Below are positions 1 through 64,000 of a DNA stretch of 64,000 nt, piece by piece. The stretch's first letter is position 1; each line of letters begins with the position of its first letter. A program made the position numbers and the translations under genes. The DNA comes from Phyllobates terribilis (lineage: Eukaryota). The notes under the pieces are model-generated. The model did no database searches, had not been told where the DNA came from, and saw nothing but the letters and a program-made list of their open reading frames with translations. The stretch spans positions 200,756,001-200,820,000 of the forward strand of contig NW_027362773.1 of NCBI RefSeq assembly GCF_046119375.1, in the 5' to 3' direction.

Positions 1-185
1 CCCTCCTTTTCCCTCTCTTTTTCTTCACTTCTTCCCTTCATTTTTCCTACTTCCCTCCCTCCTACCCACCCTTCCTTCCCTCCCTCCTTCCTACTTGAAC
101 CCTTATTCTGTCGTTCGTTCCTTCCCCCTCTATTATCTTCATTCCTTCCTATTTCTTCCTCTCCTCCTTTTTTTTATCAATTTCA
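1..185. repeat. CT-rich low-complexity tract
   Basis: Almost entirely C/T runs (cctt, ctcc, ttc). Confidence 0.8.
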
Positions 186-1579
186 TTCATCTTTAATTAA
201 TTATAATTTCATTCTGCACATCACATTTAAATGGAATATCAATGCCCTGCGTCATTCTATATTGGTTTCCACACTATGGATCATAGTTTCGAAACATATC
301 TGCCCAATTCTATTTTGTAGATATCTCTGTGGATAATGGATCAAAATAATTTAGATTTTTACTCTGGGTGTCAGGCTGCAGAACTCCATATTATCGCAGA
401 TGAGATCACAGGTCTATTTCTTAACCTTATTTGAATATTTTCTAACTACAGACATAGTCACACAGGTACAAGAACCCCAGGTAACCCCTCTATAGTTCTT
501 CTTCAGTTCTTCAGCTCATTTTAACCCCTGCTATTTTTCGAGACTTAACATTTTCACATGACAGTCAGGAGAAATATTCTCTGAAAATAGCTGAAAAATG
601 TATTCTCAGAATAAAGTTTTATCATTCGATAAAAGTGTAAGTGAAAAGTGTAGTCATTAATAGAGATGAGCGTTGTTCTACTCGAACTGTTCGCCAATCT
701 CAAATTCGAGCTGTTTTGGGCGGTGTTCGAGCCGTTCGGCGAACACGAACAATTTGAGAAAAATTCGGCTGTTCGAGGTTATGTTCGATAACTGTTCGTG
801 CACCAAAATCATAACTGGATTTTTTCTCAGTAATGATGAAAATTAATGTTAATACGCAGTTTGAGTGTACAGCGGGGTGGGGGGAGGGGCAGGGGATGGA
901 TCTCTGCAGGAACAATGAAGATCTCCATTTTTTTTTCTCTTTCCCGCATTTGCAGTGGGGAGGTGCAATCTGTCAGCCTATCAGCAGCGCACACACGGAG
1001 CGAAGTGCTTTTTTTCACACAAGCAAGGGCATGTGTCATTGGCAGTGTATGTCACATGTCCTTGCCCTATAAGACCAAGCCATTTTCCCCGTCGCCACCA
1101 TTTTCTCACTGCTGCAGCTGCGTGTTAGACGGCACCGCTGTTGCTGTGTGCGCTATACCTTGTTAATTTCAAGCCAATTTTCGCACAAATCTACAGATAG
1201 CTTGGGAGTAGGGAATAGTTGTGATTGCAGTCCTTTTAAGGACTAGGTTACAGCATTTCCTACGACTTTTATCAGGGAGGTCTGTGCTCTTAAATAGATA
1301 GGTTGTGGGAGTAAAGACTAATTGTAATTGGAGTCCTTTTCAGGACTAGGTTACATCAGTTCCTATCAGTTTTTGCCAGGCAGGTCTGTGCCAGTGCTGT
1401 GCAAGTTTTTTTCACAGCATTTGGCTGAATCTAGCAAAGCTAATCCTTTTTGGCCTATTGCAGAGTGTGTTAGTCAGTGGAGTAGCCTATCTGTGTTGCA
1501 AGATATAACACCTGTGTATAGAATACCAATTTTTTTACTGCACCTAGTGAAGTAAAATCTTTTGGGCATAGCATCATTC

Positions 1580-3078
1580 TATTAGTCCATCTATACTGAC
1601 CTCCATCAGGTTGCAAACTGAATATAATTTTTTTCTGCATCTAGCTCTGAAAAAATATTTGGGCTTCTAGCAGTGTGTGGGACTTGGTCTATTAGTCCAT
1701 CTATATTGACCTCCATCAGGTTGCAAATTAAAAATAATTTTTTTCTTCATTTAGCTCTGAAAAAATATTTGGGCTTCTAGCAGTGTGTGGGACTTGTTCT
1801 ATTAGTCCTTCTATACTGACCTCCAGCAGGTTGCAAATTGAATATAATTTTTTTCTGCTTCTAGCTCTGAAAAAATAGTTGGGCTTCTAGCGGTGTGTGG
1901 GACTTGGTCTATTAGTCCATCTATACTGACCTCCATCAGGTTGCAAATTAAAAATAATTTTTTTCTGCATCTAGCTCTGAAAAAATATTTGGGCTTCTAG
2001 CAGTGTGTGGGACTTGGTCTATTAGTCCATCTATACTGACCTCCATCAGGTTGCAAATTAAAAATAATTTTTTTCTGCATCTAGCTCTGAAAAAATATTT
2101 GGGCTTCTAGCAGTGTGTGGGACTTGGTCTATTAGTCCATGTATACTGACCTCCATCAGGTTGCAAATTAAAAATAATTTTTTTCTGCATCTAGCTCTGA
2201 AAAAATATTTGGGCTTCTAGCAGTGTGTGGGACTTGGTCTATTAGTCCATCTATACTGACCTCCATCAGGTTGCAAATTAAAAATAATTTTTTTCTTCAT
2301 TTAGCTCTGAAAAAATATTTGGGCTTCTAGCAGTGTGTGGGACTTGTTCTATTAGTCCTTCTATACTGACCTCCAGCAGGTTGCAAATTGAATATAATTT
2401 TTTTCTGCATCTAGCTCTGAAAAAATAGTTGGGCTTCTAGCGGTGTGTGGGACTTGGTCTATTAGTCCATCTATACTGACCTCCATCAGGTTGCAAATTA
2501 AAAATAATTTTTTTCTGCATCTAGCTCTGAAAAAATATTTGGGCTTCTAGCAGTGTGTGGGACTTGGTCTATTAGTCCATCTATACTGACCTCCATCAGG
2601 TTGCAAATTAAAAATAATTTTTTTCTGCATCTAGCTCTGAAAAAATATTTGGGCTTCTAGCGGTGTGTGGGACTTGGTCTATTAGTCCATCTATACTGAC
2701 CTCCATCAGGTTGCAAATTAAAAATAATTTTTTTCTGCATCTAGCTCTGAAAAAATATTTGGGCTTCTAGCAGTGTGTGGGACTTGGTCTATTAGTCCAT
2801 CTATACTGACCTCCATCAGGTTGCAAATTAAAAATAATTTTTTTCTGCATCTAGCTCTGAAAAAATATTTGGGCTTCTAGCGGTGTGTGGGACTTGGTCT
2901 ATTAGTCCATCTATACTGACCTCCATCAGGTTGCAAATTAAAAATAATTTTTATCTGCGTCTACAGTACCTCTGAAAAAATATTTGGGCTTCTAGCAGTG
3001 TGTGGGACTATTTGAATTAGTCCATCTATACTGACCTCCATCAGGTTGCAAATTCAAAATAATATTTTTCTGCATCTA
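1580..3078 (+). repeat. 110-bp tandem array (about 14 units) inside hAT-A copy 1
   Basis: CTATACTGAC-like anchor recurs at 1591, 1701, 1811 ... 2911 (exact 110-bp period), with a last unit at 3026. Confidence 0.95.
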
Positions 3079-3194
3079 ACCCAGCCAATAGTTTTGGCCT
3101 AATACCACAGTTTGGCCACTCAGCTCTGCTCGGTTACCATCCATTGTTTTTTTGTGCAAACAACTCCAGAGTTGTGAATTAGTTAACCACCAAA

Positions 3195-6100
3195 ATGAGT
3201 GGAAAAAGGCCTGCTGCTGGTGGAAAGGGGAATAGGCGTGTTGGGAAGGGGAAAAAAGGTTGTGTCCGTGGGGTAGGTGTTAAAGCAACAGTAACATCTG
3301 CAGAAGAAAGACCATCTTCCAGCCAAACTAAAATGTCTACTTCTTTTAGCGGACAATGTGATAAGATCCCTTTCTTACGGCCACGCCAATCGCTACAAAT
3401 TCCAGATGAGACACAAAAACAGCAGGTGCTTCAACGGATATCAAGTGCTCCTTTAAGTGGGCTCTCCTCCACATCAACTTCAACATCACAAATACTCCAG
3501 TCCTCAAAGGTGTCACCCAAATCGCACTTGCTTCCTCACAGCTCCCAAATCTCCAGCTGCCCGTCTGAGTATGAGGTAGAACAGATGGTTGAGTCTGCAG
3601 AGCTGTTTACTCATACTATAGCCTGGGAATCAGAGGTCGACTCCAGCGCTTCTGTGAATCCAGACGAGGAAATGATCTGCACTGATACCCAGAATCTTTA
3701 TGAGTCGGATCCAGGACCAGACGCAGAAGGTTCTGACCATAATGTAGACCCTCATTCCCAAACTGTAACTCCTGTTGGTGGAGACAATGAGGAAGACGAT
3801 GATAAGACTCAAATACCTGATTGGAGCGACAACTTTAGTTTTTTGTCAGGGCAGGAACAGGTTGGATCTGAGGACGACGGGTGTGATAACGCACAAGGTG
3901 ATGATGATGAGGTCGGAGATCCCACTTACTGTCAACCCACAGTCAGCCAAGAGATGAGGTCAGCAGAGGAGGTGGAGGAAGATGCTAATGACGACGAGGT
4001 CAGGTTGCGCCTTCCTGGACAGAGACGTAGTACTGGAAGCACGTCAACAACTGCATCCTCAAACACAACTCTGCCTCTCACCACAAGTCGTGGTGGCTCT
4101 TCAGGTCGCATGGGTGCTAAGCCTTGCATAGCCTGGGCATTTTTTCAGATCGATAAAGATGACCCAACTCGTGTTATCTGTAACATTTGTCAGCAAAAGC
4201 TAAGTAGAGGCCAAAAAATACATAGTTTGAGTACTTCATGCATGAACCGGCACATGGACATGAAGCATAAGATGCAGTGGGAAGCTCAGTGTGCTACAAT
4301 GCGGCCTAGCCGGCCGGGCCAATCACCGTCTGCCATATCTTGTGCATCCGCGGCCTCTTCATCCTCTGTGACTGGGGGGACAGCAGTCACACCTGTTTTG
4401 GGGCGCAGACCTGCCACCTCTTTACCCGCAACAGCCAGCGTGATTGGCAGGTCATCATTTTCTTTGGAGGTGGTAACACCAGCTGGTGTTGAGCGCTGTC
4501 CGACATCGATAGCACCACCTTTGGATCAAGGCAACCTAACATGTCCGCCTGCATCTTCCTCACAGACCGGCAGTTTGCCGGGGACACCCTTATCAACCCC
4601 GTCTAAGCACAATAGCCAGCCCTCGGTCCCTCAGATGTGGACAAGTAAAAGACCATTTCCTCCTAGCCATGAGAAAGCTAAGAGGTTGAATTTCACCATC
4701 TGCAAGCTCTTGGCTACAGAAATGCTGCCTTTCCGCCTGGTGGACACAGAGGATTTTCGAGACCTTATGTCCGTCGCAGTGCCCCAGTACCAGATGCCCA
4801 GTCGGCACTACTTCTCAAAGAAAGGTGTGCCTGCGCTCCACCAGCATGTCGCACACAACATCACCGCTTCTTTGAGAAACTCTGTGTGTGACAGGGTGCA
4901 TTTCACCACAGACACTTGGACGAGTAGGCATGGACAGGGGCGTTACATGTCGCTGACTGGGCACTGGGTAACTATGGTGACAGCAGGACAAGGGGCTGCT
5001 GTCCAAGTCTTGCCGTCCCCACGAGTTGTGCGTCAATCCTCTTTATGTCAAAGTTCCTCCACTGCTTCTGCCTCCTCAACCTCCTCTCGGTCTTCCACCT
5101 GCACCCAAAGCCTGTCTGGTCATGCCACAAGCTTTCTAACTGCGCAGAAGGGATCCTGCACACCTCCTTACTATGCTGGCAGTAGGGCTCAACGTCATCA
5201 GGCGGTTTTTACATTGAAATGTCTGGGAAATGTGAGTCACACAGCTGAGGATTTGTGGTCAGCTCTGGAGAACCAATTTCATGAATGGTTGTCTCCACTG
5301 GACCTGAAACCAGGAAAGGCCGTGTGCGACAATGCTGCAAACCTGGGTGCGGCCCTTCGCCGGGGCAATGTCACACACGTGCCTTGTATGGCTCACGTGT
5401 TGAACCTGGTTGTCCAGCAATTTTTAGCCCACTATCCCAGACTAGATGGCCTTCTGCAGAGGGCACGGTCGCTGTGTGCTCACTTCCGCCGTTCGCATCC
5501 CGCAGCTCAGCGACTTACATCTCTACAGAAGTCGTTGGGCCTGCCACTTCACCGGCTAAAATGCGATGTGCCTACCCGGTGGAATTCAACTCTGCACATG
5601 TTGCAGCGACTGTGGCAGCACCGACAAGCCCTGGTGCAATACGTTCTGACGTATAGCCTGGGCCAACGAGATTCAGAGGTGGGGCAAATCACGCTGGAGG
5701 AGTGGTCTCAGATCAGGGACCTATGCACCCTTCTGCACAGTTTTGAAATGGCGACGAAGATGTTTAGTGCTGACGATGCCATTATCAGCATGACTATTCC
5801 GGTGATTTACATGCTGGAGTACATGTTAAACAGAATTCGGAGTCAGGTGGTGGCACAAGAGGAGGTGGAGGAAGTAGAGGAGGAGGAGTTGTATGCGGAA
5901 GGGCTAACATCTGCAAGGTCCAGACGGTCGGCAGCACCAAGGCGGCAGGCATGTGAGGGTGGGGGAGATGGTTTTACCAGGGCGCATGGTAGCAGCCAAA
6001 CTAGTGAGGAAGGTGCAGGAGCCCAGGAAGAAGTGGAGGACGAACTGATGGAAGACTCATCAGATGAGGGAGACCTTAATCACATTTCTGTTGTGCGAGG

Positions 6101-6896
6101 TTGGGGGGAGAGGACAGAGGAAGGAAGCATGATTGTTACCTCGCCACCAACACAACAGGGACTTGGTGCTCCTGGATGCGCAACACACATGAGTGCCTTC
6201 TTGCTGCACTACCTGCAACATGACCCTCGAATTGTGACAATTAGAAATAATCCTGACTACTGGGTTGCCACACTGTTAGATCCCCGGTACAAAAGTAAAT
6301 TTGCAGAAATTATTCCTGCCATAGAAAGGGATGCACGCATGCAGGAGTATCAGCAGAGACTGTTGCAGAATCTTACATGTGCTTTTCCACAAAATACCAG
6401 TGGTGCACGTAGTGAATCTCACAGTTCCAACTTGCCAACCGTGGGACCATCAAGTGTTCAGCACTCAAACCGTAACAGAACCACAGTATCTGCTGGTAAC
6501 ATCAATTTTGCGGAATCATTTCACCACTTTTTTAGCCCATCCTTTGCAAGGCCACAGGAGACAAGAAGTCTGACACATAGTCAACGCCTAGAGACGATGG
6601 TACAGGAGTATCTCCAAGTAAACATTGAAGCCACGACTGTGTCACTGGACCCTTGCTCTTTTTGGGCTTCCAATCTGGATAAATGGCCGGAGCTAGCCAC
6701 TTACTCCTTGGAGATCTTGTCATGCCCCGCAGCCAGCGTTCTGTCTGAACGTGTGTTCAGCGCTGCTGGTGGTGTGCTGACAGATAAGCGCACGCGGCTC
6801 TCCACTGATAATGTAGACAGACTCACGTTCATAAAGATGAACAAATCATGGATCCGAAACGACTTTTCTACCCCTGTGTCATCCTGGGGAGAGTAA
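3195..6896 (+). CDS. hAT transposase (1233 aa): BED zinc finger, DDE RNase H-like domain, C-terminal dimerization domain
   Basis: Uninterrupted ORF with BED finger (W-x-FF...CNIC...HMDMKH), TTDTW (first D), CDNAANL (second D), CMAH (CxxH), DVPTRWNST, and CPAASVLSERVFS (catalytic E / dimerization region). Confidence 0.93.
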   Translation: MSGKRPAAGGKGNRRVGKGKKGCVRGVGVKATVTSAEERPSSSQTKMSTSFSGQCDKIPFLRPRQSLQIPDETQKQQVLQRISSAPLSGLSSTSTSTSQILQSSKVSPKSHLLPHSSQISSCPSEYEVEQMVESAELFTHTIAWESEVDSSASVNPDEEMICTDTQNLYESDPGPDAEGSDHNVDPHSQTVTPVGGDNEEDDDKTQIPDWSDNFSFLSGQEQVGSEDDGCDNAQGDDDEVGDPTYCQPTVSQEMRSAEEVEEDANDDEVRLRLPGQRRSTGSTSTTASSNTTLPLTTSRGGSSGRMGAKPCIAWAFFQIDKDDPTRVICNICQQKLSRGQKIHSLSTSCMNRHMDMKHKMQWEAQCATMRPSRPGQSPSAISCASAASSSSVTGGTAVTPVLGRRPATSLPATASVIGRSSFSLEVVTPAGVERCPTSIAPPLDQGNLTCPPASSSQTGSLPGTPLSTPSKHNSQPSVPQMWTSKRPFPPSHEKAKRLNFTICKLLATEMLPFRLVDTEDFRDLMSVAVPQYQMPSRHYFSKKGVPALHQHVAHNITASLRNSVCDRVHFTTDTWTSRHGQGRYMSLTGHWVTMVTAGQGAAVQVLPSPRVVRQSSLCQSSSTASASSTSSRSSTCTQSLSGHATSFLTAQKGSCTPPYYAGSRAQRHQAVFTLKCLGNVSHTAEDLWSALENQFHEWLSPLDLKPGKAVCDNAANLGAALRRGNVTHVPCMAHVLNLVVQQFLAHYPRLDGLLQRARSLCAHFRRSHPAAQRLTSLQKSLGLPLHRLKCDVPTRWNSTLHMLQRLWQHRQALVQYVLTYSLGQRDSEVGQITLEEWSQIRDLCTLLHSFEMATKMFSADDAIISMTIPVIYMLEYMLNRIRSQVVAQEEVEEVEEEELYAEGLTSARSRRSAAPRRQACEGGGDGFTRAHGSSQTSEEGAGAQEEVEDELMEDSSDEGDLNHISVVRGWGERTEEGSMIVTSPPTQQGLGAPGCATHMSAFLLHYLQHDPRIVTIRNNPDYWVATLLDPRYKSKFAEIIPAIERDARMQEYQQRLLQNLTCAFPQNTSGARSESHSSNLPTVGPSSVQHSNRNRTTVSAGNINFAESFHHFFSPSFARPQETRSLTHSQRLETMVQEYLQVNIEATTVSLDPCSFWASNLDKWPELATYSLEILSCPAASVLSERVFSAAGGVLTDKRTRLSTDNVDRLTFIKMNKSWIRNDFSTPVSSWGE

Positions 6897-7104
6897 AAGC
6901 TTGATGATTGGTTAAAATCACCCTACCAACCGTTTTAAGCTTTCAAATTACTAATCATGTTTATCTGTATCTTGACTGGAAAATAATTTGGGCTTTGTAG
7001 CAGTGTGCAGCACTGATCCTATTAGGCCATCTATACTAAAGCTTCACCAGATTTAAAATTAAAAATAATTTTTAGCTGCATCTAGCCCGGAAAATAATTT
7101 TGGG

Positions 7105-7222
7105 GCTCAGAGATGCGCAAGGCACATAAGTGCCTTCTTGCTGCACTACCTGCAGCATGACCCTCATATTGTCAGAATTCGAAGAAATCATGACTACTGG
7201 GTTGCCACACTCTTAGATCCCC
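7105..7222 (+). pseudogene. Degenerate second copy of a hAT-A transposase segment (continues at 8597-8667)
   Basis: Reads ...FLLHYLQHDPHIVRIRRNHDYWVATLLDP, matching 6186-6286. Positions 8599-8667 match 6378-6444. Confidence 0.85.
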
Positions 7223-8596
7223 CAAACTTTTCGATCAACCTTTTCATTTTAATAAAGACCAAAAAAATGGTCATTTTTGAAATTATAAGCATTAGCAGGT
7301 TGTTAGAAACTGAAATCAAACAGTTTTCAACTCAAAACTTTATTCTAGGTGATGTTACATTTTCACATAGGACCCCTTGTTCGAAAGGAGCGTCTGAACT
7401 CTCTCGTCCATTGAATTTGTCAGGTTTTGGATGGTTTCTGCTTCAATTGTTTTGCATGAGGACAGAATACCCTCCCAGAGCTGTTGCTTAGATGTGAACT
7501 GCCTCCCGCCATCATAGACACTCCTTTTAATGATGCTCCAAAGGTTCTGAATGGGGTAGAGGTCAGGGGAGCATGGGGGTCACACCATAAGTTTGTCCCC
7601 TTTTATGCCCATATCAGCCAGAGATGCAAATGTTTTATGTGCAGCATGAGATGGTGCATTATCATGCAGAAAAATGATCTTGCTGTGAAATACACGGTTC
7701 TTCTTCTTGAACCATGGCAGGAAGTGCTGTTTGAGAAAATCCACATACATTATGGAGTTCATCTTTAGCGCCTTCAGGGATCCTAAAGGGGCCGACAATC
7801 TCTCTCCCCATGATTCCAGCCCAAAACATTACTCCACCTCCTCCTTGTTGGCGCTGTAGCCGTGTTTGCGTGGGGTGTCCATCAACCAGCCATCCTCCAC
7901 TCCATCCATCTGGACCATCGAGCGCTGCACGGCACTCATCCGTGAACAAAACAGTTTTGAAATCAGTCTTCATGTAATGTTTGGCCCACTGGAGCCGTTT
8001 CTGCTTGTGTGAAGTGGATAGAGGAGGTCGACAGGATGGCGCATGCACAGCTGCAAACCTCTGAAGGACCCTGCATCTTGTTGTTCAGGGGACGTTGGAG
8101 GCACAAGCAGCTTCAAAAACTTGTCTGCTGCTATGACAAGGCTTTTTTGCCGCTGCTCTTTCAACCTGACGTAATTGCCTGTAGGAAAGAGTCCTCAATT
8201 TGCCCTTATCAGCACGCACACGTGTGTACTGTGAATCAGCTACATACTTCTTGATTGCCAAGACACTTCATCCTGATCATCGCACAATGTTGATTGTAGT
8301 CATGCCTTGACCTAAACACTCCACAATTTGTTGCTTCTCAGCAGCCGACACATCCTTTTTCTTTCCCATTTTGGCAGAAAATGTAGGCTGCTTAATAATG
8401 TGAGAGAGCCTTCTTAAGTAGTCTTGCCTTTCATTGGACACACCTGCCAAACTAATTAGCACAGGTGTCTGCAATTGCTTACAGTGATATAAAGAGCCCT
8501 GACACACATCACCATCAATGAGTTTAACTGACAAACAAACAAATTCTTCCCTTATCACTCCTAAACACTTTTTGTATAATAATTTGGAACGCAGTG
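7223..8596 (-). mobile_element. Truncated Tc1/mariner of the DD37E (TRT-like) type, nested in hAT-A copy 1
   Basis: Minus-strand fragments: MGKKKDVSAAEK, VLFTDECRAALDGPDGW, and HDNAPSHAA...V*PPCSPDLYPIQ (37 residues between D and the E position, with E changed to Q). One TIR end (CACTGCGTTCCAAATT on minus) is followed by TA at 8597-8598; the other end is missing. Confidence 0.8.
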
Positions 8597-8667
8597 TACA
8601 TGAGCTTTTCCACAAAACACCAGTGGTTCACGTAGTGAATCTTACAGTTCTAACTTGCCAACCGTGG

Positions 8668-10490
8668 TCTGTATGGAGTTGTTCAATAAAGGGCTCAAAA
8701 TTAAGATAACATAGATGGGAGAGGTCTCTATGAATAGGAATTCCTAAGTATTTGATACCCTGTGAGGGCCAGGCAAAGGGAAAGTTGGACTGGATGGAAT
8801 CCTATATGGATTTGGGGAGGGAGACATCGAGGGCCTCAGACTTCGCTGCATTGATTTTAAAATTTTACCATGTAACAAAGTGATCTATTTCAGCCATAAC
8901 AGCATGGATGGATATATGTGATTGAGTGATATATACTAGGACATCATCAGCAAATAGAGAGCACTTGTACTCGGTGCCTCCCACCTCAATCCACCTAATA
9001 TTGGGGTTATGGCGAATTGATGAGAGCAGGTGCTCCGTCACTAGGATGTATAAGAGAGGGGACAGAGGACATCACTGCCTTGTCCCATTGGTGATTGTGA
9101 AAGGTGATGAAAATGTTCTGACGCACCCCCTGGGCCTTGGGACACCCGGAGCCGGACCCTTTTTGGTGGATGCTGGTGGTTGTAGTCTTCGTGGCGGCGA
9201 CCCAGTTCCGTGGCTCAGGGCGGTCAAACCAGTGGCGGAACTATTTATGTGGTTTTCATGTTTAAATGTCCGACTACGCCACCCGTGGATTGCGGTCAGA
9301 GTGAACCGCCGCTACAGGGCAGACCACTGAGGCTGGTGTTGTGGGTGCAGCAGAGCGTAGCATAACTCCCCACGGGAGGAGTATAGCCTCAGGGCAGTGT
9401 ATGCGGAGGATGGGGGTGATGGTGCAGGGCAGCAGCAGTAACGACACGGAGTCAGTGATGCAGTTCAGGGCCTTTACTCACAGTTCTTATTATCCAGACC
9501 AGTCTGCAGGTAACGGCTGCCCACGTCGTACTGTGCTCACCAGGTGAGGGGCTCAGACAACTCCCAGATAACTTTGGAGCGCTTCACAGGACCCCCTTTG
9601 TGTGTCCTTTGTCTGGCCTTTCTTACCAACATTTCTGTCCGGCTGCCTCGGGCCTCCTCTTGGTAAACTTGGCGCCAGTTTCCCTGACCCTATGTGGTGC
9701 CTTCCTAGCGGGTGTAGCGAGGGGCTGCGCCACATAAAATGTCAGAGCCTCCGGTTTCTAGCTGAGGGTCGTTTCCTGCCTCCACTAGTTCGGGGACCGG
9801 TCTCCCCCTTTGGCCTGACCCCTCCACGCAGGTGGATTCGGGCGTGCGGTGGCGACTCGCCCGTCCGCACCCCTGGGATCCCTTCATTCCTCGTTCCTGG
9901 AGCCTTCTCCGCTCCTCTTCCTTCCTTCTCCCTCTTCCAGGCCTGGGCCTCTGTTACTAGGCCCGCCTCCGGAGCAGAGCTCATGCAGAGCCCCTGCTCC
10001 CTGCCACTTCTGCTCAGACTTCTCTGCACTGAACTAAGATGGTGCCCACCTTTTATACTCCCTTCTCAATGCACCCAGGAACTGCTTCCTCCCTGCTCCT
10101 GCACTACAGGGTTCCCCTTCCTCAGTGTTCCCTCCCCCCACTCCAGCCAGGGACAGGGACTGTCGTGCCCATCTCAGGGGCATATTGGTCGCCCTGCCCC
10201 ACGGCAATGTGGTGTAATGCATGCAGGTGTCGGGTCCTGATCCACACTCCATCCTTACCTGAGAGTGAGATATCACACCTCTGGGTGAGGTGCAATACGT
10301 CTGTAGCAACCGAGCCCTCATGGTGCTACAGTTCCATTTATCTTCAGCCTAGGTGACGTATTGCGATACAGGGCCGTGATTTTGGCTATAAAAGGGTCCC
10401 CTAGACCCCTACCCCAAGCTTTTTAAGAGAATCATATATGGCGTGCCAGGAGACTCTATGGAATGCTTTCTCAGCATCCAACGAGAGTAT
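8668..10490 (-). mobile_element. L1-clade LINE ORF2 (RT) fragment captured in hAT-A, split by a solo LTR
   Basis: Minus-strand peptides: ILSLDAEKAF, ...RLKINGT|FSSPFTITNGT-RQ-CPLSPLLY, FADD, and QGIKYLGI. Confidence 0.88.
9119..10330. mobile_element. Solo LTR (Gypsy-type) inserted in the L1 fragment
   Basis: TG...CA termini with a 4-bp TSD GTTC (9115-9118 / 10331-10334). Removing it rejoins the L1 reading frame. Similar to 29793-31060. Confidence 0.85.
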
Positions 10491-10594
10491 CTAATTACAA
10501 ATTTTTAACTGCATCTAGCCCAGGAAATACTTTGTGCCTAGTAGCAGTGTCTGCTAGTGAGCGGATTATCCCGGCTGTTAAGCAAGCTGCACCA

Positions 10595-10867
10595 CCTGTA
10601 GTTTAGACACTTAATTTTTTCAAATGAAATGCTTCGGGACCATGGGATACTTAGTGAAGAGCATCAGGAGGCACCCCAAGGCATAGGGGCTGGGACTGGC
10701 AGTAGGATGCCTTGCGGTGGACAGCCGAGCTCGATCCTTATAAAAGCTTTTTAACTGCAGCAGCTTTAGTGGACGCTACTGGAGCTGGAATTACCGCGGC
10801 TGCTGGCATGAGACTTGCCCTCCAATAGATCCTTGTAAATGGATTTAAAGTGTATTCATTCAAATTA
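10595..10867 (-). pseudogene. 18S rRNA-derived fragment (helix-18/530-loop region plus the start of V4), non-functional
   Basis: Reverse complement contains ...GCCAGCAGCCGCGGTAATTCCAGCTCC...GCTGCAGTTAAAAAGCT, then GGATCGAGCT...GTCCCAGCCCC...GATGCTCTT...CCCGAAGC...TTTGAAAAAATTA, collinear with vertebrate 18S as remembered. About 13 mismatches in the 123-bp core, by eye. Confidence 0.88.
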
Positions 10868-11825
10868 GAGAGACAATTTAAATTAAAAAGCTTAGAGCTG
10901 CCTCCACCACAGGGGGGCTCGCTCGACCCACCAGCGGACAGGCACCAGTATTGGGAGAGGGGGGCTGGCCGTCAGGGTTCACCGCGGCTCTGGCACAAAC
11001 CCGGCGACACGGAGGTGGCACGGGCAGGAGCGGACTGGCCGTGTCAGCTTCTCACTTTTTGGATTTTAGAAGGGCATGACATGCCTATATCTGTGTCTCC
11101 CCCTCCTTTTACTCCTCCACCTCTTTTATTTTCGCATGACTATATGTACTTGTCACTTTTCCATGTGTTAGTTATGTCTTCTGAGCAGTTTGTCAGCTTT
11201 TGGACACCTTTGAAGGTGTTTTCTATGTGTTTCTATGTGTTTTTGTTTGCCTGCCATTGGTTTTAACGGTGTTCGAAGGTGTTCGACGAACAGTTCGACG
11301 AACAGTTCGGCGAACACACGGGTGTTCGACGAACCGAACCGAACTCGAACACTACGGGGGTGGCTCAACACTAGTCATTAACCCTCACCCCAAAATGGTC
11401 CTGAAAAAAATATGCTTTGACGGTACACTTCTAATTTTGTATTTTTAGGATTTGTATCTATCTCTTTTGGAAAATCTGGTTAATGTTTTAACTTTTATAT
11501 CTCTGTTAATGTCATTTCTAAATTGATGCCCTTGTCTAATGTTTGTTTAAAGTTGTATTTAAAGAGTAGACGGGGTCTACAAAATGGCTCCCAATATCAG
11601 TACTTCCTGAACCAGAGTGGTGGAATGTCTATTGGTGCAACCTCTTCTCTTTTTGTGCGCACAGTATCATCTATTCCTAATAGCCCCATAGGTTAGTATT
11701 TAAATATTTTCATGGTTATAAAGAACCACCCATGAGGAACCAAAATCATTAATATTTCCTTGTTAATTAGAGATGTTTCTGTTGATGGAAGAATCATTGA
11801 CACAAAATTGTACTACAAAAAACTG

Positions 11826-12629
11826 TGTAACTCGATGTCGGCATTCTTGAATGATTCCGTTCTCTCCTTCCAGCAGAGACGCAAACTACTCACCGCTCCG
11901 GCAGCAGCAGCGTCCTCATTCACTGCTGTGCTCCTTCCTGCTCTGGGTCTGTGTACACACCTGAAGTCTCCTGGTGGCGTGCCTAGTGTGTACGTGAGCT
12001 TTCTCCCTGGTTCTTATGGGGGCAGAATGCACACTTTGGAAATGCCCCCAACCAATAGTTGAGAGGCATTAAGTATTTAAGGCATGCTCTCCAGTTGGGA
12101 GGTGCCTGAGCAACATTTTCCATTCTTTAGTTTTGTGCAGCTAGTAAGTTGCCAGGTCCCTGTATCCCATACTGTGTATTGTGTGAACCTTGTCCTATAA
12201 CCCGGGTTGTTAAGCCCTGTATACTGAAGCCGCTTCGGTGATACCAATGCCCTGACACTGCTCCCAGAGGTACCCGTGCCCTGAAACTGCTTCCAGTGGT
12301 ACCTGGACCCTGACATCACTCCGGCAGTATGTGAACCCTGACACCACTCCCTGTAGTACCTGAGCCTAACACCATTCCTGCAGTACCTTGCCTGAAACCA
12401 TATCTGCGGTGTGTGATCCTTGACATCACTCCGGCGGTATTGGTGCGTAAAGCCGCAACTGCAGTATGTAAACCCTGACACCGCTCCAGCACTACCTGTG
12501 CCTGAAGCTGTACTTGCTTTATATGAACCCTGACACCGCTCCTGTGGTACTTGAGACTGACACCGCTCCTGCGGTAGCTGAAGCCTGATATCGATCTGAG
12601 CCTGAGCCTTAAGTCGCACTGGCGTTACC
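11826..12629 (+). mobile_element. Degenerate solo LTR related to the Gypsy at 21131
   Basis: TGTAAC...GTTAC ends. TATTTAAGGC...GGAGGTGCCTGAGCAA mirrors TATATAAGGC...GGAGGTGCCCGAGCAA of the intact LTR. Internal imperfect repeats of about 40 bp. No clean TSD. Confidence 0.55.
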
Positions 12630-14217
12630 TGAACCCTGTTTTTTGGCATGACTAATTGAAGGTTAAGACTTTTAAACCTACCGCTATGATTGTCCCTCAT
12701 TGTATTAAGTGAACTGTCATCGTATTTCATAATAAAAACTGAACTCATTATGAAACACATATCTTGATGTACTTTGAAAATCCAGAATGAATGTAGCATA
12801 ATCTTTTTTTTTTTAATGTCTCCTTCTCATTAATAAAATGCACATTTTATGAATCCAACAAAAGCTTCATCCTTGATCTGATCTCTTGTACTTATCAGGT
12901 TACAACTCTTAAATGGGTTGTCTCATCAAGATGACCTTTTCTAAATTAAAGCCAGCCTGGCATCTTGTTTCTGACATATTAGGCCAAAATGTAATCTCAC
13001 AGTGATCAATAAAACTAATGACTTTGTAGTAGGTGGCCACCATTTTTGACGACTACTTTTTATTCATAGATCTCTTCTCTACTAAAGAGAGGTCTATTTG
13101 GCCTTTGATCCTCCTTCAGACACTAGTGCTCAGTTGATACTACTAATTTTACATCCTATGACTATGCTCCTGAACCCATCTCCCTTTCATGATCTTTGAG
13201 AAAATCTCCAATTCCCGCAACTAACGAGGTTTGAAAGTCCTTTCTTTAGGTACCCCGCAGCTGCTGGGTAGCCTATCCCAATTTTATATTTGTCCTTGAG
13301 TGCACGAAAAAGGGATAAAGTAAAACAATAATAATTATTCAAATTTTTAATGCTTGTATGTTTGCTATTCCAAGGTCTGCAAGCTTAGGTCATTCCAAGT
13401 AGATCACTTTCTTATTTTGGTTGGCCATCTCAAAAAGGTCCTACAAACAAAGGGGTATTTGGAGGCATTTTCAGTTGGACTTATTATTCTAATTTTCATC
13501 GCCGCTCTTGTACAAAAACTTTGCTTAATTTCTGCTTTAAATTCCTTTGTTCCATTCTAAGAACTGCTAGGAGACATGGCCACCAGATGGCTAAGCCTTT
13601 AATTAGCGTTGACTTGTGCTTCGAAGCTTTATCTTGGTCTTTACATTTGCTATACTGATTGTTGGTTAGGCCTGCAGATATTAATTTTAAATCTAATGGC
13701 TATTTCTTCATCAAGCTGTTCACTAATATTTTCTAACCTCTCTGACTTTTTACAAATGTGAAAAGTCTAGAATACTGATGGACGAGCAGAAGGAAGGTTC
13801 CTGCTCAGTGATTCTGAAAAACCATTACCTCTTATGTATTTTCCAGACTATGCCGAGGAAAGCTAAATAATGCTGGGGAAATAATATGCAGAGTTCATTG
13901 GCAATTAAAAAATGGATGGAAATTAGGAACGTAAAGAACTCTATTCCAGGTGTCAAATACCTTAGCTGCTTTTATGAAACCACAATGAATATTTGTTAGA
14001 ACATTACATATTGTTTTGTTTGAGTTTTCCACTCTACGGCAACCTATTATGTAAAAAAATGTTTTTAAATATAAATTCTATTATTTTTCCATAAATCACA
14101 TTTTTAATAATTTTAAGCTCAAACTGAGAATAAAAATGCAAACTACTTTATGTTAGAACTTTAAAATTAACAACTTCAGAAACTGTGACAAAGCAACGAC
14201 ATATGAATAGTGATGAA

Positions 14218-14335
14218 TAGTGTTGAACATTCCGATACTGAAATATCGGGTATCGACCGATATTCGCGGTATCGGAGTTCCGATACTGAGTTCCGATACT
14301 TTTAGAATATCGAATACCGGAATCGGAAGTTCCCA
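14218..14335 (+). mobile_element. Left end of a non-autonomous hAT-type element
   Basis: TAGTGTTGAAC TIR-like start followed by clustered CCGATAC/GTATCGG subterminal motifs. No partner end found. Confidence 0.55.
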
Positions 14336-14750
14336 TAATGCCTGCGCTCTGCAGTGTCTCTGAAGGATGACAAGCTGGATGGCAGCGCTCAGCTTACTGT
14401 ACTTGTCATTTAGTGTTAAAGGATTTATTAAAAAAAATAATAGTGTTTTCATGCACCATCTCTTTAAAAAAGCCGGCCGGCAATTCAGCATTGGTGCCCG
14501 ACAATTTAGAATAGAAAGAATAGAGCATCACACATAGATTAGATACATAGAAACATGTCAGTCACATATATAAGAAGTACAGTGATAGTGTTGATTAGTG
14601 TACTTGTCATTTAGTGTTAAAATAAAGGATTTATTAAAAAAAAAATTGGCGTGGGCTTCCCCGTAATTATAGTCTCTAGCGGAGGTTATGCAGACCGCTG
14701 GGGCGGATGTTTGAAGCCTGGGAAGGGGGTAATACCCATGGAGCTTCCCA

Positions 14751-14894
14751 GGCTACTAATATCAGCCCCCAGCTGAGTACCTAGCCTTTACTAGCTATTA
14801 AAATGGGGGACCCCCAAAAAAATGACGTGGGGTCCCCCCTATTTTAATAGCTAGCAAAGGCTAGGCAGACAGCTGGGGGCTGATATTAATAGCC
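14751..14894. repeat. Hairpin with stem of about 60 bp (MITE internal)
   Basis: GGCTACTAATATCAGCCCCCAGCTG...GGGGACCCC is the reverse complement of GGGGTCCCC...CAGCTGGGGGCTGATATTAATAGCC. Confidence 0.8.
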
Positions 14895-15143
14895 CAGGAA
14901 GGGTGCCATGAATATTGGCCCCCTCCCAGGCTAGAAACACTAGCCGTCAGCAGCCCCAGAAATGGCGCATCCATAGGATGCGCCAATTCTAGCACTTAGC
15001 CTCGCTCTTCCCACTGCCCTGTATCGATGGCAGTGGGGTAATAGGGTTGGGGTTGATGTCAACTTATAATACCAGCTGACATCAAGCCCAGGTTAGTAAT
15101 GGAGAGGCGTCTATAAGACACCCCCATTACTAACCCAATAGTC

Positions 15144-16257
15144 AAAGTAAAAAAAAAAACACAAACACCCAGAATAAAGTCCTTTAATTGAAATAAACAC
15201 ACAATTCTTTAATGTTCTAAATTAAACCATACTTACCGTCACGCCCATTCCAGCTCAAGCCAACGATCTCCTGCAATAAACATAAAATAATAAAGCAACC
15301 TCATCCTTACCTTTCCATGGTTCCCACGACAGCTCCAGCTCTGCTACATTCACATGACAGGCTGGATCGCAGCCGAAAGCTGCCATCCAGCTTGCCATGC
15401 CACAGACACTGAGAAGCGCAGGCATGCTTGAGCTCCTCAGTGTCTCGCTGTGACGGCATCCAAATGAGCCGAGGTCATGTCCAATGAACTCAGCTCACCT
15501 CATGCACATCACTGACAGCGTGGGAAAATTCTCCTGTGCATGCAGTGAGCGTGAGAGAACTCTCCTGCTGAAGCGCTGAGCGCAGTTGAATTTTCCCACG
15601 CTGTCAGTGACATGCATGAGGTGAGCTCATGTCCAATGAACTCAGCTCACCTCATGCACGTCACTGACAGCGTGGGAGAATTCTCCTGTGCTCAGCGCTT
15701 GAGCAGGAGAATTCTCCCACACTGGGATGGCATTGAGATGACAGGCTGGATCACAGCTGAGCGCTGCCATCCCGCTTGTCATCCTTCAGAGAAACTGTTG
15801 CCATCCAGCCTGTCATCTTAATGCCATCCCAGCGTGGGAGAATTCTCCTACTGAAGCGCTGAGCGCAGGAGAATTTTCCCACGCTGTCAGTGACGTGCAT
15901 GAGGTGAGCCGAGTTCATTGGACATGACCTTGGCTCATCTGGATGCCGTCACAGCCAGACACTGAGGAGCGCAAGCATTCCTGCGCTTCTCAGTGTCTGC
16001 GGCATGGCAAGCTGGATGGCAGCTTTCGACTGCGATCCAGCCTGTCATGTCAATGTAGCTGAGCTGAAGCTGTCATGGGAACCATGGAAAGGTAAGGATG
16101 AGGTTGCTTTATTATTTTTCTTTTATTGCAGGAGATCATTGGCTTCAGCTGGAATGGGCGTGATGGTAAGTATGGTTTAATTTAGAACATTAAAAAATTG
16201 TGTGTTTATTTCAATTAAAGGACTTTATTCTGGGTGTTGTGTTTTTTTAAATACTTT
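15144..16257. repeat. About 1.1-kb fold-back palindrome with nested internal palindromes
   Basis: 15144-15530 is the reverse complement of about 15850-16257 with few mismatches. The inner arms continue to a loop of about 50 nt near 15750-15800. The block starting CATGTCCAATGAACTCAGCTC is duplicated (15477, 15628). Confidence 0.9.
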
Positions 16258-17394
16258 ACTAGAAATTCATGGCGGTCATGTCTGATTTTGGCGTGACCCC
16301 ATGAATTTCGGGCTTAGGGCCAGCTGATAATGCCAAGCTGACCCTAACCCCTTTATTACCCAGTGAGCCACCGCACCAGGGCCCTGGATGAGTTGGGTAC
16401 AGCGCCAGAAGATGGCGCTTCTATGAACGCGCCATTTTCTGGGGGGGCTGCGGACTGCAATTTGCAGCGGGGAGGGCCCAGAAAGCTTGGTCCTCCCTGC
16501 ACTGCGGATTCCAGCCCCCAGTTGCCTAGTTGTACCTGGCTGGACACAAAAATAGGGCGAAGCCCCACATTTTTTTTTTTTAATTATTTCATGAAATTCA
16601 TGAAATAATAATAAAAGGGGCTTCCCTATATTGTTGTGTCCGGCCAGGTACAAATAGGCAGCTGGTGGTTGGGGGCAGCCCGTTCCTGCCTGCTGTACCT
16701 GGCTGGACACCTAGCCTCATACTTACTGTCTAGTGATGAACGAGCATGCTAGCTACTGCTCAATGCTTGCCTGAGCATCTCACTACTCGAGATGCTCGGC
16801 GTTCGCTGAGTATTTCCCGGGTTGCTCGGCGGGAGCTCGGGTCTTCTTCCTGCATGTTTGATGCACTTTAGAGCACCAATCAACATGCAGGGATTGTCTG
16901 CCACACACTGTAATGCAGCAGCCATGCTGATTGTGGCATTACCGTGATTGGGTGACCGCACAGCATCATCAGGTCTATATCAGATCTGGCGCTGCAATGT
17001 TCATCACAGTCTAATCCGCAATCAGGTAGTGTAGGGAGAGCTGCTGCTGAGCTAGGGAGAGATTTGCTTGTTTATTAGTTTTGAGTAGGTATTCTACAAG
17101 ATTCTCTACATATCCATCTCAACTAACAGTCCTTCTGAAGACTAATACAGCTGCAGAGATATCAGTGCTAGCCAGGCAGGCAGGGTATATAGCAAACAGC
17201 AGTGCATACAGCAAGAGGGTCCATTCCAGTTCTGTCTGCTGGTGCTTTTACAGATATTTGTAGAAATAGCCCCAGGTATCAGGGGCCAAGAATATTTTTT
17301 TTTGGATCTTAATCCTGATTATTTGCGTAAAAAGCAATCCAGAGAACACCATTTTTCTGTGCCAGCTCCTTTCCATATTACAGCGCTAAAAATC

Positions 17395-18050
17395 GAGCTG
17401 TTTAAAACTGTGGTTTGTCCGTCACACGGATCACATATAATTGAGTTGAAAATTCTGCCATTTCTGGCCTCCATTGAAATTATGTTGCAGTGTGTCAGCG
17501 AACTTATTGACATGAGGTCGGCACTGTTACAAATAATTTCCTTCTGGCCAGCTATTTAAAACTGTGGTTTGTCCGTCACATGAATCACATATAATTGCGC
17601 TGAAAATATTCCAATTTCTGGCCTCCATTGAAATTTTGTTGCAGTGTGTCAGCGAACTTATTGACACGAGGTCGGAGCTGTTAAAAATAGTTACCTACAG
17701 GCCAGCTATTTAAAACTGTGCTTAGTTCATCACACAGATCACATATAATTGCGCTGAAAATTGTGCCATTTCTGGCCTCCATTAAAATTTTGTTTCAGTG
17801 AACTTATTGACCTTAGGTCGGTGCTGTTAAAAATAGTTACCTACAGCCCAGCTATTTAAAACTGTGCTTTGTCCGCAACACGGATCACATATAATTGCGC
17901 TGAAAATTCTGCCATTTCTGGCCTTCATTGAAATTTTGTTGCAGTGTGTCAGCAAAGTTACTGACACCAGTTTGCTGTTAAAAATAGTTACCTACAGGCA
18001 AGCTATTTAAAACTGTGGTTTGTCCGTCACACGGATCACATATAAGTTCG
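17395..18050 (+). repeat. About 154-bp tandem array (about 4.3 units) upstream of the hAT-B transposase
   Basis: AAAACTGTG recurs at 17404, 17558, 17712, 17858 and 18009. Confidence 0.85.
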
Positions 18051-21000
18051 CTCCAAATTCAGCCATTTGTAGTGAGCATGGAAGATATTGTCCTCCATTT
18101 TAAATGGGCAAGGCGCGTGGCAAGGGTCGGGGAACTGGACATTATGGTGATGGTGATGCTGCATACAGAGGCCGGGGCCGTGGTCGAGTTGAAATTGTGC
18201 CACAACAAACACCCACATCTTCTCGCTCAACTTCCTATCACAATTAAAAGGGGACCGCAGAACACCACTATTGAACACAGAGCAGTGTGAAAAGGTTATT
18301 GACTGGATGGCAGATAATGCTTCCAGTCACTTAACCACCACCACCCTGTCTTCCACATGGTCAAGTCTCAGTAGCCGTGAGTCTGGATCGCATATTCCTC
18401 ACCCTGATCCTCCTTCCACCCACCATGCTGAGTGCTCGGAGACAACTGATCCCACACTTGGACACGTCGAAGAGCTGTTCACTTTTCCATTTATATATTT
18501 GGGCCTCTCGCCTGGTCCACTTGAATCAGGGCAAGAGGAGATCGCATGTAACGATGACCAAATATTTGAGCAGCCATGGTCATATGAAGGCGACGGAGGG
18601 AAAGTGTCACAAGAGGTGGACGATGATGAGACACAATTTCCAGAAAGTCAGGAGGAGGACCAGGGTGCGAAAGTGGAAGATGAGGTGGTGGATTATATAG
18701 TAACTGACCCAAGTGGCAGGAGGACATGCAGATTCAGGACAGCAGCACACAGTGGGAGGAATGCAAAGCACCCCAACTGGCAGGAAGAAGCAGTGTGGTG
18801 GCCACAGACAGAAGCCAGGCAATCGTTCCCCGTAACACCAACACGACAGAAGTTGCCAGTACAACTGTTAGGTCTTCCCGAGTCTAGTTGTATTTTAAAG
18901 ACTCTGCCAATTACACCTAAAAGGTGATTTGCACCACCTGCCAGGACAGCATCAGCAGGGGTGGCAAAACGACGAGCCTGACCACCACCAGCATGATCAG
19001 GCAAATGGCAGCAAAGCACCCGAATTTGTGGGCCGAACCCCAGGGTCCAGGTACAGTGTCTGCGGGTGACACCACTGCTTCTTCCGTTTTTGTGCGTGCA
19101 AGCCAATCCCCTGTCCATAGTGCATGTGAAGATGCCTCCTGCCCTGCACCTGTCATTGCACCCTCTCAACTAGTACCATCAGCAAGCACGTCCTTGTCCC
19201 AGCATAGCATTCAGATGTCCACACCCTTGTTCTTAGAACACAAACGCAAATATGCAGCCAACGCCCCACAGGCCACATTACTAAATTCCCACATTTCGTT
19301 ACTGCTTGCACTTTAAATGTTGCCTTTTAGGCTCATGGAGACGGAAGCTTTCTGCAACCTGATGGCGGCAGCTGTCCCTCGGTACTCAGTCCCCAGCTGC
19401 CACTATTTCTCCCGGTGTGCCGTCCCCTCATTACCATGTCCTTAACAATGCAGTTACTGGGAAAGTCCACCTAACCACGGACACATGAAAAAGTGCTTGT
19501 GGGCAGGGATGGTACATTTTGCTGACGGCATACTGGGTTAACATAGTGTAAGTTGGAACCTAGTCGGACCTTGGGACATAAGACATCATCCCGACGCCGA
19601 GGATTTTGGGCCCTATGTCAATCAGGGTTGCCCCCACAGTCTACAGCTCCTGCACCTCATCCTCCTCAGCCTACTCCTCCTCTTCAACCTCATCTCTGAA
19701 ATGACCACATCAGTCACAAGCTGGAAGCACTGCATCACTACCTCAGCCAAGCAGCAACAGGCTGTGCTGAAGCTAATATGCTTAGGTGACAAACGGCACA
19801 ATGCTGAAGAGTTGTAGACAGGTCTGAAAGAGCAGGCAGATCTGTGGCTGACACCGTTAAACCTACAGCCAGGCATGATCGTGTGTGACAATGGCCAGAA
19901 CCTTGTGGCGGCTCTGAGGCAAGGCGAGCTCACACACGTACCATGCCTGGCCCATGTACTTAACCTCATGGTTCAGCGGTTTCTCAAAACCTACCCGGAG
20001 CTGCCAGATTTTCTTGTCAAAGTAGGCCTCATTTGTGCCCATTTTAGAAAGTCAGCTACAGCTTCCGCCGCCCTTGCCGTGCTCCAGCAGCGTTTGCTGC
20101 TTCCAGCTCACCGATTTGTGTGTGATGTCCCCACGCATTGGAACTCTACACTGCAGATGTTGGGAAGGATTTGTGAGCAGAAGAGGGCAGTTGTTGAGTA
20201 CCAGCATCAACGAGGCCGTCGTTATTCAGTTCAGACTCCACACATAAGACTTCAGGAGTGGACATTGATTTCAGACATATGGACCATCCTCCAAAACTTT
20301 GAGGACTCCACCAAGATGGTGAGCGGCGATGACACCATAATTAGCGTCACCATACCGTTTTCTGTCTTCTGAAACGCTCTCTGCTCACAATCAAACATAA
20401 TGCATTGCAGGCGGAGCATGATGAGATGGAGAAAGGAACCATACAGAGTGATTACACACAGCCCAGCCTCTTCTCATCCCAACATGGATTGGGTGACAAT
20501 GAGGAAGAGGAGGAGGAAGAACAGGAGCTAGTATCATGCGCTATAGATGGTACTACCTTCACAACTATCATACCGTCTGTTCAGCATGGATGGCCTGAGG
20601 ATAGGGAGTAGGAGGTGAAGGAGTAGGAGAGCATGGTCAGTCGTCCTCTTGGTGAGGACACGGAAGTCTTGCCTGTTAGCTGTCAGGTACACATGAATTG
20701 GACAATTTATGCACTAAGATTTCTCATTTATTTCTATTTTTTACAGCAGTAATGCTATCCATATTTCATACTTCATATTTACATGCGCTAAAAAAAATTT
20801 CATTTATTTCTATTTTCTACAGCATAATGCTATTCATATTTCATACTTCATATTTACATACTTTGCGTTGCAGAGTGCTACTTTATTTGTTAATTGTATA
20901 TGAAGGTAGCTTCTCCTAGTAAGCACCTGTTCACACCTATTTCTTGCATTGGAAGTGCCGTCAGTTTTTTCTGTTTCTTGCTTGTTAGTAGTCTGGCACG

Positions 21001-21130
21001 TATGGCTGAGTTTATGTTACGCTGCTTTTCCCGTGACCCAGGCGGTCTCAAAATTTTGGGTGACAGTCATTACTGGTTTGTGACACTTCTAGACCTACGC
21101 TACAAGGAGAACTTTCTATCTCATATTCCT

Positions 21131-22207
21131 TGTAGCGCCGGCGTCCCTGCCCTCTGCTAGGCAGGGACGCTGTTCCCCTCACCTCTCTGCTCCGTGCCCG
21201 GCGTCCTCCTCCCGCTCTGCTGGCAGCGCGCGCTCCTTCCCGGCCACTGTGCTTAGGGCGCGCGCGCTCTCCCTCCCTCTTAAAGGGGCCGCGCGCGCCG
21301 TCCTAAGGAGTCCCCGGCCAATGGCCGGAGGACTTCACCATATATAAGGCACCTCCTCCAAAATGGAGGTGCCCGAGCAATGTTGTTGCACTGTTCACTA
21401 CTCTGCTTCAGCCCTCAGGTCCCGTTGCCAGTTACCTGTCAGATACCTGCCAGATTCCTGCCAGCTTGCTGTCTTATTCCTGCCTGATTATCTGCTACCT
21501 GCCTGCTAGTCTGAGGTCCGACGGTCTGCCTTACTACTCCTGTCAGTCTGTCTAAGGACCAGCCTGTCCGCTCAACTGGGAGCGCACTTCAGCCACCTGC
21601 CTGCTTGCCTGAGGTCCGACGGTCTGCCTTCCAACTCCTGTCAGTCTGTCTATGGACCAGCTTGCCTGCTCACCTGGGAGCACACATCTGCTACCTGCCT
21701 GCTAGCCTACCTGGAGGCTCCGCCGTCACGTGCTGTGACCACCTGCCTGTCCAGTGACTCCTGCCCGCTCACCTGGGAGCGCTCATCTGCTGCCTGTCTG
21801 CTAGCCTACCTGGAGGCTCTGCTGTCACGTGCTGTGACCACCCGCCTGTCCAGAGACTTCTGCCCGCTCACCTGGGAGCGCTCATCTGCCGCCTGTCTGT
21901 TGGTCTTCCTGGAGGCTCCGCCGTCACATGCTGTGACCACCCGTTCATCCAGAGACTGCCCCGGTCACTTGCCGTGACCATCTGCCCATTCATTCAGAGA
22001 CTGCCCCGGTCACTTGCCGTGACCATCTGCCCGTTCATCCAGAGACTGCCCCGGTCACTTGCCGTGACCTCCAGCCCGTTCACTCAGAGACTGTCCCGGT
22101 CACCTGCTGTGACTTCCTGCCCGTCTTCCCTGGTCGCCACCCGCTCCCTTACAAGGACCGCCCCCTTGTATAGTAGCTCAGAGGTTCCGCCTCCCAGACC
22201 CGTTACA
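21131..22207 (+). repeat. 5' LTR (1077 bp)
   Basis: TGTAGCGCC...CCCGTTACA. About 7 substitutions versus the 3' LTR (by eye) and one fewer 45-bp unit. Confidence 0.95.
21317..21380 (+). promoter_or_regulatory. LTR promoter: CCAAT box, TATA box (21341) and predicted TSS near 21371
   Basis: GGCCAATGG, then TATATAA at 21341-21347, a GGCACCTCC/GGAGGTGCC inverted repeat, and GCCCGAGCAA 30 nt after the TATA start. Confidence 0.65.
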
Positions 22208-22209
22208 GT

Positions 22210-22219
22210 TTGCTCGGGC
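22210..22219 (+). promoter_or_regulatory. Self-priming-type primer binding site
   Basis: TTGCTCGGGC starts 3 nt after the LTR end and is the exact reverse complement of LTR 21371-21380. The TGG-type tRNA PBS is absent. Confidence 0.75.
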
Positions 22220-22220
22220 C

Positions 22221-23171
22221 ATGGAACCCGGTGGCACCCAAGCTCCCTCGCTCTCGGGCCTGTGTCATGAACTGTCCCGTCAAATGTCCCAACAGGAGTC
22301 CATCCTGGGTCACCTGCGGAATGTCAATACTCGACTGGACACTCTGACTGCTCCACCAGCAACCTCCGCCAGTGCCATGTCTCGCAATCCGGCAGCTCCG
22401 CTGCCCACTAATACCATGGTATCCTACCCCGGACCCCGGCTTTCTGCACCTCCTCGCTTCGGAGGCGACTCCGCCCAGGCTCGGGGCTTCATAAATCAGT
22501 GCACCCTGCACTTTGAACTATTGTCCCACCAGTTTAACTCCGACCGAGCCAAAATTGCATTCATCATGTCCCATCTCACCGGGGAGGCCCTGGCCTGGCT
22601 AAATCCTCTATGGGAGAGAGGAGACCCCCTGGTGTCCAACTTGCCTGCTTTTCTCACGGCTTTCCGGAAAGTCTTCGACGAACCCGGACGGAAGACCTCA
22701 TCCGCATCATCACTGCTACGCCTCCGTCAGGGAAGTCTCACCGTGGGCCAATATGCCATACGGTTCCGTACCCTTGCCTCGGAGCTGGCCTGGGATAACG
22801 ACGCTCTGGTATCCGTCTTCTGGGAGGGTCTGTCCGGCCGTATTAAAGATGAACTTGCCGGTCGGGACATCCCTACCACTCTCGATGACCTAATAACTCT
22901 TGCCACCCGGATTGACCTACGGTTCCAGGAGCGTGCCAAAGAGGTCACCCGTGAGAGGAGGTTACCACGTCTAGCTCCTACTTTTCAGAAACCCGTCACT
23001 CCCTCCGTCTCTACCCAGGTACACTCTCCTGAGCCTATGCAGGTCGACCAGACCAAGATGGTCAAAACCCGTCAGGACTTACGCAGTGCCGAGGGGAGCT
23101 GCTTCTACTGTGGCAGTAAGGAGCACCGGATCCGTACCTGCCCGGAGAGGTCGGGAAACGCCTGTGTCTAG
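22221..23171 (+). CDS. gag: Gag (316 aa; retrotransposon capsid plus CCHC knuckle; PEG10/RTL1-like)
   Basis: PPRFGGD...RGFINQC, HLTGEALAW, LRQGSLTVGQY, EPMQVD, CFYCGSKEHRIRTC. Confidence 0.92.
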   Translation: MEPGGTQAPSLSGLCHELSRQMSQQESILGHLRNVNTRLDTLTAPPATSASAMSRNPAAPLPTNTMVSYPGPRLSAPPRFGGDSAQARGFINQCTLHFELLSHQFNSDRAKIAFIMSHLTGEALAWLNPLWERGDPLVSNLPAFLTAFRKVFDEPGRKTSSASSLLRLRQGSLTVGQYAIRFRTLASELAWDNDALVSVFWEGLSGRIKDELAGRDIPTTLDDLITLATRIDLRFQERAKEVTRERRLPRLAPTFQKPVTPSVSTQVHSPEPMQVDQTKMVKTRQDLRSAEGSCFYCGSKEHRIRTCPERSGNACV

Positions 23172-23213
23172 GTTCGCTCAGAGAGGTCGACCTAGACAAG
23201 AATAAATCCTCTC
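23153..23213 (+). promoter_or_regulatory. Predicted -1 ribosomal frameshift signal (G GGA AAC plus H-type pseudoknot)
   Basis: Heptamer 23153-23159 is in the correct gag phase. 5-nt spacer. Stem 1 pairs 23165-23173 with 23190-23198; stem 2 pairs GAGAGG 23181-23186 with CCTCTC 23208-23213. pol is in the -1 frame and open from the heptamer. Confidence 0.8.
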
Positions 23214-24826
23214 CATCTCTGCTGTTGTCAGTCTCAATCGTCTGCGGGGAGAACCGTTATTTCGAACTAGCCCAACTTGACTCTGGAGCAGCCGGGAATC
23301 TTATTTCACAGTCCCTGGTAGAGAAATACCGCATCCCCACCAAACCTCTGGCTGTACCCTTGTCTGTTGCTGCCGTGGATGGGGGTCTCTTACCACGCCC
23401 CATCCAACTCATCACCGAATCCATTACTCTGCAGGTGGGAATGCTGCATTCTGAGAGTATCTCCTTTCATGTTCTGCCTGGACTCTCCCACGCCCTCTTG
23501 CTAGGCCTACCTTGGCTCCAGAGACATGCACCCGTGCTTGACTGGCAGACCGGAGAAGTCCTTCGCTGGGGACAGGACTGCCATAAGACCTGTCTGGTTC
23601 CCGTCCATCCCATCCGTCCTTCTCCTACCCCAGCTAATCTACCTGGACTTCCGATTCCTTATTGGTCTTATGCTGATGTCTTTAATAAAAAGGAAGCAGA
23701 GACACTACCCCCTCATAGACCATACGACTGCCCTATCGACCTGTTACCTGGTACTACTCCTCCCCGTGGGCGTATTTATCCATTATCCGCTGCTGAGACC
23801 CGGTCGATGTCCGAATATATTGAGGAGAATCTGGCCAGGGGATTCATCCGGAAATCTACCTCCCCGGCGGGAGCAGGCTTCCTTTTCGTCAAAAAGAAGG
23901 ACGGCTCTCTCCGTCCCTGTATAGACTATAGAGGCCTTAACCAGATCACGGTGAAGAATAAGTACCCCCTTCCGCTCATTCCAGAGTTATTTGATCGTCT
24001 GAGGGGGGCTAGAATCTTCACCAAACTGGACCTCCGTGGGGCGTACAACCTGGTTCGTATCCGTCAGGGGGATGAATGGAAGACGGCATTCAACACCCGG
24101 GACGGCCACTATGAATATCTGGTAATGCCCTTTGGTCTCTGTAACGCTCCTGCCGTCTTTCAAGAGTTGGTCAATGACATCTTCCGTGACCTTCTCTACT
24201 CCTGCGTAGTGGTGTACCTGGACGACATCTTGGTCTTCTCTCCGGATCTCCAGACTCACCGGAGGGACGTTCGTCAGGTCCTGCTCAGGCTCAGGCAGAA
24301 TCACCTCTTCGCTAAATACGAGAAGTGCCTCTTTGAGCAGACCTCGCTTCCGTTTTTGGGCTACATTATTTCTCAGACCGGCCTACGAATGGATCCAGAG
24401 AAACTGTCTGCCATCGAGAAATGGCCTCGACCAGAGGGGTTGAAGGCCATTCAGCGATTCCTGGGCTTCGCTAACTACTACCGCCTCTTCATACCACACT
24501 TCTCTTCCCGGACTGCCCCAATTTCCGCGCTCACCCGTAAGGGTACTAATCCCAAAGAGTGGCCGCCCGAAGCAGAGGAGGCCTTTCTTTCCCTAAAACA
24601 GGCCTTCTCTTCCGCCCCGGTGCTGCATCGCCCGGACGGCAACAAGCAGTTCTTCCTGGAAGTTGACGCCTCCTCCTCTGGAGCCGGAGCGGTACTTACT
24701 CAAAAATCATCTTCCGGGAGAATGGTAACTTGTGGCTTCTTCTCCAAACTCTTCTCCTCTTCTGAGCGCAACTATTCCATAGGAGACCAAGAGTTATTGG
24801 CCATCAAGCTGGCGTTGGAGGAGTGA
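23156..24826 (+). CDS. pol: Pol, N-terminal part: aspartic protease, RT and RNase H (ends at a premature TGA)
   Basis: LDSGAAGN (protease), LRPCIDYRGLN, YLDDILV (RT), EVDASSSG and ELLAI (RNase H). TGA replaces the Trp of LEEW. Confidence 0.9.
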   Translation, partial: KRLCLGSLREVDLDKNKSSPSLLLSVSIVCGENRYFELAQLDSGAAGNLISQSLVEKYRIPTKPLAVPLSVAAVDGGLLPRPIQLITESITLQVGMLHSESISFHVLPGLSHALLLGLPWLQRHAPVLDWQTGEVLRWGQDCHKTCLVPVHPIRPSPTPANLPGLPIPYWSYADVFNKKEAETLPPHRPYDCPIDLLPGTTPPRGRIYPLSAAETRSMSEYIEENLARGFIRKSTSPAGAGFLFVKKKDGSLRPCIDYRGLNQITVKNKYPLPLIPELFDRLRGARIFTKLDLRGAYNLVRIRQGDEWKTAFNTRDGHYEYLVMPFGLCNAPAVFQELVNDIFRDLLYSCVVVYLDDILVFSPDLQTHRRDVRQVLLRLRQNHLFAKYEKCLFEQTSLPFLGYIISQTGLRMDPEKLSAIEKWPRPEGLKAIQRFLGFANYYRLFIPHFSSRTAPISALTRKGTNPKEWPPEAEEAFLSLKQAFSSAPVLHRPDGNKQFFLEVDASSSGAGAVLTQKSSSGRMVTCGFFSKLFSSSERNYSIGDQELLAIKLALEE

Positions 24827-26452
24827 CGTTACCTATTCGAGGGGGCTCTTCACCCGGTAATAATTTACACTGACCACAAGAACTTGGCTTACCTCCAGCA
24901 TGCCCAGAGACTTAACCCGCGCCAAGCCCGGTGGTCCTTGTTTTTTGCTCGCTTTGATTTTGTTCTTCATTTTCGCCCGGCTGACAAAAACGTCAAAGCA
25001 GACGCCTTGTCCCGATCCTTTCTGGTGTCCGATCTCGAGGAAGAACCTAAACATATCATCGATCCCGCCAGAGTAATGCAGGTGGCTCCCGTGAGTCTAA
25101 ATCGTCTACCTCCCGGTAAGACGTTTGTTTCAGTACCTGATCGGAAGAAGATCCTACACTGGGGCCATTCGTCTAAACTAGCTGGCCACGCCGGTCAGAA
25201 AAAGACCCTCCAGCTTATTGCCCGGCACTACTGGTGGCCTACCCTGCACAAGGACGTAATAGACTTTGTTTCTGCCTGTGTGTCCTGCGCCCGCAACAAA
25301 GTCCCGAGACACCTGCCAGCCGGTCGCCTCCTTCCGCTTCCTGTGCCTGCTGCCCCCTGGCAGCATATTGCTATGGACTTCATAACTGATCTCCCCGTCT
25401 CCGCCGGTTGTACGGTCATTTGGGTGGTCGCTGATCGCTTTTCCAAGATGGCTCACTTTATTCCCCTGCCAGCCCTCCCGTCTGCACCCGAGCTGGCTAA
25501 AGACTTTATCCGCCACATCTTCCGTCTTCATGGCCTGCCCCTCCACATCGTGTCGGATCGTGGGGTACAGTTCACCTCACGTTTCTGGAGAGCCACTTGT
25601 AAACTGCTAGACGTCACCCTGGACTTCTCTTCCGCTTACCACCCACAGTCCAATGGTCAAGTGGAGCGGATCAATCAGAACCTGACCAGTTACCTCCGGC
25701 ACTTCGTTAATGCCCATCATTCAGACTGGGTGGATCTCCTACCATGGGCCGAGTTCTCTTATAACAATCACGAGAGCGAATCCTCCTCCAAATCCCCGTT
25801 TTTTGTAGTCTTCGGTCAGCATCCTCGGATTCCTTTTCCTGTCTCCACCTCTGTGGACAACCCGGCTGCGGAATCTCTCGTTAGCAAATTTTCCTCCATT
25901 TGGGAGAGTACCCGATCCGCACTCCTTCAGTCGTCCGAACGGATGAAAAGACACGCTGACAAAAAATGCCTGGATCCTCCAGAATTTCGTCCTGGAGATA
26001 AAGTCTGGCTCTCATCTAAATATGTCCGACTCAAGATACCTTCTTACAAGTTAGGGCCTCGGTTCATCGGTCCTCTGGAGGTCATCAGTCAGATCAACCT
26101 GGTGGCCTATAAATTGAAACTCCCGGCCAACTTACGGATCCCTAACTCCTTCCATGTATCTCTCCTCAAACCTGTGGTACTTAACTCTTTTTCCAAGTCT
26201 ACAGGTACGCCTCCTGCTCCGGTTTCTGCTGAGGACGAGTTTGAGGTAGAGAACATTCTTGCCACCAAAAGGGTAAGAGGAAAGACCTTTTTTCTAGTAG
26301 ATTGGAAGGGGTTTGGTCCTGAGGAGAGAACGTGGGAGCCCCGGGAGAACATCCATGCCCCTCTTATCCTAGCTAAATTTCTGTCTGGCCTAAAAAAGGG
26401 GGGGCCTAAAGGGGGGGGGTACTGTAGCGCCGGCGTCCCTGCCCTCTGCTAG
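24827..26452 (+). CDS. pol: Pol, C-terminal part: integrase with GPY/F motif and chromodomain (same frame)
   Basis: HHCC zinc motif (H..H...CVSC), MDFITD, SDRG, QSNGQVE, GPRFIGP, EFEVENIL...FLVDWKGFGPEERTWEP. Confidence 0.9.
   Translation, partial: RYLFEGALHPVIIYTDHKNLAYLQHAQRLNPRQARWSLFFARFDFVLHFRPADKNVKADALSRSFLVSDLEEEPKHIIDPARVMQVAPVSLNRLPPGKTFVSVPDRKKILHWGHSSKLAGHAGQKKTLQLIARHYWWPTLHKDVIDFVSACVSCARNKVPRHLPAGRLLPLPVPAAPWQHIAMDFITDLPVSAGCTVIWVVADRFSKMAHFIPLPALPSAPELAKDFIRHIFRLHGLPLHIVSDRGVQFTSRFWRATCKLLDVTLDFSSAYHPQSNGQVERINQNLTSYLRHFVNAHHSDWVDLLPWAEFSYNNHESESSSKSPFFVVFGQHPRIPFPVSTSVDNPAAESLVSKFSSIWESTRSALLQSSERMKRHADKKCLDPPEFRPGDKVWLSSKYVRLKIPSYKLGPRFIGPLEVISQINLVAYKLKLPANLRIPNSFHVSLLKPVVLNSFSKSTGTPPAPVSAEDEFEVENILATKRVRGKTFFLVDWKGFGPEERTWEPRENIHAPLILAKFLSGLKKGGPKGGGYCSAGVPALC
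26392..26422 (+). promoter_or_regulatory. Polypurine tract
   Basis: AAAAAAGGGGGGGCCTAAAGGGGGGGGG immediately before the 3' LTR. Confidence 0.8.
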
Positions 26453-27544
26453 GCAGGGACGCTGTTCCCCTCACCTCTCTGCTCCGTGCCCGGCGTCCTC
26501 CTCCCGCTCTGCTGGCAGCGCGCGCTCCTTCCCGGCCACTGTGCTTAGGGCGCGCGCGCTCTCCCTCCCTCTTAAAGGGGCCGCGAGCGCCGTCCTAAGG
26601 AGTCCCCGGCCAATGGCCGGAGGACTTCACCATATATAAGGCACCTACTCCAAAATGGAGGTGCCCGAGCAATGTTGTTGCACTGTTCACTACTCTGCTT
26701 CAGCCCTCAGGTCCCGTTGCCAGTTACCTGCCAGATACCTGCCAGATTCCTGCCAGCTTGCTGTCTTATTCCTGCCTGATTATCTGCTACCTGCCTGCTA
26801 GTCTGAGGTCCGACGGTCTGCCTTACTACTCCTGTCAGTCTGTCTAAGGACCAGCCTGTCCGCTCACCTGGGAGCGCACTTCAGCCACCTGCCTGCTTGC
26901 CTGAGGTCCGACGGTCTGCCTTCCAACTCCTGTCAGTCTGTCTATGGACCAGCTTGCCTGCTCACCTGGGAGCACACATCTGCTACCTGCCTGCTAGCCT
27001 ACCTGGAGGCTCCGCCGTCACGTGCTGTGACCACCTGCCTGTCCAGTGACTCCTGCCCGCTCACCTGGGAGCGCTCATCTGCTGCCTGTCTGCTAGCCTA
27101 CCTGGAGGCTCTGCCGTCACGTGCTGTGACCACCCGCCTGTCCAGAGACTTCTGCCCGCTCACCTGGGAGCGCTTATCTGCCGCCTGTCTGTTGGTCTTC
27201 CTGGAGGCTCCGCCGTCACATGCTGTGACCACCCGTTCATCCAGAGACTGCCCCGGTCACTTGCCGTGACCATCTGCCCGTTCATTCAGAGACTGCCCCG
27301 GTCACTTGCCGTGACCATCTGCCCGTTCATTCAGAGACTGCCCCGGTCACTTGCCGTGACCATCTGCCCGTTCATCCAGAGACTGCCCCGGTCACTTGCC
27401 GTGACCTCCAGCCCGTTCACTCAGAGACTGTCCCGGTCACCTGCTGTGACTTCCTGCCCGTCTTCCCTGGTCGCCACCCGCTCCCTTACAAGGACCGCCC
27501 CCTTGTATAGTAGCTCAGAGGTTCCGCCTCCCAGACCCGTTACA
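26423..27544 (+). repeat. 3' LTR (1122 bp)
   Basis: Matches the 5' LTR, with one extra 45-bp unit. Confidence 0.95.
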
Positions 27545-27997
27545 TTCCTGAGGCGGACAGGTCTACAAAAATGGGGCAGTACCAAAAGGCCCTTGTTGCC
27601 GAACTATTAAAAAAATTCCCATCTGAAAATGCTGGCGGCAGAGGTCACAGTTCGTTGGACAACCAAAGAGTACAGGCGAGAGAGACACAACTACAATCCA
27701 GCAGAGGCAGGGGAACACTGTCAAAGTACTGGGAGAGTTTTCTCAGCCCTTCCTATTGCACAGGCCCTGATGTGCGGGGTACACTCACAAGAAGTGCAAA
27801 GTTTGGGAAGATGCAGAGGGAGTACCCTGCCGACCGTACCAATGTCCTCCGTGATTCCTCTGTGCCTTATAATAATTGGGTATCCAAGCTGGACATGTTG
27901 CATGAATGGCTCTCTAAGCTTTGGAGGTCCTGGCTTGCCCTGCTGCTAGCATTTTATCAGAGCGGGTTTTTAGTGCCGCTGGTGGAATTATAACTTA

Positions 27998-29640
27998 CAG
28001 TTAGGTCCATATATATTTGGACAAAGACAACATTTTTCTAATTCCAGACATTACCACAATGAATTTTAAACAAAACAATTCAGATGCAGTTGAAGTTCAG
28101 AATTTCAGCTTTCATTTGAGGGTATCCACATTAAAATTGGATGAAGGGTTTAGGAGTTTCAGCTCCTTAACATGTGCCACCCTGTTTTTAAAGGGACCAA
28201 AAGTAATTGGACAGATTAAATAATTGTAAATAAAATGTTCATTTCTTTTACTTGGTTGAAAACCCTTTGTTGGCAATGACTGCCTGAAGTCTTGAACTCA
28301 TGGACATCACCAGACGCTATGTTTCCTCCTTTTTGATGCTCTGCCAGGCCTTTACTGCGGTGGTTTTCAGTTGCTGTTTGTTTGTGGACCTTTCTGTCTG
28401 AAGTTTAGTCTTTAAGAAGTGAAATGCATGCTCAATTGGGTTGAGATCAGGTGACTGACTTGGCCATTCAAGAATATTCCACTTCTTTGCTTAAATAAAC
28501 TCCTGGGTTGCTTTGGCTTTATGTTTTGGGTCATTGTCCATCTGTAGTATGAAACGACGACCAATCAGTTTGGCTGCATTTGGCTGGATCTGAGCACACA
28601 GTATGGCTCTGAATACATCAGAATTCATTCGTCTGCTTCTGTCCTGTGTCACATCATCAATAAACACTAGTGACCCAGTGCCACTGGCAGCCATGCATGC
28701 CCAAGCCATCACACTGCCTCCGCCGTGTTTTACAGATGATGTGGTATGCTTTAGATCATGAGCTGTACCACGCCTTCCCCATACTTTTCTCTTTTCATCA
28801 TTCTGGTAGAGGTTGATCTTGGTTTCATCTGTCCAAAGAATGTTCTTCCAGAACTGTGCTGGCTTTTTTAGATGTTTTTTAGCAACGTCCAGTCGAGCCT
28901 TTTTATTCTTAATGCTTATGAGTGGCTTGCACCATGCAGTGAACCTTTGTATTTACTTTCATGCAGTCTTCTCTTTATAGTAGATTTGGATATTGATACG
29001 CCTACCTCCTGGAGAGTGTTGTTCACTTGGTTGGCTGTTGTGAAGGGGTTTCTCTTCACCACGGAGATTATTCTGCGATCATCCACCACTGTTGTCTTCC
29101 GTGGGCGCCCAGGTCTTTTTGCATTGATGAGTTCACCAGTGCTTTCTTTCTTTCTCAGGATGTACCAAACTGTAGATTTTGCCACTCCTAATATTGTAGC
29201 AATTCCTCGTATAGGTTTATTCTGTTTTTGTAGCTTAAGGATGGCTTGTTTCACCTGCATGGAGAGCTCCTTTGACCGCATGTTTACTTCACAACAAAAC
29301 CTTCCAAATGCAAGCACCACACCTCAAATCAACTCCAGGCCTTTTAAATCTGCTTAATTGAGAATGACATAACGAAGGGATTGCCCACACCTGTCCATGA
29401 AATAGCCTTGGAGTCAATTGTCCAATTACTTTTGGTCCTTTTAAAAACAGGGTGGCTCATGTTATGGAGCTGAAACTCCTAAACCCTTCATTCAATTTTA
29501 GTGTGGATACCCTCAAATGAAAGCTGAAAGTCTGAACTTCAACTGCATTCGAATTGTTTTGTTTAAAATTCATTGTGGTAATGTCTAGAACCAAAACTAG
29601 AAAAATGTTGTCTCTGTCCAAATATATATGGACCTAACTG
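27998..29640 (-). mobile_element. Tc1-like element with long (about 215-220 bp) IR/DR-type TIRs; degenerate transposase
   Basis: CAGTTAGGTCC...GGACCTAACTG, flanked by TA on both sides. Minus-strand MRSKELSMQVK...RPGRPRK and FILQMDNDPKH fragments. Confidence 0.92.
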
Positions 29641-29792
29641 TATAAGCGCATCCGTCTGTCAACTGAAAATGCTGACTGGCTGACTCTTATAAAAATGAAC
29701 AAGAGCTGGATTGTGCCAGACTTCTCATTACCACCGAATGATAGCAGTGTAAGATAAACTCAAATCCAGTGTCTTTTTTTGGGAGGTGTATT

Positions 29793-31060
29793 TGACTCGC
29801 CCCCAGGGCCATGGGGTACTCAATAGCCGGGCCGGTCATTGGGGCTGGAGATGTCACAGTGGCAGTGACCCACTCCGTGACCCAGGGCAGTCAATGATAA
29901 GGGGAAAGATTTAATAAAGGGGATTTAAAGTTCTTTTAATATTCGTGAAGCCACCTGTGGTATGCGGCTAAAGGGAGCCACCGCTGCGGAGCAGGTCATC
30001 TGGAGCTGTTGTTCATGCAGGAGAGTTGGTTTAGCTCTCCACAGGTAGAGCTTAACTCCAGGGCAGTGTAGATGTTGTAAATATTGAGGTAGCAGTTGTG
30101 GCGCAGTGTAATACAGGGGGTGATGGCGGAGCAGTAATAATTCACAGAGACAGTGGGGTGCAGTCTTCCGGATTTACTCAAAGTTATCAGTTTGCTCCTG
30201 GTTACAACTGCAGATCATAACTTCCCACGTCATGCTGCGTTCACCAGGCAGGGGTTCAGCAATCCCTCAGGTATTTCAAGAGTGCCTGACAGGTCCCCAT
30301 TCTATATGCCCTTCTCAGCCGTCTTCCTGCGCTGGCTCACACCCTTCTTGCCCTGCGCTACGCAAACAGTGTCCCAAGCCGGTATCCTCGGATCTTTCTG
30401 GGCAACCTGGAGTTCCCTGGATCCTATGTGGTTACCTTTTTGGCGACTTGATTGCGGATGTGGCAACTGCACCCTGAAATACAGAAGCCTCTGGTTTCTT
30501 GTTGAACTTTGTAATTCTCACTAGTTAGGGGCCGGTCCCCTCTGCGGCTCGATCCCTCCACCGCCTGGTAGATTCGGGCGTATGGGTGGCCTCCAGCACT
30601 GTTCGTACCCCTGGGATCCCTTCTTCACTCCTGGAACCTTCCTTTCTGTTCCTCTCCTCCCCTCAGTCAGTCTCACCTCCTGGGCCTCTCACTAGGCCCG
30701 CTCTGCCTGAGCAGAGCTCCAACAGAGCTTCTGCTCCCCTCACTGTCCTTCTCTGACTGGAACCCTTCTAGATGGTTCCATCCCTTTTTAAACACTTGCC
30801 GAAGTGCTCCCCTAAACTCCTACCTCCACCCACACCCACTACATGGTTCCCGCTACTTTGGGTTCCCCCCACTCCAGCCAGGGACAGGACTCAGCAGGAG
30901 AGCGATGCATCTTGTCCCTCCTGCCGGTCTGGAGTAGTGTAGTGTTGGATGCAGGTGTTAAGGTCCCGGGCAGCACTCCATCCTTACCTGAGAGTGAGAT
31001 ACCACACCTCTGCGTGAGATGCAGTACCTCTGTGGCGACTGAACCTACAGGGGCGCCACA
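29793..31060. mobile_element. Solo LTR, same group as 9119-10330
   Basis: TG...CA termini; 4-bp TSD TATT (29789-29792 / 31061-31064); shared blocks such as CCCCACTCCAGCCAGGGACAGG and CTCCATCCTTACCTGAGAGTGAGAT. Confidence 0.85.
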
Positions 31061-31309
31061 TATTCCCATGCACCTATTCCCACCCACATATGGGTATACT
31101 CTTCCTGATTTTGGCTATTTGCTCTTGTCCTCCTCCTTCTCCTCATCCTCATTCTCCACCACCATATCACCAGGGTGATCGTGGTCCATGATGCAGCACC
31201 CACCTAATTTTTTAAAGGGTGTTTATGATGCCCGTAAATATTTTTTTATACAGTATGTTCATGTAAACCCCCCAGGATGTAAATGTTTGTCAGCCCATAC
31301 ACTTAGTTC

Positions 31310-31870
31310 ATGGGCATTACAAGTATAGGAGACCCGCTCCTTTCTAATGGGAACATTTTGTTATGAGGCCCTCCTCCACGTATTTTCCAAGGGGCATTGG
31401 TGTGCCTCCCAATTTTTGGTAGCCCTTGCATTCACTGCATAGGCAAACAGTATGGAAGACCCACTTCCTAATAATGATAATATTTTTTTCAGGAGGCCCT
31501 CTGACCTCCATGTCTCTTCCAAGGGGCACTGGAGTGTCTCCAAATTTTTGGCAGCCCTTGCATTCACTGCATAGGCAAACAGTATGGGAGACTCACTTCC
31601 TAATAATGATAACATTTTTTTAGGAGGCCCTCTGACCTCCACGTCTCTTCCAAGGGGCACTGGAGTGTCTCCAAATTTTTGGCAGCCCTTCCATTCACTG
31701 CATAGGCAAACAGTATGGGAGACCCACTTCCTAATAATAAGAAAATTTTTTCAGGAGGCCCTCCTCTATGTCTCTTCAAAGTGGTATTGGGGTGCGCCCA
31801 AATTTTGGGCAGCCCTGCCACTCACTGCATATGCAATAACAGTATAAGAGACCCAATCTTTAGTAATGGG
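31310..31870 (+). repeat. About 131-bp tandem array (about 4 units) in the 3' arm of hAT-B
   Basis: AGGCAAACAGTATGG recurs at 31441, 31573 and 31704. Confidence 0.85.
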
Positions 31871-34333
31871 AGCAACAAAGAATAGCCGGTTGATGGCTCT
31901 CTAAGAATAGTGAGGGCCGACTGCTTGCCAATTAAGAATAGTAAAGGCCGCCTGATGGCCCTATACAAATAGGCTTTGTGACTTTCAGATTCCCTCCTTC
32001 ATAAATGAAACAGGATGTGTCTGATGATATCTGACACACCACATGGCCAGATAAGGTTGTAAAATGTTAAAATAACATTTCCCGGTGAATGCATTTGTCA
32101 CGGTTGAAAGCAATGCAAAAGTGCAAAAACGCATCAAAAACACTACATGTGAACATAGCCCAAGGTGTGGAGGACCATTTTTGTTTTTGTATATTTATTT
32201 TGCCTTATATACAAGTCATTACCCTTGAAAGGATGTTCCTTAACAAATATTTTTGTATGTTTTATTGTGTGTCCGTAAAAGTGGCGTAATACTCTGACAT
32301 CGTTGTTGACAGCATTGAGTCTGGGAGTCAGAAATGTTTCCAGGGGTCTTTCCCATGCTCTTCCCATGTCATTTGAGCACTGTTCCCTTCGATTTGGGCA
32401 ATTTTTAGGCCGTCTGCCGACCGCCGAGGGGAGCCGCCTGAAAAATGCTCGAGTTTCCCATAGACTTACATTGGGCTCGTTGCTCTGGTCGAGCACCCGA
32501 GTATTCCAATGTGCTCGACACGAGCATCGAGCACCCGAGCATTTTAGTGCTTGCACATCACTATTACTGTCCTTTCAGGTAAAGTGTTCAGCAGTCTCTT
32601 ATCATCAGAGGCACCTATATACAGCTGATAACACAAGATCCACCAATCACAATAGACAATGTCACAACTGAGCCCCTCTCATCACAATGACCTTTATCTT
32701 TTTTTATTCAGACAATTCATGAGCATGTTCAGTGTGTGAGCCAGCCTATCGTTGCTAATCTACATGTAAATTTCCTAAAACAGCAAGTTAAAGTATAAAA
32801 TAGCCCCAGTGGCCTGTGTGAAAATTGCAACATTTCTAAAAACAATTTTTTTAATCAAATTGTGATACTTAGATTAATAAAACATTGCCAAAAAGTAAAA
32901 AAATATATATTTTAACAGAAAAACTTATTTTAGACATCAGGTGCTTTTTTGACTACACCTTCTTTTTAAAACTTTTTTATTGTTTACTGTTGTTCCATGG
33001 AATTTTTATTTATTTTTTGTGCATGCATTACATGGGCATTTAGAGATATTGTAAATGGAAATTGTGCAATCTTTCATTTGTACTTCGGGGACCCTGCAGA
33101 ATTGGGGGTCATTACAGCTGGACACTCTCTTATCTTGTTATATTTTGAGAATTTTTCAAATATAAACTTACATCCCAGATGGTTATGAGTATACAATTTT
33201 TTGTCTAAAAATGGAAAAACTCATTTTTTTTTCTCCTAAATCTAATCTTGTTTATTAATTCCAAAAAATATGGAACAATACAGTCAACCTAAATTGAGAT
33301 CGCAATATCCATTTCTAAGTTTTTATCCTCAGGAAATTTCTTAACTTTTTATTGTAGGGCTGCAAATTGATATTTAGCTTAGCAGATAATGTGCAGGAGT
33401 TTTTCTGGTGAACCTCGGCATTCAACAAGCGGCACATTACAAAGACCATTCATTTCCTGTCCCAGAGGTTCAGATAAATATAAAGATTCCTAGCGTACAG
33501 TTCCACTAGGCAAATCCCTTCAGTAGCTTCCAATTTCTATCTGAATTGAAGTCAAAATATTCAATTTATCATATAAGTCCTTCAATTGATGTGGCTTCTT
33601 CTTGAATGTCTGTCATTTCCTCCAAATATATTACACATTCTCTTCACACATATCCTATATCTTAAACTTCTGAAATAGTTGAAAAAAAATGAATTAATAC
33701 TTTACTCTTCTATTGTCTGTCACATGGCAACAGTTTATAGGACATTTCAACCATTTAAAGTGTTTTCTACAATTGGCCAAAGATTACAGATCACCATGAA
33801 ACAGGTACTGGGAATTGTAGGGGTCTTGAAGTTCTAGTCCACACTTGAACCATGGCATCTTCTATGGAGGAACTTTAGAAGTAAACACCGAGGGGAGAAA
33901 AAATAAAACTAGGACACTCATTGAGATCAATGGACCGAGAAGCACAGAGAATAGATACAAGTGGATCAATCCACAGAGGATCAATTTTGAGTCAAGTTAT
34001 CTGAACTTTGCGGCTACATGCTAATTCAAACACTTTGTTTCGTAAAGACTGTAAAACAAAATTACTTTTCAGGCAATTTTTTACACTGAAGCATCAGAGA
34101 GTCTGCAAATTACATTTTACGCAGCCACGTGGACTTCTCCATTATGCCCTGCAGCTAAGATATTACATAGTCTATTCCAGCCTCTCCTGTGGATTGTCAG
34201 ACCTGGCATGGCTGGGGACAGTACTTTTTCATATTTGCTATTAGAAGGATGAGATTGCCCTCACTGTTCCACTATATTATTTTTTCTCTCCACATGCCAC
34301 CTCTGAACAGCAGTATTAGGAGCCCCAGGAGCT

Positions 34334-34852
34334 NNNNNNNNNNNNNNNNNNNNNNNNNNNNNNNNNNNNNNNNNNNNNNNNNNNNNNNNNNNNNNNNNNN
34401 NNNNNNNNNNNNNNNNNNNNNNNNNNNNNNNNNNNNNNNNNNNNNNNNNNNNNNNNNNNNNNNNNNNNNNNNNNNNNNNNNNNNNNNNNNNNNNNNNNNN
34501 NNNNNNNNNNNNNNNNNNNNNNNNNNNNNNNNNNNNNNNNNNNNNNNNNNNNNNNNNNNNNNNNNNNNNNNNNNNNNNNNNNNNNNNNNNNNNNNNNNNN
34601 NNNNNNNNNNNNNNNNNNNNNNNNNNNNNNNNNNNNNNNNNNNNNNNNNNNNNNNNNNNNNNNNNNNNNNNNNNNNNNNNNNNNNNNNNNNNNNNNNNNN
34701 NNNNNNNNNNNNNNNNNNNNNNNNNNNNNNNNNNNNNNNNNNNNNNNNNNNNNNNNNNNNNNNNNNNNNNNNNNNNNNNNNNNNNNNNNNNNNNNNNNNN
34801 NNNNNNNNNNNNNNNNNNNNNNNNNNNNNNNNNNNNNNNNNNNNNNNNNNNN
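34334..34852. other. Assembly gap (519 N)
   Basis: Run of N. Confidence 1.
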
Positions 34853-35035
34853 TTTCTAGTCTCTCTCTTTTTCTCTCTCTCTTTCTCTCTTATTCTCTTT
34901 TTTTCTCTCTCATTTTTTCTCTTTTTCTCTCTCTCTCATTTTATCTCTCCTTCTCTGCCTCTTCTCTCTCCGTTTCTTTCTTTCTTTGTTTCTCTCTTCC
35001 TCTCTTCCTCTCTCTCTCTCTCTCTTTTCTTTTTC
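34853..35035. repeat. (CT/T)n low-complexity microsatellite next to the gap
   Basis: CTCTCT/TTTTCT runs. Confidence 0.85.
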
Positions 35036-36889
35036 CAGTTATCTTGGTGGATTTTTAATATTGCATATCACAGCAAATTTATTTGATGCAAATTAAATGT
35101 TGAGGGAAAATTTGGAGATCAACTCATCTCTAACAGAGATTGACCTTGCAACAATGCCCCCATCTATGTCCCCACTGCAGGGGATGTCTACTAATTGTAG
35201 TAGATAACTATGCAAAAATTACATAAGCGTAGAACCCAACTTTATCTAAAGGGCAGGATGCTCCCTTAAATACAGTAAGAAGAGGTTGCAGAATGCAGAT
35301 AGGTCAACCCTTACTTTTTATACCAATTTCTTCTAACTCAATACAAGATCACACCACACTAGAAAAATATTTAATAGGGCTTCAAATCCCTTTTCAGCCA
35401 CTGGGTGACCACATGTAGCATAAACATCTTAAAACAGAATATCCCCCCAATTTTTTTTTTATGCTGGTCATCTCGCATCACTTTTCTTGGGATAGCCAAG
35501 AGGAAAGGTGAAAAAAAGGATGCTATACTTCTCTGTATGACTTTTGAATTTGACTATAACCAAGGGGGTACTTAGCTGTAACCAACAATCATCTACAAGA
35601 TTTGAAAAATTGCTTCAGTTTTTTCTTTTTTTTCCCGTTTGTGTTGGTTAAAAGAAAAATGGCTGCAATAGTGTACATACAATAGCATGTAAAGCTTGAC
35701 TGGAGCTGAGCTCAATGTCCCATTTAGTTCCATATCAACCCTTTCATTTGCTTGAAATTGGTAACAGACTCCTATTTCTCATGGGAAAAAAAAAATCAAT
35801 ATAATTTAGTAATATTTTAGAAAAAGCTGAAAGTCACATGACGATGACTTGGTGGCCACAAATAGACACATATAACATAAACATCTCCCAGCAGAGTATC
35901 ACAAATCCATATTTTGTTTAATTTTTTAAGTGGTCATTTCCTGACAATAATCTCAGGGTTTAATCATTTAGAAAAGATAAAAAAGGGCATATACTTATAT
36001 CGAATAATACACTTTATGGATCATAAGGGAAATATTTTACTTAATATATACAGGGTCCTTTCCTAAACTGTTCTTTTGCTATAATGATCTATATAATATT
36101 CGCGCTTTGTGAAATTTCCTATTTCAGCGAGTCTTAATAATACATGTGATGCGATTTTACCTGTGATAGTAATAATATTGATCTCACGCTATTAAGGCTT
36201 GCAGTATTTTTTTGAAATCCATTACTTTACCCATGTATAAGATCTCCCTGGAAAAGTATATCACTTTTCTCTCTTAGACCTTGGCAGCCATCAGAGTACA
36301 AGAAGATATATACTACCTGTTGTAGTCACTCTGACTGCCTCGTATTGTCAATCAATAGGTAAGCCTTCTTTCCATCAGCAGAAGACATGATTTGAGCACC
36401 TTCTTCTGATACAATAAGTACAACCCATCTGCAAACCATTACTTACGACATTTAGATGCAGAAGATGCAAATAAATTATTTACTAACCTCACATTGATAG
36501 TATATACAGTAACGGCTTTCCTGGACCATTAGGGCAATGGCAACGTCAGCCATTAGGAAATGTAATGACTTCAATGAGAAGAGAGTTCACTGATGGATAA
36601 TATATATGTTCTCTACTGGGAAAACACCATCTCAATTTCAAGTTATATATTGAGCTAATATGGGAGAAGGTAGGTAGAGAAGTATCAAGGCTGGAACACA
36701 ATATAGTAGAAGATAAGGTCATTTAAAGGCTGTTTTATGTAACATTGAATAAGCTAAATAATAGCATTGAGTATATAAATATCATATATTAAGGTATAAT
36801 ATTTATAAGAAATACAACTAGGCACTGTTCATTTCTCATTTTTTGTCTCCTCTCAGGAAAATATTTTCGGGGCTGTTATTGATGCCATA

Positions 36890-37549
36890 TGTCATGCTAG
36901 GTATGTGAACTCCAAGAAGAATCGAGCTGACTGCTAGCACTCCAGACCTGAGCAGAGGAATTTACTCTATCACCAGCGATTTTCTGGAGAAACTGAGGGT
37001 ATTTAAAGATCCAGCAAGGGTGTGTCAATTAGCAGCAGAAGGTGGAGATCACTGCTGGATCCTAGAGAGGAAGGGATGATGAAAGGATCAAGAAGGTGTC
37101 TGCATGGTCAAGTGCAGCGACCTTCTACAGCCGGATCCAGAATGACTGTCTGTCAAACCTGAAGAAGGCAGTAATCCACTATTAAAACATATTATGATTA
37201 TTATTCCTAATAAAGGCTCTGTTTAGAAGGATCCCTTGGTTTTCCTAAATTCCTTCATTCTGATCACCCTGCGCTCCATAGACCGCATTTTTCCCATTTT
37301 CCTTGCCAATATCCCTCTTTGAGGGTTTGCGGCAGAAGCAGCCTAGAGATCTGAAGCTTCAGTTGTTTGAATTGAGGACCTGTGTATACGTCACACTTGG
37401 ACACATGACCATTCAGCCCCAGTCTCCCGGCGGCCTCTGGTTCATCTGGACATCCAGGCTTCTCCCAAGGTTGTGCCTGCCCCACTGAATTACCAGGTTT
37501 CACCCATTAGCGCCTCTTTTTCTCTAATCTTTGTCTGTCAAACCTGACA
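36890..37549 (+). mobile_element. Internally deleted LTR-element remnant
   Basis: Begins TGTCATGCTAGGTATG; 36910-37160 is the reverse complement of 40795-41050; the GTCAAACCTGA end motif occurs twice. Confidence 0.6.
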
Positions 37550-39265
37550 TATCTGTGACACCATAATAACTTATTGAGTAGAGATCAGCGAAACGTCAAA
37601 ATTCTAATTCACCAGTTTCACCATTGTAACCTCTAACATACTGTATATGGCTATGGTAAACAGATGGTAACCATTCTTCAATATGTGTAGAATTTTTTTA
37701 CTTTTTTACAACTTTGTTTTCCTATCTTTATCGGTAAGCTGCTGGCTGTATTGTCTTCGCACTATCCAGATTTTTCCCAAAAGAGCTGCTGCATTCCTTA
37801 CCTCTGCTTTTATATAGGCTGTGAAAGTCTCGCATGATGGGCTATGCTATAACATCTAATGTGATAAGAGTAAGGCGTTATGGGAAAGCCCTCCCGGTGA
37901 TGGTCGTGTTAGCCTTTTCTGGCTGATGCAATTTCCTGCATTGTGTAAAATGGTGGAAGACATTTTTGGCAGTTCTGCAAATCAAAACGTAAATTGTTCC
38001 AATTTGCCTTGTCCAGCTAATTTTCCCAAATTTTGACACAACTTTGATTAGCATCAAATTGATTTGCTCAGCTCTACTTATGAATGACTTACAGTATTCA
38101 TGTAACACATACCACACAAATGCATTGGTCATCCATATACTGTATTGTATACTTATTTTTTAAAAGGCAGTAGAATTATGTATACTAACTAGCCAGATGT
38201 CAATTAGACACTCTTTGGATCTAATTCCAACTATTGTCCCCAAATGGACTTGTTACACATACACTTCAGGAGTTGTGTATGTGTTAAGCATATGGTAAAA
38301 CCGTGACTTGAATGGAATATTGAAAAACCAATAATAAAATGTCAAAGTAGAAATCTTAGACCTTCCTAAGAATTTGCTTTCAGATCTCATTTTAGTGCTT
38401 AGCAACACGTTTGATTGATCCTCTCGCTGCATGTGTGACATAAGGCTTCGTTTATGAATGCTCAGACATGTGCAGATTTCCACTGTCCTTGCTTCTGCGC
38501 AGTGTTTGATCCTTTTTTGGACACTGGCTTTTACCTTTTTTTCCCATACAGGAGCCACACCAGAGTAACTCTAAGCCAATGCCTATAGTGTAAGTAAGTG
38601 GGAGACTTTTCTAACTGAATGTACAGTAAAGTTGAAGTACACGAACACCACCATCTAGTAGACAGAAATTATAGGAGAAATGAGTCAAGAAGGGCCTCAT
38701 ATGCCAACACTTGTATTCCACCCACAAAGTACACAGAAGATGACTTCATCTGGCAGTACCTTATACAGGAAACACAGGAATGTGCTCGGATAGTAGGAAT
38801 GTTGGGACAGCCACTGAGGAGCACACAGAGACTAAGTGACCTTTCTCGTCTGCCTGAGGACTTGCAAGTTTAAAGAGGGGAGGAATGTAAGTAAGTGGGA
38901 GACTTCTTTAACTAAATGTACAGTGAAGCTGAAGTAAACGAACACTGTCACCTAGTGGCCAGAAAATATAAGAAGAGAAATGAAAGCAAACCAAGCAGGA
39001 ACTTGGAAGTGATTGTGTGTTGGAGGTAAGACAAAGAAGGAAGGGGGATAAGGTTATGTGACAAGCTGTGTCGCACATAGAAAATATAAAAAAACCTGAG
39101 GCCAGGGCAGAGCATGAGTCATCGCCTGGACCTGTGTCGGGTGAGACGTGCAGTGGTAGCTAAATTGACTAACAGCCACATCCAAGAGTGTTGAGAACAG
39201 CAGGAAGCCCAGTTAAAGGCAGGAACCCTAATTAAAGGAATGGAAAAACATGTGACCAATCAAAG

Positions 39266-39545
39266 GCAGGAGGCCTTCTTAAAGGTATGGATGATTGTGT
39301 GAGCGAAAAGTGCAGAAAGCCTTCTTAAAGGGATTGTCATGTGAGCAGGAAGTGAAGGAAGCCTTCTTGAAAGGATATTCAGATGAATGGGAAGTGCAGG
39401 AGGCCTTCTTAAAGGGACATTTGTGTGGGTGGGAAGTGCAGGAAGCCTTCTTAAAGGGACATTCATGTGGGTGGGAAATGCAGGAAGCCTTCTTAAATGG
39501 ACGGTTGTGTGGGCGGGAAGTGCGGGAAGCCTTTTTAAAGGGATA
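39266..39545 (+). repeat. 42-bp tandem array (7 units) in a probable LTR-like element (about 39050-40120)
   Basis: GCCTTCTT/GCCTTTTT at 39273, 39319, 39361, 39403, 39445, 39487 and 39529. Confidence 0.8.
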
Positions 39546-40714
39546 CAAATAATCCAGTGAGCGTTTAAAGGGATACGGACAATCAAGTGATCAGTTGAAG
39601 ATTCGGATGACCTGGTGGGCTCAAACCCGAAGAGGTAGGTAACAAATCGGAGAGGGCCTAGGTTGCGCTCTGGAGGCAGCTGGTGAAGTGACTTATCAGT
39701 ATACTATGGCAATAGACTTGTTGCCTAACGGAGAAATACAGCTGACTCCTGTTGAGGACAGTGACTACTACGACATACTTAGTGAAGTGATGACTACCAA
39801 ATGGACTTTGACATACCACGGACTAAGGTACCAGTACAAATATTGTTTTCTATATCAGTTAACTTTGTGACTCGAAACTCGAACTTTGTGACTTGTGTTG
39901 TGAAGCAAAGATTCTGTTTGTATACGTAGAATAATAACTCCCAGTATTGTGAACTAGTTTAAGGTTTCTGGTAAATCACTAAACCTTTAGACATTTCATT
40001 TCTGTTCACCTAAATTGATTGTGGTAAATAAATAATCACTTGGTTCAAGTTACCACTGTGTCGTCACCTTCTGTGCCGTTGCATCTGCGTACCAGTCTAC
40101 AATAGAAGGGCAGGACACTGCACAGAAGCGAGGACAGTGGCGATGTGCTCGCATCCAAGCTTACATGAATGGAACCTGAAGATCATTTTACATACAGAAG
40201 CTAAGCATTAAAAAAAGTTCTTAGGCGGGTTCATCTTTCTGATACTGTATATTCCCTTTAAGGAAACAAAGACTTAGGCATATTTAAACTCAACATGCCC
40301 AATCCTTCTTTCCTCCAATATCTGCCATCAAGGAAGACGGGACACCTTCATACAATAGCTGACAGTCGTCCTGTCCTACTTAATTCAGTGGATTTGGACA
40401 ACTTATGTCTAGACGCAGCAGATCGAATTCCAAAAGTACTAATCCTGATGGATGGTATTGATTGATTTTTGATTGTAGGAATATTGCTGAAGACTATTCT
40501 ATATCTGTCATTAAACAAGCTAGAATTTTAGTGTAATGGAACTAAGTGCTGATTGAAACAGAGACTTACAAACTACTGGTAGGGATCATAAATTGTTAAT
40601 ACTATTGTATTACAGTAATAAAGCCTTACCTTAAATCTGATCAGACAATTATCTGAAATATTTTGTCCCTGTGTTTGTAAAATAGGGCTCAGAGAAAAAA
40701 CTATAATAATATAC

Positions 40715-41637
40715 TTGAATGGGTTGTCCAGTCATAAGATGCTGATGACCTACTGTATAGTTTATGATAGGTCATCAGTATTTATCACAGGTGTATCAGG
40801 TTTGACAAACAGTCGTTCTGGATCCGGCTTTAGAAGGTCGCTGAGCTTGACTTTGAAGACATCTTCTTGATATCTTCTTCATCATTCTCTCACTAGGACG
40901 CAGCGGTGATCTCCACCTTCTGCTGCTAATTAACACACCCTTGCTTGATATTTAAAAACCCTCAGTGTTTCCAGAGAGTCGCCGGTGATAGAAGTATTTT
41001 CCTCTTTTCAGGCTTGAAGTTCTAGCAGTCGGCTAGTTTTTTCTTGGAGTTCCTTGGTGGATTGTTGTCGTGATCTCTCTTGTTTCTCCTTAAAGCTAAG
41101 TGTATCCCCTTGTCTGTTTGCCTTGTTTGTCTTTAGTTGCAGTGGGGCTGACTAGTGCTCACCCCTTCCCCTCCCTACCTAGGGCCTAGCTCTAGGGTCA
41201 GTCAGGGATTAGGTATCCTGCTCGGCGATAGGCATAGAACCTATTTAGGGATGATAGGGGAGTCAGGGTGTTGCAAGAGCTGCCTAGAGGGCTCCACTCT
41301 CCCTTTCTCTAGTTGTTGGGCTTCCCCCCTTTTCCCATCGTCATACGCTGGGTCCTTCCCATACCTAGCATGACAATATTAAATTGATAGGGGTCTGACA
41401 CCCAGCAAATCACCAATCAGTTCTAGCTGCTGCGATGGGGGCTGGTTGTAAACACTGAATAAGTGCAGCTCCTTTCAAAGTGTAGTGGCCGCAGCCAGGT
41501 ACTGCAGAACAGATCATGTGCAAGTCTGCCACTAGATTTGCTAGTGTTTGATCTATAGGGTTCCCGGTGCTGGGTGATATTGATGATCTATGCTAAGGAT
41601 AGGTCATCAATATCTTGTGACTGGACAAACTCTTCAA
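40715..41637. mobile_element. T2/Kolobok-like MITE interrupted by a solo LTR
   Basis: TTGAATGGGTTGTCCAGTCATAAGAT ... ATCTTGTGACTGGACAAACTCTTCAA inverted ends. Confidence 0.6.
40792..41375 (-). mobile_element. Solo LTR (584 bp)
   Basis: TG...CA ends; inverted homolog of 36890-37160; no clean TSD. Confidence 0.6.
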
Positions 41638-42221
41638 TGTATATTTGCTTTTATATCTGCTTATTTGTAGGTTCTCTATTCGAAAGTTTCACTTATTTTA
41701 TTTCAAATATGATCAATTTGCATCAAGGAGAAGAGGTGGAATATGCAAAATATGCAACAAAACATGTAACTATGCTATGTCCATAGCCTTTCATATTTTC
41801 ACTCTATTCTTGAGGAAGAGAAGTTGGTTCATGAAGCAGTCAAAGGAACACTGAATGCAGAAAATAAAAAAAATAACAAAATTATTCCTTACTTAATCTT
41901 ACCCTCATCCTGTTACATGTTGCAATCAAAATTGTGAGAAATACAGTATATAAAAAATCTTTCATATTTGTCCTATGAGAAAAAAAACTGCCCTTCCTCT
42001 TTATTACAAACTTAGGTCTGGCTGAAAGGCAACTAGCTATAGAAGCAGCGCTTCTCCAGAAAAGAGTCATTATTCAAGCAGGAGTGTTCTGTTGGCAAGA
42101 AGAAACCAGGAAGTCCAATTTCAACCCATTTGTTTTATGGTTCAGAATAGCATAAAGTAATAAAACAAGTGTTAGCCATTTCACTGATTTTCAGCCACTC
42201 CACCCTTTACCGGGTCCTCAC

Positions 42222-42500
42222 TAGAGATGAATGAACGCGAACAGAAATGTTTAGTATTCATACCGGACAGTGACTGTCTGGTGCTGAGCGCCGGACACAG
42301 ATTTTCCCCGGAAGTCCATTGCAGTGTTCAGAGTTTCAGGGTGAGAAAGTGAGATCTTTTTTTTTAAGTTTGGGTCTCCTTTATTTTCAATGGGGTTCGG
42401 TTTCTGTTTAAAGTTCGGACTCTGTTCTGGTACCCGAACTTTGGAATAAAGTTTAGGTTGGGTACCAGAATCCGTACTTACACCGATTCCCTCATCCCTA
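42222..42500. mobile_element. hAT-type MITE (279 bp)
   Basis: TAGAGATGA...TCATCCCTA ends; degenerate 8-bp TSD GTCCTCAC / GTCTTTAC (6 of 8 match). Confidence 0.7.
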
Positions 42501-42696
42501 GTCTTTACTGGGTCTCAATTTTCTGATTGCTCTTGATATACAAATAATGTGTGACCACTGATTGACTGAGCAATCATATCTTGTGCGTTGAGAGGGCAAT
42601 AAACAAGACACCAGAATTGACCTACAAAATTTTGGAATGGGAGTAGTTGTGGATAGGTCAGCTTAATACTGCATTTTATGCCATTTCAACGCCTGT

Positions 42697-43131
42697 TTAA
42701 AGAAAATCTAACACCATGTTTGTGCTTCCCATCTGTGAGCAGTGTAAAGCAGGGGCAGAAACTCTGATCTTAGTGTTGTATTATATTGGGCTTTTTTGCT
42801 ATATAACACACTGTATTTTCTGCTTCATCTCTGCTAGTCCTCTCAATGATAATCTCCTTTTATGAAGTCATCGATATTCATCAGCTGCTGCCCCCCTTAT
42901 CTTTAATTGACAACTTGTACCTATGACCGGTGTAGACTGTGAATCTATAGCATGGGTGTAGTTAGACAGAGCACTTCATTGAGAAGACTAGCAGAGATGC
43001 AGCAAACAAATCTGTGATTTTATCAAAACTACAGCAAAGAGCCTGGTGAAGGGCACACTGCTGGGTCTTTGTTCTTATTTTATGCTGTGCTCAGATTGGG
43101 AAGCAAAAACCTGGAAACAAATAACCTTTAA
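42697..43131. mobile_element. TTAA-flanked palindromic MITE (T2/Kolobok-like)
   Basis: TTAA at both ends; inner arms CATCTCTGCTAGTCCTCTCAATGA / TCATTGAGAAGACTAGCAGAGATG. Confidence 0.6.
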
Positions 43132-43985
43132 ATTAAATCTTGGTTGAATGAATCAGTTTACATTTCTAGACCAGAGAAGTAAGACAGAAGGCGGATAACA
43201 AACTTTCACTTGAATGATGGAACATGTCTCATTAATAATTTCCATTACCTTGCTAGAAAGCAAACCTATGAGTATTCTATGCTAAATCTTCGGCTAGGGT
43301 ATCTCTATAGACATAGCAATTCTCCTATGTCACCTACTGTGCTATTGTTTACTAGAAAACAATCCTCTCTTCATGACACCCGCTGTGTTTTTTTGTCTCC
43401 TCAAAAGCTTTAATTATGCATTAATTCATTTGGTTGTTAATACAACGGGCTGTGAATACTGTGCACATTGCTCTTAGCATACAGATACATTAAAGCATGT
43501 TATAATTGAATGAATGGGCAGAGTGAAAGTGTTTGTTACAGTGTAAGATTATGTTAATGCACTGCATTTCCTGTTTGCAAACAGTGGTTGTTATTATTTA
43601 TTCATAAAGAACCAATGTATCCTGTAGCATTCTATAGATGTAATTGCCTACTACTGACTTTTAAGACCACAGTATGGCTCCACATGAATTTTTATTTTGT
43701 CAGAAAAAAATACCTATATAATTTGCGTCGGTGCCCAGATTTGACTTAAGTGATTTAACACATTCCGAAAATTTTTGTAGCTTGTTGGTTTAATGTGTAA
43801 ATAGCTTGGAAATGGATCAAAAGGAAAGACTCGCCTGCTGGAATTTTTTTTTCTTTTACTATAAAGAAAACTTAAGAATATATATGAATTAAAGTAGAAA
43901 ATAAATATAAACATCATTGTGGAATTTTACTTCACACAATTTACAAGATAAGTTAACATATTATAATGAGAACTAATTTATACAT

Positions 43986-43989
<4 letters not shown>

Positions 43990-44052
<63 letters not shown>
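43990..44052. repeat. (TA)n microsatellite at a Tc1 insertion site
   Basis: About 31 TA units abutting the Tc1 TIR. Confidence 0.95.
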
Positions 44053-44055
<3 letters not shown>

Positions 44056-45590
44056 TGCTCAAGAAAATAAAGGAAACACTCAAATAACACATGCTAGATC
44101 TGAATGAATGAAATATTCTCAATGAATACTTTGTTCTGTACAAAGTTGAATGCGCTGACAACAAAATCACACAAAAATCATCAATGGAAATCAAATTTAT
44201 TAACCAATGGAGGCCTGGATTTGGAGTCACCCCCAAAATTAAAGTGGAAAAACACACAACAGGCTGATCCAACTTTAATGTAACGTCCTTAAAACAAGTC
44301 AAAATGAGGCTCAGTATTGTGTGTGGCCTCCACGTGCCTGTATGATCTCCCTACAATGCCTGGGCATGCTCCTGATGAGGTTGCGGATGGTCTCCTGTGG
44401 GATCTCCTCCCAGACCTGGACTAAAGCATCCGCCAACTCCTGGACAGTCTGTGGTGCAATGTGACGTTGGTGGATGGAGCGAGACATGATGTCCCAGATA
44501 TGCTCAATTGGATTCAGGTCAGGGGAACAGGCGGGCCAGTCCATAGCTTCAATGCCTTCATCTTGCAGGAACTGCTGACACACTTCAGCCACATGAGGTC
44601 TGGCATTGTCCTGCATTAGGAGGAACCCAGGGCCAACCGCACCAGCATATGGTCTCACAAGGGGTCTGAGGATCTCATCTCGGTACCTAATGGCAGTCAG
44701 GCTACCTCTGGCGAGCACATGGAGGGCTGTGTGGCCCTCCAAAGAAATGCCACCCCACACCATTACTGACCCACTGCCAAACCAGTCATGCTGAAGGATG
44801 TTGGAGGCAGAAGATTGCTCTGCATGGCGTCGCCAGACTCTGTCACATATATCAAATGTGCTGAGTATGAACCTGCTTTCATCTGTGAAGAGCACAGGGC
44901 GCCAGTGGCGACTTTGCCAATCCTGATGTTCTGTGGCAAATGCCAAGCGTCCTGCACGGTGTTGTGCTGTTAGCACCACCCCCATCTGTGGATGTCGGGC
45001 TCTCATACCACCCTCATGGAGTCGGTTTCTAATCGTTTGTGCAGACACATGGACATTTGTGGCCTGCTGGAGGTCATTTTGCATGGCTCTGGCAGTGCTC
45101 CTCCTGTTCCTCCTTGCACAAAAGCGGAGGTAGCGGTCCTGCAGCTGGGTTGTTGCCCTCCTATGGTCCGCTCCATGTCTCTTGGTAGCGCCACCAGCCT
45201 CTGTACACTATGCTGACAGACACAGCAAATCTTCTTGCCACAGTTTGCATTGATGTGCCATCCTGGATGAGCTGCACTACCTGAGCAACTTCTGTGGGTT
45301 GTAGAGTCTGTCTCATGCTACCACGAGTGTGAAAGCACAACCAACATTCGAAAGTGACCAAAACATCAGACATAAAGCATTGGTATTGAAATGTGGTCTG
45401 AGGTCCCAAACTGCAAAACCACTCCTTTATTGAGTGTGTCTTGATAATTGCCAATAATTTCCATTTATTGTCTATTCCATTTGCACAACAGCATGTGAAA
45501 TTGATTGCCAATCAGTGTTGCTTCCTAAGTGGACAGTTTGATTTCACAGAAGTTTGATCTACTTGGAGTTATATTCTGTTCTTTAAGTGT
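44053..45590 (-). mobile_element. Tc1 DD34E element; transposase broken by an N-terminal deletion/frameshift; right TIR rearranged
   Basis: TIR CACTGCTCAAGAAAATAAAGGAAACACT. ORF 44311-45084 has [16 protein letters not shown] and SPDLNPIE (34 residues between D and E). N-terminus [12 protein letters not shown] starts at 45316. Confidence 0.9.
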
Positions 45591-46599
45591 ATATATAAAA
45601 AATAAAGGGAACACTTTATTTTTTATATATACACACATTGAATTTGGCTTGAGCCTTAAAATAAATTAGATATTCCTCAACTATTAAACATTTCTATAGG
45701 TACACTGAATGTAGATTGGTAATATCTAGGCCAAAACAATTAAAATGAAAAAACATTGGAAAGATGGATGTGAGTCAACATGAGTCCAGATATCCATATA
45801 GGCAACTTGAATCCCAGGAGATCGTAAGATTCAAGTTTCCCAAAAAGCCATCTAACAGGTTGTTTTTTAGAAACTTCATGAAAGCTCAATACCCACAATT
45901 TCCATAAAGCATCTGTTCAAGTTGGGAAAGTAATTGACCTGCATAAATTGTAATTTGCAGATGTTTTTGAAAAAGACTAGAAAATGGGACAAATTAGCCA
46001 TTAACCCTTCGAGATGTTTGCTAACTTGTTCCATTTTCCAGTCTTTTTCATAAGCGTTAACCCGCCGTCAACTACTACCTAAGTTTTTGCACTTGTAAGT
46101 TTCTTTTTTCCTTTTGAATTATACAAATTGGTTTATTCTCAGTCCCTAACTAATGTATTATTATCAGGATGGAAGCCCTTTTTGGTAAACTGCGTTGGGT
46201 GTATGTGACCCATTGGAATATTTTGTTCTGTTCTTGTCTACGTATCTTATAATTAGATTAATCTCTTAAATCTTTTTCCAAGACAGTGAATTACAGCTTC
46301 ACTAATTGTGACTCAGATGAATCTGAAATATTCCTCTCCTTCACATTATAAATACATTCCCCTAAGAGTGAAGAAAGTAACCCATATCATTAGCAACGTA
46401 CAAAAATCAGATGGGATGGTTTAAATTAATGAAATACGTGGCAGCTAATTTCGGCGACATTTTGTAGTCTTTTGTGGCTTTTAATTACCTTCTTGTTTGC
46501 TGCCTTTAAAGTATAATTAATGTAGATCCGTCTTTTATTAAGAGTGTTTGACAGGATTCATGAGGGTTACTTCACTGTGACAGGGAGACATGATATATA

Positions 46600-48155
<1,556 letters not shown>

Positions 48156-48687
48156 TACAAGGAAACTTTTACTATGACAATTCTATTAAAAGTTATGGGG
48201 CCGATTCATGAAAGCTTTTATGCCTGAAAAGTGGCTTAAAGTTTTAAAAATTCACATAATTTTGGCGCAATGTGAAATTGTGCTAAATTTTAAAATTTTG
48301 GGATGTTTCAAGGCACTTTAAATCAGCTCTTCTTAAATGGGCAGATCTACGGAGGACCTGTGGCTGAATGGCGCATGACAATGCCCGTATCACCAATTGA
48401 TTAAATATGGCAGCATTTTGTTTGCCGGTAATGCTACTGGAGCAACTTTTTCGATACGCGAAATTCACTAATTTCAATTAATTTGGCGCCTTGTACTTTA
48501 TCAACTATGAATAAAATAAGAGAAGTACTTTACAGATGCAGATAGAGAAGGCTAATTGAGAGTCGCTTACCGGAGATGGTTGTGTAAAGGTAGAGGGCAA
48601 GGCACAACGACTTAGTGAACAGGGTATTTGTAGGGTTGCAAACTCATCTGCAAATTGGATGGATCCAAACCATCGAAATTCGCAGAA

Positions 48688-48936
48688 GTAAATGAGGTGC
48701 AAAGCAAAAAGCAAGATGAAGGAGGCATTGACCAGGAGGATTGCTGGGTTAAAATCTTTATTGTGAACACATGCTATGCATTTTGGAGTTGGTCCAACTC
48801 CTTCTTCAGGTATGCCTGAGGAAAGAGTTGGACCAACTCCGAAACTTGCAGCATGTGTTCACAATTAAGATTTCTCTTCTAATCCTCCTGGTCAATTCCT
48901 CCTTCACTCTACTTGTTGCTTTGCACCTCAGTTACT
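48688..48936. ncRNA. Penelope-like palindrome with a degenerate minimal hammerhead ribozyme on each strand
   Basis: 249-bp imperfect palindrome. Plus strand: CTGAGGA, stem II GAGTTG/CAACTC, GAAA (48816-48844). Minus strand: CTGAAGA, the same stem, AAAA, then T-GC-A-TA and GCATG, followed by AATAAA. Confidence 0.6.
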
Positions 48937-51900
48937 CATCTTTAGTCCCCAATGTTTCATCAGCATTAGCAAGACTGAATAATAGCAGAAGAAAAAGGGG
49001 CAGTTGTCTAAGGAACTCGGTATTCAGCAGCCTCCACCATCCTATCCTATGTTCCATTTAAACACTATATGGAATTATATTGAATCCATATGGCTGTATT
49101 GTGTTAGCGTTTAATTGAGACATCTCGCCTCAAGTCATGCCTTTTCTTGAATAAGCGGTAGCTCACACAGGCGCAAACATCGGACGAGTGCTTTCCGATG
49201 TTTTATCGGATAGCACTCAGACCAATGCTGTTCTATGAGACCGTGCCGATTCGGCATGAGAAAAAAATCGTAGCTCAGATCTGATCGCACTCACTCATTC
49301 AAGTCTATAAGTGAATGCAAAATACTGGATTGCACTCGGATAACGCGAGTGTAGTCTGATTTCCGCGGTGTCAAACAATGGAGAAGATGGAGAAATTATA
49401 TACTCCATCTCCTCCTCGCCTGTGCTATGATTCTCTCATTCAGAGAATCAGATCACTCTATTGTGACACTCGGCTCAAACTCAGATCAAAGTTTGATCCG
49501 AATGTCATTTCCATAATCGATCCGATTTTTTTGCTTGAGAGAATCTACGCTCATTTGACCCAGGCCTAAAAGGGAAAGGATGTTGGAAGATATACAATCA
49601 ATTCCTTCCCTTCTAATATATACAGTTTTCACCTTTGCACATCTCTGAAGCACATAAAAAAAGTTTGCTTTAACTTTTTTGATGCTGATGGCCAATAGAA
49701 TATAACCTTAAGAGTGTGGGAAGGAGTAATCTAGTTTTAGAAATTCCTTACCCTATAGTCCTAAGTGTAGCAATGATGCTAAAAAAAACATAGAGCGCAA
49801 ATAGGGTCTTATCTTACCTTGGCAGAGGAAATACTTGTTTCACGTCTTTGTCCTACATTTCCATGATCTTAAGGGGTGTTGATCACTTTATAAAATATTT
49901 TTGACTAATGATGGTTCAAGTTCTAAGACCCGACTTGATCCTTTAAAAGATAGCGCTTTAGCGAACAGATGAGCATAGTGCCCATTATATATTGATCGGA
50001 TTTGCTTGGCTAATTTTTGGGGAGCTGATCTGGCAAGAAAATATAGGAGCCCATACATTGACCTCTCAGTTTTCCGAGGAGAGCCAAACAAAGATGTTTA
50101 TGTCTTAGGGGCAAACCCTCTACAGAGACTTCTGTACCTTTATTTTAACAATCAGGAGGGGGGTCTATAAACAGAATATACATTTTAAGTAAAAGCAACA
50201 GCAGAATTGCTGTGTTTGCCATTTTTTATAATAAAGTACTAAAAAAAAATAACCAAATGTTTCCCCAAATTCTGGGGGTGTAATTCATCCAGGAAAAACA
50301 AGCTCTCACACAGAATTTAGTAATTTTGATTTTACCAATATTTTAACTGATGAAGTTCCCTGTTTCAGGGTTTTATGTTGCATGTTTTACCTGAAAATAG
50401 CAAAAAAAAGCATAATACCAAAATATCCAACCTATAAACCTTAAGACGTTTTTGACCTATATAAAAAAAATCCATTTAAGGATCAAAGTTAAAACAACTT
50501 GGAGACCTCAAAATTAGTAAATGTAGGAGAACTGTTAGAATCTATGTTGCTTTACTTTTCGGCCATCTTTTTGTGGTTTGCTGGCTTCTAGTCTTTTCCT
50601 CTGGTGCTGGGTGTCTTGTTCACGTGATCTCCTCACTCTTTATTACTCAGCACCTGTCTCCCATTCCTTGCTGGACTTCAGTGTTGTTAAGCTTAAGGAC
50701 GATGAGGACGGTGAATTTGAAATTTCTTGCATTTTGAATTCCAGGTGGCATAGAGGGAGATTACAGTATCTTGTGTCCTGGATAGTTTTCGGCCCAGAGG
50801 AACAACACTGTTGTGTTGTTCGGCCCCTGGACTTCAGTGTTATTATGCTTGTGCTCTGGCTAATTTGCATTGTTAGTTCTTTGTGCTTAGGACAATTGAT
50901 ATCCTGGGACTTCTGGTTCCACCAGTTTTGTTTCCTTAAATCTTTGTTTCTGCAGCTAACTTCTCTTTTAGGAGGTCACTTATGTTTGCTCCCAGTCCTT
51001 AGATCTTTTAGGTACTCCCTTTCCCTCTCTTAAGGTCTTCGTTTGAGTTCAGTGCAGGTTCGTCGGTGGGGCTATTCAAAGGAATAGGGCACCCACCCCA
51101 GTGTAAGGTTTAAGAGGAGTCTCAGTGCAGGGACAGCTTTTCCCCCCTATTCCTTAGGTCCTAGTTGCAGAATATAACAGTATGTCCAGCCCCATTTAAA
51201 AGCAAAAAAACAAAAAAAGTTTTTTTTTTTTTTTTCCTCTTCCTGGGTTTTCTTTAGTTTGAGTACCATCAACGCTTGCAAGGGTTGACTCTGGAGATTG
51301 CCGGTCTTCAGCAGTACGTGAGAAAATACCCTGCAGAACACTATTAAGAACCTAAGGTAGGATTACCTGAGTGTTTCTCGGGGAAACAACAGGATTTTTT
51401 TTCATTTAAAAATGCTTCTTTGTTGTATTTTCGGATCAGACCTAGATCTTCTGGGAATGAACTACAGCGTCTAGGGATTATTATGTCTCTATTGCGTAAA
51501 GAACCACAAATCTGGGTGTCTTCCTTGACTCCTGATTAGAGATGAGCGTTGTTCTACTCGAACTGTTCGCCAATCTCAAATTCGAGCTGTTTTGGGCGGT
51601 GTTCGAGCCGGTCGGCGAACACGAACAATTTGAGAAAAATTCGGCTGTTCGAGGTTATGTTCGATAACTGTTCGTGCACCAAAATCATAACTGGATTTTT
51701 TCTCAGTAATGATGAAAATTAATGTTAATACGCAGTTTGAGTGTACAGCGGGGCGGGGGGAGGGGCAGGGGATGGATCTCTGCAGGAACAATGAAGATCT
51801 CCATTTTTTTTTCTCTTTCCCGCATTTGCAGTGGGGAGGTGCAATCTGTCAGCCTATCAGCAGCGCACACACGGAGCGAAGTGCTTTTTTTCACACAAGC

Positions 51901-52451
51901 AAGGGCATGTGTGATTTGCATTGTATGTCACATGTCCTTGCCCTATAAGACCAAGCCATTTTCCCCGTCGCCACCATTTTCTCACTGCTGCAGCTGCGTG
52001 TTAGACGGCACCGCTGTTGCTGTGTGCGCTATACCTTGTTAATTTCAAGCCAATTTTCGCACAAATATACAGATAGCTTGGGAGTAGGGAATAGTTGTGA
52101 TTGCAGTCCTTTTAAGGACTAGGTTACAGCATTTCCTACGACTTTTATCAGGCAGGTCTGTGCTCTTAAATAGATTGTGGGAGTAAAGACTAATTGTAAT
52201 TGGAGTCCTTTTCAGGACTAGGTTACATCAGTTCCTATCAGTTTTTGCCAGGCAGGTCTGTGCCAGTGCTGTGCAAGTTTTTTTCACAGCATTTGGCTGA
52301 ATCTAGCAAAGCTAATCCTTTTTGGCCTATTGCAGAGTGTGTTAGTCAGTGGAGTAGCCTATCTGTGTTGCAAGATATACCACCTGTGTATAGAATACCA
52401 ATTTTTTTACTGCACCTAGTGAAGTAAAATCTTTTGGGCATAGCATCATTC

Positions 52452-54385
52452 TATTAGTCCATCTATACTGACCTCCATCAGGTTGCAAACTGAATATAAT
52501 TTTTTTCTGCATCTAGCTCTGAAAAAATATTTGGGCTTCTAGCAGTGTGTGGGACTTGGTCTATTAGTCCATCTATACTGACCTCCATCAGGTTGCAAAT
52601 TAAAAATAATTTTTTTCTTCATTTAGCTCTGAAAAAATATTTGGGCTTCTAGCAGTGTGTGGGACTTGTTCTATTAGTCCTTCTATACTGACCTCCAGCA
52701 GGTTGCAAATTGAATATAATTTTTTTCTGCATCTAGCTCTGAAAAAATATTTGGGCTTCTAGCGGTGTGTGGGACTTGGTCTATTAGTCCATCTATACTG
52801 ACCTCCATCAGGTTGCAAATTAAAAAAAAATTTTTTCTGCATCTAGCTCTGAAAAAATATTTGGGCTTCTAGCAGTGTGTGGGACTTGGTCTATTAGTCC
52901 ATCTATACTGACCTCCATCAGGTTGCAAATTAAAAATAATTTTTTTCTTCATTTATCTCTGAAAAAATATTTGGGCTTCTAGCAGCGTGTGGGACTTGTT
53001 CTATTAGTCCATCTATACTGACCTCCATCAGGTTGCAAATTAAAAATAATTTTTTTCTGCATCTAGCTCTGAAAAAATATTTGGGCTTCTAGCAGTGTGT
53101 GGGACTTGGTCTATTAATTCATCTATACTGACCTCCATCAGGTTGCAAATTAAAAATAATTTTTTTCTGCATCTAGCTCTGAAAAAATATTTGGGCTTCT
53201 AGCAGTGTGTGGGACTTGGTCTATTAGTCCATCTATACTGACCTCCATCAGGTTGCAAATTAAAAATAATTTTTTTCTTCATTTATCTCTGAAAAAATAT
53301 TTGGGCTTCTAGCAGCGTGTGGGACTTGTTCTATTAGTCCATCTATACTGACCTCCATCAGGTTGCAAATTAAAAATATTTTTTTTCTGCATCTAGCTCT
53401 GAAAAAATATTTGGGCTTCTAGCAGTGTGTGGGACTTGGTCTATTAATCCATCTATACTGACCTCCATCAGGTTGCAAATTAAAAATAATTTTTTTCTGC
53501 ATCTAGCTCTGAAAAAATATTTGGGCTTCTAGCAGTGTGTGGGACTTGGTCTATTAGTCCATCTATACTGACCTCCATCAGGTTGCAAATTAAAAATAAT
53601 TTTTTTCTTCATTTAGCTCTGAAAAAATAATTGGGTTTCTAGCAGTGTGTGGGACTTGGTCTATTAGTCCATCTATACTGACCTCCATCAGGTTGCAAAT
53701 TAAAAATAATTTTTTTCTGCATCTAGCTCTGAAAAAATATTTGGGCTTCTAGCAGTGTGTGGGACTTGGTCTATTAGTCCATCTATACTGACCTCCATCA
53801 GGTTGCAAATTAAAAATAATTTTTTTCTTAATTTAGCTCTGAAAAAATATTTGGGCTTCTAGCAGTGTGTGGGACTTGTTCTATTAGTCCTTCTATACTG
53901 ACCTCCAGCAGGTTGCAAATTGAATATAATTTTTTTCTGCATCTAGCTCTGAAAAAATATTTGGGCTTCTAGCGGTGTGTGGGACTTGGTCTATTAGTCC
54001 ATCTATACTGACCTCCATCAGGTTGCAAATTAAAAATAATTTTTTTCTGCATCTAGCTCTGAAAAAATATTTGGGCTTCTAGCGGTGTGTGGGACTTGGT
54101 CTATTAGTCCATCTATACTGACCTCCATCAGGTTGCAAATTAAAAATAATTTTTTTCTGCATCTAGCTCTGAAAAAATATTTGGGCTTCTAGCAGTGTGT
54201 GGGACTTGGTCTATTAGTCGATCTATACTGACCTCCATCAGGTTGCAAATTGAATAAAAAAATTTTCTGCATCTAGCTCTGAAAAAATATTTGGGCTTCT
54301 AGCGGTGTGTGGGACTTGGTCTATTAGTCCATCTATACTGACCTCCATCAGGTTGCAAATTAAAAATAATTTTTTTCTGCATCTA
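52452..54385 (+). repeat. 110-bp tandem array (about 18 units) in hAT-A copy 2
   Basis: CTATACTG at 52463 ... 54333 (17 intervals of 110 bp). Confidence 0.95.
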
Positions 54386-54501
54386 ACCCAGCCAATAGTT
54401 TTGGCCTAATACCACAGTTTGGCCACTCAGCTCTGCTCGGTTACCATCCATTGTTTTTTTGTGCAAACAACTCCAGAGTTGTGAATTAGTTAACCACCAA
54501 A

Positions 54502-57500
54502 ATGAGTGGAAAAAGGCCTGCTGCTGGTGGAAAGGGGAATAGGCGTGTTGGGAAGGGGAAAAAAGGTTGTGTCCGTGGGATAGGTGCAGAAGAAAGACCA
54601 TCTTCCAGCCAAACTAAAATGTCTACTTCTTTTAGCGGACAATGTGATAAGATCCCTTTCTTACGGCCACGCCAATCGCTACAAATTCCAGATGAGGCAC
54701 AAAAACAGCAGGTGCTTCAACGGATATCAAGTGCTCCTTTAAGTGGGCTCTCCTCCACATCAACTTCAACATCACAAATACTCCAGTCCTCAAAGGTGTC
54801 ACCCAAATCGCACTTGCTTCCTCACAGCTCCCAAATCTCCAGCTGCCCGTCTGAGTATGAGGTAGAACAGATGGTTGAGTCTGCAGAGCTGTTTACTCAT
54901 ACTATAGCCTGGGAATCAGAGGTCGACTCCAGCGCTTCTGTGAATCCAGACGAGGAAATGATCTGCACTGATGCCCAGAATCTTTATGAGTCGGATCCAG
55001 GACCAGACGCAGAAGGTTCTGACCATAATGTAGACCCTCATTCCCAAACTGTAACTCCTGTTGGTGGAGACAATGAGGAAGACGATGATAAGACTCAAAT
55101 ACCTGATTGGAGCGACAACTTTAGTTTTTTGTCAGGGCAGGAACAGGTTGGCTCTGAGGACGACGGGTGTGATAACGCACAGGGTGATGATGATGAGGTC
55201 GGAGATCCCACTTACTGTCAACCCACAGTCAGCCAAGAGATGAGGTCAGCAGAGGAGGTGGAGGAAGATGCTAGTGACGACGAGGTCAGGTTGCGCCTTC
55301 CTGGACAGAGACGTAGTACTGGAAGCACGTCAACAACTGCATCCTCAAACACAACTCTGCCTCTCACCACAAGTCGTGGTGGCTCTTCAGGTCGCATGGG
55401 TGCTAAGCCTTGCATAGCCTGGGCATTTTTTCAGATCGATAAAGATGACCCAACTCATGTTATCTGTAACATTTGTCAGCAAAAGCTAAGTAGAGGCCAA
55501 AAAATACATAGTTTGAGTACTTCATGCATGAACCGGCACATGGACATGAAGCATAAGTTGCAGTGGGAAGCTCAATGTGCTACAATGCGGTCTAGCCGGC
55601 CGGGCCAACCACCGTCTGCCATATCTTGTGCATCCGCGGCCTCTTCATCCTCTGTGACTGGGGGGACAGCAGTCACACCTGTTTTGGGGCGCAGACCTGC
55701 CACCTCTTTACCCGCAACAGCCAGCGTGATTGGCAGGTCATCATTTTCTTTGGAGGTGGTAACACCAGCTGGTCTTGAGCGCTGTCCGACATCGATAGCA
55801 CCACCTTTGGATCAAGGCAACCTAACATGTCCGCCTGCATCTTCCTCACAGACCGGCAGTTTGCCGGGGACACCCTTATCAACCCCGTCTAAGCACAATA
55901 GCCAGCCCTCGGTCCCTCAGATGTGGACAAGTAAAAGACCATTTCCTCCTAGCCATGAGAAAGCTAAGAGGTTGAATTTCACCATCTGCAAGCTCTTGGC
56001 TACAGAAATGCTGCCTTTCCGCCTGGTGGACACAGAGGATTTTCGAGACCTTATGTCCGTCGCAGTGCCCCAGTACCAGATGCCCAGTCGGCACTACTTC
56101 TCAAAGAAAGGTGTGCCTGCGCTCCACCAGCATGTCGCACACAACATCACCGCTTCTTTGAGAAACTCTGTGTGTGACAGGGTGCATTTCACCACAGACA
56201 CTTGGACGAGTAGGCATGGACAGGGGCGTTACATGTCGCTGACTGGGCACTGGGTAACTATGGTGACAGCAGGACAAGGGGCTGCTGTCCAAGTCTTGCC
56301 GTCCCCACGAGTTGTGCGTCAATCCTCTTTATGTCATTTTTCCTCCACTGCTTCTGCCTCCTCAACCTCCTCTCGGTCTTCCACCTGCACCCAAAGCCTG
56401 TCTGGTCATGCCACAAGCTTTCTAACTGCGCAGAAGGGATCCTGCACACCTCCTTACTATGCTGGCAGTAGGGCTCAACGTCATCAGGCGGTTTTTACAT
56501 TGAAATGTCTGGGAAATGTGAGTCACACAGCTGAGGAGTTGTGGTCAGCTCTGGAGAACCAATTTCATGAATGGTTGTCTCCACTGGACCTGAAACCAGG
56601 GAAGGCCGTGTGCGACAATGCTGCAAACCTGGGTGCGGCCCTTCGCCGGGGCAATGTCACACACGTGCCTTGTATGGCTCACGTGTTGAACCTGGTTGTC
56701 CAGCAATTTTTAGCCCACTATCCCAGACTAGATGGCCTTCTGCAGAGGGCACGGTCGCTGTGTGCTCACTTCCGCCGTTCGCATCCCACAGCTCAGCGAC
56801 TTACATCTCTACAGAAGTCGTTGGGCCTGCCACTTCACCGGCTAAAATGCGATGTGCCTACCCGGTGGAATTCAACTCTGCACATGTTGCAGCGACTGTG
56901 GCAGCACCGACAAGCCCTGGTGCAATACGTTCTGACGTATAGCCTGGGCCAACGCGATTCAGAGGTGGGGCAAATCACGCTGGAGGAGTGGTCTCAGATC
57001 AGGGACCTATGCACCCTTCTGCACAGTTTAGAAATGGCGACGAAGATGTTTAGTGCTGACGATGCCATTATCAGCATGACTATTCCGGTGATTTACATGC
57101 TGGAGCACATGTTAAACAGAATTCGGAGTCAGGTGGTGGCACAAGAGGAGGTGGAGGAAGTAGAGGAGGAGGAGTTGTATGCGGAAGGGCTAACATCTGC
57201 AAGGTCCAGACGGTCGGCAGCACCAGGGCGGCAGGCATGTGAGGGTGGGGGAGATGATTTTACCAGGGCGCATGGTAGCAGCCAAACTAGTGAGGAAGGT
57301 GCAGGAGCCCAGGAAGAAGTGGAGGACGAACTGATGGAAGACTCATCAGATGAGGGAGACCTTGATCACATTTCTGTTGTGCGAGGTTTGGGGGAGAGGA
57401 CAGAGGAAGGAAGCATGATTGTTACCTCGCCACCAACACAACAGGGACTTGGTGCTCCTGGATGCGCAACACACATGAGTGCCTTCTTGCTGCACTACCT

Positions 57501-57777
57501 GCAACATGACCCTCGAATTGTGAGAATTAGAAATAATCCTGACTACTGGGTTGCCACACTGTTAGATCCCCGGTACAAAAGTAAATTTGCAGAAATTATT
57601 CCTGCCATAGAAAGGGATGCACGCATGCAGGAGTATCAGCAGAGACTGTTGCAGAATCTTACATGTGCTTTTCCACAAAATACCAGTGGTGCACGTAGTG
57701 AATCTCACAGTTCCAACTTGCCAACCGTGGTCTGTATGGAATTGTTCAATAAAGGGCCCAAAATTAAGATAACATAG
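54502..57777 (+). CDS. C-terminally truncated hAT transposase (1091 aa; lacks the catalytic E and dimerization region)
   Basis: Collinear with copy 1 up to ...SSNLPTV (57730), then 15 L1-antisense-derived residues. Also has a 21-bp in-frame N-terminal deletion. Confidence 0.88.
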   Translation: MSGKRPAAGGKGNRRVGKGKKGCVRGIGAEERPSSSQTKMSTSFSGQCDKIPFLRPRQSLQIPDEAQKQQVLQRISSAPLSGLSSTSTSTSQILQSSKVSPKSHLLPHSSQISSCPSEYEVEQMVESAELFTHTIAWESEVDSSASVNPDEEMICTDAQNLYESDPGPDAEGSDHNVDPHSQTVTPVGGDNEEDDDKTQIPDWSDNFSFLSGQEQVGSEDDGCDNAQGDDDEVGDPTYCQPTVSQEMRSAEEVEEDASDDEVRLRLPGQRRSTGSTSTTASSNTTLPLTTSRGGSSGRMGAKPCIAWAFFQIDKDDPTHVICNICQQKLSRGQKIHSLSTSCMNRHMDMKHKLQWEAQCATMRSSRPGQPPSAISCASAASSSSVTGGTAVTPVLGRRPATSLPATASVIGRSSFSLEVVTPAGLERCPTSIAPPLDQGNLTCPPASSSQTGSLPGTPLSTPSKHNSQPSVPQMWTSKRPFPPSHEKAKRLNFTICKLLATEMLPFRLVDTEDFRDLMSVAVPQYQMPSRHYFSKKGVPALHQHVAHNITASLRNSVCDRVHFTTDTWTSRHGQGRYMSLTGHWVTMVTAGQGAAVQVLPSPRVVRQSSLCHFSSTASASSTSSRSSTCTQSLSGHATSFLTAQKGSCTPPYYAGSRAQRHQAVFTLKCLGNVSHTAEELWSALENQFHEWLSPLDLKPGKAVCDNAANLGAALRRGNVTHVPCMAHVLNLVVQQFLAHYPRLDGLLQRARSLCAHFRRSHPTAQRLTSLQKSLGLPLHRLKCDVPTRWNSTLHMLQRLWQHRQALVQYVLTYSLGQRDSEVGQITLEEWSQIRDLCTLLHSLEMATKMFSADDAIISMTIPVIYMLEHMLNRIRSQVVAQEEVEEVEEEELYAEGLTSARSRRSAAPGRQACEGGGDDFTRAHGSSQTSEEGAGAQEEVEDELMEDSSDEGDLDHISVVRGLGERTEEGSMIVTSPPTQQGLGAPGCATHMSAFLLHYLQHDPRIVRIRNNPDYWVATLLDPRYKSKFAEIIPAIERDARMQEYQQRLLQNLTCAFPQNTSGARSESHSSNLPTVVCMELFNKGPKIKIT

Positions 57778-59552
57778 ATGGGAGAGGTCTCTATGAATAG
57801 GAATTCCTAAGTATTTGATACCCTGTGAGGGCCAGGCAAAGGGAAAGTTGGACTGGATGGAATCCTATATGGATTTAGGGAGGGAGACATCGAGGGCCTC
57901 AGACTTCGCTGCATTGATTTTAAAATTTTACCATGTAACAAAGTGATCTATTTCAGCCATAACAGCAGGGATGGATATATGTGATTGAGTGATATATACT
58001 AGGACATCATCAGCAAATAGAGAGCACTTGTACTCGGTGCCTCCCACCTCAATCCACCTAATATTGGGGTTATGGCGAATTGATGAGAGCAGGTGCTCCG
58101 TCACTAGGATGTATAAGAGAGGGGACAGAGGACATCCCTGCCTTGTCCCATTGGTGATTGTGAAAGGTGATGAAAATGTTCTGACGCACCCCCTGGGCCT
58201 TGGGACACCCGGAGCCGGACCCTTTTTGGTGGATGCTGGTGGTTGTAGTCTTCGTGGCGGCGATCCGGTTCCGTGGCTCAGGGCGGTCAAACCAGTGGCG
58301 GAACTATTTATGTGGTTTTGATGTTTAAATGTCCGACTACGCCACCCGTGGATTGCGGTCAGAGTGAACCGCCGCTACAGGGCAGACCGCTAAGGCTGGT
58401 GTTGTGGGTGCAGCAGAGCGTAGCATAACTCCCCACGGGAGGAGTATAGCCTCAGGGCAGTGTATGCGGAGGATGGGGGTGATGGTGCAGGGCAGCAGCA
58501 GTAACGACACGGAGTCAGTGATGCAGTTCAGGGCCTTTACTCACAGTTCTTATTATCCAGACCATGTCTGCAGGTAACGGCTGCCCACGTAGTACTGTGC
58601 TCACCAGGTGAGGGGCTCAGACAACTCCCAGATAACTTTGGAGCGCTTCACAGGACCCCCTTTGTGTGTCCTTTGTCTGGCCTTTCTTACCAACACTTCT
58701 GTCCGGCTGTCTCGGGCCTCCTCTTGGTAAACTTGGCGCCAGTTTCCCTGACCCTATGTGGTGCCTTCCTAGCGGGTGGAGCAAGGGGCTGCGCCACATA
58801 AAATGTCAGAGCCTCCGGTTTCTAGCTGAGGGTCGTTTCCTGCCTCCACTAGTTCGGGGACCGGTCTCCCCCTTTGGCCTGACCCCTCCACGCAGGTGGA
58901 TTCGGGCGTGCGGTGGCGACTCGCCCGTCCGCACCCCTGGGATCCCTTCATTCCTCGTTCCTGGAGCCTTCTCCGCTCCTCTTCCTTCCTTCTCCCTCTT
59001 GCAGGCCTGGGCCTCTGTTACTAGGCCCGCCTCCGGAGCAGAGCTCATGCAGAGCCCCTGCTCCCTGCCACTTCTGCTCAGACTTCTCTGCACTGAACTA
59101 AGATGGTGCCCACCTTTTATACTCCCTTCTCAATGCACCCAGGAACTGCTTCCTCCCTGCTCCTGCACTGCAGGGTTCCCCTTCCTCAGTGTTCCCTCCC
59201 CCCACTCCAGCCAGGGACAGGGACTGTCGTGCCCATCTCAGGGGCATATTGGTCGCCCTGCCCCACGGCAATGTGGTGTAATGCATGCAGGTGTCGGGTC
59301 CTGATCCACACTCCATCCTTATCTGAGAGTGAGATATCACACCTCTGGGTGAGGTGCAATACGTCTGTAGCAACCGAGCCCTCGGTGCTACAGTTCCATT
59401 TATCTTCAGCCTAGGTGACGTATTGTGATACAGGGCCGTGATTTTGGCTATAAAAGGGTCCCCTAGACCCCTACCCCAAGCTTTTTAAGAGAATCATATA
59501 TGGCGTGCCAGGAGACTCTATGGAATGCTTTCTCAGCATCCAACGAGAGTAT
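57731..59552 (-). mobile_element. L1 RT fragment (cargo) containing the solo LTR at 58182-59392
   Basis: GTRQGCPLSPLLY and FADD in ORF 57928-58290; LTR TSD GTTC at 58178-58181 / 59393-59396. Confidence 0.88.
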
Positions 59553-59656
59553 CTACTTACAAATTTTTAACTGCATCTAGCCCAGGAAATACTTTGTGCC
59601 TAGTAGCAGTGTCTGCTAGTCAGCGGATTATCCCGGCTGTTAAGCAAGCTACACCA

Positions 59657-59928
59657 CCTGTAGTTTGGACACTTAATTTTTTCAAAGGAAATGCTTCGGG
59701 ACCACGGGATACTTAGTGAAGAGCATCAGGAGGCACCCCAAGGCATAGGGGCTGGGACTGGCACTAGGATGCCTTGCGGTGGACAGCCGAGCTCGATCCT
59801 TATAAAAGCTTTTTAACTGCAGCAGCTTTAGTGGACGCTACTGGAGCTGGAATTACGCGGCTGCTGGCATGAGACTTGCCCTCCAATAGATCCTTGTAAA
59901 TGGATTTAAAGTGTATTCATTCAAATTA
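59657..59928 (-). pseudogene. 18S rRNA-derived fragment in hAT-A copy 2
   Basis: Near-identical to 10595-10867, with a 1-bp deletion in the ATTACCGCGG core. Confidence 0.87.
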
Positions 59929-60956
59929 GAGGGACAATTTAAATTAAAAAGCTTAGAGCTGCCTCCACCACAGGGGGGCTCTCTTGACCCACCAGCGGAC
60001 AGGCACCAGTATTGGGAGAGGGGGGCTGGCCGTCAGGGTTCACCGCGGCTCTGGCACAAACCCGGCGACACGGAGGTGGCACGGGCAGGAGCGGACTGGC
60101 CGTCTCGGCTTCTCACTTTTTGGATTTTAGAAGGGCATGACATGCCTATATCTGTGTCTCCCCCTCCTTTTACTCCTCCACCTCTTTTCTTTTCGCATGA
60201 CTATATGTACTTGTCACTTTTCCATGTGTTAGTTGTGTCTTCTGAGCAGTTTGTCAGCTTTTGGACACCTTTGAAGGTGTTTTCTATGTGTTTCTATGTG
60301 TTTTTGTTTGCCTGCCATTGGTTTTAACGGTGTTCGAAGGTGTTCGACGAACAGTTCGACGAACAGTTCGGCGAACACACGGGTGTTCGACGAACCGAAC
60401 CGAACTCGAACACTACGGGGGTGGCTCAACACTACTCCTGATGATCATTGTTTGAGGTCTGTGGAGGCATTTTTTGATGCCATGGGTTTGCTGTATGATG
60501 ATCCTGATTGGGTTAAATCAGCTGAGGCAGTGTTCAGTCGTCTCAAGCAGGGTTCTCTTGATGATGAGAGTTATTGAACCCTGTTCAGACGATGGTCTGC
60601 GCAGATCAGGTGGAACGACCCTGCACTCCAGTTTCAGTTTCTGGCAGGCTTGAGTGAAAGGGTTAAAGATTTTCTCATTGCATTCCCTGCACCTGATACT
60701 TTGCAAGTTGCCATGCAGTTAGCTATCCGTGTGGATAGAAGGTTGAGGTCCAGATAGAATGAGGAGAAGTTTCCTATATTGCTGGATTCTTTTTCTCATA
60801 TTTCTGCCAACACTGGGGAACCTATGCAGGTGGGAGCAATGTCATCCCGTTCCAAGGAGAGGGACAGGAGGTTCTCTGAGGTACTTTGCTTGTATTGCGG
60901 TAAGGCTGATCATTTTTTAAAGCAATGTGACGTTAGCTTAAGGAAAGAAAAAAAAA

Positions 60957-62442
60957 ATGGTCAGTAAAAATAACACTTCCGTTCGCATTGCGTTTTTACG
61001 TTTTGCTGGGGTGTTTTCTCACGGTAATACCACCTGTCAGGGTCGTTCGATTGAGTTTCAGGTAATGGTGGATTGTGGTTCTGGACTTAATTTGATTGAT
61101 CAACAATTTCTTGAAAAGTATAAGTTCAGTTCTGAACCTTTGTCGTCTCCTTTTCCTGTGGTGGCGATTGATAATACTCCCCTGGAGTATGGGAGCATTC
61201 TTCGAAAGGTCGCTGGGTTTCCGCTTACTATGAATATGGAACATCAGGAGCAGATTGACTTATTTGTACTTGCTAAATTGCCTTCCTCGGTCATCCTGGG
61301 GTTGCCCTGGTTAAAAGTGTATAATCCTTTGCTGGACTGGTTGTCTGGTTCCATAAGATCCCGGGGTCAGGGGTGTTATGGTAAGTGTTGTAATGTTCAC
61401 ATTGCGGCTGTTGTGAAGGAGGAGTTACTTGAACCCATTCAGGATTTTTGGAGGGTTTTTTCGGAGGTGGAGTCGAAAGCTTTACCACCTCATAGAGAAT
61501 ACGATTGCGCTATTGAATTCGTCCCTGATGCTAAGCTCCCAAAGAATCGGTTGGTTAATCTGACAATTCCCCAGAGAGAGGCTATGAAAGAATACCTTCA
61601 GACTAGTTTAGCTGCATGTCACATAAGATCCTCTAAGTCTCCTGTGGCGGTTGGGTTCTTTTTTGTCAAAAAGAAGGATGGGGGTCTTAGACTATATCTG
61701 GATTTTCGGGAGATTAATAAGATCACTGTGCGCAATTCTTACCCGTTACCACTTATTTCGGATTTGTTTAACCAATTGACCGGAGCTAAATGGTTTTCTA
61801 AGATTGACCTTCGTGGGGCATATAATTTGCTGCGAGTGAAGGATGGTGATGAATGGATGACAGCTTTTAACACCCTGGAAGGTCATTTTGAGTGTATGGT
61901 GATGCCTTTTGGGCTTACTAACGCTTCTGCATTTTTTCAAAATTTCATCAGTGACATTCTGAGACCCTTGATCGGTAGGAGTGTTATTGTTTATCTGGAT
62001 GATATTTTGATTTATTCATTGGATCTTGAGTCTCTTTGGCAGAGAGTCCGCAAAGTTCTTCAGATACTGAGAGATAGCACATTCTTTGCTAAATTGGAGA
62101 AGTGTCAGTTTCCTGTCCAGAAAATTAGTTTTTTTGGGTACTTTGTCTCTTGTGATGGTTTTGAGATGGACCCGGTGAAAGTTCAGGCTGTACTGGAGTG
62201 GCCTAGGCCTGAAGGTTTGAAGTCCGTACAGAGGTTTTTGGGGTTTGTCAATTATTACAGGAAATTCATAAAGAATTTCTCTGTCATCTCTAAACCCATT
62301 ACTGATCTCACCAAGAAGGGTTCTAATACAGTCCAATGGTCCACTGAGGCTATTGAGGCTTTTGAGTATCTCAAGGAGAGGTTCAGCTCTGCTCCTGTTC
62401 TTATCCAGATGGATGAGACCAAGCCATTTTTGGTTGAGGTGG
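60957..62442 (+). pseudogene. pol: Gypsy-2 pol remnant (protease, RT, start of RNase H)
   Basis: VMVDCGSGLNLI, LRLYLDFREIN, MPFGLTNA, YLDDILIY. Confidence 0.85.
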
Positions 62443-63662
62443 TTGTTCTTCCCTAGACATCACCCCTACCCTAATACAAAATACCAAGGATTGTTTGTCT
62501 GCTGTGTCTAGCATCATGTCCTCCCTCTATCTCAAACGGAATCTCTCCAAAACTGAACTTCTTGTGTTTCCCCCATCTACTAACCGAACTCTACCTAACA
62601 TCGAAATTACCTTGGAGGGGTCAACCATAACTCCCAAGCAGCACGCCCGCTGCCTTGGGGTCATATTCGACACTAACCTTTCCTTTACCCCCTATATCCG
62701 ATCACTCACTCGCTCTTGTCACCTGCATCTTAAAAACATCTCCAGAATCCGATCTTTTCTCACTTTGGAAACTGCTAAAACTCTTACTGTCGCTCTTATT
62801 CACTCTCGTCTGGACTACTGCAACTCTCTTCTGATCGGTCTCCCTCTTACCAAAATTTCCCCTCTCCAATCTGTCCTGAATGCGGCAGCCAGGGTCGTAT
62901 TTCTGTCCAGCCGCTTCACCGATGCCTCCACCGTGTGCCAGTCATTACACTGGTTACCCATTCGCTACAGGGTCCAATATAAACTCATTGCTCTCACCCA
63001 CAAAGCTCTCCACAGTTCTGCACCACCTTATATCTCCTCTCTCATCTCAGTCTATCGTCCTACACGTGCCCTCCGTTCCACAAATGACCTAAGGCTAACA
63101 TCCCCCATAATCCGAACCTCGCACCTCCGTCTCCAAGACTACTCTCGTGCTGCGCCAGTTCTCTGGAATGCTCTACCCCAGACGATCCGATTGATGCCTA
63201 GCCCCGATGTCTTCAAGCGCGCTTTAAAAACCCATCTCTTTAAACAAGCTTACCATCTCAAATACCCAGTAAACTAACTTTCCCCTGTTCCCTCCTGAAT
63301 ACTACTCAGAATCTGCCCCCTACTGTTCATCTGTTTCTACACCCTCCATGCACACGATAACTGCACTCGGTAATTGAGTATTGCACTTTAACATACAGGC
63401 TGATGACCGGATCATACAGCTTTATATGATAATCCCAACTTATTATAATTGCCTGACCTGAAATAACAAGCACTTTCCACCTATTGTGTCCCCCCATTTC
63501 CGCGTAGAATGTAAGCTTGCGAGCAGGGACCTCACTCCTGATGTAACTGTTAAACTGTCTCACCTTGTATTGAATTTATTGTTTGTACATGTCCCTGCTT
63601 AATTGTAAAGTGCTGCGGAATATGTTGCCGCTATATAAATAAAAATTATTATTATTATTATT
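62443..63662 (+). mobile_element. 5'-truncated L2-clade LINE
   Basis: ORF 62495-63277 has SKTELLVF, RCLGVIFD, SRLDYCNSLL and LHWLP. The 3' end GCGGAATATGTTGCCGCTATATAAATAAA is followed by an (ATT)n tail. Confidence 0.9.
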
Positions 63663-64000
63663 ATGCCTCATCTATAGGCGTAGGGGCAGTTCTGTCCCAG
63701 GAGGGAGAGGATGGGGTGCATCACTGAGCTTTCTTTTCAAAAAAAATTTGGGAATCGTGAGTTGTTGGCTATTAAACTCGCGTTCGAGCATTGGCGACAT
63801 TTTCTGGAGGGGGCTCGACATCCTATACAGGTTTTCACTGATCATAAGAATTTGATTTATCTGGACGCAGCTAAACGTTTGAATGCCCGTCAGGCTAGGT
63901 GGGCACTGTTTTTTGCCCGGTTCAATTTTTCCGTAACCTTTGTCCCGGGGACAAAGAATGTTAAGGCTGCGGTTTGTCTCGTAGTTTCTCTCCAGCGGTG

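Follow-up and report, generated by a model that had tools for sequence, protein, structure and literature searches.

An 11-kb hAT transposon with a cargo of transposon and rDNA fragments repeated across the Phyllobates terribilis genome

Two copies of a hAT element lie in a stretch of 64,000 nucleotides of Phyllobates terribilis DNA (the 64-kb window), and both contain fragments of other repeats, which raises the question of whether such a composite moves as a unit and how its cargo was put together. The initial annotation of the window assumed a cargo assembled before both insertions and propagated as one Pack-type package by an element with a full transposase gene. We are highly confident in a partly different reading, namely that an approximately 11-kb hAT, present with its cargo at tens of thousands of TSD-flanked sites, was likely moved whole by the transposase it encodes and likely gained this cargo in steps.

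Copy 1 extends from 661 to 11373, with its GTCATTAA TSD at 653 and 11374, and copy 2 from 51537 to 60434, with its CTCCTGAT TSD at 51529 and 60435. Both reside on the same strand with a start-to-start distance of 50.9 kb, confirming the coordinates and individual 8-bp TSDs initially given for two same-orientation copies about 51 kb apart. The features are as follows:

653..660, unstranded: left TSD of copy 1, GTCATTAA
661..671, + strand: left TIR, 11 bp, imperfect (9/11 matching the right TIR)
661..1577, + strand: 5' subterminal region, 99.1% to copy 2, found in sampled copies
1578..3078, + strand: internal array of tandem ~110-bp repeats, ~13.6 here and 17.6 in copy 2
3195..6896, + strand: intact hAT transposase ORF, 1233 aa, with motif and domain matches
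6938..7103, + strand: ~1.5 diverged internal-repeat units in the 3' UTR, 72-79% to the 5' array
7104..7222, + strand: relic piece A, from an older copy of the same transposase, matching ~6163-6285 at 86-87%
7223..8596, - strand: Tc1/mariner with a disrupted ORF, 5' terminus at a TA and 3' terminus missing
8597..8667, + strand: relic piece B, from the older transposase, 71 bp, matching 6374-6444 at 93%
8668..9118, - strand: internal slice of an L1 ORF2 RT domain, part 1, terminating in the GTTC target
9119..10330, + strand: solo LTR, 1212 bp, TG...CA, GTTC on both sides
10331..10491, - strand: duplicated GTTC and L1 RT slice part 2, with a 3-bp microhomology joint to the native repeat unit
10489..10601, + strand: 3' repeat unit native to the hAT, present 2-4 times in old-subfamily copies
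10602..10872, - strand: piece of an 18S rRNA gene, 85% to the native 18S of this genome
10890..11056, - strand: rDNA fragment from the region preceding 18S (likely 5' ETS), 82% to the native rDNA of this genome
11057..11373, + strand: 3' subterminal region and right TIR (11363-11373)
11374..11381, unstranded: right TSD of copy 1
51529..51536, unstranded: left TSD of copy 2, CTCCTGAT
51537..60434, + strand: copy 2, short deletion form, sited in an older Ty3/Gypsy gag-like region
54502..57777, + strand: copy-2 transposase ORF, truncated (1091 aa), without SERVFS and dimerisation domain, ending in antisense L1
60435..60442, unstranded: right TSD of copy 2

The L1 RT piece, the GTTC-flanked LTR within it and the 18S piece are all present as initially described, and copy 1 additionally contains the 110-bp array (the chief cause of length differences among copies), the truncated Tc1, two transposase relics and a second rDNA piece. 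Relic piece A is slightly nearer to the old-subfamily than to the young transposase, and relic piece B is the 71-bp repeat used in the deletion of copy 2. The L1 slice, read on an LTR-less copy, matches RVT_1 with an E value of 2.4e-17. Of 22 donor-probe matches, 16 are free L1 copies running beyond the right end of the slice, 15 of them past both ends, and no donor locus joining relic transposase, Tc1 and a longer L1 was found among these matches. The LTR matches, at 65% over its length, an LTR from an element with paired LTRs and a 4-bp TSD; TG...CA ends, a short TSD, paired-LTR relatives and an empty site identify it as a solo LTR.

Identity between the two copies ranges by segment from 97.5 to 99.2% of aligned columns, with 99.2% for the transposase, 98.8-98.9% for the L1 segments, 98.9% for the LTR and 98.5% for the 3' tail. 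Hence, the proposed sharing at about 99% holds for the cargo and the aligned part of the transposase, but copy 2 lacks 2,223 bp (~6429-8651 of copy 1) including the dimerisation domain, so that no full transposase is held in common. Its ORF reads on into antisense L1 without a Dimer_Tnp_hAT match, and the full ORF ascribed to the element is found within the window in copy 1 only. The flanks of the two copies display no homology to each other.

Across the 10.6-Gb genome, the L1/LTR junction gave 30,629 exact matches, rising to 64,320 when the probe was relaxed, while the right-end probe gave 81,781, the LTR-empty L1 site 6,009 and an old-type 3' probe 4,200. Control probes yielded no match throughout, and since backwards-read patterns gave 0 versus 30,629 for the L1/LTR junction, this count lies beyond chance. 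Copy number thus amounts to at least 30,629 and likely to about 64,000, perhaps slightly inflated because a few pairs look duplicated. Counts of 4 and 440 from two other probes were set aside, as these probe variants are rare outside copy 1 (overlapping 24-mers in 0/60 sampled copies).

Insertion sites were inspected in 60 exact-junction copies taken in positional order within the initial 38 Mb of a single contig, a sample which represents the exact-probe subfamily only. Both ends were present in 45 copies of 7.6-13.5 kb (median 10.7 kb), of which 43 carry a perfect 8-bp TSD, as expected for a hAT, and two a mismatched one; the right-hand 8-mers of all 45 are distinct. The other 15 received no TSD call: three have no recognisable right end, three were unextended, in three the left end was not found on extension, and six are split by later insertions. 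The latter six had seemed 5'-truncated, but are interrupted by paired-LTR elements (four), a tandem array (one) or tandemly repetitive sequence (one). The 3' flanks of 57 sampled copies have nothing in common, and the 5' flanks of 46 gave one 89% match. With tens of thousands of junction matches and unrelated flanks in the sampled copies, rather than two loci with homologous surroundings, the initial view that the cargo predates both insertions and travels with the hAT as a unit is borne out. The majority of these junction-bearing copies (53/60) are of other than the short form.

Assignment to the hAT superfamily is further based on the short 11-bp TIRs (9/11 identical) and on the transposase. 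The ORF of copy 1 contains zf-BED, TTDTW (aa 571), VCDNA (710), CMAH (731), SERVFS (1184) and a C-terminal dimerisation domain, with Pfam matches to PF02892 and PF05699, so that zf-BED, a DDE core with CxxH and the dimerisation domain are all represented. Alignment with Hermes covers the second D, CxxH and E regions; the first D is putatively assigned by its motif. The protein of copy 2 fails on the E region and the dimerisation domain. Insertions prefer nTnnnnAn targets (T2 in 51/57, A7 in 48/57 sampled copies), and such a preference is a mark of the hAT Ac/hobo/Hermes group. Judged by its target sequences, the family would fit this group, and NTRNNYAN is the form given for hobo-N families (PMC3014272).

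A full transposase ORF is found in 23 of the 60 sampled cargo-bearing copies, the other 37 being without, and going by these intact ORFs the element is a putatively autonomous hAT. For substitutions common to five or more copies, pN/pS is 0.37 versus 0.86 for singletons (Fisher P 0.003; site counts unweighted), indicating purifying selection on substitutions shared along cargo-bearing lineages. Two RNA runs from one sample gave 1 and 0 reads, which do not bear on expression given that the low DNA depth makes the identity of this sample doubtful.

The order of cargo gain can be read from subfamilies. At 19 of 20 LTR-empty loci, the same composite is found without the LTR and with a single GTTC; nine of these loci have both ends, with perfect TSDs in seven and one mismatch in two, and in 5/5 examined the L1 reading frame continues uninterrupted through the empty site. 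A still older subfamily contains rDNA but none of the relic, Tc1 and L1 block. These old copies were picked with a probe selecting against the L1 junction, so their missing L1 is by design and the independent evidence comprises their age and different 3' UTR only. Median pairwise transposase distances are 0.6% for LTR-bearing, 3.2% for pre-LTR and 5.2% for old copies, and the rDNA pieces match the genome's own rDNA at 82-85% in copy 1 and 83-91% in old copies. A tree of 89 copies, with an old copy as root, unites the LTR-bearing copies in one clade (0.999) with the short and lean forms inside. An unrooted 3'-cargo tree places L036, an older LTR-bearing copy, among pre-LTR copies, pointing to recombination between copies. 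Judging from these subfamilies, the L1-bearing form was already widespread when the LTR inserted, and the idea of a cargo acquired as one package has to be abandoned. Since the LTR-less subfamily otherwise has the same cargo and the older one only the rDNA piece, the scraps were likely added stepwise during continued jumping. Lean copies (17 of the 21 exact matches of the lean probe), which retain rDNA and in some cases a full ORF, were ruled out as ancestors by their 96-99% identity to copy 1 and their nested position in the LTR clade.

We infer the following succession, in which whatever DNA lands 3' of the stop codon and inside the right end is carried passively. Initially, the rDNA pieces (18S and upstream spacer) were probably gained together with a DIRS-like RT piece that was later lost. 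The block of relic transposase, truncated Tc1 and internal L1 slice would have followed, likely through recombination or template switching at internal repeats with a sister copy already in decay as its source. An LTR element then entered the L1 slice and was likely cut to a solo LTR, after which a single LTR-bearing lineage gave rise to the largest and youngest burst. Finally, deletions between short internal repeats probably produced the truncated form seen in copy 2, likely moved in trans, as well as the rare lean form. It is conceivable, if rather doubtful, that the cargo helped the burst in cis by providing a transcript end, a promoter or escape from silencing. LTR gain coincides with an approximately tenfold rise (LTR-less 6,009 versus LTR-bearing 64,320 probe matches), and a 3.4-kb shorter form with intact transposase has about 20 exact matches. 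If so, a vertebrate genome would have grown by about 0.7 Gb through a single lineage of DNA transposons, which would also have seeded it with false solo LTRs, L1 pieces and rDNA target sites in the tens of thousands.

Passive carriage by an element encoding its own transposase has to be weighed against movement of the composite in trans only, with a separate cargo-free master and cargo-copy ORFs merely too young to decay. The 37 sampled copies without a full ORF, near-neutral singleton changes, truncated or foldback derivatives that share these ends and are evidently mobilised in trans, and the occurrence of full-ORF lean copies all fit such a scheme. It is nevertheless improbable, given that no young cargo-free family emerged from 20 right ends sampled at places other than exact junctions, that lean copies are rare, rDNA-bearing and nested in the LTR clade, and that purifying selection acted along the cargo-bearing lineages themselves. 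A single capture of old genomic DNA already holding nested elements, as read for hobo_AC, is very unlikely overall: the 6,009 LTR-empty matches and the older subfamily with rDNA but none of the block refute it for LTR and rDNA, and it survives only for the middle block, which is complete in all pre-LTR copies examined, with no partial intermediates among them. Segmental duplication or assembly artefact instead of transposition, suggested by a few pairs with a common flank 8-mer or duplicated look (L180/L181, L247/L248), can practically be dismissed in view of distinct TSDs, unrelated flanks, 40/40 scored matches spread over 12 large contigs, and several junctions outside the rDNA part bridged by contigs of two other sequencing runs.

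The family of stepwise-loaded hATs favoured here finds its closest described counterpart in hobo_AC of the lizard Anolis carolinensis (Novick et al., PMC3014272). By description rather than sequence comparison, both are autonomous hATs lengthened by fragments of other TE classes (9-15 kb in hobo_AC, a range overlapping the sizes found here), with an 11-bp TIR, TAG start, GAGC-like end, 8-bp TSD with T2/A7, inter-element recombination and a copy-number gain for passengers. In contrast, hobo_AC is reported with 290 copies (at least 30,629 and likely about 64,000 in the frog) and a varied cargo in seven patterns, interpreted as captured old DNA and not insertion, whereas one uniform cargo dominates here and the LTR joined it by insertion while the element was moving. 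In the lizard, there are about 70 times as many non-autonomous as autonomous hATs, in contrast to the few short-form copies in our sample.

The Pack-type label fits only loosely. Animal Pack-TIRs, for which the text of Tan et al. (2021, PMC8277862) gives 4 multicopy cases in 370, including Pack-hAT-N8_XT with a captured gene UTR and three derived copies, resemble the frog element in captured non-TE host DNA with a traceable parent (here rDNA), distinct TSDs and microhomology at one junction; yet the frog carrier encodes a transposase, its cargo is mostly TE debris and its copies number tens of thousands. Plant Pack-TYPE elements and Pack-MULEs likewise enclose foreign DNA between DNA transposon ends, but are by description non-autonomous and loaded with coding DNA (PMC8903248), unlike full-ORF copies with a cargo of Tc1, L1, LTR, own-transposase relics and rDNA. 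The transposase shares zf-BED, hAT catalytic and dimerisation regions with Hermes (E 6e-19 against its structures), anuran ZBED4/6-like hAT proteins and Xenopus hAT-10 (PMC9250109), with 35-46% core identity to frog proteins, and differs by long acidic and Ser-rich inserts; the database search gave no close relative (best 46-50%). In some older copies, Tx1-like retrotransposons are inserted at one site in the 18S piece. Insertion of such retrotransposons at one DNA-transposon site is described for Tx1L in Tx1D and Tx1-Mar in Mariner-N4_AMi (PMC4494074), the difference being that the site here is a transposon-borne rDNA fragment. A literature search, with most subscription papers and Repbase/Dfam outside its reach, found no published description of this hAT family.

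New are the scale, up to about 6.5% of the assembly, and the readable order of assembly. If most of the 64,320 matches resemble the sample in being near full length, the family would account for up to about 690 Mb, and scaling 23/60 to 30,629 gives an estimated 8,000-16,000 full ORFs for just the exact-probe class. A transposase naturally moving 11-13 kb, putative as this is from sequence, would be a candidate large-cargo vector, as proposed for hobo_AC (PMC3014272). The dated subfamilies allow testing whether cargo is neutral, costly or helpful to its carrier. Standard repeat annotation likely splits each copy into hAT, satellite, Tc1, L1, LTR and rRNA matches; hence, 'young solo LTR' sequence amounting to about 78 Mb, along with L1 and 18S matches in the tens of thousands, would be misassigned to retrotransposition or LTR recombination, although each derives from a single insertion of the composite. 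Such cargo inflation may bear on solo-LTR ratios as a gauge of DNA loss, and hAT-borne cargo bears on the claim, as put forward in PMC12822217, that retroelements drive anuran genome size.

Self-comparison and global alignment of the window bore out the two same-orientation hAT copies with 8-bp target site duplications (TSDs) described in the initial annotation: same-strand copies lie at 661-11373 (copy 1) and 51537-60434 (copy 2), each with its own perfect 8-mer on both sides, and an imperfect 11-bp inverted repeat, identical in the two, is found at both termini. Their flanks show no relatedness, while identity between the copies amounts to 97.5-99.2% by segment over the aligned columns, close to the 99% claimed before. 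The cargo is indeed common to both, but a full transposase is not, as the open reading frame (ORF) of copy 1 comprises 1233 aa with zf-BED and Dimer_Tnp_hAT, whereas that of copy 2 comprises 1091 aa without Dimer_Tnp_hAT. Relative to copy 1, copy 2 displays about four extra units in a 110-bp internal array and a 21-bp in-frame gap, and it is missing 2,223 bp located between two 71-bp repeats. Copy 2 sits in the gag-like region of an older Ty3/Gypsy element, which remains at about 50900-51536 and 60443-64000.

Features of copy 1, in order
Directly after the transposase stop codon: diverged repeat units
Next, 119 bp: relic of this transposase, from an older copy
After this relic, minus strand: Tc1 element, one end lost
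After the Tc1, 71 bp: second transposase relic
After the second relic, antisense: L1 reverse transcriptase (RT) slice, interrupted by an LTR
9119-10330, 1212 bp: solo LTR within the L1 slice, TG...CA ends, GTTC on either side
Between the L1 slice and the rDNA pieces: one native repeat unit
Antisense, 271 bp: 18S rDNA piece, 85% to the genome's own full rDNA unit
Antisense, 167 bp: rDNA piece from upstream of 18S, 82% to that unit

Further elements in the window
About 21131-27544: Ty3/Gypsy chromodomain retrotransposon, two LTRs 95% alike, gag-pol frameshifted
29793-31052: another LTR belonging to the wider family of the cargo LTR, 63% similarity along its length
44311-45207 and 46805-47869, minus strand: two Tc1/mariner transposase ORFs

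Far from being confined to these two loci with shared flanks, the exact L1/LTR junction pattern gave 30,629 matches across the 10.57-Gb genome, and 64,320 were obtained with a relaxed pattern (two degenerate letters plus one mismatch). The hAT right end matched 81,781 times as a pattern count, and the backwards control for each junction and right-end pattern gave 0 matches genome-wide. A query of 701 bp spanning the Tc1/relic/L1/LTR junctions returned 459 candidates, with all 40 scored matches at 98-100% on 12 large contigs, and an 18S-family search gave about 79,000 rough candidates. The transposase/Tc1, relic/L1 and L1/LTR junctions are also spanned by contigs of two other sequencing runs, which do not necessarily stem from independent individuals.

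For the TSD count that the initial annotation had proposed, the first 60 exact L1/LTR-junction matches on one contig (within 38 Mb of it, youngest class) were sampled, and 40 of the 49 loci without a usable left end were extended outward. Both ends were visible in 45 copies (7.6-13.5 kb, median 10.7 kb), 43 of them with perfect TSDs and two with unrelated flanks; the target sequence in the sample is nTnnnnAn. No 3' flanks were shared among 57 sampled copies, and the 5' flanks of 46 gave one 89% match, which supports the composite moving as one unit. Four fetched loci (L075, L078, L150, L229) have mismatched flanks or fused neighbours and are likely recombinants or nested copies. As an upper figure, 64,320 x 10.7 kb corresponds to 688 Mb or 6.5% of the assembly. 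A full ORF was found in 23 of the 60 copies, with all four motifs in 22; scaled from these 38 Mb of one contig and the youngest class to all exact matches, this puts the number of full ORFs at about 11,700 (95% range 8,000-15,900).

The order of cargo gain can be read from copies with less cargo. A probe for the LTR-empty L1 site matched 6,009 times genome-wide, and 19 of 20 fetched loci are the same composite without LTR and with a single GTTC, whereas in the remaining one a tail without LTR comes after an LTR copy. Both ends are present in nine of these pre-LTR loci, with perfect TSDs in seven and one mismatch in two, and one of the 19 composites carries a full ORF. The L1 frame runs uninterrupted across the empty site in all five pre-LTR copies examined, and the site is likewise uninterrupted in free L1 relatives. 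Taken together, these results show that the LTR entered after the L1-bearing element had already spread. An older subfamily, represented by ten loci chosen from one-mismatch matches of a probe, has 90-93% transposase identity, a different 3' UTR and neither Tc1, L1 nor LTR; rDNA, whole or partial, is present in nine. Six also contain a stretch of ~810 bp, one copy of which, when translated, matches RT weakly and includes a YLDD motif, and which we take to be DIRS-like. Two internally deleted old copies retain both ends and perfect TSDs, and a probe for the old-type 3' junction gave 4,200 matches as a pattern count. Self-capture is seen a second time in old loci L201-L210, whose 3' UTR bears an 85-bp duplicate of the 5' coding region (3572-3656) of their transposase. 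L151 and L166, both old-type, have their transposase region in reverse orientation with respect to the right end, with identical breakpoints.

The median distance between transposases is 0.6% among LTR-bearing, 3.2% among pre-LTR and 5.2% among old copies, and 7.1% between old and young. Using a yearly substitution rate of 2.5e-9 per site, as quoted in PMC11152451, the three classes would be roughly 1, 6 and 10 million years old. The divergence tree suggested in the initial annotation was built from 89 copies with enough coverage, rooted on an old copy and leaving out unclassified and mixed loci; the 72 copies that bear the LTR or derive from such copies all group in a single clade (support 0.999), which lies among the pre-LTR branches. 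A one-base loss at 10794 in the 18S piece occurs in copy 2, about two thirds of young and many pre-LTR copies. At an identical base of this piece (equivalent to 10787-10790), pre-LTR-type loci L163, L133 and L139 carry an insertion, where alignments of old copies L203 and L206 also end; none was seen in the 60 young copies. The L163 insertion, antisense and 7.9 kb long, shows a 4-bp duplication; by its ZCCHC3-RBD, endonuclease, RT and zf-RVT domains it is Tx1-like. Paired-LTR elements of ~4.8 kb, kin of the cargo LTR, are inserted in four hAT copies (L033, L044, L047, L143), with LTRs 99-100% identical in three; a cold-shock domain was the sole match of the one ORF scanned (745 aa).

The middle block (relics, truncated Tc1 and L1 slice) would have been copied from a decayed sister element already holding Tc1 and L1 remains. 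This fits the cargo slice being internal to L1, with no poly(A) or TSD, the 3-bp microhomology with the native repeat at its right junction, and relic pieces, short as they are, slightly nearer old-type than young transposase (e.g. 93.7 vs 91.6%). Among 22 donor-probe matches, 16 were L1 copies standing free, which share 89-98% identity with the slice; one of them has an ORF open for 1009 codons. No donor locus of the proposed sister-element kind was found.

Several derivatives share the family's ends. The short form resembling copy 2 makes up seven of the 60 sampled copies, six with both ends and perfect TSDs immediately and the seventh once extended; transposase-type letters across nearly the entire 71-bp repeat place the crossover at the repeat's end. 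In lean copies, two 3' repeat units are joined and 3.4 kb dropped. This form accounts for 17 of 21 exact matches of the probe whose one-mismatch matches yielded the ten old loci; among nine fetched copies, eight have both ends, seven perfect TSDs and four an ORF of 1226-1233 aa, and they take two positions within the LTR clade. Of 20 right ends sampled without being tied to an exact junction, eleven belong to LTR-bearing composites or pieces, one to a pre-LTR copy, four to old-type or interrupted copies and four to a foldback element (L152, L159, L167, L168). The latter is 5.2-6.0 kb long and non-coding, with arms 88-92% alike, the family's 148-bp left and ~200-bp right ends and 8-bp TSDs, and is likely a non-autonomous partner of the family. 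A related piece lies at 14392-16710.

The nearest database relatives of the transposase are frog 'ZBED4/6-like' proteins (35-46% over the core), and an alignment to Hermes covers the regions of the second aspartate, CxxH and the glutamate; these hits point to a frog as host. In 68 copies, changes common to five or more (26 synonymous, 31 non-synonymous; pN/pS 0.37, core 0.26) differ from singletons (229 and 643; pN/pS 0.86; Fisher P 0.003), and fixed differences between young and old number 56 synonymous to 69 non-synonymous. Because of this lower pN/pS of shared changes and these fixed differences, selection on the ORF along cargo-bearing source lineages is likely.

By membership tests the family is a hAT family; examined for the non-autonomy and coding cargo of Pack-TYPE elements, it showed neither, and the 'Pack-type' label of the initial annotation suits it only loosely. 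Multicopy Pack-TIRs in animals are described as rare and small in PMC8277862. The family works like hobo_AC of the anole, which PMC3014272 presents as an autonomous hAT of 9-15 kb with TE cargo and 290 copies. In a search of the main text of papers, no description of this family came up. The hAT family with its cargo is real and of a kind already known; what sets it apart is how far it has expanded, that long copies with a transposase dominate it, and that the order in which cargo was gained can be read.
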